Assembly: GCA_965645245.1 (NCBI GenBank)
Contig: OZ287081.1
Span: 372,001-436,000, forward strand
DNA: 64,000 nucleotides
DNA from: Massalongia carnosa
Taxonomy: Eukaryota
Direction of reading: 5' to 3'
A program made the position numbers and the translations under genes. Position 1 is the stretch's first letter, and every line of letters starts with the position of its first letter. A model generated the notes under the pieces. It was not told the origin of the DNA, did no database searches, and worked only from the letters and a program-made list of their open reading frames with translations. Shown piece by piece: positions 1 through 64,000 of the stretch.

Positions 1-2032
1 CGCAACGTCTCCAACAAGTTGGGGCTTTGGTTCATACCCGCGCCCACCATGCGCCGCGCGCGCGCTTCATCTTCTTCCGCATGCTCTCCAGCGGCCGACA
101 TGGAGCGCAGCCACTCGTTCGCGTCCACAACAGCGGCGTCGTTAGACCCGCTACCGCTACCGATAACCTCTTTTACCCGCTCGATCCCCTCTCTTTCCAC
201 CACGCGATGCATGCTCAATGCTCCCAGCAAGTGTTGCGCCGCTTCTTCAAAGCACCCAATGTTGATGCAGCTCACCCCCAGGTTATACCGCGCCCGGACG
301 AAATTCGGATTCAGCGTCAAGGCACGCTCATACGCAGCAATAGCCTCTTCGCTGCGCCCGCTATTGGCTAACGTCGCGCCAAGACGGTTCCATAGCAAAT
401 GCGCCTGCGTCGGATGATTTGAGGCGCCAGCTTCGGTGCTCGCGAGCGCGGCTTCAAAGCAATCAACCGCCTTGGCGTGCTCATCCACGCCATAGAAGAG
501 CACGCCTAGCCCGACTTGAACGTCTGGATCCATTGCCTCGCCTTGGGGTGAAAGCTGCGCGGCGCGGATGAACAACGAGGTTATTTTCTCATGCAGGTCG
601 CGGCGGTCAGTGAACCCAAGGTCAGCACCAGGCGTAACGGCGTCCGGGGAGATAATCTGGGGGTACTTTATTGAGAGCCAGCGCTCAAGGGTCCGATAGG
701 CGGTGGTGGCGTAGCCTTCATTGGTATAGGAGATTGCGAGGCCCATGAGGGCGGATAGGTTGTGAGGGTCCAATTTTAGGGTTTGTTCCAAAGCACGGAT
801 GGCCGGCGTTTCTTTCTCGTTTTGAGCTTGGGCGCTGCCAAGATGGGCCCACGCTTCAACGTGTTGGGGATCTTGCTGGACGGCAGCTTCAAAAGCGAGA
901 GCGGCAAGAGAGAGATTTCCACCTTCGTTCATGATTTTGACACCCTCATTGAAGGGATCCTTGGTAGCGCTGAAAATGTTTCCTTCCTCGAACAGGTAAT
1001 TCTCCAGTTGGGGGTCCCGATAGCCTTCACCGAATTGACTGTCAAAACTGTCCCACGCAAAATCGTTCAGGGGAAGGTCCTCGAGGTCAAGCCGTTCGTC
1101 GTGCTCGTCCAGCAATTGCCTAGCAGCTGCCGTCTCAGCCTGAATACCGCGCCAAACGCTTTCAAAGTCGCCGAATTCATTGGTTTCCGAGAGAACTGAC
1201 CTATCCATTTCATTCAACTCCGCTTCAATGGCTGTGTTGGCTTCAGCATCTTCCTCGCGCTGTCCAGCTTGATCAATTTCGGCAAACTGTTGTTCCCAAT
1301 TTTTGTCCTCCAGCTCAACCATGCGCGCTTTGCCCTTCGCCAAGGCAAGGAAGTCTGGCCGTCGATGATGCGCTTGCGCCCTTTCAGAGAATGTTCGGTA
1401 TGGAGGAGCCATCATGCCCATGTTCATCGCGTACGGCATCCGCATTGGTCTTCGAAAGCCGTTCCCCGACAAAGGCGCTTGCAACGCAGCATTCGTTTTG
1501 CCCTCCAGGTGGCTCATTTTGCTCATCTTGAATTGCTCAAATTCGATGGGAGAAAAGGTAGTTGTGCCCAAAGCGGCTGTCTCTGCAATCTCGAACGTGT
1601 CTTCTATCGGCACCTGCCTCGCTTGAGGGGACATAGGCATCCAGGTTGGGGATTGCATATGTCGATGCGCAGGTTGATAACTCTCGAGTTCTCGCCGTAG
1701 AGGATCCATGGAAAATGGCTGAAGTGGTTCTTGGGGTATTTCTCCATTCTGACGTAAGAATTCACGCATCATCTGTAGAAATATGTTCAGTAGGTCCCCC
1801 CTCGTATAGATGATCAGCCATTAATAATGACCGCAAAGGATGCACGAAAGAAACAGCGTACTTCGTCTTGGTTTGAGCCATCTCGTTGAGCTCGAAATCC
1901 CTCTTGCAACCTCTCCGGACCTTTCCCTACCAGCCGGTCTCGTTGCAGAGACTTGTCATCCTGTACGTGCTTGGTGAATTGATTGAGAGGATTGCCGCCT
2001 GTCGAGCATTCAGCCCCACCCAAGAAGGACAT
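1..2032 (-). CDS. PEX5: Peroxisomal PTS1 receptor Pex5 (TPR protein), 3' end beyond the window edge
   Basis: Exon 1 (2032-1862) encodes MSFLGGAECSTGGNPLNQFTKH, the typical fungal Pex5 N-terminus. GT-AG intron at 1861-1773. Exon 2 continues in frame with TPR-region sequence (HLLWNRLGATLAN, NFVRARYNLGVSCINIG) and ends ...NQSPNLLETLR at base 1. Confidence 0.95.
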
Positions 2033-2584
2033 GATGGGAAGGAAGCAAAAGGATGATCAGTATATATTCAGAAAACTTCTGCGCCGATACAACAGTAAAG
2101 AAGGCTTGATGGTTGGCGGGTTGGGGGTGGCAACTCGTCAAGGTGGTGATATTCAGTTGAAAGTAGGGCCCCGCCGCTGGGTCACGTGCTCATGTTCTGT
2201 TCACTCTCTGCTTATTGATTGCATACTATCGGAGATTGAACCGTCTACATATACTCCGAAGCTCGTGCAACAGAGGGTAAGGCTCTAACGGATCAAAGGG
2301 GAGAGAATTTTGCGTCCCATTGCCATTGCTAACCTGGTAATGTACAAACAAGAGCCGTAGCCCTCAAAAATAGTACAAAGGCCCAAGCACGAAGATAACA
2401 CTCAAACCCGCTCCGCACGAACAGATCATATACCACTTGGAGAATGTAAGGGGACCTATCCCTTGCGAGATGAGCCTTTGACTCGCCCGGTTCCCTCGGT
2501 CGTTCCCTCGCCCTTGCTCTCCGTCCACCCTTTCCTCGACTGTCCCATCGCAACGACCACATATCGTTCTCCCTCACGCCCTCG

Positions 2585-3677
2585 TCACTCCTGCCCACGG
2601 TTGGTCATCTTAAAATCTCTGGGTACAGGTGATGGGTTGGACGCGCTGTAATCAATTCGTAGCGTTCTCCCACAAACCTCCTTATCCTGAAGAACCTCCA
2701 TGGCCTTCACCGCGCTCTCGACATCGACAAAGTCGGCATGCGCAAACCCTCTTGGCTGCCCGGTTCGTCTATCAATCGCGACGCGAACGTCAATGACATT
2801 CTTGATTTTGGAGAAGAGATTGTTCAGGTCTCGGTCAGACATATCGAACGCCATGTTGCCGATGAACAAGGTTTTGGAAGGCGGGTTCCTTATCGAAGTG
2901 GGCCGGTGCCCTCCGGTTGCGATGGGCCCCCGGCTGGTTGTGTACTGCACGCTAAGACGACGACCTTCAAAGTTTTGCATGTTAAACATTTCGATCGCTT
3001 TTCCGGCACCTTCTACAGTTTCAAAATCCACGTAACCAAACCTATGCGTTGCTTAGCAATGTCTTCCAAAGATTCGTTTGAGCGGTCAAAGCACATACCC
3101 TTTGCTCAAGCCTCGGTGATCCTTGATAATCTTGGTACCCTCGACGGAGCCGGCCTTCTCGAACTCTCTCTTCAGGTCTTCAGGCTCGACATCGAAAAAC
3201 AGATTACCAACGTAGACCGTCTTGGATTGTACGATGTCTTTCTCATTAGAATCGAACCCAAGACCAGAAGCTGCAGAAGCCGTAGCTCCGCCAAGGGATT
3301 CACGCACGACGCCGGCAGAGGCAGTCAGCGATTCCGCGGCATCGGACACCTTCTGAGATACAGTTTCAGAAGCGGAATTGATAGCCGACGTGACTGCCGA
3401 GTGGTCTTCGGCATCTGACGAGATGCGAGGTTCAGCATCATCACGCTGGGCTTGTGTCACTTCCTCGCTGGCAAATCTCTTTTGCAGTGACGAGACAACT
3501 GGCCGGTGCACCTGAGGACGGGAAAAGGACGAGGTGAAAGTGGTGATTGAACGCGATCGAGATGCGATGGGGGTTGATGGCAAAGAAAGAGTGCGAATTG
3601 CTATCCGGCGGAGACAGAACCTGGCGGGGTAAGAGGATTAGTGATCATGAATAAATGCAAGCCCGTCTAACGTACAT
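2585..3677 (-). CDS. Two-RRM RNA-binding protein with probable mitochondrial presequence
   Basis: Inferred exons 3677-3676 (AT), 3620-3099 and 3041-2585. RNP2/RNP1 motifs VYVGNL...KGFGYVDF and LFIGNM...RGFAHADF. N-terminus is Arg/Ser-rich and lacks acidic residues (MFCLRRIAIRTLSLPS). Confidence 0.85.
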
Positions 3678-4231
3678 GATGGAAAGAGTCTTTCGTAAAA
3701 GACGGTTAGCAACGGACGATGGACTGGGAGTGTTTCGGGAGGATGGTAGAAGTTGATGGAGAAGGAGCTGTTGTAACTGAATTCTGTTGCAAATTTCGAT
3801 TTCACGAAAATTGTTAGCGCATCTTCTTAGCTTGGCACCCCTTTGACTAGGGCACGTGCAAATTACTAAATCAACGCAAGTGCTGGATCCAAGATTATTA
3901 TGTCCACTCATCCTCGTCGGTGAAAAATAAAATATCACTGTGTGCTACTATAATTTGGTGAAGGGTCGCCCCGATCAAGTTATAGTGTCACACAGTGACA
4001 ACTATTTTCGAGGAGCCCTCTCTTGATGTGATAGCCACTGTATTGTTCCCATCGGCCATCTAAAAACCACTCTCACTTGTTTCAATTTGGTGTAAGAAAT
4101 TCATTTATAATCCATCTCTCGTTATAGACATTAAATATTAGAATTTGATACGAAATAACTCTAGTGTCCCCAGAGAAAAAACCCTCTCTAACGAATGCAA
4201 TTCTATATCAGTGCTTCCTTTCTACGCCCAA

Positions 4232-6193
4232 TCAGGCCAATGCAAGAAACACCTTGAGAAGTTTGGCAAAATCGGGAGTCCCCAATCCAGTAACCGGATC
4301 CCATCCCTTTACCGCTTCAAACCCATTCGTCCCACACCCAGGGTTCCTTCCCGCCGTAATGTCATTCAGCGCCCCTGGATTGGCGTACAACACTGGATTG
4401 ATGAACCCTATCGAGCTCTTCCCCAGGTTGATTCGTGCCTCGTTGATTAAGGTAAGAATCGCTCCAACAACGGGAGTTGAAGCAGATGTCCCGTATACCA
4501 AGCTAAACACGCTGTCGACAGCGACAACGTAATTTGCACCATTGGCGCTGATGTCCGGATAGCCGCGTGTGACTTGAGAGTTGTTGAAGCGTTCAGCACC
4601 ATACGGAGGAGGATTGGCCGTAAACCATGACTTGACCGCTGGAGCTTGATATGATGGCAAACCAAAAACGTTCGAGAAGCCTCCACCGGAGAAAATCCTC
4701 GTCTCGCAGGCCTTCTCCGGAGCAGTGACCGAAGCGTTAGGCTTAATCTGCGTAGCACCCACCGAGGTGACAAAAGGGCACGACGCGGGGAAAGAAGGGT
4801 TGAATATCCCGCCTGAACCGTTATTAAGCGTCTTGTTTCGTGGTTCGATGCATTTGTTTTGGTTACCGCCAACGCCGTAGTCGCCAGATGCGTAGAGGAC
4901 AGTGGTCCCCGCCAATCCAAGTTTCATGTATTCGGTGCATTGCCGCACTTCATACTTGGCCGTCAGATCTGCCTCATTATAGGCGTAGGATGAAGAGATG
5001 ACCTTGGTGGCAGAAAAACCACCGCAGTTCTTGGGGCCTTGATAGCCACCAAATCGATAATCAGGGTACTTTGCGTCTTGGGTTGTATCGTCTCCGCCCT
5101 CAAAGGTACAATACGAGCCATCTATCGCATCCAGGAAATCATTAAAGGAGGCGCCCTGAGGAATGTCCCCGACTTGGTAGAGGGTAGTCCTCTGAGGATT
5201 GACAATTGCCATGCCGTACTCTAAATCCAGATCGGATTCGGCGTTGATGCCAAAGCTAGTGGTAACGTTTCCAGCCGGGCCCCCATCGATGGAATCTAGT
5301 GTGGGCGTTGTTTGTGCTTGACTCCTTGAAAAGTTGGAGAAGAATAGATCCAAATCGCTCTGAAGATAGATCTGAGGGGTATATTCGACAATTCCAAAAC
5401 TGTTCTCAGGATTGGCAGAAACTCCAAGCCCAAAATTGTACAATGCACGCAGGCAGTTAGGCGTTACGTATGCATCGCAAGTCCTGAGCCCGTCCAGGAT
5501 GGTCGTGATGTTGAGTTGGGCCCCCTTCTTAGGAAGAGATCCAGAAGTGGGCGAGCCAATCTTCAAGGCTTCGAAGGGTTTGACGGGCACTCCTACCGCC
5601 GCTTTGGGGGTTTCGCGTTTGGTTTTCCGAGCATACTCCTCCGTTGACCGTGGGACCAGGGCATCAAAATGCACCGTGGGAGTGATGAAATCCACATGCG
5701 GACGTATGTGCGCCGGGATGGAGTATTCCGTGCAGGCGACGTGGGGCCTTCCGCTTGAGTGCTTGTACCCGTAATATTCGGTCTTGAGCAGACCCTGAGC
5801 TTCATGGACGGTAGCGTTGAACACGAGCCACCCGAGGGATTGCGACCTCCGTATACGTCCCGGGTCAATTCCTGCTGATGCTAGCCAGTTGGTCACCATG
5901 TCGACGGTCTCCAAACTCGGGGCAAAGGTCTCGGCAATCTCTTTAGCCGACCAATGCTGACCATATTTCTCCGAGCCAGGATGAGAAACTTCCATGAGGA
6001 ACTCCTCCGCCCTGTCCAAGTTGCCTTGCGTGAGAGCTATGCGCATAGATAAGATTTGGGCGCCATTAATCTTCCCGAGCCTCTTCCACCCTTCAGGTAT
6101 TCTAACCCGCTTTTCGTGAACAACATGATTAACGGAGGGCGCAGCAAATGTGCTGACAATAATGGCACTCAAAGCAAGTAGGGAAAAATGCAT
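4232..6193 (-). CDS. Secreted sedolisin (peptidase S53, tripeptidyl-peptidase/aorsin-like)
   Basis: Intronless 653-aa ORF with signal peptide, prodomain (VSHPGSEKYGQHWS) and catalytic motifs ESDLD, SGDYG and GTSASTP. C-terminal GWDPVTGLGTPDF. Confidence 0.95.
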   Translation of the reverse strand: MHFSLLALSAIIVSTFAAPSVNHVVHEKRVRIPEGWKRLGKINGAQILSMRIALTQGNLDRAEEFLMEVSHPGSEKYGQHWSAKEIAETFAPSLETVDMVTNWLASAGIDPGRIRRSQSLGWLVFNATVHEAQGLLKTEYYGYKHSSGRPHVACTEYSIPAHIRPHVDFITPTVHFDALVPRSTEEYARKTKRETPKAAVGVPVKPFEALKIGSPTSGSLPKKGAQLNITTILDGLRTCDAYVTPNCLRALYNFGLGVSANPENSFGIVEYTPQIYLQSDLDLFFSNFSRSQAQTTPTLDSIDGGPAGNVTTSFGINAESDLDLEYGMAIVNPQRTTLYQVGDIPQGASFNDFLDAIDGSYCTFEGGDDTTQDAKYPDYRFGGYQGPKNCGGFSATKVISSSYAYNEADLTAKYEVRQCTEYMKLGLAGTTVLYASGDYGVGGNQNKCIEPRNKTLNNGSGGIFNPSFPASCPFVTSVGATQIKPNASVTAPEKACETRIFSGGGFSNVFGLPSYQAPAVKSWFTANPPPYGAERFNNSQVTRGYPDISANGANYVVAVDSVFSLVYGTSASTPVVGAILTLINEARINLGKSSIGFINPVLYANPGALNDITAGRNPGCGTNGFEAVKGWDPVTGLGTPDFAKLLKVFLALA

Positions 6194-7838
6194 TTCGGGG
6201 TATCAAAAAATGCAAAGCTTCTTCTAAGAGACAGCTTCTGACAAACGAATGACGGATGAAGAATAGGGAATATTATAGGCAAATAGTCATTACCTGTGTT
6301 AGTGTTGTCGCGCTGCTCGCCATGATCCCACTTTTCTTTTTACTCCGGATCCCACCTGCTTTATGAGACAGAAGGAGCAGCTTATTCATTGCCACAGGTG
6401 GTCAGCATAACACAACATAAGTCATGCGATACCTTGGTCCACAAGTCGTTTGTCCTGCGAATCCGCTGCCTGTTCGTCATGCGTGCATATCTTATCTGCC
6501 TAACAAAGTTCACACGATCATCCTGGCACCATATTAGCTAATAGCAGATCCCACTTTGCGCACATTGACCAAGGGTCTCGACTTTTGTTGGCTGAGAAAG
6601 GAAAGGGAGGCTGAGAAAGAGGCTTGGAAACCCTGATCAAACTAGACGCCCTAGGCGGTAGGAATGACCAGATTAGGAACCCACAATAAATAGCTGCCAG
6701 GGAAGCTCCACCAACTTCATTTCTTCCTCCTAATGGGGCCAACTTGCTAATCCACAAGCCAAAGGAATGATGATTGGCTTTCACGTACGGTGTGAGCTTC
6801 CTGCGAACCCCTCAAGTATCAAGGGGATCGTTCGGCTGTCCGCAGCTGCGTTTGAGTATGCGAGGCGATGATACAAAGCCCCAAGCGAGCTCTACAGGCG
6901 CAGCTGAAGTTGGCGACACCGTTGCATTTACAGGTCATATGCATTTGTGCTGAGGGGTGATTCGTGATTCGTGATCAGTGGATCAGTGAGTCAATCGTTT
7001 GCAAAGATGCTTTGAGGTAGGCCTTGTGGGACCCCATCTCGTCATAGCTTGGCGGTTCTTGGCATGATGGTTGCAACATCCACGTATTTCTAGAGCCCCG
7101 AACGGAAACCCGGGACTGTCTCGCCAGCGAGAGTACATATCCTGTAATCAGGTGACTTGGTTGGGCGTTGATCTTGGGTGGGATAGGCCAGGCCTAGCTC
7201 TCGTAGCGTAATTTGTTCGTATTCGAGGTGAATTACGGCTGTAAACTGGTGCCCACATTCAATAGTGACTTTGGTGGTTCTATCCAGTCTTCCACCAAAC
7301 GAGTCCGAGGAAATCCCCATCAACTAACAAGTTGCAGTCGTCCCGAGTTCCCCAGACCGCAACAGTATTCTTGACCTCAATGTTCAATGTTCGCCTCGAG
7401 CTGATCCTGCAGTTGTTCCCCCCCGCAGTAACTTACATGTCTCATGACCTCATACCGGATGCCCTTGTGCGGCTTCCAAGGCCGCATTGTTGTAAGCAAC
7501 CTGCTCAACCGTCCAGCTGCAGCACCCAAAGATCGAGGGAGGGTCGAATGAATGGCCTACAGTATGCTTGTAGTAAGTATTGCTTTTGACCGCCTCTTGC
7601 AGGGAGAGGATACCAAGGTCGTCGGTACTCGGTACTCGGTACTGCGTACTGAGCTTACTCTGTACTGATAGCGTAAGTTACGCCTTTCGGTGCTTTAGCA
7701 GCCGAAGCTGCTATTTAGAGATCGCTTTAGCGATAGGCGCCGTTTCATTCGCTGATCCTGTCGGCTTTGATGAAGCGATTGGTCCATGATTCACAGCTAA
7801 ACTTATCGGAGGAATCTCACAGGTAGACTGCGAGCAGG

Positions 7839-7900
7839 GTACCTTGCTCCTTGTACCTTGTACCTTGTACCATGTACCCTGTGCCCTGTACCCTGTACCT
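7839..7900. repeat. Degenerate 7-bp tandem repeat (GTACCTT/GTACCCT)
   Basis: Seen directly: gtaccttgctccttgtaccttgtaccttgtaccatgtaccctgtgccctgtaccctgtacct. A related short GGTACTC run lies near 7624-7643. Confidence 0.8.
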
Positions 7901-9146
7901 TTCTATGTACGGGCTGTATCTATTCCTATCAAACAAACGAGCACCAAGCCAACAAGTACCGAGACGGCTTGTTGGAGAAATTCTTGGTACAAGGTACATT
8001 CCCCCTAGTTGACAGCCACAATTCGGCAAAGCTTACAGATAAGGGAATCTAGGATCATCCTAACCATCCGTGTCATCCCCAATCCGCTTCACGCTTCACA
8101 GCATGACGAGGCTTTTCGCGTTCGGTTCCATGCAGGGAAAGCAAAAGATGCCACTGTTGGTCTCATGCTTGGATTGCGGGGTAACATACTGACAGTACTC
8201 CGTAGAAGGCTTCCCTTTCTGTAACTAGTTCGGCACGCCTTCATCGCAACGTAGCCGTCGTATGCTTAGCCTAGCTCCAACATCCTCTCACCTCTGGAAC
8301 CACCTCGATCGTTTGTCCTCGTGGCTCTCGTCCCGTTTGGGTTCCCGCAACTGGAAATTCGCGAGGCCAGGGTTTGGTCCTTTGACCTCAGGCGTAACTT
8401 CTATGATGTCAGTGACTGTGGTTGGACTGTAAAGACTGACGTGGACATCTGTCACAACCGGGCCAATTGCAAGTACAACTAAAGTGAAGGGGGGTAGAAC
8501 TCAATCTCCTCCACCTGTCTGTTGCTGAGTTGGGTCGACCGATTGCAAGGCTGGGTTCGGCAAATGGTCGAGATCACAGCCCTGGGTTGGAGGTTCCAAT
8601 TCCATAGGACCATAACGCTGGGTATTTCGCTTTTCGATCCGTGTTGGCGTTTAACGTTAGTGTGACGATTGAAGATAGGAGGAGATGAAGTACGAAGTAC
8701 CTATCCGTACTGAAAGGGGTGGAGATTGGAACCTACCGAAACAGGCACACAGGACGCTGTGGTCAAAAAAAGATTCAAAAAAAAAGATCTACAAGGCTAT
8801 AGTTTGTCAAGCCAGTTAAATAGCATAATTAATCGCTTTAGCGGGTCCAGTGAAAAAACGGAAACCTCAAGTGTTCCCGAATAGGAGAATCTGCAAGTGA
8901 CTCCCTGACGATCAAACAACGCATCGAAATTGGACGGCTCTTGGAGATTTCTCAATGTTATCATGAATCCAGGGGTTGAGGCGTTTCGCATAAACAGCTC
9001 ATTCATGATTACCATGCAGGGAGGAAAAGAAAAAAACCGAGTTGAATATTGGAAGGAGTTAACTTACTCACTTCTCCGCCTAAAGGATAGAGTAGTGGTC
9101 TTGCAGACTTAGGCTATTATCGCCATTGCTCACGTCACGTCATCTA

Positions 9147-9679
9147 CTCGTGCCGCCCAGATATTGGTCCGTTTCCTATTGCGGTTAGTGGGCCTTGGCA
9201 GAGGTAAACAAATCTCAAAGAACTCATACTTTTCCATCGACGTCTTCTTCTACTCTGTACAATCTATTTAATTAAACCCAAACGTTTACGAATTTTTCAT
9301 CATGACTATTCACGAGGATTCTGAAATTGCTTATGAACCTCGCTGTGCTGTAATCACTTGTAAAATTCTTTTCGTTATTTATCAGTGCCTTTCTCGTCTT
9401 GACGAAGCGAAAAACTACTCGATCATCGCATTGAGGACGGCGATGAACGATCGGAAAGTTGTTAGGACACTCTGATAAGTCAGTATAATATTAATAAGCT
9501 GAATGATCATGATATTAACAAATAAATTCAAGCGTGATAGTCATGATGACGATAACCATACGAAAAGATGACTTGATTCATAGAAGAAATGCAAAGCCTA
9601 GTGAAGCGATTCTATTGACTACAAACCTTGTAAACCACTAACCGTAATAGGAAACGGACAAATTTCTGGGCGGCACGAG
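9147..9679. mobile_element. Non-autonomous Tc1/mariner-pogo type element (MITE), 533 bp
   Basis: 45-bp terminal inverted repeats at 9147-9191 and 9635-9679 (42/45 identical, starting CTCGTGCCGCCCAG). TA on both sides (9145-46, 9680-81). AT-rich interior without an ORF. Confidence 0.88.
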
Positions 9680-9977
9680 TAGTATGCAAATTGAACGATA
9701 CCCGGCAAAGCATGGCTTTGCTCTTTGTTGGCCCAAGCTCCCAATGTTGGGGGCTAGTTATCTAGGCTTCCAATCCAGAGAATAGGAAACTATTGACGAG
9801 AGGCTTTGGTGAGCTTGCTCGGCTAATGCATCTCTAGGTTTTTTTGTGCGGGTTCTGTTTAATACATTGTGCTAAGGATACGCAAAGCGTGCTTGAGCTT
9901 CGGCGATAATGCCGGGCATTGGTAGTAGGATGTCAGTCCGAGGCCGCAAATCTGAATTGATCTTCTGTTATCCAGAA

Positions 9978-11083
9978 TTACCTGCCAAATCTCATCTGCG
10001 CTTTGGCATAATTATGCAAAGCTCTCAAAAACACCTGATAACCTACGCCACCGTTGTCCTGCACGTGGAATATCTCCGTTAGACGTAGCTGCCATGGAGG
10101 ATACCCTTGTAGTTGTACATTTGGCCCAAATAGAACAAGAAGATCTGGCTCGCCCATGACGCTTTCCGTAATCTCGGCATCGATAAGATCTATAGAGATG
10201 TCATCGGACGATAACCTGTTGCGTTGAGACATTTCTGCCAGGGTTTTCGTCAGGTCCACGACGGTTGAACGGCCGTCATCTGCGGAAAGCAGGACAACGG
10301 AAAGATGGTTCTGCGCTGAAGAGTGTGTTAGCTTTTCTGGTCCTAAGTCAGGCCTTTATTTTGGACAATGTGCTTACTCAGGGTAGATGATATGGTGTTG
10401 GTGTTTGCAAAATCCCTACCGTTTAGTAATGCCGGGACATGCAGAGCGCGTACTTGAAGAGAAGGTGTAAGGCGACCAAAATAGGCATGAAGCTTGGAAG
10501 AAATGGTTCGTTGGGTGGTTGGAAGATAACCTTTCAGTATACCTACCACATCATCAGGAATGAAACGTCCCACAAACAGAACCTGCCAAAGGGATAAAAG
10601 ATGTCTACCGGTTTTTTCATAAACGCTGAGCATCGGTATACCAACACAAGCACACCAAGCAGATATTTCAGCCACCTCGTCCATTAATCCCTCCAGTCTT
10701 GCCGAGCCTCGTTCTTCGCCTTTCAACTCGAGGACTACACTTAGGTGTTCAGGAACCCTGCTCAAGGTTCGTACATCCTGCTTGATAAGCTCGGGAGCTC
10801 GATGGTGGTAGTAGAGAATCGCCAATACTCGATCGACGAGCGCATGATAAGTCTGTCGTAGTCGTATGTACACAGAAAATAAGGCATGTATTAAGGTGAA
10901 GACGAAGAAATGTAATTGATTTTTAAGTAATGCCCGTATCCGCCAAGGGGTCCGTGATGATGAGCGTGACGGAGGGGAGGGTAGGTATGGCTTCAGTAGG
11001 TTCTCCCGCTGCTTTGAATTCAGAACGGTACCATGACTTTTGGCATCATGACGGAAAGCCTGGACCTCCCTTGCTGCCACCAT
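9978..11083 (-). CDS. NUS1: Dehydrodolichyl diphosphate synthase complex subunit Nus1/NgBR
   Basis: N-terminal TM segment, AWCACVGIPMLSVYE, EPDLLVLFGP...GYPPWQLRLTEIF and a C-terminal RxG (QMRFGR). Two introns inferred near 10545-10608 and 10317-10378. Confidence 0.92.
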
Positions 11084-11556
11084 TGCAATTGAAGGTAGAG
11101 CAAATTGGAAGGTTCAATTGGCCGCTTGGGTTCCTACTGTTGGGTCCCAGTCTAAGGATGCAACTCTTTTCCCATGAAGCCAAGGGAAGTTTAGTCACAA
11201 AAAAGCCCTTCTTTAGTCACCATTGAAATATTTGAAGAGAACAGCTTGTTGAATGATTTAGGAATGAAGAAGGGGTATCCAAGTCATATCAGTACTCTGG
11301 ATAGATCGGTAGTTTTAGTGAAGAAACTTTTGAATATATGGTCCACACTGCCAAGACTTTGTCTAAGCGGCAGAATAAGCTCATACTCCGAATAAAGTAG
11401 TTACGAGCTCTCATGTCCAACCGACAGCATTCTCACAGTCCCCTAATCTATTGTACAGATTCAGTATTGGGGTTCATCGTCTCTTGAACCGTGAAATAAA
11501 GCACTCGCTCCCGGTGAGTTCGTACATAGAAAGGGAGCAAGAAAACGGACTTCGAA

Positions 11557-14313
11557 ATGCCTGGAACTGGCAGCCCAGCATCGTCAGTTTCCCACCATAC
11601 CATCCAGCCTAGTAGATCGATATTTCCACAAGTTCCTGCCTTTGAGCTGGAAACATTCTCTAGTCAAGACTTCGTGGTTAAAGACTTTGTTGAGGCGCTA
11701 TCCGATAGCGCTATCCCCCCCAATCGCCGATCAGGTCCTTCGAACCAGGCTGCCTTTGACCCAAAGCCTTTTATACGGAGCTTTGAGAATGCTCTTAGCC
11801 GCATGTCAGAGCTGTCTCGAGAGTTGGAGACGCGGGAAAACGAGCTTTCTGCGGCCGTTCGCCGCGCAGAGGCTCAGCATGCATCGAATGAGCAGACATT
11901 TGGAAGGAAGCTTGACCAAGCTGTTGACACCTTCAATCTTCTTGACTCTTCCCTAAGTGGTACTAATTATGAGGAAGGTGGCAACGCCGTTGTCAAAATT
12001 GGGGAGAGGTTGGAAGAACTTGATCGACAAAGAACGCGTGCCCAGGATGCAAAGTTTTTGATCCAGTGCTGGATGGAGGTGAGCGAACGCGGAGAGTTGT
12101 TTCTGCTAGAAGATATTAGGCGACAGGGTGGTGGAGACGGCAAAGTTCGTTGTGCGAATATTGCTCGTCAGTTAACCAAGATCAGCCAAAGGCTAGATCC
12201 GGAGAGTTGGAGCCATATGAATGGACATAAAAAGGCTCTCAATGGCACGAATGGAGCCACTAGCGCAAGTGAGGATCACCGACAGCATCATAATACAAGG
12301 GAACTGATCGAAAAATTTTCGGAAACTTTGGAAAAAGATCTACTTAAGTCCTTCGATGAATTTTATCGACGAGAAAATTTTGAAGGCATGAGAGAATGTG
12401 CCAAAGTGCTTCACGACTTCAATGGTGGGGCCAGCGTCATTGGAGCGTTCGTCAATCAACATCAATTTTTCATCGATCGTAGCCAACTCATTAAAGAGGA
12501 TATTGGTGGTGACTCGGAGACGTGGGAACGACTTGCAGACCCCGATACTGAAGCTCCAGGGACTGAGCCTAGCCTGCAATATTTGATAGATGAAGTCAAA
12601 ATTGTGATCCAGGAAGAATCGATTATCATGAAACGTGCATTCCCTTACTGCGAGCAAGTGTTGAGTAGATTTCTGCAACGTATTTTCCAGCAATCCATTC
12701 AGCAAAGACTCGAAATGGTCCTTGAAAAAGCCAACACTATATCGTCGTTGGCTTTTCTGCGGTCACTACAAGCAGCTCGAGCTTGCATCAGTACTTTGAT
12801 TGATGAGCTAAAAGCTCATGGCCTTACGGCACATCCTGAACCAGCCTCATCCCAGATTTCCATTATTCTTGATCAGCAATTTGACGATCTTTTCGTACCT
12901 TATTTCATTGGCTCGTCATACATAGAGAGGGAGAAAAGAAGCCTAGAGGAGTTATACTCGTCCCTTTTATTCAAGTTTACAATATTTCACGTATGGCCCT
13001 TAGAGACGTCCTGATTCCCCTAATACTGACTGGACCAAGTCTCGAAGACGCAAGTTACCAACGACATTCATGAAGTCCCTAGCTAAATCAGGGAGTGAAA
13101 TACTGGCAGCTGCTCGAGATGCATACGTCGAGCGTCTCGATTCTTCCGATCTCGCACCAGCACAAAAAGCGATGCTTCTTCGTCTTGCGCGTCTCAAGGA
13201 TTCCGAAAACGCCAAAGCCCAGGCAGAAATCGAGGTTTCTGACGAAGACGGACTTTTGGATACCGCCAATGCGAAACGTATGCTCAGATGGCTTGCGGAA
13301 GCTGTGGGCAGGGGACTTGAGCTCAGCGGCGGGAACGAAGCAGCGAAAGAAATCCACGCTCTTTTCAATCTACTTCTCGTTAACATGGCCGAGATATATA
13401 TCGAGACTGCCTTGGACGCGTGAGTAATTTTGTCCATCTGCTGATACGAATCCATTGACATTAATGCAAGCGTCAACGATCAAGCCGTGTTGCAAGATCA
13501 CGCCAAGAACGAGCCCGACTTCTCCTATATTCCACAACTACGTACAGCGTTCGCCATCATGCACCTGATGATCACTTGCATTAGAATGATGCTAGTTCCC
13601 CTTGCTTCATCGAATATGAGCATCCGTAGGGAGGTCGAGAATACCACGACGTTCACGATGAACAGGATGGAAGAGAAGGTTAACACCATCATTCAACGGA
13701 CCATCGACGCCGCATTGACATGGGTAGCGAAGCTGCTTGCTACCCAAAAGAAGAATGATTTCCGGCCGCGCGATGATGGCCCGGGTGGTGGGGGAGCGTG
13801 GCTTGAAACGTTGCAAACCGCTGTTTGTCTTCTCTGACGCTAGTAATCATGTGGTAAACCAATCCGACTGACATTGATCTACAGACGTGTCTTTCGATTT
13901 TTACATTCCTAACGCGGCTTCATTCCCTTGTCGTAATGGCTCTAGGTACATCTTCAAACCTAACCTCACTCCTCACTGAAATCGCCGTCGGCCTGCGAGC
14001 TCTCCTTCTGGATCATTTCAAGAAGTTTCAGGTGAATGCCGCCGGCGGTCTCATGGTCACTAAGGACATTACCATATATATTGAGTTGCTGCGTAGTTGG
14101 GAGCTGGATCCGAGCTTTGAGCCTAGTTTCGAAGTGCTCACGGAGATCGGTAATGTATTTGTCATCGGTCCGGAGGCGCTGCGGGAACGACTCAGGGGGA
14201 AGGGTGCCGCTGCAGTGGAGGGTCTCTGGGGAAAGGGTGATATCCGGTCTTATTTGCTGAAGAGGGATGACGCGGGGAGTGTGGGGATGCTGAGCGTGCT
14301 GAGCGCACTTTGA
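11557..14313 (+). CDS. SEC10: Exocyst complex component Sec10
   Basis: FSSQDFVVKDFVEAL, FDPKPFIRSFE, QKKNDFRP and LLLDHFKKFQVNAAGGLMVTKD. Three short introns near 12991, 13420 and 13823 join ORFs 11557, 13070, 13487 and 13936. Confidence 0.93.
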
Positions 14314-15233
14314 ATTGGCCAATTGAGATGCCCCTTTGCATCATCGGCTCCAAAGCCTCGTGCCCCGACGACATTCATTGTATTATTTCTGGTCTCCCCG
14401 AATTCCAAAATCCGGCACATTGATCCATCAGTGCTTGGCGCATAACTCGCGGCGCCCCCGCCTTCCCCCTCACACCTTTCCGGAGCATCACGCGTCCCGA
14501 GCGCAACAAAGCAAACCGTCCCTAGCTCGGAAAACCATCCGTAACACCTTTCAGCCACCCAGGCCGAACGAACCAAGCATCCCAATCGACATAGGGCAAT
14601 CGCCGGATTCGGGAACAAGTACCTTTCAGATCTCCTACGCCCACGGCCCAAGTAGGTGCTCGTACTACAACCACCCAGCTAGACACTCGCCCATTTACCC
14701 CGGCCCGGGGCAACTTTGGACTTTCGGGCGCTGTTCCTCCTAGAAGGCGGGATTCGACGAGATGGAACCGGTGAGCGGGATTAGTGATGAGGGGTTAGGT
14801 TGAGGGTGTGGGGGTGGGTGATGTATGTATATATGTTATGTATATATGTTATGTGTGTAGGCAGGAACGGGGTTTTTACAAGGCAGGTGGCATGGAGCGG
14901 GATATTTGGGCCGAGAGGAGTGGTTGATGGAAGTGTCGGTTGAGGTAGGGTGTAAGAGTGTTGGGGGGGGGGGGAAGAGAAGAAAGAGTATAGGGGCAGG
15001 ATGAAGGTATCCTATCAATCGATAGATGGATGCAACAACAAACAGCATCTTCTTGATCAACCCCTTCCTTCTTCTATCATTTGTTTATTCTCTATCGTAC
15101 TCCTTCTCATTCATTCCTCTCCCTACGCTTCCAGCAAGGAGATGGCCCTTTCCCTTCTTCCCACCCCTATATCTCGATCCCCTATATCTCGATAACCCCC
15201 ACCCACCCACCCCAAAGGCAAAACCCAAACCCC

Positions 15234-16619
15234 CTAAATCCCCGCCTTCCCCAACCTCTCCGCCAACTCGTCCACATCCTTATCCTGCCTCTGCGCCACC
15301 GCGCCAGTCTCTTCCACCAAGTCCGCATCCTGGAGCAAGCGCTCCGCCTTCGCCTCGCGGATCTCCTCTTCCTCGCTCGCGTTCCCGTCATCATCGTCGG
15401 CGCGATTGCTCGCATCCTGATCACCGTCACCGTCGTCGTCGTCGTCGCTCTCCTCTTCTAGATCGCTCAGGTCGTCCAAGCCCCACTCATCCCGTTTCGC
15501 CGCGTCTTGTTTTTCTCCCCCACCCCTCCCCCCCGTCTTGGCGTGATCTTCGCGCCTGTCGTCCAGCAAAGCCCGCAGAGCCGCCACGCTGTCGTCGTCC
15601 TCGCTAAACTTGTTCCCGTTCAGCTCCAGGCGCCGCAACGAGGGTAATCCCGCCTTCGCGGCCTTCAGCAGGGCCTTCACCCCGCCCGCGTCGATGTCGT
15701 TGTACTGCGCCCTCAGCACCCGTAACTGTGCGTTGTGGCCCTTGGCCAGCGCCTCCGCGACCAGCACCCCACCCCGAGCCCCGAGCAAACAGTCGCCAAC
15801 CCCTAACTCCGCCAGTTCTGGCCACCCGCCCGCCACCTCGGCCAGCGCGCGCGCGCCCACGAGCGTGAACGTGTTGTCCTGCAGATCGAGCATCCGCAGC
15901 GCGGCGCACCCGCCAAGCCCCTCGCGCAGCAGCAGCGCAATGCCTTCCTGCCGAATCCCGTTCTGCACCATCTTGACAGTGCGCAGACCACGGCGGTGTG
16001 CGCGGAAGGTGGCCGCCCACGCGGCCATGCTGCCACTCTCCAGCCGGTTGCGGCCGCATATCACGGTTTCTAGATCCGGTACATCGCTGTCGCTGTGGTT
16101 ATTGTCGGAGTGGCGGCTTTCTGCTGATGATCGTGCTTCCTGCTTGCGGGCTGCGAGGGCAGTTAGGGCGTCGGCAATAAGGACGCCGGCGCGAGGGCCG
16201 AGCCCATTGTTGTTCAGCACAAGGTGCTGTAGCGGGGTATGCTGGGCGAGGAAATCGACCAGGGGCGCCTGCGTGTTCAGGCCAAAGGCGTTGTCGGAGA
16301 GGTCGATGGTGTGGAGGCGATGGAGGGGCAGGAGCGCGGTTAGGAGGGAGGAGAGCGCAGGGGGGATTTCGGAGAGCAGGCGAGCGGTGAAAATATCGGC
16401 TAGGTTAGCGGTGTGCAGGGTGGATTTTTCGCGCAGAATGGTAGCCAGGTATGCGCAGGCGGCGGGGCCGAGAGTGTTGCCCCCGAGGCGGATTTCGGTG
16501 ACAGTGGTGGAGGTAGTAAGGGCGAGGAGATGCGGGCGAATGTCGTCTTCTGAGTCGAGTTTTAGGGAGGCACTGGAGAGTGTGAATATTGCGATTGGAT
16601 TGGGGGCTGAATCAGCCAT
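15234..16619 (-). CDS. RNA1: Ran GTPase-activating protein (LRR domain plus acidic tail)
   Basis: 461-aa ORF with LGGNTLG, ADIFTARLLSEIP, LSDNAFG, GRNRLESG, VQNGIRQEG and DLQDNTFT, followed by an Asp/Glu-rich C-terminus. Confidence 0.95.
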   Translation of the reverse strand: MADSAPNPIAIFTLSSASLKLDSEDDIRPHLLALTTSTTVTEIRLGGNTLGPAACAYLATILREKSTLHTANLADIFTARLLSEIPPALSSLLTALLPLHRLHTIDLSDNAFGLNTQAPLVDFLAQHTPLQHLVLNNNGLGPRAGVLIADALTALAARKQEARSSAESRHSDNNHSDSDVPDLETVICGRNRLESGSMAAWAATFRAHRRGLRTVKMVQNGIRQEGIALLLREGLGGCAALRMLDLQDNTFTLVGARALAEVAGGWPELAELGVGDCLLGARGGVLVAEALAKGHNAQLRVLRAQYNDIDAGGVKALLKAAKAGLPSLRRLELNGNKFSEDDDSVAALRALLDDRREDHAKTGGRGGGEKQDAAKRDEWGLDDLSDLEEESDDDDDGDGDQDASNRADDDDGNASEEEEIREAKAERLLQDADLVEETGAVAQRQDKDVDELAERLGKAGI

Positions 16620-16943
16620 GATTGATGTAGTACGTAGAGAGAGGGAATGTTTTACTCAGAAGGTTTATAAGAGTGTTGGGGAGGGGGGTTTGTTTTGGAT
16701 CGGGTTTGTGGAGACTAACTTAGGCAGCCCTATGTATCCCTCTGGCCTCCTCTGTACATCCCCTCTAAAAAGACACTTGGAACACCTTTGTTCCTGATGA
16801 GATGGATGCCCAGAGACCAGCCAAAAGGATATTTACATTTCCATGATATATACTCCTACTTCCCTCCCAACAACGACAACGACGACGACCACGATCACGA
16901 CCACGACGCTTGGGCTTCCAATATTTTCCAAAAGCTTAAACAA

Positions 16944-17629
16944 TCAGGAATTGCCCTTCCCCGGTCGCCACAGCCTCCTCGCAGTCACCATAACCTTGCC
17001 CCCATTGAGAGGATCCTCCTCCTCCAGCTCCTTCCAATACCGAAACCCATTCCGCTCCAATACCTTGATGCTCCCCACATTACTCTCATCCACGATGGCC
17101 ATCAGATAATCCCTCTCCTCCCCCTCCAGCGCCGGATGCCCCTGGGGGAAAACATCCCAGTAAGCTGTCACCACCGCGGCCACAGCCTCCGTGGCGTATC
17201 CTCGGCCCCACACCAAAGGGTCGAACATGTAGCCTATCTCCGGAAGATTGTGCCCACCGCAAACCCCGATGGGTCTGTGCGTGTTGTAGGTTTCGGTTTC
17301 CTGCGCGGAGGGAAGGGCTCCGTCGCCGCTGGCGGGCTCATCAGGGAGCAGCTCAACAGCAAAATTCCACCAGCGGCCACTCGCTAGCCGAGCCTCGATC
17401 CACGCGTGAGATTGCGACTCGTCAGTCTCGGGCGTGCTGAAAAAGTGTCAGAGAATGTCCTATGGCATGGAGTATTCTGAATAGCCAAGGAAGCTCACGT
17501 CCAGAATAAGACCTTAGGATTTGACCGTAAGCGAAACATGTGCGGGGTATCTTCTAGCTGTAGTGGACGAAGAAGCAAACGGGGGGTTCTGATGGTGACT
17601 TCATGGTTTGGAGGGGTGGATGTATCCAT
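16944..17629 (-). CDS. GNAT acetyltransferase, RimJ/RimL-like
   Basis: Exon 1 (17629-17499) encodes IRTPRLLLRPL. Intron 17498-17437. Exon 2 contains WGRGYATEA and NVGSIKVLERNGF. Confidence 0.88.
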
Positions 17630-17829
17630 TTCCGATAGTTTGAGTATGAAGCCTGAGGGGAGGCATGATCCCCTTTCATCGCAGCGATTTATGGCAGAAG
17701 CAGCTTCATTTTTGAGACTGAGGTAAGAAACCGACCTTGCAGCCCTATCGGGCCGAAAACACCCGCTTAAACTCCAATTCCCTATAATTCCTTCTTCTTC
17801 AACGCAACGCAAAAATCCCACCACGCAAA

Positions 17830-18256
17830 ATGGCCTCTTCCATACTCCCCACCTCTTCGCAAGGTCAACACTCTAACCCTCTCCTCCATCCCTCAACCTC
17901 CCAACCCAATTCTCCCAATAATACTAATAACCATCCCCCGTAACAGCGCCCACCCTCGCCCCCACGAACCTAGCCCCGGACCTCAAGCCCCCCGGAGAAG
18001 TCACCGCTGCTGCCGTCAAAGTACGCCTTCCCTCCACTTTCTTTCCTTCCAATCCCCCCCCCCACCGGGACTTTTGAATCTCCGCTAACGACTCAACCAA
18101 ACCCCGACAAAGCCGTGTTGCGTATGCAAGGACGAGAAAGCGGCGCGGGACGAGTGCATGCTGTTTTCCACGGGCGCGGATCCGACCAGGGAATGCGAGG
18201 GCATGGTGGATCGGTATCGGAACTGTATGCGCGGGTTTGGGTTTACGGTTGGATGA
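17830..18256 (+). CDS. COX17: Mitochondrial copper chaperone Cox17 (absent from the ORF track)
   Basis: Inferred exons 17830-17863, 17947-18020 and 18113-18256 give ...KPCCVCKDEKAARDECMLFS...ECEGMVDRYRNCMRGFGF, i.e. CCxC plus twin CX9C. Confidence 0.93.
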
Positions 18257-18670
18257 TTGGAGTGGCGTGTATCTAGAAGGGTTGGGGGTGGTATGTTTGT
18301 TGAGTGGGGAGGTGAGGTTTTTTGAGAGGGAAAGGAGGGAGAAGAGGGAATAAGAATTGGGAAGGGGTGATAATGGAGGAATGCAGAAGGGGAGCGGGGG
18401 CGGGGAGATGAATCGCATTTGTGGGGGATCGAAATGAGCATTTTCGTGCGGGTGTATGAGTTATAGAGAAAATTATATCAACTGGGAGAAGGGGCTATGG
18501 AAGGGATATAAGATATATGTATGTGTATTTCCCCCCGGGGGGAGGGGAGATAGATTCCATTCTTATAACATGGGTTATGGCACGATAGGTATAGCGCAAG
18601 ATGTAAACTAGGGTATCTTTAGTCCGGATGAAGAACATATAAAATATACAAGATCTGTCCCGGATCCAAA

Positions 18671-20581
18671 TCACTGCACTTTCTTCCTGCCATCAGCGCT
18701 CTCCACTCGCCTCCTGAACCCAAAGTAGTCTTCCATGATGCCGCTCTTAACGATCAACTGCCACGTGCACCAGACCAGGCAGATGGCGAACCCTGCGGCT
18801 CCGAGCACCGCGTTGAGCACAACCCACAGGTCGGGCTTGCCCTCGGGAGGCGGCACGGAGGCCTCTAGCAAATGCCACACGACCATCGCCGCGTAGAAGC
18901 CCAGATGGACAACCTTGGTTATGGTGGAAAGGCCTTGGGGGCGGGATCCGCGGCTCGCGTAGAGCGACAACGACGTCGGCGGCAAGCCTAGCAGATAGGC
19001 CCATAGCAATGAGAGGACAAAGTATGGGACCCTTAGTTCGTCACGCTTCAGCAAAGGGAACAGTGTCCAAACGCCTAGCATGTTTGCCCAACCGACCCAC
19101 GCTCGCACCTCGGTTCCTAAACCCCCATCACCGCCCAGTAGCACCGTCATTGGAAGAAGTGGCAGTAGCACGCTCTTCTCATGCACTTGGAAGGAAAAGA
19201 GAAAGAACCCCCACGCCGAGCTTGCCATTGCCCATGGCAGCAGCTCCTTGCGAGGAAAGAGAGAAATTGTCATGCCGGTAGGAAGGATCGAGATGAAAGT
19301 CGCCAACAGGGAGACACGCTGCGCCGTGGGTTTCGGGTAGACGTGCAGTTTGTGAACGGTGTTGAGCGCGCACCAGAAATTGGCAACCTTGTCTTCGTAG
19401 AGACCGCGGGCGAAAGGGAAAATTCTGTGGATGGATTGAGCGACCTGAACTAAAGGCGGGTAATACCATGCTTTCGGATTCGAAGCGGCAAGTGCGGAGG
19501 AAAAGGGAGGTGGGAGAGAGGTTAGGTTGAGCTCGAGAGTTGGGGAGATGCCGCGTCTGCTATCGTACAGGGACCCAAGAAGCAACGGAGAGAAGAAAAG
19601 TCCAAAGGAGAGCAAAGTAACTATTGCGATAGCTAGAAAGCGTTGAAGATTCGGATTTGGGACTAGAGAAACGCCGAGCAGATACGCAAAGATAGCCGGT
19701 GCATAATAAAGACCCATTTGTTTGAAAGTTAGAGCAGCCACGAAGAAGACGGCTCCCCAGAGAAATCGGCTTGCAAGCATACTCGAAAGGCTGGCTAGAA
19801 CAAATCCAAGCATTACTGTGTTGTACTGAAAATGGCCATGGTCGATGAGAATAGTAGCTGGCTGCATCAGGATTGCTACAAGTGCGATTGAGCTCTCCCA
19901 TTTATTTACACCGCGAAGTCGAGAAAATTTGCGATTGAGAATCACGGCGGCGGGTATATAGACAAAATATTCAGATACTAGGACGCTTGCACGCATGTAC
20001 ACTTTGAGAAGCTGCTCCTCGAATCCTCGAGACGAGTGCAATGCAAACCAGTTTGGATTGATCCGAGAGCCACTAGCAATAGATCAGTCAACTTACACAT
20101 CCCTAAAGTTGACTGACAGCCTACATTTGGCCCAGAACCCAGCTATGGTAAGCGGTCAAAGGTGGATAGTCAAGGCCCCAGTAGTCCAGGTCATGAAAGT
20201 ACCACTGCGAGATTGGCAGATGGCGTGTTATCTCCATCCAATGTCTTTGAGCCTCGAAATCGCCATGCATTGGGGGAGCATTGAAACCTAGCTTTCGGTC
20301 AACAAAATCATAAAACCCCTCGTGGGTATCATAGACAGACCGGAATAGCCCCAGAATCCAGTCACCCATCTGAAGAGACCAACCATCATCAAGACAAGCG
20401 GTAGAATCACCCATTGCGACGCCGACTTCCTTGCAGGCCAGAGAAACGAAGCCAGGGGAAATGCAGGTCGCAGCGTGGTTGTTGATGGGTCTATGATGAC
20501 TGCATCGTTACTGCCGACGGCTGACGAAGTAGACCCCTTGGTTTTTTTTCTTGGCCTATGTGAAGAATCCGCTGGTGGCAT
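18671..20581 (-). CDS. ALG6: Dolichyl-PP-Man9GlcNAc2 alpha-1,3-glucosyltransferase
   Basis: [60 protein letters not shown] and [12 protein letters not shown]. Multi-TM protein with a C-terminal dilysine-type KKVQ. Two introns near the 5' end. Confidence 0.95.
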
Positions 20582-21347
20582 CGTAGGTTGTTGAACGATC
20601 TCCATCTTCTCCAAATTTTCCCATTTCATCCCGTCAGCTAGAAGCGACCAATAATCACGTGAGCTAACTAGCAAAAGATAAGATGCCGACCAATACGGAG
20701 AAACCTGCCGTGCGAAACTCCCACATGCTAGCCTTTCTAACCGAGGAGCTAAGGGAGCGGTCAACGAAAATTTTCCTCTTAAGCTCGAAGCTCCCCCACC
20801 ACTCTCCATCCACAATTCTATCCTCCCAATCATCATCCTTCCACCATACTTTCGTATCAATCCTCTCGGGCTTTTCCTACTTGAATATTTTCACATGTCA
20901 TTGAGGGCTTCAGTGGGGTTCGCAAATTGACTGTGCGCGTTTGACTTGAGGGCTTATCTGTGGGCTGGGAACTCAAACATTCCTATTGAGAATCAGCAAG
21001 CGGTATCTGTGAGCAGATTGTGACTACTGTGGGCTCGGAGCATTACATTTGCACCTTACTGTGAGATACTTGAACAGTCGCGGCAACGCTTCTGACTTGA
21101 GACTTCTGTTGTGGGCTTGTGGGCTTTGGACGCTAGTGGGATTATCGCAAACTCCGAGGGCTTGCCGCACAAATCGAGATTTGATACTAGAAATTTGGAA
21201 ATTGGTTAAGTGTTGTCAGAGGGAATTAACCTTCGGCTATTCATTCTGTGACACAAGTACGCTGATGCTCCACCTCTTGTCCCTTACTTTCTTAACCCTG
21301 TGCTAACACCAACTGTTGTCATAACAGAAGAAGACATCTTAGTCGCA

Positions 21348-23033
21348 ATGGCTCGTGCCAAGAATTCCGTTGGCAAGGCCAGCAAGGATGCACAGGTCAA
21401 AGCGATTTCTTCGGTCAAGGAAGGCGCCATTACTAAACCGTCCCAGATGCCAAAGTCGAAGAGCAAAGAGATTGCTAAGCAGGTTGCAGTGAAAGCAGAG
21501 AAGGCGGCAAAGGTAGACAAGAAGTCCAAAAAGGCGAAAAAAGAGCCTACACCTGAGCCTACTACATCAGAGAGTGAGAGTGATGAAGTTATCACAAGCG
21601 CTAGCTCAGCTAGTAGTGAAGACGAGTCCGAATCTGAGGCAGATATTGTCAAGCCAGCTGTAAAGTCCAGTGGGGTCAAGCTAAATGGAGCTGCTAAAGC
21701 TGCTGCGAAGGTGGCGCCTGAGAGTTCGGATTCATCTACTTCCTCCGATGATGAGAAAGAGGCTAAGCCGGCACCAATACCGGTTCCCGCCGCTGCAAAG
21801 TCCGCTCCAGCAGCTACCAAGAAGAACGGAGCTACCAAGGCTGATAGTGAGAGTGAGGACGAGAGTGACATGAGCAGTGACGACAGTGAGGAAGAGAGCG
21901 ATGATAATGACCTTACTGTTCCCGGTGCCATTGATTCGAAAGCTTTGAATGGCGCGCTTGAAAAGGTTGTGTCTCAACACGTATGTGCTGTCTTTTTATT
22001 GCTTAGCCTGCTTTCGTCCTCGATCTGACTGATTACCTAGGCCTCTTCCGCAGAGGATTCCGATAGCGCCGAGTCATCTAGCTCTGCCTCCGATTCCGAC
22101 TCAGACGCAGCTGATGAGGAAACTGCTCCTTCGAAGAAACGCAAGGCTGATTCAGATGCTACACCTGCCGCGAAGAAGTCCAAGACAGAGGCGACAGGCG
22201 AGGATAGCGGCCAAAAGAATCTCTTCGTCGGTCAGCTATCATGGAATGTTGACGAGGATTGGCTCACACGAGAATTCGAGGGGTTTGGAGAACTATCGAG
22301 CGTAAGAATCATCAGTGACAAAGCAACAGGCCGTTCCAAAGGGTTCGTTTACTCAACCGAGCAATGCTTCTGGGTCAGAGGCTAACTCGATCATAGATTT
22401 GGGTACGTTGAGTTCGTCAATTCTGCCGACGCCGCAAAAGCGCAAAAGGAGCTTCATGGAACCTCTATCGATAACCGTGCTATCAACGTTGACTTCTCCA
22501 CTCCGCGTGCCGATGCGGGAGCTGGCGGAGCCGGAGGTTACAAAGAGCGCTCCAAGTCATACGGAGACCAGAAGAGCCCCCCAAGCGATACGTTGTTCGT
22601 TGCAAACATCTCCTTTGAAGCTACAGAGGACATCATTGGACAGGAATTTGGCGCGCATGGCAGTGTTCTAGGCGTACGCTTGCCTACCAACCCTGACGAC
22701 GGCAATCCCAAAGGGTTTGGATATGTACAATTTGCGTCGGTTGATGAAGCCACTGAGGCTATGAACAAAATGGCTGGTGCTTCCATCTGTGGCCGCCCCA
22801 TTCGTCTCGACTTCTCTACACCACGTCCTGCCAATAATGGCGACTCGCCACGTGGTAATCGTGGAGGAGGTCGTAGCCGTGTAAGCTTTGACCGTGGACG
22901 GGGTGGTCGTGGACGTGGCGGTTTTGATCGAGGCGGACGTGGAGGGGATCGTGGTGGTCGTGGAGGCGGTCGTGGAGGCTCAACTAACCGTGGTGGCTTC
23001 GGCGATTTCAAAGGTAAGAAGATGACGTTCTAA
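21348..23033 (+). CDS. NSR1: Nucleolin-like protein Nsr1/Gar2
   Basis: Lys-rich and Ser/acidic N-terminus, two RRMs (LFVGQLSWNVDE, LFVANISF, KGFGYVQF) and an RGG tail ending FKGKKMTF. Introns near 21981-22040 and 22343-22397. Confidence 0.92.
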
Positions 23034-23391
23034 AGCGGAAGCATCCGGCTCTTGTTAAGCTCATCTTACGCATCTCTTTACTACGGCCTCTTCCATGGGT
23101 TCGGCTGTTGAGGAGCTCTTTTCGAGTTTTCCTATGTCCCATATGCTTCTCCCGACAAGTCAAGGGGGGGTTTTTACAAAAGTTTGCGTCCTTCACTCGT
23201 CCAGGCTTCCTCGAGGCTCTAAAATCATGTAAAGTGCAGTGCTTCCCCTAGTGCTAGAAGAAAATTTTGTGCTTATAGCATAGTCTCGGCTTCCATAGTA
23301 GAATGCAAGTGCTTATCAAAGCTCTAATTCCACCAAATGAACACCAATAAGTAATCGAACATATCCGACAAGAGCGGTCAATATGCACGAT

Positions 23392-25823
23392 TAGGGCTAG
23401 GATATGTATTAAACATGTTTATTGACTAACCCGATCGGGAAGTGTTTAATACGTGTCAGTTGGCCCAACTGACAGACACAGGGATTAGCTACAGGGGGGA
23501 GGGGGGGGGGCGGAAGAAGCGGGAAGATAGAAAGTGGGGAAAAGATACTTTATTTTGTTAGCAATTTGCGTACAATTTTATGTATCTCCTACTCTACTAG
23601 CTAGGTGTTTATCCAAGCTCTCGTCGCATCGCCAAATATCGTTTGACTCGCCGGTCTTTTCGATGATGACATGGACGTATCAGATAAAGAGATCTCTTCT
23701 TGCAGTAGTCTATCCTCCATCTCACAAAGATCCGTCTCATTGATGTCAATGCCAGCAAACTGAAGCTTGCTTTTGAAATCTGTTGGCTGATTAAGAGTAC
23801 GCTCATTCATGTAAATAAACATGAGTTTATCGACATTGATGGAATGTAGAGAGTTCCGACTTTTGGTCATGATCAAATTCATGACCGACCAATTTCTTTC
23901 TGCCAGCACCGAATTAGCAGGCAGCATTATTACCTTTCTAGCTATGTTGCTGAGATCAAAAGCAAAGCTTCTGGAAAAGTTCCAAAACAGCTCCGAATCC
24001 GTTTGATATGTCCAGCATTCGGAGGCAGGATAAAAACCGTCTTCTTGATTTCGAAAAGAAAGCCATTGCTTCATTGCCGACTTTGCTTCTTCAACGTTCA
24101 GATATTCAGCAAAGAATCTATGCATGATAGAGAAAAATGCCTGCGACGTGGATACTCCAATCACCTGAATGTTATGATTCTGAGGAACCAACAGAGCTGC
24201 TACCACATGAAGTTCAGTTATTTGACTGAGATATCGATCTTCCCAAACTATCTCTGCAATGTGATGCAAATCCATCTCAGAATCTTCATCCTCTTTGGCC
24301 ATTGTATATAGGTGAGATCGAAGCCTGTTCCAATTGGCAGTCACCGCGTACAGTTTATGCCCCTCGGCCTCGGACATGTATTGTGCTTTATGGATGGGAT
24401 CAAGAATTTTCTGTACGATGGCCAGCTTTTTCCAAAACGAGAAGTCGTTGACGAATGTTCCTAAAGGATTACTTCTGCCCTGATCAATGCCCGGAGCATT
24501 TTGCTGAAAATAATCCAAAATTGCCTGCTTGCTTTTTAGCACCGAGTTCAAAAGGCCTACAGTCGTACCCCATCTGGTCAAAACGTTGAGAATCAATGAT
24601 TGACGTTGATTGTATGTCTTTGAAAGTTATAAATTAGCAATGACGTTTTGATGCCGCATTGAAATTTCATTCCTACTTACCTTCATCTGAAAATTCCATA
24701 GAATGGCCAATTCTTTATTCGATCCACGAAAAGCTATCACTATCGACTGAGCTTTTTGCATGATGTCTGCAAAAAAAGGAAGCTTCAAAATGTCTCCCAA
24801 AAGAAGCTGTAAACCGTGACTGTCGCAAGGAATGAAAAAGACGTGTCTCATCTCAGGAAACTTTCGAATTTCAGACCACATGGCCTTCATAGTAGAGCAA
24901 GTATCTGTTCCTATACAATTAACTCTCCAGAGCTGATTATTGGTCGCTTCTCTACAGCCTTTTATCATCCACTCAGCTTGAACAGCTGCAGTCATCGTCT
25001 CAGCGATGCCGGCCATTGCTTTTAAATGAAAGCCCCCCCCTCGAGAGGTAGCTGATGAAGGGACATGACAACAGAGATTAATAACCCGTTCCTTCTTGAT
25101 GTTGGCCGTTTCGTCGGTAAAGAAGTTGAGATAACTGCAGGCATCTAACTGCTGATTTACTTTCAGTTTAACCGTCTCATAGGCGTCGTCCAATAATTTC
25201 CCGCCAACGAGCTTATGATGTGGAGGTTTATATCCAGAATGCAGTGCTTGATGATGAGCAATCACATAGGGATTTTCGAAGTGGTTAAACGGAAGATTGG
25301 TCATAAAGACGGACATTGCAGCAGCGCGATGAGCATGCGCAACTTGGGCTTGATTTAAGGGACGAATCAAAGGGGTGATGGGCAATTGAATCAAAGATTT
25401 GCTGCTCCTAGAAGACGTCTCTTGCTGTCTTCTTTCTTGCACTTCTTGAAAGGCATTGCATGTCTGCAAATGCTGCTGACCCCTGGTAGCAACTTTGGCA
25501 GACTGATATCCGCAATGCGTACAACGATGCTGAGGGTATTTCATGCCTTCAATGATGACATCAACGAAATTCTCATCTACCAATGCATTTTCGGTCGACC
25601 GCCAGAATGTCCAGATTGTCGAGACATGATCAATGTATGTATAGAGATAATAGGAAGGTACCTCAAATTAGGTAGAAATGTCTAGTAATTTCAGGTATTG
25701 ATCTATGAGAAAGATAAATTTGACATGCTTAAGTAATATTATACCAAAAAGACAGGGTCCAAGTCTGCACGTGACGTATAATACGTGTCAGTTGGCCCAA
25801 CTGACGTATTTTTCCTAGCCCTA
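23392..25823 (-). mobile_element. hAT DNA transposon, 2432 bp
   Basis: 11-bp TIRs TAGGGCTAGGA/TCCTAGCCCTA. Perfect 8-bp TSD TGCACGAT at 23384-23391 and 25824-25831. Contains a transposase. Confidence 0.95.
23601..25627 (-). pseudogene. hAT transposase (BED-type Zn finger, DDE core, hATC dimerisation region) with a probable 5' frameshift
   Basis: CTHC...HLQTC, TDET, TDTCSTM, PCDSHGLQLL, TRWGT and ANSVLAERNWS. Intron 24680-24618 joins the two ORFs in frame. The ATG at 25627 (MSRQSGHSGGRPK) is out of frame with the main ORF at an A4 run, so there is either a 1-nt loss or a downstream start. Confidence 0.8.
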
Positions 25824-26036
25824 TGCACGATGGGAGAGAGACAGGCACGCTAACCGGATCAAGACCCGTCCCCAGATCAAACATAACTACACCATACACG
25901 TGACATCCACTGGACCAGTCTCGTCATTTGATCTCCTGCTTGCATTCCGGCCTGACCTGAATCCATGAATCCTCCTCCGCCACACTTTTTGTGCCTCTCC
26001 CAACCCCATTCACTACATATGTTTCTGCGAGTTCGA

Positions 26037-26109
26037 ATCCGATAATCCTATCAGGAGGGACATTCGCATGATACACCCGATCCGATAATCCTATCAGGAG
26101 GGACATTCG
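26037..26109. repeat. 30-bp perfect direct repeat, two copies, 43-bp period
   Basis: ATCCGATAATCCTATCAGGAGGGACATTCG at 26037-26066 and 26080-26109. Confidence 0.9.
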
Positions 26110-26307
26110 AATTATGTCATGCCTGCCAGGCAGGACCCCACGCAACACCAGGTAACGAGATAGCTACTCGACTAAGCTACTCAACCAACTTCATGCTCTG
26201 GCTTGAGTCCAACTCCGTACGTCAATGAATTGATGCTCCTAGCGATTGGAAGCTTGATTGTTGAACACTATCGTTGATCTACCCTCGCTATCCTCATCTA
26301 TACAACC

Positions 26308-27661
26308 ATGCAGCCGACCAGCTTCAATTCACTTGTGCCCTTGCGGGAAGGGTCTCAAGCGCCACAACCCAATACTCGAGCCGGTGTCATTCGATCAGCT
26401 TCAGAGATCAGAAGATTGACGTCAGATGGTATGTGAAGCGCGTCGAGATTTCCGTGAATCGAGATTTTCCAGCCCTTTCGCCCGTTATGCTTGCATAAGG
26501 CTTATCTACACCACAACCATGGAAATCATATACTCATTCGATCATTACATAGAATCCTGGATCGAAGTATCTTCGCAACCCTCGTCATCGTCACTTTCCT
26601 CCGCAGGCACAGACGACATCGTAACGACAGGTCTCCGAGCGCAACGCGAGTCTAGCGCTCGTCGACGGCGTCGCCTGAGCCGGAATCAGCTCACCCACGG
26701 AGGAATCGTCCACGCAAGAAGTACTGCTGGGAGTAGCCAGGAAGAGTATGAGGAGAGCGAAAGTGAGTCGGAGCGGATCTTGAGTAGCTCCAACGAAGGC
26801 TTTGGACCACATTTCTCTCCAAACGCCACTCCAGCCGCACGGGCGTCTTCCACCTCGGACGAAATGTCATCGGGAGGTGATGATGATGAAAACTCGACCG
26901 CCCTGGGAATCAGCAATCACGAACCTGTCTTCACCCCCCAACCAAATGCCTTCTCTCATCCGCCACAATCGAGCAACGCAAGACATATCCTACCTTCAGA
27001 AACACGAAGTTCGTACTTTCCACATGCAAGAGCACCGGCGCCTAGACCTGCGGCGAATTCGTATCCTAGCCAAAGATCAAGATCCCACACTCCATACAAT
27101 ATGATCTCACCATCTCACCAAGCCGATCATGACGCCGCGCTGCGCGCAAGCCTCTCCACCCTCCTTTCCTGTGCCGCAGCTGCAAGAGGCTTACCCAAAC
27201 GTGACCAGCCATCGCAATACCCGATCAGACAGCCGCACAGGAACCATCCAGTCATGTTGCGCATGGTCCCCGAGTCCGCCATCGTCGGAGCAGATGCAAC
27301 AGGCCATCGGGTAACGGCTCGGAGAAACTCATCGAACTCCTCCAGCGCCCTGTCGCTGCAAGACAAGGGCAAACGGAAAGCATCGACATCGAAAGATCGA
27401 CGCGAAACCAGAAAGAAGCGCCGAGCGAGCAGCGAGGAGATGATGGTGAGCCCTACATTGATGACCTGGATGCTTAGCGCCGGGGTGGTTGTCCTGTTCA
27501 GCGCCATCAGCTTTTCAGCCGGCTATGCCATAGGGCGAGATGTTGGTCGGATGGAGGCGGGAGTGAGTTCTAGTCATGATGGGGTCATAGGGGGGAAGGA
27601 GATGGGGAAAGGATTGAGGAGGCTAAGATGGGGTCCGACTTCGACCGTGGTTCGGGTATGA
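26308..27661 (+). CDS. Uncharacterised Ser-rich protein with N-terminal SWIEV motif and C-terminal membrane anchor
   Basis: Exon 1 (26308-26428) joined across a GTATGT...TAG intron (26429-26552) gives RRLTSDESWIEV. Long low-complexity region, an HDAALRASLSTLLSCAAAARGLPK block and the hydrophobic segment LMTWMLSAGVVVLFSAISFSAGYAIG. Confidence 0.82.
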
Positions 27662-28043
27662 GGAAGGATGGTAGGGGATATCGGTGTGCGTTCTTATGAG
27701 CGTGGTATGAGATATGATGGAGATGAGGTATGGTATGCAATGATGCAATGGCTGAGAAGTGCTTCGGGGAAAGTACAGGGAGTAACGGGGTCATGTTTGG
27801 GTCCGAATGAGGGTTTAGATATCAGAATTTGGCTCTACTTCCAATCTATCAGCTACAATTCATAGTAATACCAAACCTGAATAAGCACCAGAGCCCGACA
27901 AGTTACACTACATCCCCTGGACAAGCTCCCAATCACGCTAACCACAACAAGCCATACGCGAAAAGTTTCAACCCATCCCATCTCCATTTGCCTACGTACA
28001 CCCTCGAACTATCCTTCACATTCGACCACTCAACCCCCCAAAA

Positions 28044-28992
28044 ATGCTCTGCACACGCTGTCTCCACCGCATCGTCATCCCGCCTCTCACCCGGCCTTCT
28101 CTCCTCCGCTCCCTCGCGACGACCCCCACGCCCTCAGCAGTCACCTCTCCATCTTCCCCAAAATTCTCCACGCCCTTCACATCCCCCCAACCACTCCCCG
28201 GGAAGTCCGCCTCATCCTCCTCCCCATCAAAAGACCTCCCCCTCCCACCACCCAAAAGCAGCGTCCGCGCCGGCACGGTCCTGAGAGGTCTCGGCTACAT
28301 TAAGGGCTCAGAAGCGCTGGCAGCGCCAGACGAGGATTATCCGGCTTGGCTGTGGGAGCTGCTGGATGAGAAGGGTAAGGGGAAGGAGGAAGTGGAGGGC
28401 GGAGTAGGGGATATGTTTTGTGAGTTTTGGGGGGTTTCTTTTAGTGTTTAGTTTTCATGGGGGCGGTAGGGGAGATTGGTGATTGGGGAAGGAAGGGGCT
28501 GCAGCGAGAGGTTGATGCTCTGATTAGGAGTTCTTTGAAGTCTTCTACAGCCCCTCTTCCCCTCCAATTACCTCTTCATCTAGCTCCATCCTCTCATTCG
28601 ATCCCACATCACCTTCATCACTCCTCTCCTCGCCTCTGACCCAAAGCTAACCCCTTCCCCCCCGCGCAGCCAAATCCAAAAAACAGCGCCGCATCGCCGC
28701 CAAAGCCGCGCGAAAAGCCGAATCGCTCAACCCCGGCGCCTCCTTCCGAAAAGTCCCCGTGGAGCAGCAAAGCATCGACCTACCGTTCGCGACGCCTACC
28801 GTGGCTCGCGCGCCTATTGCCGGTAGTAGGCTTGGAGTGGGAGATAGCGGCGTCGTGGTAGGGAGCGGGGGTAGGGATGGGGGAGTGGGGTGGAAAGTGG
28901 CGGAGCGGGCGAGGGAGGAATTGACGGAGGCGATGAGGAGGGGGAGGAGAAGGGGGATTAAAGAAGCGAATTTTTTGAAGGGGCTTAAATAG
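28044..28992 (+). CDS. MRPL37: Mitochondrial large-subunit ribosomal protein mL54 (Mrpl37)
   Basis: Presequence-like N-terminus, SSVRAGTVLRGLGYIKG...DEDYPAWLWELL, an intron at about 28421-28669 and a C-terminal RRRGIKEANFLKGLK. Confidence 0.88.
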
Positions 28993-29468
28993 GTTTTTTT
29001 GGGGGGGGGGGTTCTGGGAGGAAAGAATAATCCGCTGGGGGAAGGCAAGGGGTGAATACATACCTCAATGAAACAAACCCATAGGGTGTGGAGGTGTGCT
29101 CATAGCGAAGAGACGTTATTTTCCCCCCCTCTCAACCAGGTCAAGAGATGGAATGTACAAAGCCCAAGACGGCGGGAACGGGAATGGGATAAATAGATAG
29201 ATAGGTAGGTAGTTCATCGAAAAACTGACGGGGGGTCAAGAGACCCGGATGAGTCAGCTCCAGAGGTTTTCGTATTCACAATCTATGATGTTTGTTGTTG
29301 GTTGATTGATTGATTGATTGATGCTTAAGTGGGTAGGTAGGTAGGGAGATCTAGTGTTGGGGGGGGGGGGGGGGGGGGTTCTTTTCTATTCCTTTCTTTG
29401 TGGCGTGACGGTTTGAAAGGAAGGAAGGAGGTGGAGGAGGAGGGAAGGTGATAATGATGGATGATGAT

Positions 29469-29668
29469 NNNNNNNNNNNNNNNNNNNNNNNNNNNNNNNN
29501 NNNNNNNNNNNNNNNNNNNNNNNNNNNNNNNNNNNNNNNNNNNNNNNNNNNNNNNNNNNNNNNNNNNNNNNNNNNNNNNNNNNNNNNNNNNNNNNNNNNN
29601 NNNNNNNNNNNNNNNNNNNNNNNNNNNNNNNNNNNNNNNNNNNNNNNNNNNNNNNNNNNNNNNNNNNN
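29469..29668. other. Assembly gap (200 N)
   Basis: Run of N. Upstream are a poly-G tract and short microsatellites. True gap length and contiguity are unknown. Confidence 0.99.
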
Positions 29669-30176
29669 TAAAAAATCCCTGAAGAAAGAGTTAACGAAGC
29701 AGGAGAGAAGGAGTAAGCAAGAAAGCCATCATCACTGAAACGGATAATAAAGAACGAAATGGTGCGACAAAAAGCGCTAGAACCGGAAGATCTGGCAAAA
29801 GCGAAGAGCAAGCAGGAGAAGAAGTTTTAGGGATTCTTTATGCCTACTTTTCTCATGAGGGTTGCTTTCTGAAAGAATGCGGGAATGAAACATTTATCGG
29901 TTCAGATGACGCTTTTTCTAGTTCAAGGGAGGGAGGGGATCGGGTGGTAAGGGGAGGGAAAGTGTATAGAGGGTTTGGGTGGTTGTAGGTTAGGCAGAAG
30001 CCCCCCCCCCGTTGGTGATGGCGAGGGGTTTGACGCGGTGTTTCGCCGGGCACCTGGGATCATGATGAAGGATGGAATCAATGCGGATTCATAAACGTTG
30101 CGGATGTCATCTTATCGCACAAACAAAGCCGTGGAGGAAAAAAAACAACCGTCAACCTATCGCCAAAGCAAAGACC

Positions 30177-32939
30177 TCACCACGTACGCGGGCCAAAAAA
30201 CTCGCCTTCCCCCACAACCTTCTGAACAGCCGTCCCCTGCATATCCGTCGTGTTCAGCGCTTGCAAATTTCCCCACCACTGTGGCGGCGTCTGAAGCGTC
30301 AGTTGCAAGGTCAGGAAGATGACAATGGTCGAGATGGCCAGGCCAATGTCCAAGCCGGCGGAAGTGACGTAGTTGAAGCGCATCCACCACCCGCGATACT
30401 TGTTCTTGATATATTTGTTAAACAGCCAGCCCACTGCGCCCCAGGTAAGGTAGTTGAGAGGGGTTGCGGGCGGCAGGTTGCCGGTGCCGGAGAAGATGAT
30501 AGGCGCGGAGAGGTAGCGGAAGTTGCTTCTAGGCCACGTCCTGGCGGCGAGGTAGATGAGGACGGGAGCAAAGGCGCCAACGATCCAAAAGTAAAGGAGG
30601 CTGGAATAGATCTGACCCGGGCTGAAGATACGGCCTGGCCCGATGAGTCCCCAGATAACGCTGGCGTTGAAGAAGACGCGGGCTTGCGGGCAGGAGAAGT
30701 GACTGCTTTGGTGCCGGGAGCAGATGTTGGTGATTGCGCCAAGGGCCCAGTTCATGACGCCGATCTGCACGAAGCAGGACCAGATGGTGGCGATGATTTG
30801 CGCCATGAACATGGTTCGAGGGGGAACTTTCATGTAGTGGCCGAGCTTGAGGTCTTGGACGAACGCTATAGCTTGGCTCATGGTTATGTACCCGTATGTT
30901 TTGAAGAGCATCATGGCAATGGGGCGGCCGGGTTGCATGTAGCCAATGATGAATTCTGTGGATGGGTTAGGTTGATAATCACGTTATTGTTGACAATAAA
31001 ACCATGGCAAGGACAAGATTTTCAGAATGAGAACAGAAGATAAAGACATAGTGGAGAATAAAACCAGTGGAAAGGCATGACCCGAAGTATATTTGATGAT
31101 CTTTGGGGAGGCCGGTGCGGATGGAGGGAGAGAGAAGACACATACCAGTAAAGACGTTAAGACCTATATCAATATTGGTAATTGCTTTGATCATTCCAAT
31201 GGGGATGGACCAGATGGTTGCGATCAAAAGCGCAAGAACTAGCGCCCATCCTGCCAAATGAGTTTCATACCCATACACCGTCCCGAAACAAAACCCCAAC
31301 ATGATCGCCAACAAAGCTCCATACCACCAATCTGGAGCTTCGGGATACTTCCGCATAAGTCGAGTATGAACATCTTCTTCGTCGGCTTTGGAAGCCTTTG
31401 CACGTTGCCAAATCTCTTGGCCGTGAAACAGCGCGGTATGGACAATGACCGAAGCGATCCCAGCGAATGATAGACCATATGTAAGCGAAAAGGTTGTTGA
31501 TAGGAACAACGGGGAATACTCCTTGTATTTAGCTTCATCGAACAAATAGTCCGGTGTTAGAACGCGAGTGACATTGTAGGTAGATCCAGTGTTGTCGTAT
31601 GAGTTTGAATCGCTCATTGGGAGATATTCGTTCCACCAATGGCCGCTGTAATGGATGCCAATCGCTGTGAACCAATAGAAAGCGACCATACCAATGAGTG
31701 TATTGGCAATGGCATGCCATGGGGCGATCAAGGGGCTAAATATATATCCGGAGATATAAGTCCAATCAAACGTTATGGGGATTAAGGATAGACCAGTAAC
31801 GCCGCCAAACAGCTGGTTGACGACGACGTTATTAGGCTTGATCCATGTTACAAAAGCAAAGACTTGAAGGAACTGAGCAATCCAACCTGGAAACCAATAC
31901 CATACAAAGGAGCCAAGAAAGACGTAAAGAAAAAACCGATATCGGGATATTTTCCATCCTTGCGTCTTGGTCGGGTCTGTTGGCGACCGATCATGGAGAG
32001 CATAAAATAGTGAGGTATTCACCAAAGTAAATGGAAAAATCATGGCAGCTTCCAGGCTGTCAGTACATGCTCCTAGGAATCCCATTCGAAGCTTAGCTTA
32101 CCAGGCTTCACCAGAAATCTTCGCAAAATCCCAGCCAAGCCATACCCCACCATCTGTGTGGAGAGAGTCAACATGAGAGAAAATCCCCAGCCTAGGTTTT
32201 GGCCATAAAACGCCCTTTGTGCGAGCAGCGTATCGGTTGAGTACGCTTGGCCGGCTCCAAAGCTGGCGTTGGCCATGACCACAATGATGGTATGTTCCTT
32301 CATGTTGAAAGGTCCGGGGTTCAGATTGAACTTGAGTTTTCCAATCCTGAATTGACGATTAGGAAAGGTTAGCTGCCACCCTAATCCAATGGGCCATGCC
32401 ACTAGCTGGATGACCAAAGATGTTATAATGAGCGACGGCGCGCGCATGGAGAATAACATATTCAACGCAGAACCGACAGTAGTCAGTAACAAGCCAATGG
32501 TCCAGGCGCGGATAGTATTTGCAGGAGCAGGTTCATCGTACTAGGAATTCCCCGTCAGTATGTCGCTCAGCTAAACAGAAATAAGACAACTAACATTGCG
32601 AACGGCCGCTCGGACTTCGGGATAAGGGGAGTTTTCTTCAAAAGCGCCCACCAGGTTGATATCATGCTGAAAGTCATGGGCATGCGTGGCTTCGTCAAGT
32701 TCTTCGAGAGTATCCGAGGGAAGGTTAGGATCCCACCGATGCTTCCTCTCCAAATCCTTGAGCTTTTTTTGGGCCTCGAGCGTTACCGCTTCGGGGATCT
32801 GGCGGCCTGTGGCTGATGCTTTTTCATTTCCCGTTGATTTTTCAGAATTAGAGAGCGAATCTGGGGATGTAGCGGTTGGGCTGAGGGCATGGGCGGTATC
32901 CGTCCGGTGGAAGCCTAATCTTTTTGCGAACGAACCCAT
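30177..32939 (-). CDS. OPT-family oligopeptide transporter (Isp4/Opt-like)
   Basis: ENSPYPEVRAAV, LNPGPFNMKEH, QDLKLGHYMKVPPR and WWMRFNYVTSAGLD. Multi-TM, with three introns inferred. Confidence 0.95.
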
Positions 32940-34712
32940 CTTGAGAACTCCTTGAAAAACCACGGTCGGAGCCCAGTGTATAAGAAATAGGGATCTGATG
33001 GAGCCAGATGTAACAGCGGAATGAATGAACTATATACATGATGCAAGGCCAGCTGATGCGGCATGATTCCACTTTCCACTCGGGTTCACGCATAACCGCA
33101 AGAGTCCGCCCCGATGAGTTTATCAAAAGATCAGCTTAATAACCTTCGGGTTTAGAATCAACATTAGGATATTATACAGCGTTCCCCTTGTAAATCGCGA
33201 AGCGACAGCGAGTAAAAGTTAGGTTGTCATCGGTCAATTTACTAAAGGATGTATGACGAAACCTGGTCGCTCTAGAAAAGGCGAAATATGCAACTTAACA
33301 ACATCTACCATGCCTCAGAACCTGCCCAAAAATGTTAGTTTCTATCTTCAACAGGAGTTTATAAGCTCTTGCGTTACCCTAGGTGCGTAGGTGCGTGAGT
33401 GCATCACTGCACCAGCCTGCAATGGGAAGGTGCGAATGCACAGCATACATGCACACCCTGAAGGCAGTCCTTGAAGGATCTCGCCCGTAGCGATATGGGT
33501 TTTTGGTTTCCGGTTTCTATTGATTCTGAATTGATAAATAGGACTCTGCCAAATATAATCTTTTTATATTGTAACCGAGTCGGGTAATAAGAAACAGTAG
33601 TACATACATCAAGATTTCTTACCGATAGAGATTTAAGAAGACGGCTAACATAGATGGTATGTAGGTAGACGAGCGACAATTTTGTTATCTTCGACCTTCA
33701 CTCATGATTGACATCACACTAAGTAAGGTTTGAAACATGCGTGTGCACTTCCAGATAGCTTGCACTGATCTTGTACTCTGTACTCTCGATTTTCAAAGGG
33801 CATACCGACTACTCTGTCTATAAGAAGGCGATCATTGGCGATGAAGCTCCTGCAAGTGCAACCATCTGCAAAGCAGTTCCGCTCCATGCATCCTTCAAAG
33901 GTTGGGGATGCTTGAATACCTTCTCGAAGAAGGTAGTTGGCCCGCTCGGCACTTGCCAGATCGCCTGGCCTTGAATCAACTTCCCCAAAAGAAGGGTTCA
34001 GCTTGCAAAGGGCAAGAGGTCGGAGAACCCAGATATGTATAATCCAGCGAAAGGTTGGCATTGCTATATCTATCGGATTAATGGGGCAACTGATCATGCG
34101 TCGTCATATAGAGATAAAGGCCTAAGCGACTTCGAATTGGAAGTCCCAATGATCATTTTTGATATCTCACAGCTATCTGTAAGATATATTGCCTTGTTCG
34201 TTGCGTACTGAGAATATGTAAATTTCATTGTTTCAAAGAGGGTGGATAGAAAGGATTAAGAAAGAGAAGAAGATTTCTATACCAGTACGGAGTATTCACC
34301 CCCTTTCGATCAGCACTGTGGCACTAGTTAAACGCGGCCGCTAACTTAGTTTCTTGAATTACTAATCACGAAATCAAAACCAACTCGCGACAGTGATGAT
34401 GATTACGGGGTAAATGTTTCGTTTTCAGGGGAGTATGCAGTTAAGCCTATAGCTATGTGGGTTGATGATCCTGTAGCTTTGAGACAATTGCATAAAGATT
34501 TGAGATTTTTCTAGTCTTTTCAATCTTAGTGCTGGTGTAAAAGAGGTGAGCACGAGAACTACTCCGTAATGAAAACGAAACGAGAACGGTACTTGAGGAC
34601 TTACCACTTTCAGATATTCATCAAACCTCTCTCATCATCCCCATCAATTCAATATCCTGCATCTCGACATTTTCACCAGCAAAACAACACTGCTTGATAT
34701 TTAAACTACGTC

Positions 34713-36988
34713 ATGGGAAGAAACAAGAAGCGCAAATTTCCCCAGCTTGCCGAGGACTTGGATTCGAACAGGGAAGCACTGGCCAACTCTGGAGTTGCTG
34801 CCACTTTGGCGCATGTTCGTGCGCTAGAAACTCCTTCTCAAATCACCACTTCATCTGGGCTTTGGCACACACATGATGAAAGTGAGAAAGAGCATGATGA
34901 AGGTGATTGGATCACCGTCGGGAGGGGTGGAAAGCGACATAAAAAAAATATGTATCCAACCTTGAGCTTCGGAAGCTTGCACAGGCTGCAATCAAGTCTC
35001 AAGATATCCGACTTGCAAAATCTGGTGCTTTATTGCCTTGCTGATGCAGTAGGCCCTCAGTGGGTGGCGGTGAAGAATCACTCGAGTGTCAAGAAGGCTG
35101 TGGTTTTGTTGGTGCCGGGGCTGGAGAAAGGCATGTTTGATGGCAGTATTGCACTGGAGGAACCGTCGAACAATAAAGACAGCAAACAGCCTATGGCAGG
35201 TTGCCAAGAGGTTAATGGTACAAATAAAGAGATCTCTGCTTCTGATGTAGGTAGCATAGTAGGAAATAATCAAGCCGCTGGACATAAGAGCACTTCATCT
35301 CCGGATGATTACATGCCCGTGCTCATGGTTCCAGCGAGCTTGCCAGCCCCAATGAAACCGCTAGCAGATATGTTCACGCATAGATGGCCTGTGAAAGCTC
35401 CTGGCGATGATAAGTTCTCAAAAGTTTACTCTCCCTTGCATGCAATGCTAACGGCACCAATCACCAAATCCCAAGAAGAGAAAAGACAGGAGAAACAAGT
35501 CAAAGGCGCTAGACCGTCAAAGGCAAGCCAGCACTGGGAAAACCAAAGGACGCAAATCACTGCGTTCATCGCTTCAAAGGAAGAGCTAATCGAAAATGAC
35601 TATATAGTCCATCCTGCGCTGTTCATTGAGCAGGATGAGAAGGAGCAAGAGAATACCCGCAGGCAAGCAGCCAAGGAAACGGTAGAGATGGGCTGGGTTG
35701 ATACATTGACGGAGTCACTTGAGGATGGAGATGTAGTGGACACGGAACTCGAGCAGGATAACCTTACCGCTGGCCGCACTATTCTTGCGATGGATTGCGA
35801 GATGTGCAAAGTCGACGATGGGGAAATGGCACTGACTCGAATCAGCATCGTGGGATGGGACGGGGAAGTGATCATGGATGAGCTTGTCAAGCCTGACAGA
35901 GCTATTCTTGACTACCTGACACCGTGTGCACCCAATCATCCCCGAATTATGGCTCTGCCGTTCAGCTGATCGATCCACCTGACAGGTACTCTGGCATCAC
36001 CCCTAAAAAACTCGCCTCCGTGACCACAACTCTAAAAGAGATCCAAACCCGGCTTCTCAACATGCTAACCCCCCAAACCATCATACTCGGCCATTCCCTC
36101 AACGCCGACCTAAGCGCCCTCAAACTGACCCATCCCTTCATCCTTGACACCACCCTTCTCTACCAGCACCCGCGTGGTCCTCCCTTGAAATCATCCCTGA
36201 AATGGCTCGCGCAAAAGTATTTAAACCGCGAGATCCAAAAGGGCCACGGCAGTATTGGTCATGATAGTATTGAAGACGCGCGCGCCTGCCTCGACCTGGT
36301 CAAGCTGAAATGCGAACGGGGACCTAAATGGGGCACCATCGACGCCGCTGGGGAATCCATCTTCAAGCGACTCCAACGCAGCGTCAAAGGCGGCGCCTCG
36401 TCAGGCAAAATAGGTGCTATCGTCGACCGCGGCCATCCGGAGAAGAACTTTGGCTCGATGGCTACGTTTTGCATTGGCTGCGGCTCCGACTCCGAGGTGG
36501 TTGAGGGTGTGCGGAGAGCGGTTCTCGGGGATCCGGACGGGCACACCATTCCCGGTGGCGGCGTCGATTTTACTTGGGCCCGGCTGCGCGATCTTGAAAC
36601 TCTATGTGGCTGGTCCAACGACCATCGTCTTCCTTCCGCTTCTTCCGCCTTGCCCTCTTCTCCCACCCCCGTCAGTCCCGCCCTCAACAGCACCCCCGAA
36701 CAAGCCCGCTCCCCCGCATCCCTCAGCACCACCCTCTCAAAAACCATCTCCCACGTTGCCGCGATCCGGGCCTTCCTGCCCCCCTGCACCCTGCTGATTG
36801 TGTATAGCGGCACTGGGGACCCGCGCGAGGTGGGTCGCTTGCAGGACATGCAGCGGACATTTAAGAGAGAGTATGCGGTGAAGAAATGGGACGAGTTGAG
36901 TGTTCGGTGGACGGATACGGAGGAGCAGGCGCTAAAGAAGGCGTGTAGAAAGGCAAGGGAGGGGATGGGGTTCGTAGGAATCTTTTGA
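34713..36988 (+). CDS. REX1: DEDDh 3'-5' RNA exonuclease, Rex1/Rnh70-like
   Basis: Exo motifs AMDCEM, GHSLNADL and HDSIEDA. Intron 35924-35985 joins the two ORFs in frame. Confidence 0.85.
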
Positions 36989-37345
36989 GGTAGGGGGAGG
37001 AGTCGTTACTAGTTAGACGTAACAGGGTTTCTAGTTGCTGTGTATGCATGTAGAATCTGTGCCCCCATCCAGAGAAAGCGTGGTTTGTTTACAGTTGCTA
37101 AAACTTCCGCGAAGGGATGGAGTTAGCCATGAGGATATAATGCCTATGACACGGATAGTCCTTGGATGCGCTAATGGTATTAAACTAACTTTAGATCAAT
37201 ACACATCCTTACATACAAATCTTGCAGTGTTTACTCAACATCATTTCGGATTTTGTGCGTTTCTCGTACAAATCGAGAAAACTTCATATCAGCACAACTT
37301 AACGACGTCAGGTTATGATAACAACATGCTTTCATATAATCGATA

Positions 37346-37788
37346 CTCGTGTTCACCTCCTTTTGCACCACACCTCGTTGCATGGTTGGCTGAACTGATC
37401 TCTTTTAAAAAGCGGGCGCAAAAAAATAAGAAGATCAACGCTCTTTTTATCTCCTATGTACCTCCCTTTCGCAATCTCTTCCACAGTTTCTTTGCATTTA
37501 CATCAATATTGCTGATTAAACATGTTTATGTTTCTTGATTTGATCGAATTGCAACGTGATAAGTTGAATAGATTATGATTTGCCTGATGTTTTTGATTAT
37601 AATCATGATAGAGGTTGTAAAGGGGTTGAGAAAGAAGATATATAAAAGGTACTTCGTACATAGAAGGTAAAAAGGAGCGTTGATCGTCGAATTTTTTTTG
37701 CGCCTGCTTTTTTAAAAGAGATCAGTTCAGCCAACCATTTTGCAAAGAGGTGTAAGCGAGGCGAATCGAGCGATGTGGGTGGCACAGA
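37346..37788. mobile_element. MITE related to the pogo element at 52.7-54.6 kb
   Basis: About 100-bp imperfect inverted repeats (about 37370-37460 against 37655-37752). The right terminus 37753-37788 matches the pogo TIR at 33/36 and is followed by TA. The left terminus is degenerate, so the start is approximate. Confidence 0.8.
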
Positions 37789-38136
37789 TATCCATTCATG
37801 ATTGCTAACCTACAGAGTATGCTTGCCCGCCTTAGATGGGAGCTTTCCGCGTGTAAGGCAGCCTGCCAGCCTATTACGCATGGTTAGTATCTGTTCTCTG
37901 TACCCGATCCCAGGGCTGAGTAGAAGCGCAGATGTCAGATAGATGATGATGGGCGAAGACCTTTCTTGCTACTACAGAAAAGGGAGATGACTATACAGAG
38001 TGACAGGGCTGAGGGCCAAGCTCGCTTAGTAATGACCATTTTGACAGCAGATTATGTATGGTCAGCCTGACCAGCTTCGATTGGCAAAAAAGCCTTGTTG
38101 CTCGCAGCTGAAGTTGTTCGGTTTCCTCAAACCATT

Positions 38137-40039
38137 ATGGATCCAGTAACAATTATTGGTGCAGCTGGTGCTGTCATTGGCATCATTGATGTTGTTGGCA
38201 AGACTATCAAATCATTGCGTGAACTGCATGATCAACGGAAAGAAGCTGACATGAATATCTTGATTCTCATGTCACAGTTGACTTCGCTGCGAGCGGCGCT
38301 GAACAAGATATCGGAATGGATCTCGTCAGATCTTGCTAATATACCACAGCATCACCAGCTTATCATCGATTTAGAAGACTCTATTACATGCTGTAGAATT
38401 CTTGTTAGAGACATGGACGATCAGATCTCGAAGGCGAATAGGAATGGAGATGCTGAGGGCCTGGATAACAAGATCCGGGTGGTATGGGAAGACAAGGCCA
38501 GCAAGAACTTCCAGAAGTTTATTCAGAGACAGACCAGCGCCCTAACACTACTGCTAACAGCTTGCAATTGGTATATCCTACCAAGATCTTGCTACTTTCT
38601 ACTGTCTAGACTGAACTCATGGGTAGCAAAACCTCCTCCGAACAGAAAGCTTTCCTTGAACAGTCCACAAGTCGAAAAACCTTTAATCAAGTCCGTGATG
38701 ATTCGTCCTGGATGATCGTGCTCCGCGATACGGCTTCTTGTTTTAGCAGCGGTACTCAGTCCACAGAACAGTCGTATAATATTTCGCTGACATTTCCGTT
38801 CGATGCGGAGCTGATGGGCTCTCGAGTTTATCAAAGAGCAGTTCGATCTCTATTCCGACGCCGAAATCGTCCAAACGAAAAGGCGAACGTGGCTTCGACA
38901 AAATCACAATCGATCAACCTATACCTAACACAAGAAACCAAAGACTCCTGCACAAAGTCAAGACAGATTGACGCCATTATCGATGAAAGTCGAAAAGAAA
39001 TGAGAAAAACGTGTAAGATTCTGATGCTAGGTGGACCTAACAGCGGAAAGGACGTTGTTTGGGAAAGAATGAAAATCCTCAACCAAGGGGGATATAACAG
39101 GCAAGTGCGTCTTGGTTACAGAGACAAAGTTTTGTCTACTGTATTTGACGTTTCAAATCTTGTTCTGGATGAATGTACTAGAAGGGGGTTGGACTTTGTT
39201 GCTGAGTCACAAAGGCCGCTCTTGGAAACCTTCATACAACAAGCTTCGTCTCAACATCAACGCTCCTCAGATGATCTGCTTGCCATGAACCGGGAGATAT
39301 TCGCTATCTTGCAAGAATGTGGAGGACAAACAGACCTAAGATCAATGGATGCTATCATTGGCTCGTCAACCTCATAGTGAGTCGCTTGACAACATTTTCC
39401 AGAGTTCATATTTAATCTTATGTTCAAATTAGCTTTATGGAAAACATAGACAGAATCGCCGAACCTGATTACGTACCTACTGCTGCTGACATCCTTCACT
39501 TGCCAGCGTCAGTATTTCAAGAAACGGGAATTCGTGAGATGAAATTAACCATGGGTTTACTGACTCTGGAGGTCCTCACCATTGGAGAACAAGAAAGTGA
39601 AAGGAAAAAATGGCTCCACCTCTTCGAAAACCTTACCTTGATTATATTTGTTGTTGATCTTTGCTTGTATGATCAGAAGATAGAAGGACAACCTGATCAT
39701 AACCAGCTGCAAGAAACTTTGGTTCTCTTCGACGCCATTGTCAACTCCCGGTGGTTCAGGCGTACTTCTATCATCCTATTACTCAACAAATCCGACTTGT
39801 TCAAAACAAGGCTGCGCGAAAGCCCCATGTCAAACCATTTCCCCGATTATCAAGGTGGCGACAATGTAGATAAAGCTGTGAGGTATATCTCACAGCGCTT
39901 CAATCGGCTCAATTGTGCACACCTCCCCCTTTATATGTTTTTGGCCGCATCGACAGATGTATCTTTCTTACGCTTTGTTTTCTCCACTATGAGCGATACA
40001 CTCCTTCATAACGCGTTAAAGGATTTAAAACTCATCTAA
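38137..40039 (+). CDS. Fusion of a fungal HeLo-like (STAND N-terminal type) helical domain to a degenerate G-protein alpha subunit, 596 aa
   Basis: Exons 38137-38570, 38627-39376 and 39433-40039 splice in frame (1791 nt). N-terminus MDPVTIIGAAGAVIGIIDVVGKTIKSL. G-alpha hallmarks KILMLG..SGK, RIAEPDYVPTAADIL, SERKKWLHLFE, IVNSRWFRRTSIILLLNKSD and the C-terminal NALKDLKLI. Confidence 0.88.
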
Positions 40040-40815
40040 AAGACAGCGAGAGTTATAAAGTCGTTGGGAATAGCTACCTCAAGTTGCATGGAGGACTGTT
40101 CTCTGACGCTGTCGAACGATCATCAACAAAGACCACGTATACTACCGAGGAAGTTAGCTAAATGTGCCTTCCCCTCAGGCAAGCCCCAATCTCTAAGGGT
40201 CATTGTAGACCTTTAGCTTTCTGGTCCTCAACGTCGCCTACTATGTCTTTTAATTATCTCTCAGTGGTGTTAGGAAGCATATTCCAATGATTGCGATTGC
40301 CTAGTCCCCCGGGGATCCAGACGAAACGACACGTCCAAAGCCTTCTATTTACAGAACGATATGCTACAATTGACGTTTTTTAAATTTCTGCGCATATTAT
40401 ATCCATCTATCCCTTCTTTTCCACGTCCAATCAAGCAGCTCCACATGTCACGTACATATTGACAACGTAAAATTACGATTCTACCCTATTGAAGGATCTA
40501 TCTTACGCAGCGTGTTGGGAGCGAGGAGAGGAGGGAAGGGGGCCCTTAGGTTCGTGATTCCGAAAAGAAAAACGCTGGATTTACTATATTATATGTCTGT
40601 ATGCAGACCACAGAGGAAAACATCGAAATAGTCTAGAAAAACAAACGCCTCCGTACATACGTCGATCCATCCAAGCTGTGGAGTCAAAAATTCTCTAGCA
40701 TAGCATGAGTTTTCCATCGTCGTTGTCGTCCCGTTTCAAAATGCCACTTCGCTCTCAATTTCACTAGCGGCATCATCAAAAATTCTCGTCTAGGCATCCC
40801 CCTTCCCCTCTCCGA

Positions 40816-42366
40816 TCACCTCTCCTCCTCCGCCGCAAACTCCACAATCCTTCTCCACAGCACCGCTCTCTCCTCTCTCCCAAACCCGACCAAATTCATC
40901 AACTCGGCTATCCCGCCCTTTCCTCCTTCTCGCTCAACACACGGATAACCCGATCCGCTATACCCCTCCATTGCACCCATTTTTCCAGCCATGCGATGTG
41001 CGCATCGGACGAGCGCCACGACAAAAAGCACCCACGCGCGCACGACGTCGGCGTCCAGGCAGCCGGCGTGTTGGCGAAACTCGAGCGTGCGTGGAAGGCC
41101 GTCAGTGCGGGCGGCGTAGAGAAAATTGACGATGTGGTGCTTGCTGGAGCCGCACATGAGGGCGGTGAGGGAGGGGATGGTTTGGGAGGAAGCAAAGATA
41201 AGGGTGCGGGCGAGGGTGTAGGTAGTGTTGACGTCGTCGTCTTCGGGCCAGGATTCGTCGTCGTCGAGAAAGGGAAGAGGCGCAGCGTCCCAGGTGAATT
41301 CTTTGTCCGGGCTGGCGTCGGAGGCGGGAGGAGTGAGCGGGCGGGAGCGGTGGGCGGCGGCGAGGTCGGCTTCGGCGGTGTATTCGAGGTTGAGGGCCTG
41401 CTCTTGGATGTTCTCCAGGTTGGTGATGATGTCCTTGTCGGCGGTAGGGCTGCCCTCGCGGCGGCTGGGCTGGTGGATTGTGCTGATGGCACGCTCGTAC
41501 ATGAACAGCATGTATGCCAGATGCTGCAGGGTGGGGAGGTCGAAGGTAGGGTGTCCAGTGCTGGAATCCTGATTGGGCGGGGTTGCCAAGCCAACGTGCA
41601 CGTGCAGACCGCAGTGGGCGGTGGGGAATGCGCCGTGGAGAGAGGTCCGGTCGCCTTTGAGGAGGGCGAGGTGGGTGGCGATTTCGGCGAAGGAGGCGGA
41701 CGAGAGGGGCAGCACGCGCGAGACGAGCTCGATGCCATGAGAGTCCCATTCAGCGACATTAATCATGCGGGAGCCCAGTTGCGCGGTCAGCGCGGCAGCG
41801 TCGACGCCCACGATGCTGGCATCTTCGCAGAGATGCCAGCGCCGGAAGTCGGTGCGCTTGCCTGACGTGCGGAGGCTATGCGTGTCCAGAGGCCCCGGCA
41901 GCAGTTGCTGCGCGACGGTGAAAATCTCGTCCGCGTACGGGCGGAACCCGAATTGGCGGTGCGCGGTGGTGTATACGTCGTGGAGAGGCGGCTGGCGGTC
42001 TTCATGCCAGAGGACTTGGCTCGTCAGCGCCCAGCCCATGTATTGCGGGTGCGCGAGCAGGTAGTTGTTCCCGCCTGTGCGGAGTTCTTGGCGCTGGTAG
42101 GGGGTGAGGGACCTGATGATGAGGGAGGGGTCGCCGGCGCGGTCGAGCTGGGCTTGGAGGAGCGATTGATGACAGCCGAGGACACATTCAATCTTAACGC
42201 CGAATGTTACTTGGAGCTCGTTCTTGTTGGTGTCCTTGTGGTCGGCGATAGTATTGGGGTTAGCGAGGGCGGTGATGATGAGGGCAAGAAAGCGCTGGAG
42301 GAGAGAGAGAAGGGACAAGATGGCGAGGATAGCGAGAGAGGAAGCGACGCTCATGCTGCCCGACAT
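40816..42366 (-). CDS. Putative amidoligase (Amidoligase_2, COOH-NH2 ligase-like) with hydrophobic N-terminus
   Basis: Intronless ORF with TFGVKIE, WHLCEDASI, GIELVSRVL, CGLHVHVG and TLEFRQHAG. First in-frame ATG at 42366. Confidence 0.8.
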   Translation of the reverse strand: MSGSMSVASSLAILAILSLLSLLQRFLALIITALANPNTIADHKDTNKNELQVTFGVKIECVLGCHQSLLQAQLDRAGDPSLIIRSLTPYQRQELRTGGNNYLLAHPQYMGWALTSQVLWHEDRQPPLHDVYTTAHRQFGFRPYADEIFTVAQQLLPGPLDTHSLRTSGKRTDFRRWHLCEDASIVGVDAAALTAQLGSRMINVAEWDSHGIELVSRVLPLSSASFAEIATHLALLKGDRTSLHGAFPTAHCGLHVHVGLATPPNQDSSTGHPTFDLPTLQHLAYMLFMYERAISTIHQPSRREGSPTADKDIITNLENIQEQALNLEYTAEADLAAAHRSRPLTPPASDASPDKEFTWDAAPLPFLDDDESWPEDDDVNTTYTLARTLIFASSQTIPSLTALMCGSSKHHIVNFLYAARTDGLPRTLEFRQHAGCLDADVVRAWVLFVVALVRCAHRMAGKMGAMEGYSGSGYPCVEREGGKGGIAELMNLVGFGREERAVLWRRIVEFAAEEER

Positions 42367-43569
42367 CTTTTGCAAGGGAAGAGTTGACGGCGGTGGAGAG
42401 AAGAGCGAGCGTGAATTAGTCCAGCGGTTTAAGCGATTCACGACACCAAAGCGATGGGACAAGCCAAAGCGAAGAGAGAGATAAGTTTGGTTCGGGGCCG
42501 AGGAAAGAGGGAGCAAGCGGAAAACCTGAATTGGTCAGGGTGGATGGATGGATGAATGGATGATGAGGGGTGAGGTGAGATGGGAAGGCGCTCTTCTCCA
42601 GTTGGGCATGAAAGATGGGTTGGGTTGGTTCGGATGCGAAAGGTTCTAGGAAGAGGAAGAAGGGAAATATCCGGTTTATATAGTTTACTAAGACCAACAA
42701 TATGATTTGGAAATTCCTATTGTGCACTGTGAAGCGAACTAGCTAACTAGCTATCTGTTGCGGTTGTTGGATATTGTGTACCATGGAATGAATCGAAAGA
42801 TTAGAAAAGTATCAGTAGGAAAAAGTAGAAATTATAGCGGCTTGATGTTGAAGAATAGTGTCGGGTCGGGGTGAATGGGGTGTTGCGCTACCAGAAACCT
42901 GCACCTTCAAAAGTGTTTGTTTTAAAAAAAAAAAACCCCCCGCAGGGAACTTATCGATGGGCGATAGAAAGTAATGTGGCGTCAGTCAGGGCTTGATATG
43001 TGTAGGTACGTGAATGTATACATATATTGGGGGGGTTGGTGCTGGGCCATTGGGGATATACAGAGATACAGAACCATCGGGTTGCCGAGCAGGGGCTTTG
43101 CCCGATCTCTGTGGGGGCGCGGGGGAGGGAGGGAGGGATCTTCGCGCGATCTGGTATGATGAGAGGAGAGGAGGAGAAAAGGAGAATCGGGTGTGAGGTG
43201 GGTGAAGCATTGCGAGCATGCACTGGTGCGTGAGAGAAAAATGTTCAAGAGGAGATTTCGAGAAAAAAAAATATAGGGAGAGATGGGAAGAAAAGGAAGG
43301 CTAAGTTACGCGTTTGAACTTTGTAACAACGTTTGGTGGGTTCAAAAAGGGCAGTGGGTAGTAAGTAGCAAGTATTTTGTTGTGCCCTTCTAGTAATGGG
43401 GTTGGGATAGTGTTCGTTCTTTCCTCGGCGACTTAGCTTTTTCATGATGAAGGGGCAAGAACCTTTTTTCTTGCTCTCACGATGTGATTATTAAGAAGAA
43501 GAATAACAGTTGAAAATCAGACGAAAAGAAAACCTACTGTAGCCTTTGCCCAAACGGTTACCCAGCCCG

Positions 43570-45688
43570 CTAGTGTCCCCTGTCCCCTTCATCGTCGGTA
43601 AAGATCCCCGTGACCCAAACCTTGGCGGATTCGAATTTTGTCACTAGATAGTTCCAGAAATGATAAGCGTCCTGTTCGTCACTTTCATCATGAGCCGTTT
43701 GGTTTTGAGACGTAGCCGTTATCGATTTCGGAGCGGTAGACTTAGCCTCGCTTGTTTCTTGAGGGAGGTCTTGAGGAATCTGGTCGGAAGCAAGAGGATT
43801 ATCCGAATGCAGTCCAATAGGAGTCAATGGCAGGCGTAGTGTGCCGTTGTTGGGCTTGGGCTCTATGCCAAGAGAATCACATACAATGTTGTAAACTTCC
43901 GTGTTTTCTGTACATTATGACCTGTCAGCATTGTTTCATCTTCGAGGACTTCTCTTTCACTCACGAAATATTCCCAGTTCACTATTCGGCTTGTGGGGGA
44001 ACGCTGGACCTTGAGCCACAAATATCGCACGCATCAGAGGATGCTCATGATCGTAACCATGAAGACCTTTGGGATGGTACGTCTGGCCCTTCAACTTAGC
44101 CTCTTTGACATCAAAATCCTCCTTGTGAACAATCGCCCAGCCCGTCTTTGGAACTACCCAAAGTGGCGCAATGCGCTCATTGTTGGAGAAGTGATATCTT
44201 TCCGGCATGTTTTCATCCCGTAAGTAGACATCGAAGTTAGAGTTCTCGATGGACTCAGCCGATAGTGTGTTATAAAGGCCGTCCAAATCACTCGCGTTCT
44301 TCGGTCGTAGCCCATAAAGGGGCCAGCCATCAATGTGCTCCACCAATCCAAGATCTATCAGATCGTCTAACTGTACCAAGCGATCAGTTGAGGTGCTTGC
44401 CATCCCATGATCGCTGACTACAACAATGTTGACTATTTTAGTGAGATTACGACGTTCCAAGCCAGTGAAGAGATCGTGCAACATGGCATCAACTCCCGCG
44501 ATTGTCGCACAGATCTCCGTGCTATTGGGGCCATATTTGTGCCCATCTGCGTCGACCACAGGCACATATGCAGCAATGAATTGCGGCCTTTGAATAATCT
44601 CGGGCGTTTGCCCGATGCTGGGTGTATCAAGGAGTTCCAAGATGCGGTCAACCTTGTTAGATAGCAGTTCATCGGCATTGAATTTATCCAAGAATGTAGG
44701 CTCAAGCTGGATATGAGCTTCGCTTCCCGGCCACATATGTATGGCAGTCTTCACTGACAGCTTTTCAGCAGTCACCCACAATGGCTCTCCTCCAAGCCAC
44801 CATTTCGGCTGCATGCTTCTTTTGGGATCGGTATAGTAAAACTCTTCCTTTAGCTCCGGATCCCAGAACGTATTCCCCACCACTCCGTGGCTCTCAGGGT
44901 AGAGGCCGGTAACGAGAGTATAATGGTTCGGGAACGTGACGCTTGGGAAGCTCGGCAGCATGTATTTTGGCGAGACCCCCTCGGCTATGAAGGAGTTTAG
45001 GGTTGGCGTTATATTGCGGTGTAGGAAGTCCGCGCGGAATCCATCAAGGGAGATGAGAATGGTTGTAGGGGCAAAGTTGGATGACCCGTTCGATAGGAAA
45101 GATGTGGTAGGTCCATTTAGGAATGGATGAGACCCTTGAAAGGCTCCGAGTGTAAGAAGGCCAAAGAGTATCATTACCACTACGGCAATCGAGATATGAC
45201 GCATTGTTTGCCTGCGCTGAGAAGAGAACAATCAGCTTAATCCTATATGACAGTCTGCCGCCACCAACCTTGGATGTTGAAGTGATCCCATTCTTTGCCC
45301 GATCTAGATCCAACGAGCTCGATGATGATTGCGGGCTTGCATCGTCTCTAAGGCCGCCTTCCTCCAACTTATACATCAGCTCACCCTTCTCATAAGGTCT
45401 CCTCCTTCCCCTCCTACTGTTCTGCTTTGAGCTAGAAGGCTTTCTTTGAGTCCTTCTTCTATCCTGGGGACTGAACGGAGCAACGCTGCTTTGAGCATTA
45501 TGGCGAGTCCTGGGACTCAATAATTTCTTCCGTTCCTCCTCTTCTTGTAACAACTCCCGATCTTCCACTTTGACTCTAGGGAAGTTTTGGAGATCAAGGG
45601 CGCTTTCATCTCCGCTGGACTCGGACTGTAGGCCGACAGATAGAGCATCCTCATAACCTGCAGTTTGATGAGTTATTTCTGCGACCAT
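43570..45688 (-). CDS. NPP1: Type I phosphodiesterase / nucleotide pyrophosphatase, type II membrane protein
   Basis: ISLDGFRADF, PSVTFPNHYTLVTGLYPESHG, VSDHGM, HGYD and FQNTEVYNIVCDSLG, with one TM segment. Introns near 45217-45268 and 43910-43963. Confidence 0.92.
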
Positions 45689-47306
45689 CTTAAAATCATC
45701 CTATCTGTCACTTTATGCAGTGCGTGAGGTTCAGTGGTCGACGGAGTTACGAGGCCGCAGGCATCGCAACATTTGCAAGCCGAAACGAGTGAAACGGAAA
45801 GGATGCGGCAAGGTGGCACCGTCGAAGATTAAATATCTTCATGGGTATTTTACGACACCATGCCATCTCAGAACTGAGATTTTGGAACGATTTCAACTTT
45901 TTACGATCGAAACAATTTGTAAAAGGTTGTAAAGTCAAAACCACAGTATTATCTATTTAATTTAATATTCGCAGCATTGAAATCGAAAATTTGAAAACTT
46001 TTCTAAATTTACGATACTTGCGAAATTGGAAAATGTCACACTTGATTACCCGGACGATAAATTTTTGATAGCACAATAAAGTTGTTGTCTATTTTGCAAT
46101 TGAATACAATTTCTAAGTGACATGATACCGTATATCATCATAAACTTACAGCAGGATTCGGAGGAACATGAGTTATCATGTCATGTTGCGATCGCAGAAT
46201 TACTTCCGGATATACAATGTTATCCGTTTTTCCGTCATTTCGTTCCGGAAACAACACACAATCGAGACACATCCGTAACTCGAGATAATGCCACATAAAA
46301 CTGACCATGAGTAAAAGGAGGAGCTCGCAAATCGACTCCTACTGTGTCCAATGATTGACCTTGCAACTTGTTGACAGTCATAGCAAAGCACAATCGTATG
46401 GGAAATTGTTTGCGATTTATGATCCAGGGCAACTCGCCTTCCGTGGTATTAAGAAGAATCCGGGGAATTAATCGCGTTTCACCGTTGAATTCTCCTCCCA
46501 AAATCTTTCCCTCTAGACAGGTCCGCGAAATGTGAGTAAGACGTAATCGGGTGCCGTTACAGAGACCAAGTTTGGGATATAAATTCCGCAACAAAATAAT
46601 CGGAGCTCCAAGTTTCAGTTGCAATTGTGAAGGAGGTAAAGACGATGTTTGCAAGGTTTGTAAAAACTCGGGAGGAAGAAAGTCTCCTCGTTCCTGCGCC
46701 GTATCGTTCTCTATTTGATCAACGGAATTCAAGGTGTGCGAATCGCCCTGCAATTTATTCAGTATTGCACCGTTTAACTCCGCGACGATATCGTTTCGCA
46801 AAGTCAAAATTGCTCGACTTGCGAAAAAACCCGCATCCAGATGAGCTTGCCGCATGCGATCCGAAGGAAAACCGGTGTCCACGAAACTGTCTAAGTTGTT
46901 CAATTGATTGACTTGTTCCGATAGCTGAACACGACCGTAAAAAGCAGGATCATAAGACATTTTCCCGATCCAGTCCGCAAACGCCTCATTGGCGACTCCG
47001 TTACGAATTCGCATGTTTTGACGCAAAAACAGTTTTTGAAATCGCGGCCACAGAAAGGTGTTTTGAATGTTCGCCGCAACGATGGCTTCCCGATTTCCAC
47101 GGGGAACAACGGGCAAGATTTGAGCGAAATCTCCGCCTAACACCATCGGAATACCTCCTAAAAGATCGTCATTGCCTAAAAGGTCTGTAAAAGTGCGATG
47201 TACGGCCATGAAGCATTGTTTGTGTTGCATCGGCACCTTATCGCAAATTAATGCTGTGCGTTGCAAAAGACCGTGTAAATGCGTGTTGCGGGTGATATTA
47301 CACATG

Positions 47307-50300
47307 ATGATGATGATTGATTCTTGTACCGATCTGACACCGGCCGAAGGCCGGCCCATGCAGGCTATCTAGTTATTCTTACAGGGAAAACCTTTTAAAG
47401 GGATAAAAACCATGCAGACTGCGCCATTATCCCAAACGTGTTCCGTTTCTGGACTGCATTCTTCGCTCGATGTTCTGTGAAATCCTTGACAAAATGAGAG
47501 TTATCACTCGTATAACAGTTGCGATGCTAGTGAAAATTGGGTCAGCAAATTTGCTTTTATTATCCATGTGGTTAGTTTTTTCAACATTTTCGACGAGCTC
47601 ATGATCGTTCGATAGTCGTTGGTGCCTATTTGTTTTAGCACTTCGTATCTGCCGTCGATTAGCCTGCAATGTAGAATAATGTGTTTGGCTGTCTGCTTCT
47701 GCCATCCGCACGAGCAGGCCGGGTTCATAACGCCCGGTACCCGACGATTGAACAGGAAGTTTGCCAAGCCTATTTTTTCGGTGCGGATTTGTGTAGTTAG
47801 CGCGCTTTCCGCTTTCATCAGGTTGTTGTGAATCTTCAGTCTCGTCTTACTGAGAGATCCCAACTGTGCCTCTGTCGGGCGGGGAATGCGGTTCTGGTAC
47901 GTCTTCCATTTGGAGTCCCAGAGTTCCTTGATGCGTTCTGTGGTGGCCTTTGTGTGTTTCTCTATGGTATGGCGTGTCGTGGTGCATTTTTCGAGGTGCG
48001 CCGGGTCGGGTGTGGACCAGGGCGGGGACGATGGGGGCATTGTGACTGGTGCCTCGTTATTCAACATTTTGCTGGCCCATTCGTATTTCAACTCTCCTGG
48101 GGTGAGGTGTTGCGTTCTTTTGCGTCCTGCCTTACCCCGTAGCTTGTTCGCTATTGTGTTGCAGGCTTTGGAAATCAGTTTCGCCTGCCCTGCGGCCCGT
48201 AGACGATACCTTGATTTTATCTGTAGATTGTCCAGATGCAACTCCATGGGGGCGATGAACGTTTCCGCTTCGAGAACTTCGACGGGTGTTGCCTTGAACG
48301 CCCCTGTCACGGTGCGTAAGCATTTGTTCTGCATGACGCTGAGTTTGGACGTCGTGGCCTTGTTTTTCTTGATTTCCCTGGGTGTGTGCCACACGGTGCT
48401 TCCATAAGTCATTGCCGGGCGAACGACGACGGTGTAAACCTGCCGGGCCTTCGCGAAAGAAGCTCCCCAGGTGGATGTCGATATTTTTGTGAGCGCCAGC
48501 GACTGCGACGTCATCTTTCCCTGTGTTTTCCGTATGTGGGCTCCCATTTCAATTTGGTGTCGATTTGGAGGCCCAGAACTCGTGTGTCCGTTTTCGGTTC
48601 TATTAGGTTGTTTTCTATTTGAATAGTAGCCGACATGTCGAATTTCTTTGGATTTCTGGACAAATGAATGAGCTCATACTTATCCGGTGCAAATACGGAC
48701 CCGTGGCGTGCCGCCCATAGTTCGCATTTTCTGTGAACTCTTTCGAGGGTTCTGCAGTTTTCTTCCGTGCTTTTGCCGTATGCCAACACATTTACGTCGT
48801 CTACAAATCCTAGCGCGCTCGTGTTTGTGCCGGGTCTCTCGCATATCTCTAAAAGGTCCGCATTGTAGAACAGGTAGAGAATAGGGGAAATGGGTGAGCC
48901 TTGAGGAATGCCCGTGCGCACCGCGAACTCCTCGGTTACTCGCCGGTTTATCGTTAGCGTGCTTCTTCTTTCCTTCAGAAAGCTCGCCGTCCAGTCTGTG
49001 ATCCATTTCGGGATTTTCCTTTTTCGCAGATTGTGTATCAGCCTGCGATGAGACACTGTGTCGAATGCGCCTGCTACATCCATGCTGAGGAGAGTTGCCA
49101 CCTTGTTGTTGCCTTGTCCCCATACAGTGTGTACCTGTTCGGTGAGGAGTTCGAGCGCAGACTCGGTAGATCGGCCACGCCGAGCACCCATTTGTGTGTC
49201 CGGCAGGAGCCGGTGCTGTTCCGCTATATGAGTGATCTTCCTTGCGATGACTGCTTCTAATACCTTACCCATTGTGTTCAGTAAAGCTATGGGTCTGTAT
49301 GCCTTTGTACTGGTATTGTCTTTCTTTCCCGGTTTTCTGAGCGCGATCGTGTTTGCTCTTTTGAACTCGCGGGGATGATACGCATGCGTGACGCAAGCCT
49401 GAAATAAAGGGGTTAGCAGCTCTGCTAGCTTTGTGGAGCATGCCTTGAGAATTCTGTTGGTGATCCCGTCAGGGCCCGGAGCCTTGTCGGACTTAAGACG
49501 TTGTATGTTTGCGATCACTTCGTCATTTGTGATTGTCATGGGGCAAACCGCGGCGGCGGGGTAGAACGACCCAGGTATGTCGCTCAAGTCGGCCGGCGGG
49601 GGGGGGAGAAAGAATTTGGCTTTCAGCATTTCCGCTTTTTCTTCGAACGTCTCCGCTGTTTGCCCTTCGTGCCTCAATGGCGGCATTTTCGGTATCTCGC
49701 GGGGCTTCTGACTCTTGTCTTTTGCCCATCTTGCTAGCTTCCATATGCCCAACGGCGACTCGGTGGCTTTGCTTATCTCTTTGCGAAATGAGAGCGTTTT
49801 TGCTTTTTGGATTATCTTTTGCTTCTTGTCGTTGGACTTCATATATGCCTTCCAGTCGTCTAAGTGGCGCGATGACGACCAGAAGCGGCGCAATTTGCGA
49901 GTCTCGCGGATGGCGCGGTTGCATTCTTCGTTCCAAAAGGGTTTCGTATATTCGCTGGGTCTGGCCCAGGGGACGGAGGCGGTTATGATTTTCTGCAGGA
50001 ATTCTTGAATTGTCTGAGCGTACTGATCTATTTATCCGGTTGAGCGGGGGTGGGTTACGGGCGGGGCGTTGCTTTCAGCCTCCCTCAATTTCTCCATGTT
50101 CAGCAGCTTCCATGCTCTGCGCTTTACATTCGTTAGCTGTTCACTCCCGAGAAGAATGCGAGTGGATATCGGAATGTGATCAGAGGATTGATTCATTTCC
50201 GGTCTTGACATGCAGTGTTCCAGTCTTTCCGCCAGAAATTCCGACATGAATACTAGATCTATAGTGCTAAAAGAGTTCCGGGCCTCCCACGTGACGGTTC

Positions 50301-50401
50301 CTTTGGGCAGCGTCAGTGAGAGGTCAAATTCTTCTACTATATTCAATAACTGATCTGCGGCTGCGTGTTGTGTTGGCCTTGTGATTCCATTCCAAAAGGT
50401 A
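47307..50401 (-). mobile_element. 5'-truncated non-LTR retrotransposon (LINE, Tad1-like), 3095 bp
   Basis: Partial APE domain (STIDLVF, SDHIPI), RT (KAPGPDG, YRPIALL, GIPQGSPISP, FVDD) and C-terminal CSC...H...C. (ATC)n 3' tail. 14-bp TSD TGATATT(A/G)CACATG at 47293-47306 and 50402-50415. In-frame stop at 50034-50032 and a frameshift near 48545. Confidence 0.93.
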
Positions 50402-52720
50402 TGATATTGCACATGCTGTCCTCATTTAAAATCAAAGGAATTTTAAAACGGGAATGTGAAGTCTGTCCGCCAGGAAGAAGTAAAGCCGCAATGCCGGAAG
50501 ACGCAACGCAAAGAACGATTTTATTCTCCGCCCGAAAATGATTGCAAAGAGTCTTATATAAAAAAGTCTTACCTGTTCCTGCAGGTCCGTGAACAAAAAA
50601 ATGCGCCGTTCTAGGATGATCTCTAACTCCCGCAACAATGATATCAAAACAGTATTTCTGATCCGCATTCAATTGAGTAAATCGTTCATTTCGTAACGTC
50701 GTTTCTTCGTTGAAATCGTAAGTCATTTCATTTGCGATCAACGGATTTCCAGTACTCCGACCCCAATCGTATTTAAACAGCGGCATATTATAATCCTCTA
50801 ATCGTTTTCCTAAATCCGAAAGAACTCCGTTTAACAAATAAAGGCCGTAATCTAAATGCGGACTCATTAAATCGTCAGGAACATCAGTCATTGATCGTAA
50901 TCGATGCGGTAAATCTTCACATATATCATTTGCGTATCGATTCCATGAGGCCGTGGGATCCGTAACACGACCGTGAACCAAAGCCGTTCCAAATAACGCC
51001 CGCAATGCGTGTCCAGAAGAAAATCGCACCACTTCCGCAAAGCAACTAAACCATTCCTGATCATCTTCCAACAGTCCTCGAGCACTGCAAGCGGCCTGAA
51101 ATGTTGAATACATCACTCCGTCAACAGTGCGCAGATCCTCAAAGGACTGCGGTCCCGGAACAACCGTTAAAAGCATCCGCAAATAATATTTCTTACCCGC
51201 CATGGGACTGCAGGCATAAATACGACCAACCGCAAATCCGCGTTGACGGGGTTGCCAGCATTTTTTCTTGGCTTCCCAAACATAACTGTTCGGGAAATCT
51301 TGATATATAAACTCGCGGTCGTCCGCGTGGATTCTGTTATAATTGAAAAATGCTATCAACTTTGTAACGGATCGATTTGAGGTGTTATGCAAATCTATAA
51401 TATCTGCATCCGCGCTGAGATATACGTACTGTTGATCCGGCAAATGAATCGGAAGATGATAAACCGCAGGAAACTCCTCGTGCAAAGGATACTCCCATAA
51501 CTGCCATGCGGCTTGAGTGGGACCGATATAACGACCGTTTAAATGTCTCGCGATTTCGTCGTCAAATCCGTCAATCTGCACAGTAGCTCGATCTGCGCCT
51601 TTGTAAATATATTTATGAATATATTTGACCGCTTTAACGGTCGCGCAGAGCTCGACATTAATATGAGCTTCATATTTGCGAGAAAGATACGGATTATACG
51701 GAACCACCCAGCGATTGTCGCAACGAAAAACCCGACCACCACTCATCGGAACCTCCCAGGTGCGACCATCATTGCGGCGACGATATATCGGATAACCGCC
51801 CTCTTCAACAACAGTTGTTCCCTGAAACGGGCAAGGATAACGCTTGGAACAGGTGGGAGATCCGGATTCGGTTTGCATACAGGACGCGGTAGGCATTGCA
51901 GCTCCGCAAGGACCGTGAACCATTTGTTTAATGATGGTCTGTCTTAAATTTCCATCCGTATCAGGAGCAGGATCCGGCAGTTCGGCGGAAATTATTTGAT
52001 CAATACGATCCGCATCCATAAAACGATCATGCGGATGTAGAAATAACAGCAAATGCATATGCGGTAATCCTCGTTTTTGATATTCGATGGTCCATACACA
52101 TCCGCGAAATCGACCGAAAATGTTGTCCTTTTTCAATTCCTTCAATAAACTGCTCTGTCGCAGTCGAAAAGCGCGCGCCACAATGTCCGGTCGATCCGTT
52201 GCGGTTTGTCCAGGAAAGTCCTTTAATGCTTCCTTGATTTCCGGCCAGTTAGGATTTGCGGTAAACGTAATAAACAAATCCGGCCGCCCAAAATGACGAA
52301 CCAAGGCCATACTATCCTGAAACAATTGCTGCATGAACCGATCTCCACCCGTAGTTATATGTGGAAGGAAGAATAAATCGCTTTCCTAACATTCGCTGCA
52401 GAATCGACTTCATCCCGCCGCAAACTGTCCGCGAGTCCGTTATACAGCTCCGCTCTGATCGTTTTTTGATTTTCACGTAACCATTGCAGTTTGTTAAGAT
52501 CGCAACTGGCCCACGCATCAACTAAATATTGCTGAAACAATCGCTGACAATGATGCATGATAGAGAATTCATTTCGACGGGTGTGCAAACGATATCTGTA
52601 AAACGCCCGTTGACATAAACGATCTCGTTCTCTTTCTCTAGCATTGGACCGAAGCCGCATACTCCAATCCCAGCCATGTTCGCCATGCGGAAATAAAAGA
52701 ACGTAATGTAAAGGCATATA

Positions 52721-54620
52721 TCCGTGCCACCCACATCGCTCGGGTCGCCTCGCTTAGTGCTAGCCAGCCATACAACCCAACTCAGCCATACAACCCAAAA
52801 TGCTACTCCTCTACATACATCGGGGTTTTTTTCAACAATTCCTTCAGTACTTCCTCCTATCTTTTATGCTATTCATACTTTTGGTCATCTTCAACTTTCG
52901 ATGAGCTTTGGTTTGTTTAGCAACCTTGCCCAGTGCCAAAGAATATCGCTTTTCCCATGCGATCATTCGATCCTTCTCCCTCTGAGCCTCCTGATTCTGT
53001 CTATCACGAATCATTGATCGAGCCTTTCGTGCAGTAAGTATGCCCCCAATCTGAAGTACCTTATTGCTCTCTCGTTTGCGTGCTTTTCGAACTTTTTTGG
53101 CCTTTGTTTGTTGATCCCATCGTTGTTCGAGAAGTTCTCCTTTTCGGACTTCCGAAACAGCCCTCTTTACAAATTTTGCTATCATTTGTGTAAGTTCATC
53201 CGAACAACGGGAATGCATCATAATGTCTGCGGCTACTGTACTCAATTGTCTGACAGTCCTAGGGGTCTCTTGTATTGATTGAATCGACGAGGGTAGGGTA
53301 ATCTCGCGGGGGGGTGGTAAACTCTCTCTGACCTTTTGAAGAACCACCTCAGGATTATATGGAATTAGGCCGGTTTTTCTCCATGCAGACGTAATCATTG
53401 TTGATTTGAAGGCCTTTGCCCGAAAGGTGTTGAATGCAGCTAGAAATTCCACTTTCGAGAACGTTTCATCACCGTTCTGAATGGCCTCATTGACAGCCTC
53501 GGAATGCCAATGCTTTAAAGGCTGAAACACACATACATCAAGCGGTTGCAATAAGTGAGTGGTATGTGATGGTAATCCAAATGGAATGATGTTATAAGCG
53601 TCACAATACTCTAAAAACTAACGAGTATGATGAGATCCATGTCCATCCATAATCAACAGTCTCCATGCCCCCTTTCGAATGTTTCGAGAGTGTTTATCGA
53701 AGTGTTTAATCCATTGCAAGGCCAGCCAGTCATTTGAAGAACCTGATTCAGCAGTAGTAATAAGAACATCATTGCTAAGATCGTTGAGGAAAAAGGGAGC
53801 GAGAATGCTGATTCCAGTCAAAATCAGCATAGGGGGAATATCTCGTCCAGTCCCATTGATACATTCCACTCCGGTCAGTGATTCTCTGTTTGATGGATCT
53901 TTATTATACATCCTTCGGTCTTTTGATGCACTGACTATCCAATCAGTACGTGCCATGCCAATGCGATACCCGGTTTCATCAAAATTCCACTGATCTTGAG
54001 GATCTATGCCATACTCATCAATTACCTCTTTGTATTTTGTAAAGTGAGCCATTAGCAACTCTAAATCATGCGCATTTTTTCGCTCAACAGCTAGAGGTTT
54101 TCGTCGAACTTTGAATAAATCGGGCTGACGATTTAACCATATCTTGGTCCAATGCGACCCGATCAAAGGAGGCGGTTCCGAAACAGGAGCTGTTTGACGA
54201 AGAATAGAATTTGCTGCGATTTCCACCATGTGCAATCGGGCAGGTATGTTCAAAGAGTCCAGTTTCTTGATATACATATATAGGGCCGACTCTTGATCCG
54301 GTTTCAGACGTCTAGTATGCAGTCCTCGTATCTCTGATTTAGATGGGGCCCCATGATATCGAGAACGAAGTCTTTCTCTAGGCACTTCAAATTCTCGTGC
54401 AATTGCACGAAGTTTCGCGTTTTTCCGCGTGTTTAAGGTGTCAATAGCCTTCGTAATGCGACTTTCGATTTCGGTATATGATTCAGGCATGGTGGTGATG
54501 GATGATAAACTGTTGAAAGGTAAATGCTTGAAATTTGACGAATTGGGTTGTATGGCTGAGTTGGGTTGTATGGCTGGCTAGCACTAAGCGAGGCGACCCG
54601 AGCGATGTGGGTGGCACGGA
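52721..54620 (-). mobile_element. pogo/Fot1-like DNA transposon, 1900 bp
   Basis: Identical 78-bp TIRs at 52721-52798 and 54543-54620, each with two copies of CAGCCATACAACCCAA. TA TSD at 52719-20 and 54621-22. Confidence 0.96.
52844..54490 (-). pseudogene. pogo-type transposase (HTH, CENP-B HTH, DDE_1) with one nonsense codon
   Basis: WNFDETG, LIMDGHGSH and LQPLDV. An in-frame TAG at 53620-53618 (HHTR*FLEYC) separates two ORFs in the same frame. Confidence 0.9.
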
Positions 54621-55748
54621 TAAGCCGCATGATTTTGATCAATCCGCTTCAAAGAAGTTCCCGTAACTCCTGCAACACGTTCCGTCAAAATTATATCGCG
54701 TTTGCAAGGTTCTCCATAATACCGGCAATCTTGTCGCTGATGGGAAGATTACTGCGTCGTCGCTTCCATCATCAATCGCATTTGCGAAAGGTTCCGGCCA
54801 ACCAGATATCTTGTTGCTCTACTTTACATAATCAATTACGTCAATCCTATATATATCTCAAAATTTCTGAAAAGCTTTCCTTTAGAATTAAAAAAAGCAT
54901 GAGAAACTGAGTACTTCAACCCTTTCTTTAGTAACATTGATGTTCCCACAACACTTCCCCACTTCCCATTCGTGCAGACGAACAGTCCGTTTTCCACAAT
55001 TATGCACTTTTAATCTGGCCATTCCTATGATCGTGAAAGAGAGGGGAGAGAATCGTTGGAGGACCTCGATGATCGATCCAGGTCCTTGCATTGGTTCCTT
55101 CGAATAGTATCGTCGACGGGCTCTCTTCCCGCCCAAACAGTGATTATGCAGGACATGACTGAGGCGCGTAGAGGGATGGAGCTGGTGAAGCCCTGGAAGG
55201 AGATAGGCTGATTGCCTACCCATCAAAAGCACCAGCGATACACGGTTGACTTGGCTATCTGCCGCATCAAAAGTGGATCAGACTATGCGAAGGCTATGTA
55301 CGAAATCGAACTCGTCCAGTATGGTTGAGTGCCGCTCCTAACGCGATGGTTTTCATTCCCGCCCCAAAATCGAGACTACACCCATCAGCATCCCTATATG
55401 GTCTACCTCTATAGCTAGGGCAAGAACTTACCCCGGAGCTGTCATTCATTAGAGCTCTCGACACGTCAGAACAACATGAACAACTATCATCTGGCCACTC
55501 CTCGGATCGAGAGTGGAAGACATGACATAATGTGGCAATCACCGACTTCGCTCCCTGTATGCCAAACGAATAGACCCCTACAGGAGTAGGTCTCAATGGA
55601 AAAATTATAAAAGGCACGTACTTCGCCAACCCGACCCAATTACAACTTACATCGGCATTGAACAAGGCTCTGCTTCTTCCATATAATCGCAACACCACCA
55701 CACCTCCCCTACGTCTCACTACCTGTGCGCAACTTCTTTCTCGTTGAC

Positions 55749-58277
55749 ATGAACCCGACCGATGTAGCTTTACCTGCCTCTCATTCGCCTCGCCCTCCAT
55801 CTTGCACACCGCTGAATAGCCCAAGCCAACACCCGACCTCATCAGTTGGCGCCATCGACCGAATTAGTCAAGTTCTGGAACTCTTTGTTCGTGCACTAGA
55901 GAAGCTCGATCCTGCAACAGAGGCTGAGGTAGCTCATCCGAAAGGAACCGAGGATGTCAAAGCCGTTGAGCCGAGAGTTCGAGCCTCAAAGTTGGAATAC
56001 AAATTATTGAAGAAGTGTAGGTCTTTGTTCTGTGCTCTTAATATCATTAAATCTTGCTGTACAGCTGGGAGAGTGCTGCATCCAATTATAAAGTTGTGGA
56101 GTCAACGGTATTAGAGGGCGTGACAGAGCTAGACGAATATGTGTTTTTAGATCGTGCTCGAGTTGGTAAGTTCCTAGAAATCTAAGACTTCGACGCACTA
56201 ATCAAATCCCTAGAGAAGGACACGTTCGAAGAAATCCACTATCTTGATATCAACTCAGATGGACTGAGAGACGTTCTAAGAATGGTGCTACGAGACGCAC
56301 ATGGGTTCTCTATCTTAGAGGATAAGATCACTGTATGGGCCATTCTTGGCTTTCCGGGCATCTTCTAACAGCGGTACAGGTTGAGCGAAACCTTCTATTT
56401 CACTATGTTGCCGAGCTCGAAGCGTGTCGAACAGAGCTCAAAAGCGATGGCGACAATGACGCAAAAGTCCAGCAGCTAAGCTTACTAGTCGACTATATCA
56501 AAACCACCTATACACCGACCAAGACCCGTATCGCAATCTATCTCAAAAATCGCGAGATCACGTACGACTTGCTCTGGGCTCTGTTCAAGCCACACTCCGC
56601 AGTATACACCACTATCCTTGATTCAGCAAAGCCAGCTTGTTTTAGATACGGCTCCGGCAAGGAAAAGACAGGTTCTAATGGAGTAACATATTTTCATGTG
56701 GAGTCCCGCTACATGGACTACAACGGGAACGCATTTCGTGAAGTATTCACAGCGCTCGGAATCCGGAAATTCCCAGGGAAAAGGTGCATCGACAGCCTTG
56801 AAGCATTTTTTCTTGTGTTTCATTGCCGTCATCAAGAGATGAAGAAGCATCTTCTCAGATGTGGTCAAAAATTCCTTTTCCTCATGGGCATACATCACGC
56901 TCAGTATACTGGGAATGCCTTCTTTTTGAGATAGGAGATTATACCCAAGTTCCTGTGGAGAGTCGCATCATGGTCGATGTCGCTTACTTCCGCAAAGTCA
57001 TTCCGAACTACGTCAGGCCGCGCATCAACGAGTTGGCCCAGTCAACGAGTTCTTACTTTTTCAACGTGGCACCCGACGCGGTCAAGAGCAAGGGCCTTGA
57101 GCCGAAAGCATTGAGCGACGGTGACTTGATGATTTGCAGCCAGACCGTATACGGTTGGAGTTTTGGTAACAAACAATGGCGTAGGTTCTCATCTCCTTGT
57201 GCTCTGTCGAAGGTTCGTGCTAATGTTTCGCAAAGTGGAATTTGTGGTGGATGATATCAAACCCATCGTATGGAACCCATCTTCGTTTGACAGCCTGAGA
57301 TTCCTCGGGCCAAGAAAAGTGTCATCACTGCCCTGGCAAAGGCCTATATGGCCCGAGGATCGGACTATACGTTCGAGGATTTTGTGGAGGGAAAAGGTCA
57401 AGGCCTCATTGCGCTTTTGCAGTATGCAGCCCAACGTCTGGGTTCTCGGGCTTCAACTGATATGTACTTTCAGTGGTTCTTTCGGTGTTGGCAAGACTCT
57501 TACTGCGGAAGCGCTGTCCGAGTACCTCGAGAGGCCACTATACGTCGTAAGTCGCGCTTTTCCTTTGGTTACGCTGGCCTCTCTGACTTTTCAGGTATCG
57601 GCTGGAGAGCTGGGCCAAGAAGCAACGAAGCTCGAAGATCAATTAAGCCGTGTCTCCCAAGTCGCTCATCATTGGAAAGCATTTGTCCTTCTTGACGAAG
57701 CCGACGTATTTGTGCAAGCGCGCTCTTTCAACAATCAGCACAACACTCTCGTCTCGGTCTCCTTGCGAAAACTTGAGTACTTCCGAGGAATCTTATTCCT
57801 GACCTCAAATCGTGTCCAGCATATCGACGATGCAATCCAGAGTAGGCTCTTAGTGGCGTTGCATTACGGACCGCTAGGGCTTGATACAAGAAAGACCATA
57901 TGGGCAAGCTTTTTGAAGAAAGGCGCCGCAAAATACACTCCTCAAGACCTCGATTGGTTAGCTCAGAGGGAAGTCAGTGGTCGGCAGGTTTGTCTTCGAT
58001 CAATGCATGTATGTGGATGGGTTTGCTGACCATTGCGTCCATCCAGATCAAGAATATGGTGTTTACAGCTCATGCTCTCGCTGCTAACGACAAGAGTCCA
58101 TTGTCACGTTCACACTTACCAGTTGTCATCGCCTTTGATGAGGAGTTTCAGAAGGATTACAGCGGTGCCGGTCAAATAGAACGTGAGGTACGATGCGAAT
58201 ATGAATGGCGTGGTTATCGTCTGCACAATATAAGTAAAGTCGCACGAATTGGAGGGAGGATCAAACAGTTCAGCTGA
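55749..58277 (+). pseudogene. Fungal AAA+ ATPase family gene with apparent frameshifts
   Basis: ITYDLLWALFKP, SRIMVD, Walker A GVGKTLTAE, Walker B LLDEADVF and GILFLTSNRV..IDDAIQSR. Frame switches near 56930 and 57310 are not explained by obvious introns. Confidence 0.78.
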
Positions 58278-58727
58278 TTCTCACCTTTGTCGGTGAGGTA
58301 TTTAAGTTGCGTCGATGAAAAATCGTAAAGTGGGGTCGGGTTCTTTCAACGTAGGCGGCAATCTGCGCATTTAAGAGGCTGTTCAGAGAACAAGTCGGAG
58401 CATAGTAAAAGCGCACAGCGCAAGATGAGGTAAAAGTGAACGTTGATGCTCAACGGAAGGTGGGTTCCTTAGGAATTCACCACTGCACCCTGGCATTTCG
58501 TTGCCGAGGTTGCACTAGCACAGGGCGATCACTTTCACCCAGCCAGCTTTCTTCCCAAAACTGCATTGTTCTTTTCAAAGCTGTATAACGACCTGTCATA
58601 AAAGTATCTAGAAATTCATAAGAAGTTTTCTTCCAGTCCTGTTCCGATCCAGTCTCCAGCAGTACGACCCTCAATTCGCGACGAGACTTTGCCCGGCGTC
58701 TTCTGGCCCGGCGCCTTCTGTCTCGAG

Positions 58728-61160
58728 ATGGCCAACCTTTCACAAGACGATCGAAATGTCATCGCAAAGCATCCTTTGGACAACTCTCTAGATCATTTAC
58801 GGGACTCACTTCAGGCAGAGCAATCTTACGAACCTAGCTCGACTTCTTACGATGCTGCTGGTGACAATCGTGGTCAGGGACCCCTAAAGGCAGTCTCAAG
58901 ACTTCTCAATACCTTGCAAGGCCACGATGTCGCCCTTACTCTTCGATCAAAGATCGCAGCCGGAGATCTAGCTTCTGAGTTATACAACCTCTTCAGACGT
59001 GTCCGAAATGGCGATTTCAACTATAAACACTACCTTGCGCTGTCACGCCTTGTCGTCAGAAAAGCCCCTGATGTCGACATCTGGAATGCCGTCTTCGACC
59101 TCATCACCACCGTCTCTCGAACGACCCCTCCTACAAGCATTCCTCTCTCGTGCGACGGCACGCCCATCACGCACTCCTCCGCATCGCAGCAGGCTAGCGA
59201 ACAAACTCGCCGTGAAGTGGAAAAAAGGGTTTTCGAGGAAATCATGGGCTGTACATTCCGAAATGTGGAAGGATTCTTCCCGAAATACTTTGAAGGAAAA
59301 GATTGGACCGAGCGTACCAAGGAGATATATCGAGCCGTGCAACATCGACATGTCAACGGCAGGTGGACCGATTTCCCTCATCCGCCGGTGCAGAACGCTC
59401 TTCTCGAATGGTGGTTCGCTTTCCAGAAGGAGTTTCTAGCCGACGCTCGAGGTGTCTACTATACAAGTGAGAGCAGCAAAGACCTCACAGGCGCTGAAGC
59501 TCGACGTCAACTTGATGTCTTTGTCAAGCCTAGCGGCAAAAACATTTCGAACACAGTACATGATTGGAAGGACGTTGAAGTGATTGGTGAACTTAGGGAG
59601 TCCGACAGAGAATGGAAAGTTAAATTGCTCCAACTTGGCAGGTATATGCGCGATGTCTTTGCCACTCAGCCAACTCGCCGATTTATTCACGGATTTACTC
59701 TCCTCGGATCTACCATGGAACTGTGGGTTTTCGACCGCTCCGGTCCTTACAGCTCAGGAGTCTTCGATATCCATAAGGAACCTGAGCAATTCATCAGAGC
59801 TATTGCAGGGTATACGATGATGAGCGACGAAGAGCTGGGCTTGGATACGTTCACGGACCAGGACAAGGAATACCGATCTATCACTATTACTGAAGATGCG
59901 ACTGACAAGGAGACAAGACTACAGCTTGAGCCGGATCTTATTGCATATCAGTGGGCAATTGTCTGTCGTGGCACTTCTTGCTTTCGTGCCGGTGTTTCAG
60001 GTTCTCAGGATTCGCGGTATGTTGTTAAATTCTCCTGGACATCTGATAAACGACAATCAGAAGCAGATCTTCTCAGATTAGCACGCGAGAGAGGAGTAAA
60101 GGGAGTCGCCAAACTATTTGGTCACCGCTGCATCACCAATATCGCGGACATGCGCGAAGGATTGACTTTTACGAAGATGCATAACTTTCGAAACACCACG
60201 TTCAGTCCGTCCTTTTCGCAGTCTCAACCACAGAACCTCCTTTGTCAATCGTTCAGTCAGCTTCATGGTCTGAGCATCGCCGGTGGTTCCCCAAGAAAAC
60301 GAAAGTCTGTAGATGCGGGAGGGAGGCCGTCCAAAAGATCAAGGTCCAACATCCAGAGATCCGATATGATCAAGCAGGAAAAGGAGGTAACAAAGACCGT
60401 GGAAGATACCCAGACAGCGAGTCTATATGGCCCCAATGAGAGTTCATTCGACAACCGCATCTTTCGCTGCTTAGTAATCTCCCCGGCCGGCCGGGGTATC
60501 CGTGATTTTCAGTCAACCAAAGAGCTTTTAGAGGCACTTCGCGATGCAATCAAGGCGCATAGATCCTTATACCTTGTGGGCAATATTCTTCATAGGGACA
60601 TCTCGGAGAACAATATCATAATAACAGATCCAAAGAAAGCTGATGGCTTTACGGGCATGCTGATCGACTTAGACCTTGCCAAGAAGATGAATAGCGGGCG
60701 AAGTGGCGCACGGCATCAGACAGGCACTATGGAGTTTATGGCGATTGAAGTGCTACGCAGAGTCGCTCATACCTATCGGCATGACCTCGAGTCGTTCTTT
60801 TATGTGCTTCTATGGATCTGCGCTCGTCGTGCGTGGGAAAGGGAATTTGGGTGCAAGTTGGTGGATAGACCCACAGAGAGCATGCTGAGGAATTGGTACA
60901 CAGGCAGCTATAAGGAAATAGCCCGAAGTAAACAATACAATATGGGTGTTGACGGGTTTGAGGAACTCTTGGAGGAACTTCCACAGATATTCGATTGTGT
61001 CAAACCCCTTTGTAGAGAGATAAGGGGTATACTATTCCCGTATAAGGATGGGCTGTTCACCGGAACCCCGCTGGATCCAGAGGAGCTATACGGGCCTATC
61101 CTTAAGGCATTCGATAAGGCTATAGCTGAGATAACCCGCGCGGAGGGGAGCTTGGGATAA
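58728..61160 (+). CDS. Fungal-type protein kinase (FunK1 / Pkinase_fungal), 810 aa
   Basis: Intronless ORF with VIGEL, MELWVFDRSG, IVCRGTSC, VVKFSW, ILHRDISENNI, LIDLDLA, TGTMEFMAIEVL and HTYRHDLESFFYV. Confidence 0.93.
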   Translation: MANLSQDDRNVIAKHPLDNSLDHLRDSLQAEQSYEPSSTSYDAAGDNRGQGPLKAVSRLLNTLQGHDVALTLRSKIAAGDLASELYNLFRRVRNGDFNYKHYLALSRLVVRKAPDVDIWNAVFDLITTVSRTTPPTSIPLSCDGTPITHSSASQQASEQTRREVEKRVFEEIMGCTFRNVEGFFPKYFEGKDWTERTKEIYRAVQHRHVNGRWTDFPHPPVQNALLEWWFAFQKEFLADARGVYYTSESSKDLTGAEARRQLDVFVKPSGKNISNTVHDWKDVEVIGELRESDREWKVKLLQLGRYMRDVFATQPTRRFIHGFTLLGSTMELWVFDRSGPYSSGVFDIHKEPEQFIRAIAGYTMMSDEELGLDTFTDQDKEYRSITITEDATDKETRLQLEPDLIAYQWAIVCRGTSCFRAGVSGSQDSRYVVKFSWTSDKRQSEADLLRLARERGVKGVAKLFGHRCITNIADMREGLTFTKMHNFRNTTFSPSFSQSQPQNLLCQSFSQLHGLSIAGGSPRKRKSVDAGGRPSKRSRSNIQRSDMIKQEKEVTKTVEDTQTASLYGPNESSFDNRIFRCLVISPAGRGIRDFQSTKELLEALRDAIKAHRSLYLVGNILHRDISENNIIITDPKKADGFTGMLIDLDLAKKMNSGRSGARHQTGTMEFMAIEVLRRVAHTYRHDLESFFYVLLWICARRAWEREFGCKLVDRPTESMLRNWYTGSYKEIARSKQYNMGVDGFEELLEELPQIFDCVKPLCREIRGILFPYKDGLFTGTPLDPEELYGPILKAFDKAIAEITRAEGSLG

Positions 61161-61469
61161 TTGGGCTCTATATCTTACAATAATTATCACACATCGAAAA
61201 TTGTGCCCAGCTCACTACCAGTACCGAGTTAGCTTGCCTTGCTATGATAAGCTTTCTGCCACGTCCTTTCCTTTTGCTGAACAGGTCTGAAGCATATTTA
61301 TTCATCCCACAAGCGCTCGTGGTTATAAGCTTATCGTGTTCCTGGCAACTTTTAAACTGATATGTGATGTCGTCAATGCACGTGATTAGTTAGGCATCTT
61401 TTGGACGAGACAGCACCTTCGTGTCAATAATTGTTGAATATCCAACTCCTGCCAGTATCGCTTTCGTCG

Positions 61470-63615
61470 CTGCGAAGGCACCACCCTCTCGCACTAGTAA
61501 TTAGCTGCTTTGCATTAGTAATCAGAACATCAAAATTTTGTTTACCTTTTTAACCCCAAGCATCATCATTCTCAACCTCACGAACTTATTTAACTGCTCA
61601 TCAATTATTGTGATTATCATCTCATATTTAATTGCAAAACATGGGACTAAATGAAGATGAGATTCCTAGTGTTTCAGATAAATCTCCTATCTCAGCAAAG
61701 CAGCACAAAATCAATAGCAAGCGCACCGTCGAAAGCATTTTGGCCGATATTCCACATCCCTCCCCCAATTACACATCCGTGTCAGTTGATGACAGACCTC
61801 CTAAATCACTGGCTAAAGACCTTGCTGATTCGCCTCTTGAATTGTTTCAACTGTTCATTTCAGCTCAGCACTGTCGCACCATCGCGTATCATACCAATAT
61901 CAAGGCACACGACTATATAAAGAAGGAGAAGGAGAATAATCATCGCGCATGGAATGACGTTATTGGGCCTGAGATCGAGGTGTTTCTGGGCATTCTTTTG
62001 TTTATGGGCTTGTATCATGCGCCTTCGGAGAGCGACTATTGGAATACATGTCCTGATAAGCCTGTTTTCGTGTCTATTCAGGAGGCTATGTCTCTGAATC
62101 GATTTGAAAATATCAAACGATTCTTGAAAATAAACAACGGACGTACAGAGCCTTCAGACATGGGCAAAGAACCTGATTGGTGGAAGAAATTGGAGCCGCT
62201 TGCTACTGATTTTCAAACGGCTTCGTTGAAATATTATCAACCAGGAAGCATTGTTTCAGTTGATGAGCAATTGATTAAGTTCAAAGGTCGATCACGTCAT
62301 ACTTTGCAAATAGCTTCCAAGCATGCCCGCAAAGGGTTTAAAATATATAGTCTTTGTCAGAATAATTATCTGATATCGTTCCTATTTGCCTCCAGAATTA
62401 CCAAAATCAGTCAATTAAAAACCGCCAGACAGCTAGGATTTCTGATCAAACATGGCCTTTCTGATAGTGCTTTGGTAGTAATTCAGCTCTGTCAAACGCT
62501 TCCCGAACCACTGAACTATGTTCTTTTTTGCGACAACTTCTTTACCAGCACAAAGCTATTCAAAGCTCTTCGATCAATAGGAATTGCCGCCTGTGGAACA
62601 GCCAAGAAAGGCTCTGGATTTCCCTCGGAGTTGCTAGCCCTGAGAGATGTGGCCACAAAAGCGAAACATTGGGGCCTTCGTACCAGTACGACTGTCGATG
62701 ATGAAGTGCTTTGTTTAGGCTGGGTGGATAACAATACTGTTCAGCTTATGACTACGTTCCATGACCCTCGAGAGCTTGATCGTTCATACTATTTACATCC
62801 TTTCAAAAGACATGGAATTCCAGAAGGCTCGGTTGAACCGATTATATCCTATTATCCATCAATTCATGCACACACCACTTTGCTGCCTGATCAAACGCCT
62901 TTATGGCCTTTAGGATTACCGGTTCCTGTTCCCATCAGAGAATACAATCTTCACATGGGAGGTTCAGATGAAAATGCCCAGCAAAGAGCAACTTATTCAT
63001 ATGAACGCCGAAGTGATCGTTATTGGGGGCCTTTGTTTATTTTTTTGTTAGATGCTGCTGCGTTAAATGCATACAAGCTCTATCTGTTGAACAACTCCGA
63101 AACAACAGAAAAAATTCTCGATCGTGCTGACTTTATTCGTCATCTTTCTCTTCATCTTCTGAGAAATCCCGCTGGTCAAAGACGGCGATATGAGCCTCAA
63201 ACAAGCGTTCAAACCAAAACTGATTGTTTTGTCAGTCCTCCTGAGCATCATTACATTCATTTGAACAAAAAACAACGATGTGTGCATTGCAATGCAAATA
63301 AAACAAGACCTTCCAAGCGAAAGAGGGAACTACTGACTGAAAGAGACGCTAATGGAAACAAAAGAAAGCGACGAGGTGCTCAGACAAAGTGGGCATGTGG
63401 AGGATGTCATCCGATTAAGCCTTGCTGTAAATATCAGGACTGCTGGCAAGCAATTCATCTGAATTCAAAGGGGTGAATGGAATACATGTAAATAGTAATT
63501 GATTGGACACTCTGGCAAATAGGGGTAGTAACATCTAGACTTGATTAGTCAATATTTTAAGTTTCGGGAGGTTTAGACCATTTACAGTTAGTGCGAGGGG
63601 GTGGTGCCTTCGCAG
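61470..63615 (+). mobile_element. piggyBac-like DNA transposon, 2146 bp
   Basis: 27-bp inverted repeats at 61470-61496 and 63589-63615 (one mismatch) enclose a transposase ORF. No TTAA duplication at the junctions. Confidence 0.85.
61641..63476 (+). CDS. piggyBac transposase (DDE_Tnp_1_7-type) with C-terminal Cys-rich domain
   Basis: Uninterrupted ORF with MSLNRF, SVDEQLIKFKGR, FCDNFFTS and YNLHMGGSD, then CVHC...CGGC...CC...C at the C-terminus. Confidence 0.9.
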   Translation: MGLNEDEIPSVSDKSPISAKQHKINSKRTVESILADIPHPSPNYTSVSVDDRPPKSLAKDLADSPLELFQLFISAQHCRTIAYHTNIKAHDYIKKEKENNHRAWNDVIGPEIEVFLGILLFMGLYHAPSESDYWNTCPDKPVFVSIQEAMSLNRFENIKRFLKINNGRTEPSDMGKEPDWWKKLEPLATDFQTASLKYYQPGSIVSVDEQLIKFKGRSRHTLQIASKHARKGFKIYSLCQNNYLISFLFASRITKISQLKTARQLGFLIKHGLSDSALVVIQLCQTLPEPLNYVLFCDNFFTSTKLFKALRSIGIAACGTAKKGSGFPSELLALRDVATKAKHWGLRTSTTVDDEVLCLGWVDNNTVQLMTTFHDPRELDRSYYLHPFKRHGIPEGSVEPIISYYPSIHAHTTLLPDQTPLWPLGLPVPVPIREYNLHMGGSDENAQQRATYSYERRSDRYWGPLFIFLLDAAALNAYKLYLLNNSETTEKILDRADFIRHLSLHLLRNPAGQRRRYEPQTSVQTKTDCFVSPPEHHYIHLNKKQRCVHCNANKTRPSKRKRELLTERDANGNKRKRRGAQTKWACGGCHPIKPCCKYQDCWQAIHLNSKG

Positions 63616-63629
63616 TTATTTACATTAAA

Positions 63630-64000
63630 TTAATGACCAGTCATGGCCCCCTCAGCTGAGATGACGTCCTTTAGCCGTTGAGGAATTGATCGTACTCTCT
63701 CATTAATAAACTCCTGACTGACTGTCGCCCAGCCCTCACAAATCAATACTTTTAAGCTCGCTTCGTCCCAATGAGGATACTTTTTGATATGCTACTTTGT
63801 GGGCTGCCAGCTGTTTTCAATAGGAGCCAAATCAGGTGAAGAAGAGCAGTTGAAATAATGCTCTAAACGATGATCCTACTTCCATTTCTTGACTGCGTTT
63901 CTCGTCCTGCCTGTGCCATGCCCGGAATCAGCATCTTCTTCGAGCACAAAATCATCCCCTCGCTCTAGCCACGGCTTGACAACGGGCTCAAGTATTGAGT
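63630..64000 (-). pseudogene. Tc1-like DDE transposase C-terminus with two premature stops (continues beyond the window)
   Basis: Manual translation of the minus strand: [12 protein letters not shown]...KKWK*DH...SSPDLAPIENSW..TK*HI...IPQRLKDVISAEGAMTGH*. Confidence 0.85.

What the first reader, a model, noticed from the sequence alone, without database searches (positions are those of the whole stretch)
38137..40039. HeLo-like effector domain fused to a catalytically degenerate G-alpha: candidate fungal immune sensor/decoy
Seen: three exons splice into a clean 596-aa ORF. About 150 N-terminal residues start with the hydrophobic MDPxxIIG...GII pattern and look helical. A linker (FPFDAELMGSRVYQR) follows, then a recognisable G-alpha. 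The nucleotide motifs are altered: the P-loop is GGPNSGKDV instead of GxGESGKST, switch I lacks the catalytic Arg (SVFQETG instead of RxxTxG), and G3 is TIGEQ instead of DVGGQ. NKxD (NKSD) and SERKKW are kept, and the spliced protein has no N-terminal MGxxxS. Established: HeLo and HeLo-like domains are N-terminal effectors of fungal NLR/STAND and HET-S-type cell-death proteins. Inference: the G-alpha may act as a pseudo-GTPase switch or integrated decoy that releases a membrane-targeting effector. I cannot say whether this architecture has already been described.
Basis: partly seen in the sequence, partly recalled or inferred. Interest (0 to 1): 0.8.

Follow-up and report, generated by a model that had tools for sequence, protein, structure and literature searches.

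The report
HeLo-like bundle fused to dead G-alpha
This fungal gene joins a four-helix domain of the kind that punches membranes in fungal cell-death proteins to a G-protein alpha subunit that has lost its catalytic residues; it belongs to a large family that appears never to have been studied as such.

Summary
Three exons (38137-38570, 38627-39376, 39433-40039) splice through two 56-nt GT..AG introns into a 596-aa protein. Residues 1-144 form a confident four-helix bundle with a hydrophobic, Gly-rich first helix and match HeLo-like Pfam PF17111. That match is below threshold for this protein but clear for the family (82 of 150 relatives). A conserved linker follows, then a complete G-alpha fold with catalytic Arg→Pro, Mg-Thr→Glu, P-loop Ser→Asp and DVGGQ→TIGEQ.

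It is not a one-off: 704 proteins share the N-domain, and 26 of 32 scanned relatives of 400 aa or more carry G-alpha. The Gα half derives from fungal group III Gα and evolves fast (median 19% identity, against 39% for the N-domain and 77% for canonical Gα). None of 38 members keeps both catalytic residues.

The Podospora anserina member (Pa_5_11500, a split gene model) was listed in 2013 as "HeLo + P-loop" and is induced 6.15-fold during incompatibility. Its Gα nature went unnoticed.

Best reading: an MLKL-like two-part protein, a membrane-targeting bundle controlled by a pseudo-GTPase. That function is inferred, not shown. No RNA data, docking test or dN/dS could be obtained.

The parts
38137..38570 (+). 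Exon 1: residues 1-144 plus 2 nt of codon 145; the HeLo-like (PF17111-type) four-helix bundle domain
   Evidence: gene model. (PF17111, E = 4.7e-4). (AF2 pLDDT 82.5; helices 3-33, 39-64, 73-102, 106-118, 120-143). (Atlas nearest clusters are PigL_N/SesA, scores 0.95-0.97).
38143..38199 (+). Residues 3-21, PVTIIGAAGAVIGIIDVVG: hydrophobic, Gly-rich start of helix 1
   Evidence: the highest Kyte-Doolittle 19-mer of the whole protein (1.96); the family consensus keeps DPxxxxGxxGxxxxIIDV.
38571..38626 (+). Intron 1, 56 nt, phase 2, GT..AG, with a branch-point-like ACTGAAC; holds an in-frame ATG at 38619 (MGSKTSS...)
   Evidence: conserved position inferred from read-through ORF calls (24 CNW and 8 CNR short proteins, against 12 CNC, 14 CNS and 8 CNT long models; 80 of 149 rows were not matched by my pattern).
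38627..38924 (+). First part of exon 2: conserved linker, residues 145-244 (CKTSSEQK...FPFDAELMGSRVYQRA...)
   Evidence: 13 of the 25 invariant columns of the 16-protein alignment lie in P0002 residues 144-214, which correspond to this linker; median pairwise identity 36%.
38925..39376 (+). Rest of exon 2: G-alpha alphaN helix, degenerate P-loop (GGPNSGKDV, 39030-39056) and most of the helical domain
   Evidence: aligns from residue 5 of solved G-alpha chains. PF00503, E = 1.3e-11.
39377..39432 (+). Intron 2, 56 nt, phase 2, GTGAGT..TAG; removes an in-frame TAG at 39375-39377
39433..40039 (+). Exon 3: rest of G-alpha to the stop codon. Switch I with a 3-residue insertion (39485-39532), G3 TIGEQ (39578-39592), NKSD (39785-39796), C-terminus ...NALKDLKLI
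   Evidence: PF00503, E = 1.2e-55, profile positions 144-332 of 333; aligns to Gai residues 157-354, that is, to its last residues.

Best explanation
The gene encodes a two-module protein of a large Pezizomycotina family. The modules are an N-terminal HeLo-like four-helix bundle (residues 1-144) with a hydrophobic, Gly-rich first helix, a conserved linker of about 100 residues, and a complete G-alpha fold that derives from fungal group III G-alpha but can no longer hydrolyse GTP. In this copy it probably cannot bind Mg-GTP normally either.

Shown: the architecture, the homology of both halves, the loss of catalytic residues, the much faster evolution of the G-alpha half, and the co-inheritance of the two halves.

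Inferred mechanism: it works like MLKL (four-helix bundle plus pseudokinase) or like HeLo-like domains on fungal NLRs. The pseudo-G-alpha would be a regulatory or sensor module that holds or positions the bundle. A change in what it binds would free the bundle to oligomerise and insert its first helix into a membrane, as part of a non-self or stress response. Candidate binding partners are G-beta-gamma, a receptor, a regulator, or a foreign molecule that targets G-alpha.

The confidence given is for the mechanism. The architecture itself is near certain.
For: Architecture and homology:
- establish the two halves of the window's protein.
- The family is large: 704 N-domain relatives at E <= 1e-3.
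- G-alpha is found in 16 of 23, 28 of 50 (26 of the 32 that are 400 aa or longer) and 34 of 150 relatives. Many of the rest are short ORF calls cut at intron 1.

HeLo-like nature of the N-domain:
- PF17111 hits in 13 of 16 and 82 of 150 (best E = 8.9e-9) relatives. Two members lie above Pfam's cut-off (P0069 at 30.0 bits, P0098 at 27.4 bits).
- Atlas neighbours are PigL_N/SesA clusters.
- The AF2 model is a four-helix bundle with a short helix between helices 3 and 4, the layout PMC9815663 describes for HeLo-like and MLKL domains.
- MLKL, NRG1.1 CC-R and Rx-CC are among the VIA-align matches at Z 10.5-10.9.
- The most hydrophobic 19-mer is residues 3-21.

Pseudo-GTPase:
- All 11 of 11 canonical group III proteins keep every site tested.
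- Among 38 fused members the catalytic Arg is kept in 3, the catalytic Gln in 6, both in 0, and GK[ST] in 5.

Sensor-like evolution:
- N-domain identity exceeds G-alpha identity in 44 of 44 comparisons with the window and in 404 of 406 family pairs.
- Median identities are 39% (N-domain) and 19% (G-alpha), against 77% for canonical G-alpha.
- Yet the fold is kept: AF2 pLDDT is 65-87 over the G-alpha of P0002.

One evolutionary unit:
- The window's G-alpha groups with the fused G-alphas of Xylographa and Heterodermia (support 90/86). These are the same relatives as for its N-domain.

Function hint:
- Pa_5_11500 aligns with the window's N-domain at 37% identity, E = 4e-24.
- It is listed under 'HeLo, pore-forming toxin', with associated domain 'P-loop', and is 6.15-fold up in the incompatibility reaction (PMC3689799 Table 5).
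Against: - No experiment or expression data exist for this gene. No listed run is on record as RNA, and contigs showed no spliced joints.
- The window's own PF17111 score is below Pfam's cut-off (20.0 against 27.2 bits).
- Today's Pfam gives no HeLo or PigL_N hit at all for the Podospora protein at E <= 10.
- The structural matches to MLKL and CC domains lie inside the range the tool itself calls non-discriminating for helical bundles (Z under about 13). The top match is IncA, and Foldseek found nothing at E <= 1e-3.
- PF17111 domains also sit on proteins with no known death function.
- No NLR, HET or amyloid-partner gene lies nearby.
- Fast evolution of the G-alpha half fits relaxed constraint as well as sensor diversification.
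- The window's copy keeps canonical-looking switch II (SERKKWLHLFE), NKSD and C-terminus, which would also suit an ordinary signalling role.
Confidence: 0.48

Rival explanations
1. It is a membrane-tethered atypical G-alpha that acts in ordinary G-protein signalling without killing. The helical bundle replaces the lost myristoyl/palmitoyl anchor or mediates oligomerisation. The nucleotide-independent G-alpha sequesters G-beta-gamma, a receptor or a regulator, much as plant extra-large G proteins do.
For: - The spliced protein lacks the N-terminal lipidation motif.
- The window's copy keeps the alphaN helix, switch II SERKKW, NKSD and a canonical-like C-terminus NALKDLKLI (canonical group III: NALKDSGIL).
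- Plant XLGs combine a long N-terminal extension with a G-alpha-like domain, bind G-beta-gamma and can act independently of nucleotide (PMC8584482, abstract and passages).
- N-domain relatives with a CRIB/PBD domain (P0144) or a PH domain (P0070) point to signalling partners.
Against: - Across the family the supposed binding surfaces are not conserved: C-termini and switch regions differ widely and median G-alpha identity is 19%. A conserved G-beta-gamma or receptor interface is therefore unlikely for the family as a whole.
- The best conserved part is the HeLo-like bundle and linker, not the G-alpha.
- The Podospora member is induced with the other HeLo genes in incompatibility.
Confidence: 0.3
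2. The G-alpha half is a decaying duplicate with no function of its own. Only the N-domain and linker matter, and the rest is carried along.
For: - G-alpha motifs have decayed differently in each lineage.
- Terminal branches are 0.23-4.6, against 0.04-0.37 for canonical G-alpha.
- All 25 invariant columns of the 16-protein alignment lie at or before the first P-loop Gly.
Against: - Full-length open G-alpha domains of normal size persist in several ascomycete classes.
- Pfam still recognises them end to end (up to 276 bits), and AF2 folds the Xylographa one with pLDDT 65-87.
- Structural-core blocks stay conserved (YFxDxIxRIxxPDYxP, FPDYxGG).
- A neutral tail of about 350 codons would not stay open that long.
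Confidence: 0.08
3. The model wrongly joins two genes: a small HeLo-like gene and a separate G-alpha-like gene that could start at the in-frame ATG in intron 1 (MGSKTSS...).
For: - No RNA evidence exists for this species.
- The in-frame ATG at 38619 gives an MGxxxS-like start. That this motif is the myristoylation consensus is recalled, not tested.
- P. anserina S mat+ carries two gene models at its locus.
Against: - The Podospora split lies inside G-alpha, and its first model holds the N-domain, the linker and the P-loop together. Sibling species annotate one 603-aa gene.
- The conserved linker and the G-alpha N-half share one exon in the window.
- The motif across the junction (LLLTACN-C-KT.SEQK) is contiguous in 16 of 16 aligned gene models.
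- The read-through signature fits a conserved phase-2 intron.
- The two halves have the same nearest relatives.
Confidence: 0.04

Closest known systems
Podospora anserina Pa_5_11500 / Pa_5_11490 (PODANS_5_11500, _11490), and the 603-aa single-gene models of sibling Podospora species
   Same: It is a direct family member. The N-domain is 37% identical over all 144 residues (E = 4e-24) and the order N-domain, linker, G-alpha is the same. PMC3689799 Table 5 lists it as a HeLo 'pore-forming toxin' gene with a 'P-loop', induced 6.15-fold in incompatibility.
   Different: It keeps an intact P-loop (GAGGSGKST), DVGGS and TKRD, so it may still bind nucleotide, which the window's copy probably cannot do normally. 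In the passages I read, the paper describes it only as HeLo + P-loop, because the gene model is split inside G-alpha.
HeLo-like / HELL domain proteins (Pfam PF17111; HELLP, N-termini of fungal NLRs) and the HET-S HeLo domain
   Same: The N-terminal position, the profile similarity at family level, the four-helix bundle with a short helix between helices 3 and 4 and the hydrophobic first helix.
   Different: The C-terminal partner is a G-alpha fold, not an amyloid motif or a NACHT/NB-ARC with repeats. The window's own score is below Pfam's cut-off. Death-inducing activity is untested.
MLKL (four-helix bundle + brace + pseudokinase), the necroptosis executioner
   Same: It works alike in outline: a membrane-targeting bundle, then a linker, then a catalytically dead enzyme fold acting as regulator. 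The bundle aligns at Z 10.8 (4btf) and Z 10.5 (6ux8).
   Different: The regulator here is a pseudo-GTPase, not a pseudokinase. Those Z values are within the noise for helical bundles, and no sequence similarity to MLKL was seen.
Fungal group III G-alpha (GNA-3 / GanB / GpaB / Gpa2 type)
   Same: These are the nearest canonical relatives, at 47-53% identity over exon 3; all 120 listed hits are 353-394 aa and bear such names. The fused G-alphas nest inside the Pezizomycotina group III node (support 98/92). The helical domain, alphaN and C-terminal helix are all present.
   Different: The lipidation start MGxC is lost (compared with P0200). The catalytic Arg, the Mg-binding Ser and Thr, and the DVGG residues are lost. 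There is an extra 244 residues at the N-terminus, and evolution is about ten times faster. Groups I and II were not in my tree.
Plant extra-large G proteins (XLGs)
   Same: They combine a long N-terminal extension with a G-alpha-like domain, can act independently of nucleotide, and have a role in immunity (PMC8584482, abstract and passages).
   Different: The N-terminal domain is unrelated (Cys-rich, with NLS and NES), the lineage is plants only, and the origin is independent.
GaoC of Aspergillus flavus / A. oryzae and Gpa4 of Ustilago maydis ('fourth', degenerate G-alphas)
   Same: They are fungal G-alphas with substituted P-loop glycines and catalytic Gln. They are predicted to be inactive, and GaoC was never deleted (PMC5869405 passages; PMC3100592 passages).
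   Different: They are reported to hold only a G_alpha domain. No protein in my 38-row table has the P-loop described for GaoC. Whether GaoC carries this N-domain was not tested, because I had no sequence for it.

Membership tests
HeLo-like domain (Pfam PF17111, PigL_N / former Helo_like_N) | Profile match of the window's own protein at Pfam's curated cut-off | tested here: inconclusive
   E = 4.7e-4, 20.0 bits against a cut-off of 27.2, residues 7-117 on profile positions 4-110 of 209. The match is significant as an E-value but below the gathering score.
HeLo-like domain (Pfam PF17111, PigL_N / former Helo_like_N) | Homology of the N-domain family to PF17111 | tested here: met
   13 of 16 and 82 of 150 (best E = 8.9e-9) relatives hit PF17111 at E <= 0.01. 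P0069 (30.0 bits) and P0098 (27.4 bits) pass the cut-off. Only 2 of 150 hit SesA, and none hit HeLo PF14479. The Atlas neighbours are PigL_N/SesA clusters.
HeLo-like domain (Pfam PF17111, PigL_N / former Helo_like_N) | Four-helix bundle with a short helix between helices 3 and 4, and an N-terminal hydrophobic helix at the very start of the protein | tested here: met
   AF2 pLDDT 82.5, pTM 0.80; helices 3-33, 39-64, 73-102, 106-118 (short), 120-143. Residues 3-21 give KD 1.96. The layout matches the description in PMC9815663. Matches to solved MLKL and CC bundles are not discriminating.
HeLo-like domain (Pfam PF17111, PigL_N / former Helo_like_N) | Membrane targeting and cell-death induction when released | not testable with these tools
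   There is only an indirect hint: the Podospora member is induced 6.15-fold in incompatibility (PMC3689799 Table 5).
Heterotrimeric G-protein alpha subunit (Pfam PF00503) | G-alpha fold: Ras-like domain with inserted helical domain, alphaN and the C-terminal helix | tested here: met
   PF00503 at 189.4 bits for exon 3 and 44.7 bits for exon 2. The protein aligns to Gai/Gaq residues 5-95 and 157-354.
Heterotrimeric G-protein alpha subunit (Pfam PF00503) | Intact GTP-binding and GTPase residues (P-loop GxGxxGKS, switch I Arg and Thr, DxxGQ, NKxD) | tested here: not met
   The window has GGPNSGKDV (Ser→Asp), Arg→Pro, Thr→Glu and TIGEQ (Asp→Thr, Gly→Glu). Only the P-loop Lys, the Gln and NKSD are kept. 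It is therefore filed as a pseudo-GTPase with a G-alpha fold, not as a working G-alpha.
Heterotrimeric G-protein alpha subunit (Pfam PF00503) | N-terminal lipidation start (MGxxxS / MGxC) | tested here: not met
   The spliced protein starts MDPVTII, whereas canonical GpaB starts MGSCFS. That these motifs are the lipidation sites is recalled knowledge.
Fungal group III G-alpha (descent of the C-terminal half) | Branches with group III rather than groups I or II | tested here: inconclusive
   All 120 listed nearest canonical hits bear group III-type names, and the fused rows nest inside the Pezizomycotina group III node. No group I or II sequences could be fetched for the tree.
Fungal NLR / STAND protein | Central NACHT or NB-ARC NTPase plus C-terminal repeats | tested here: not met
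   Pfam finds no such domain in any exon of the window's gene. Among relatives there are only weak P-loop-level hits to NACHT, NB-ARC and nSTAND that overlap the G-alpha P-loop.
MLKL family | C-terminal pseudokinase domain | tested here: not met
   No kinase hit was found. The resemblance lies in design only.

The most novel reading that the evidence does not exclude
Filamentous ascomycetes carry a family of MLKL-like executioners whose regulatory pseudoenzyme is a G-alpha. The dead, fast-evolving G-alpha would act as bait or mimic of the cell's own group III G-alpha. When it is engaged, the HeLo-like bundle is released and kills or seals off the cell. The engaging factor could be a foreign molecule that targets G-alpha, or an abnormal state of G-beta-gamma or receptor signalling. 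Together with the HeLo+Rho gene listed beside it in Podospora (Pa_7_900, PMC3689799 Table 5) and the CRIB-bearing relative (P0144), this would make guarding of GTPase signalling a general theme of fungal innate immunity. It would parallel the way animal cells monitor Rho GTPases (recalled knowledge).
Probability: 0.25. Interest if true: 0.85.

Novelty: new variant of a known kind. Interest (0 to 1): 0.62.

Why it matters
HeLo and HeLo-like bundles are the executioner modules of fungal programmed cell death and are related to MLKL and to plant CC/RPW8 domains. So far they are known to be controlled by amyloid templating or by NLR oligomerisation. A family in which the controller is a dead G-alpha would add a third control logic, executioner plus pseudoenzyme, as in MLKL. 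It would also link heterotrimeric G-protein signalling to fungal cell death.

The question is directly testable, because Podospora anserina, the genetic model for incompatibility, has a member that is already known to be induced in the non-self response.

There are two practical points. Surveys that count fungal G-alpha genes will meet these proteins as odd 'fourth' subunits. And the P. anserina S mat+ gene models at this locus appear to be a mis-split single gene.

Tried and rejected
RNA support: no RNA holder was listed. The four runs laid are contigs that run through both introns without joints and without any differing letters, so they gave neither splicing nor divergence data.

Own genome: not held, so paralogues and the canonical G-alphas of this organism could not be looked up.

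Nothing was folded.

Full-length AF2 of the Xylographa homologue with 16 sequences: the N-terminal 245 residues scored below pLDDT 55, so it says nothing about domain contacts.

Foldseek against the PDB: no match at E <= 1e-3, and the top rows are IncA, SPECT and designed bundles.

VIA-align wide: IncA at Z 13.5 is the top match. MLKL, NRG1 and Rx at Z about 10.5-10.9 are not above the helical-bundle background.

Profile search with alignment A1: it returned only 19 proteins from the lichen-fungus neighbourhood because of the candidate cap, and no Aspergillus protein. GaoC membership stays open.

Earlier scan notes: three look-ups, nothing found.

Literature:
- Zero papers for 'HeLo-like + G-alpha + fungal', 'Helo_like_N + G-protein alpha', 'pseudoGTPase + G alpha + fungi' and 'HeLo + G alpha + Podospora'.
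- Searches listed nothing relevant.
- The library holds only open-access PMC papers and bioRxiv preprints, so subscription papers are not covered, and no supplements were read.

Script slips:
- The P-loop columns were mis-indexed by 10 residues.
- crashed on a pattern.
- The summary counts were distorted by gap columns.
- All three are superseded.

Upstream repeat: the 38-base search matched only itself in the window.

Considered and dropped:
- A recent capture of a canonical G-alpha by gene conversion, suggested because exon 3 is closer to canonical group III (about 52%) than to fused relatives (31-41%). The careful tree places the window's G-alpha with the fused ones of related lichen fungi, so slow decay in this lineage explains the observation better.
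- The idea that MGS in intron 1 is a relic of the ancestral G-alpha start. The ancestral start would align near residue 240, not 145.
Full report
**Observation**

The exons are 38137-38570, 38627-39376 and 39433-40039 on the + strand. The two introns are 56 nt each: GTATAT...TAG with a branch-point-like ACTGAAC, and GTGAGT...TAG. The CDS is 1791 nt and encodes 596 aa. Intron 2 removes an in-frame TAG.

All quoted motifs are present: MDPVTIIGAAGAVIGII..., FPFDAELMGSRVYQR, GGPNSGKDV, SVFQETG, TIGEQ followed by SERKKW, and NKSD.

Pfam gives G-alpha for exon 3 (E = 1.2e-55, profile positions 144-332 of 333) and for exon 2 (E = 1.3e-11). For exon 1 it gives PF17111 PigL_N at E = 4.7e-4 (20.0 bits, cut-off 27.2). 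PF17111 is the family that the fungal NLR literature calls HeLo-like (PMC9815663, passages read).

**The G-alpha half**

Against solved structures, exon 3 aligns to Gai residues 157-354, that is, to the last residues of the chain (E = 6e-44). Exon 2 aligns from residue 5 of G-alpha chains, so the alphaN helix and the helical domain are present.

I used 11 canonical fungal group III G-alphas to define the columns, and all 11 keep every site. The window's protein has these states:
- the P-loop Lys is kept, but the Mg-binding Ser is Asp;
- the catalytic Arg is Pro, beside a 3-residue insertion;
- the Mg-binding Thr is Glu;
- the G3 Asp is Thr, and the Gly next to the Gln is Glu;
- the Gln itself and NKSD are kept.

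So the fold is complete, GTP hydrolysis is excluded by established G-alpha enzymology, and normal Mg-GTP binding is doubtful. That last step is an inference.

**It is a family, not a one-off**

- A word-indexed search with exon 1 found 23 longer proteins, 16 of them with precomputed PF00503. They come from Xylographa, Bacidia, Trichoglossum, Venustampulla, Cudoniella, Lophiotrema, Massariosphaeria, Amniculicola, Monosporascus and Cladophialophora.
- An exhaustive HMMER search found 704 proteins at E <= 1e-3, 312 at <= 1e-10 and 19 at <= 1e-30.
- Of the 150 listed I scanned the 50 longer ones not yet scanned. Of these, 28 have G-alpha, and among those of 400 aa or more the figure is 26 of 32.
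- Scanning all 150 rows of alignment A3 gave 34 with G-alpha and 82 with PF17111.
- Many of the rest are ORF calls of 140-220 aa. Among rows that my pattern matched, 24 read CNW and 8 read CNR and stop about a dozen residues later, whereas rows reading CNC, CNS or CNT are long. That is what a conserved phase-2 intron (exon ending TG or AG, intron starting GT) gives when it is read through. The pattern missed 80 of 149 rows, so this is partial evidence.
- Named members also include Corynespora, Clohesyomyces, Lecanora, Agyrium, Stromatinia, Fusarium and several Podospora species.
- Rare other partners of the same N-domain are a CRIB/PBD domain (P0144), a PH domain (P0070) and PNP_UDP (P0022, possibly merged genes).

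**One gene or two**

P. anserina S mat+ has two models at its locus, whereas sibling species have one 603-aa gene. The alignment shows that the 354-aa model holds the N-domain, the linker and the G-alpha P-loop, then runs off at a missed intron. The 199-aa model is the G-alpha C-half. The split therefore lies inside G-alpha and is an annotation artefact.

In the window the conserved linker and the G-alpha N-half lie in one exon. The junction motif LLLTACN-C-KT.SEQK is contiguous in 16 of 16 aligned models.

No RNA evidence could be obtained for this species.

**The N-domain**

With 150 aligned sequences AlphaFold2 gives pLDDT 82.5 and pTM 0.80. The model has helices 3-33, 39-64, 73-102, a short helix 106-118, and 120-143. 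PMC9815663 describes this layout for HeLo-like and MLKL bundles.

Residues 3-21 are the most hydrophobic 19-mer of the whole protein, and the Gly pattern is conserved.

Structure searches do not decide the matter. Foldseek has nothing at E <= 1e-3. VIA-align lists NRG1.1 CC-R (Z 10.9), MLKL (Z 10.8 and 10.5), Rx-CC (Z 10.6), MLA13 (Z 8.8) and AtMLKL3 (Z 8.7), but IncA leads at Z 13.5. The tool itself warns that Z under about 13 is common for helical bundles.

The case for HeLo-like homology therefore rests on sequence profiles and on the Atlas neighbours.

**Evolutionary pattern**

All 25 invariant columns in the 16-protein alignment lie at or before the first P-loop Gly.

The N-domain is more conserved than the G-alpha half in 44 of 44 comparisons with the window, and in 404 of 406 pairs among 29 near-complete members. 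Median identities are 39% (N-domain), 36% (linker) and 19% (G-alpha). Canonical group III G-alphas share a median of 77%, with a minimum of 67%.

The motif counts cover 38 fused rows. Before counting I dropped four near-identical Podospora rows, P0070 (which has no G-alpha), and two rows with under 200 residues after the cut. Among the 38, the catalytic Arg is kept in 3, the catalytic Gln in 6 and both in 0. GK[ST] is kept in 5, the P-loop Lys in 23, and the Asn of NKxD in 8, with Thr in 15. Five members, including Podospora, keep a plausible nucleotide-binding set.

**Origin of the G-alpha half**

The 120 best listed canonical relatives of exon 3 are proteins of 353-394 aa at 47-53% identity, with names of the GNA-3, GpaB, alpha-3 or Gpa2 type.

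In a quick tree (23 fused and 15 group III rows) and in a careful tree without the eight longest branches (15 and 15 rows), all fused rows fall inside the Pezizomycotina group III node (support 98/92). That node lies above the basidiomycete, Taphrinomycotina and Pezizomycetes rows.

In the careful tree, twelve fused rows form one clade (88/76). A single origin holds in 44% of bootstrap trees and is not excluded. The window groups with Xylographa and Heterodermia fused proteins (90/86). These are the relatives its N-domain also has, so the halves were inherited together.

There are two limits. No group I or II sequences could be fetched, and the long branches make deep placements unsure.

**Function**

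PMC3689799 (passages and Table 5 read) lists Pa_5_11500 (354 aa) among HeLo 'pore-forming toxin' genes, with associated domain 'P-loop', and reports a maximum induction of 6.15-fold during het-R/het-V incompatibility. The same table lists a HeLo+Rho gene (Pa_7_900, 14-fold) and HeLo proteins with a Pkc-like domain.

PMC6709928 (one passage) reports Pa_5_11490, described as a G-alpha-2 subunit, among genes down-regulated in a PaRid mutant.

The window's N-domain aligns with Pa_5_11500 over its full length. Today's Pfam does not hit that protein with HeLo or PigL_N at E <= 10, so the paper's label rests on another method or an older release.

The neighbourhood of the window's gene offers no help. 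It holds an OPT transporter, an amidoligase-like protein, a phosphodiesterase and then transposon remains, and no NLR or HET gene.

**Reading**

I rate the architecture and homology as near certain. I put the mechanism, a membrane-targeting HeLo-like bundle governed by a pseudo-GTPase in the manner of MLKL's bundle and pseudokinase, at roughly 0.45-0.5.

The main rival (0.3) is a non-lethal, membrane-tethered atypical G-alpha like the plant XLGs (PMC8584482). This rival fits the window's own rather canonical switch II, NKSD and C-terminus, but it does not fit the family-wide loss of those surfaces.

Neutral decay (0.08) is hard to square with full-length, foldable G-alpha domains kept across classes. 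A mis-joined model (0.04) is contradicted.

**Novelty**

Databases already hold these proteins under automatic names, such as 'Fungal N-terminal domain-containing protein' and 'G-alpha-domain-containing protein'. One member appears in a 2013 table as HeLo + P-loop.

My searches of the open-access library found no paper that describes a HeLo-like::G-alpha architecture. Subscription journals and supplements were not covered.

I therefore rate it as a new variant of a known kind: a HeLo-like executioner-type protein with a new kind of regulatory module.

Noticed in passing
window 38000-38046: A short stretch just upstream of the gene is present at about 20 times the depth of the gene in the DNA runs (for example 8793 against 448 in X1), and assembly contigs break there. 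It is probably the edge of a high-copy repeat. A 38-base probe overlapping it (38034-38071) matched only itself in the window.
   Followed up: partly
window 38619-38626 (inside intron 1): An in-frame ATG gives MGSKTSSEQK..., an MGxxxS-like start, so a transcript initiating in intron 1 could encode a linker plus G-alpha protein without the bundle. Conversely, retention of intron 1 gives a 192-aa protein, the bundle plus 48 unrelated residues. That ORF exists in the protein collection as P0024. Either could be chance.
   Followed up: no
window 46238-54577 and 61632-63473: A transposon-rich stretch holds Helitron-like helicase pieces (PIF1, Helitron_like_N), a reverse transcriptase, pogo/Tc5-type DDE transposase pieces and a piggyBac-like DDE_Tnp_1_7 ORF.
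   Followed up: no
window 56326-61157: A DUF7025 plus AAA ATPase gene and an 852-aa fungal-specific kinase (Pkinase_fungal, E = 5e-141) lie between the transposon remains.
   Followed up: no
window 23604-25667: Two adjacent minus-strand ORFs carry a hAT dimerisation domain and DUF659. This is probably a hAT transposase interrupted by a stop or an intron.
   Followed up: no
window 29469-29668: A run of 200 N, a scaffold gap, lies just upstream of the OPT transporter ORFs.
   Followed up: no
relatives P0144, P0070, P0022, P0125: The same N-domain subfamily occasionally pairs with a CRIB/PBD Rho-binding domain, a PH domain or a PNP_UDP phosphorylase. One G-alpha member also gives a weak NB-ARC hit over its P-loop. 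PMC3689799 Table 5 also lists a HeLo+Rho gene (Pa_7_900).
   Followed up: partly
Podospora anserina S mat+ models PODANS_5_11500 and PODANS_5_11490 (P0173, P0177): These two public gene models look like one gene split at a missed intron inside the G-alpha domain. Sibling species annotate a single 603-aa protein.
   Followed up: yes
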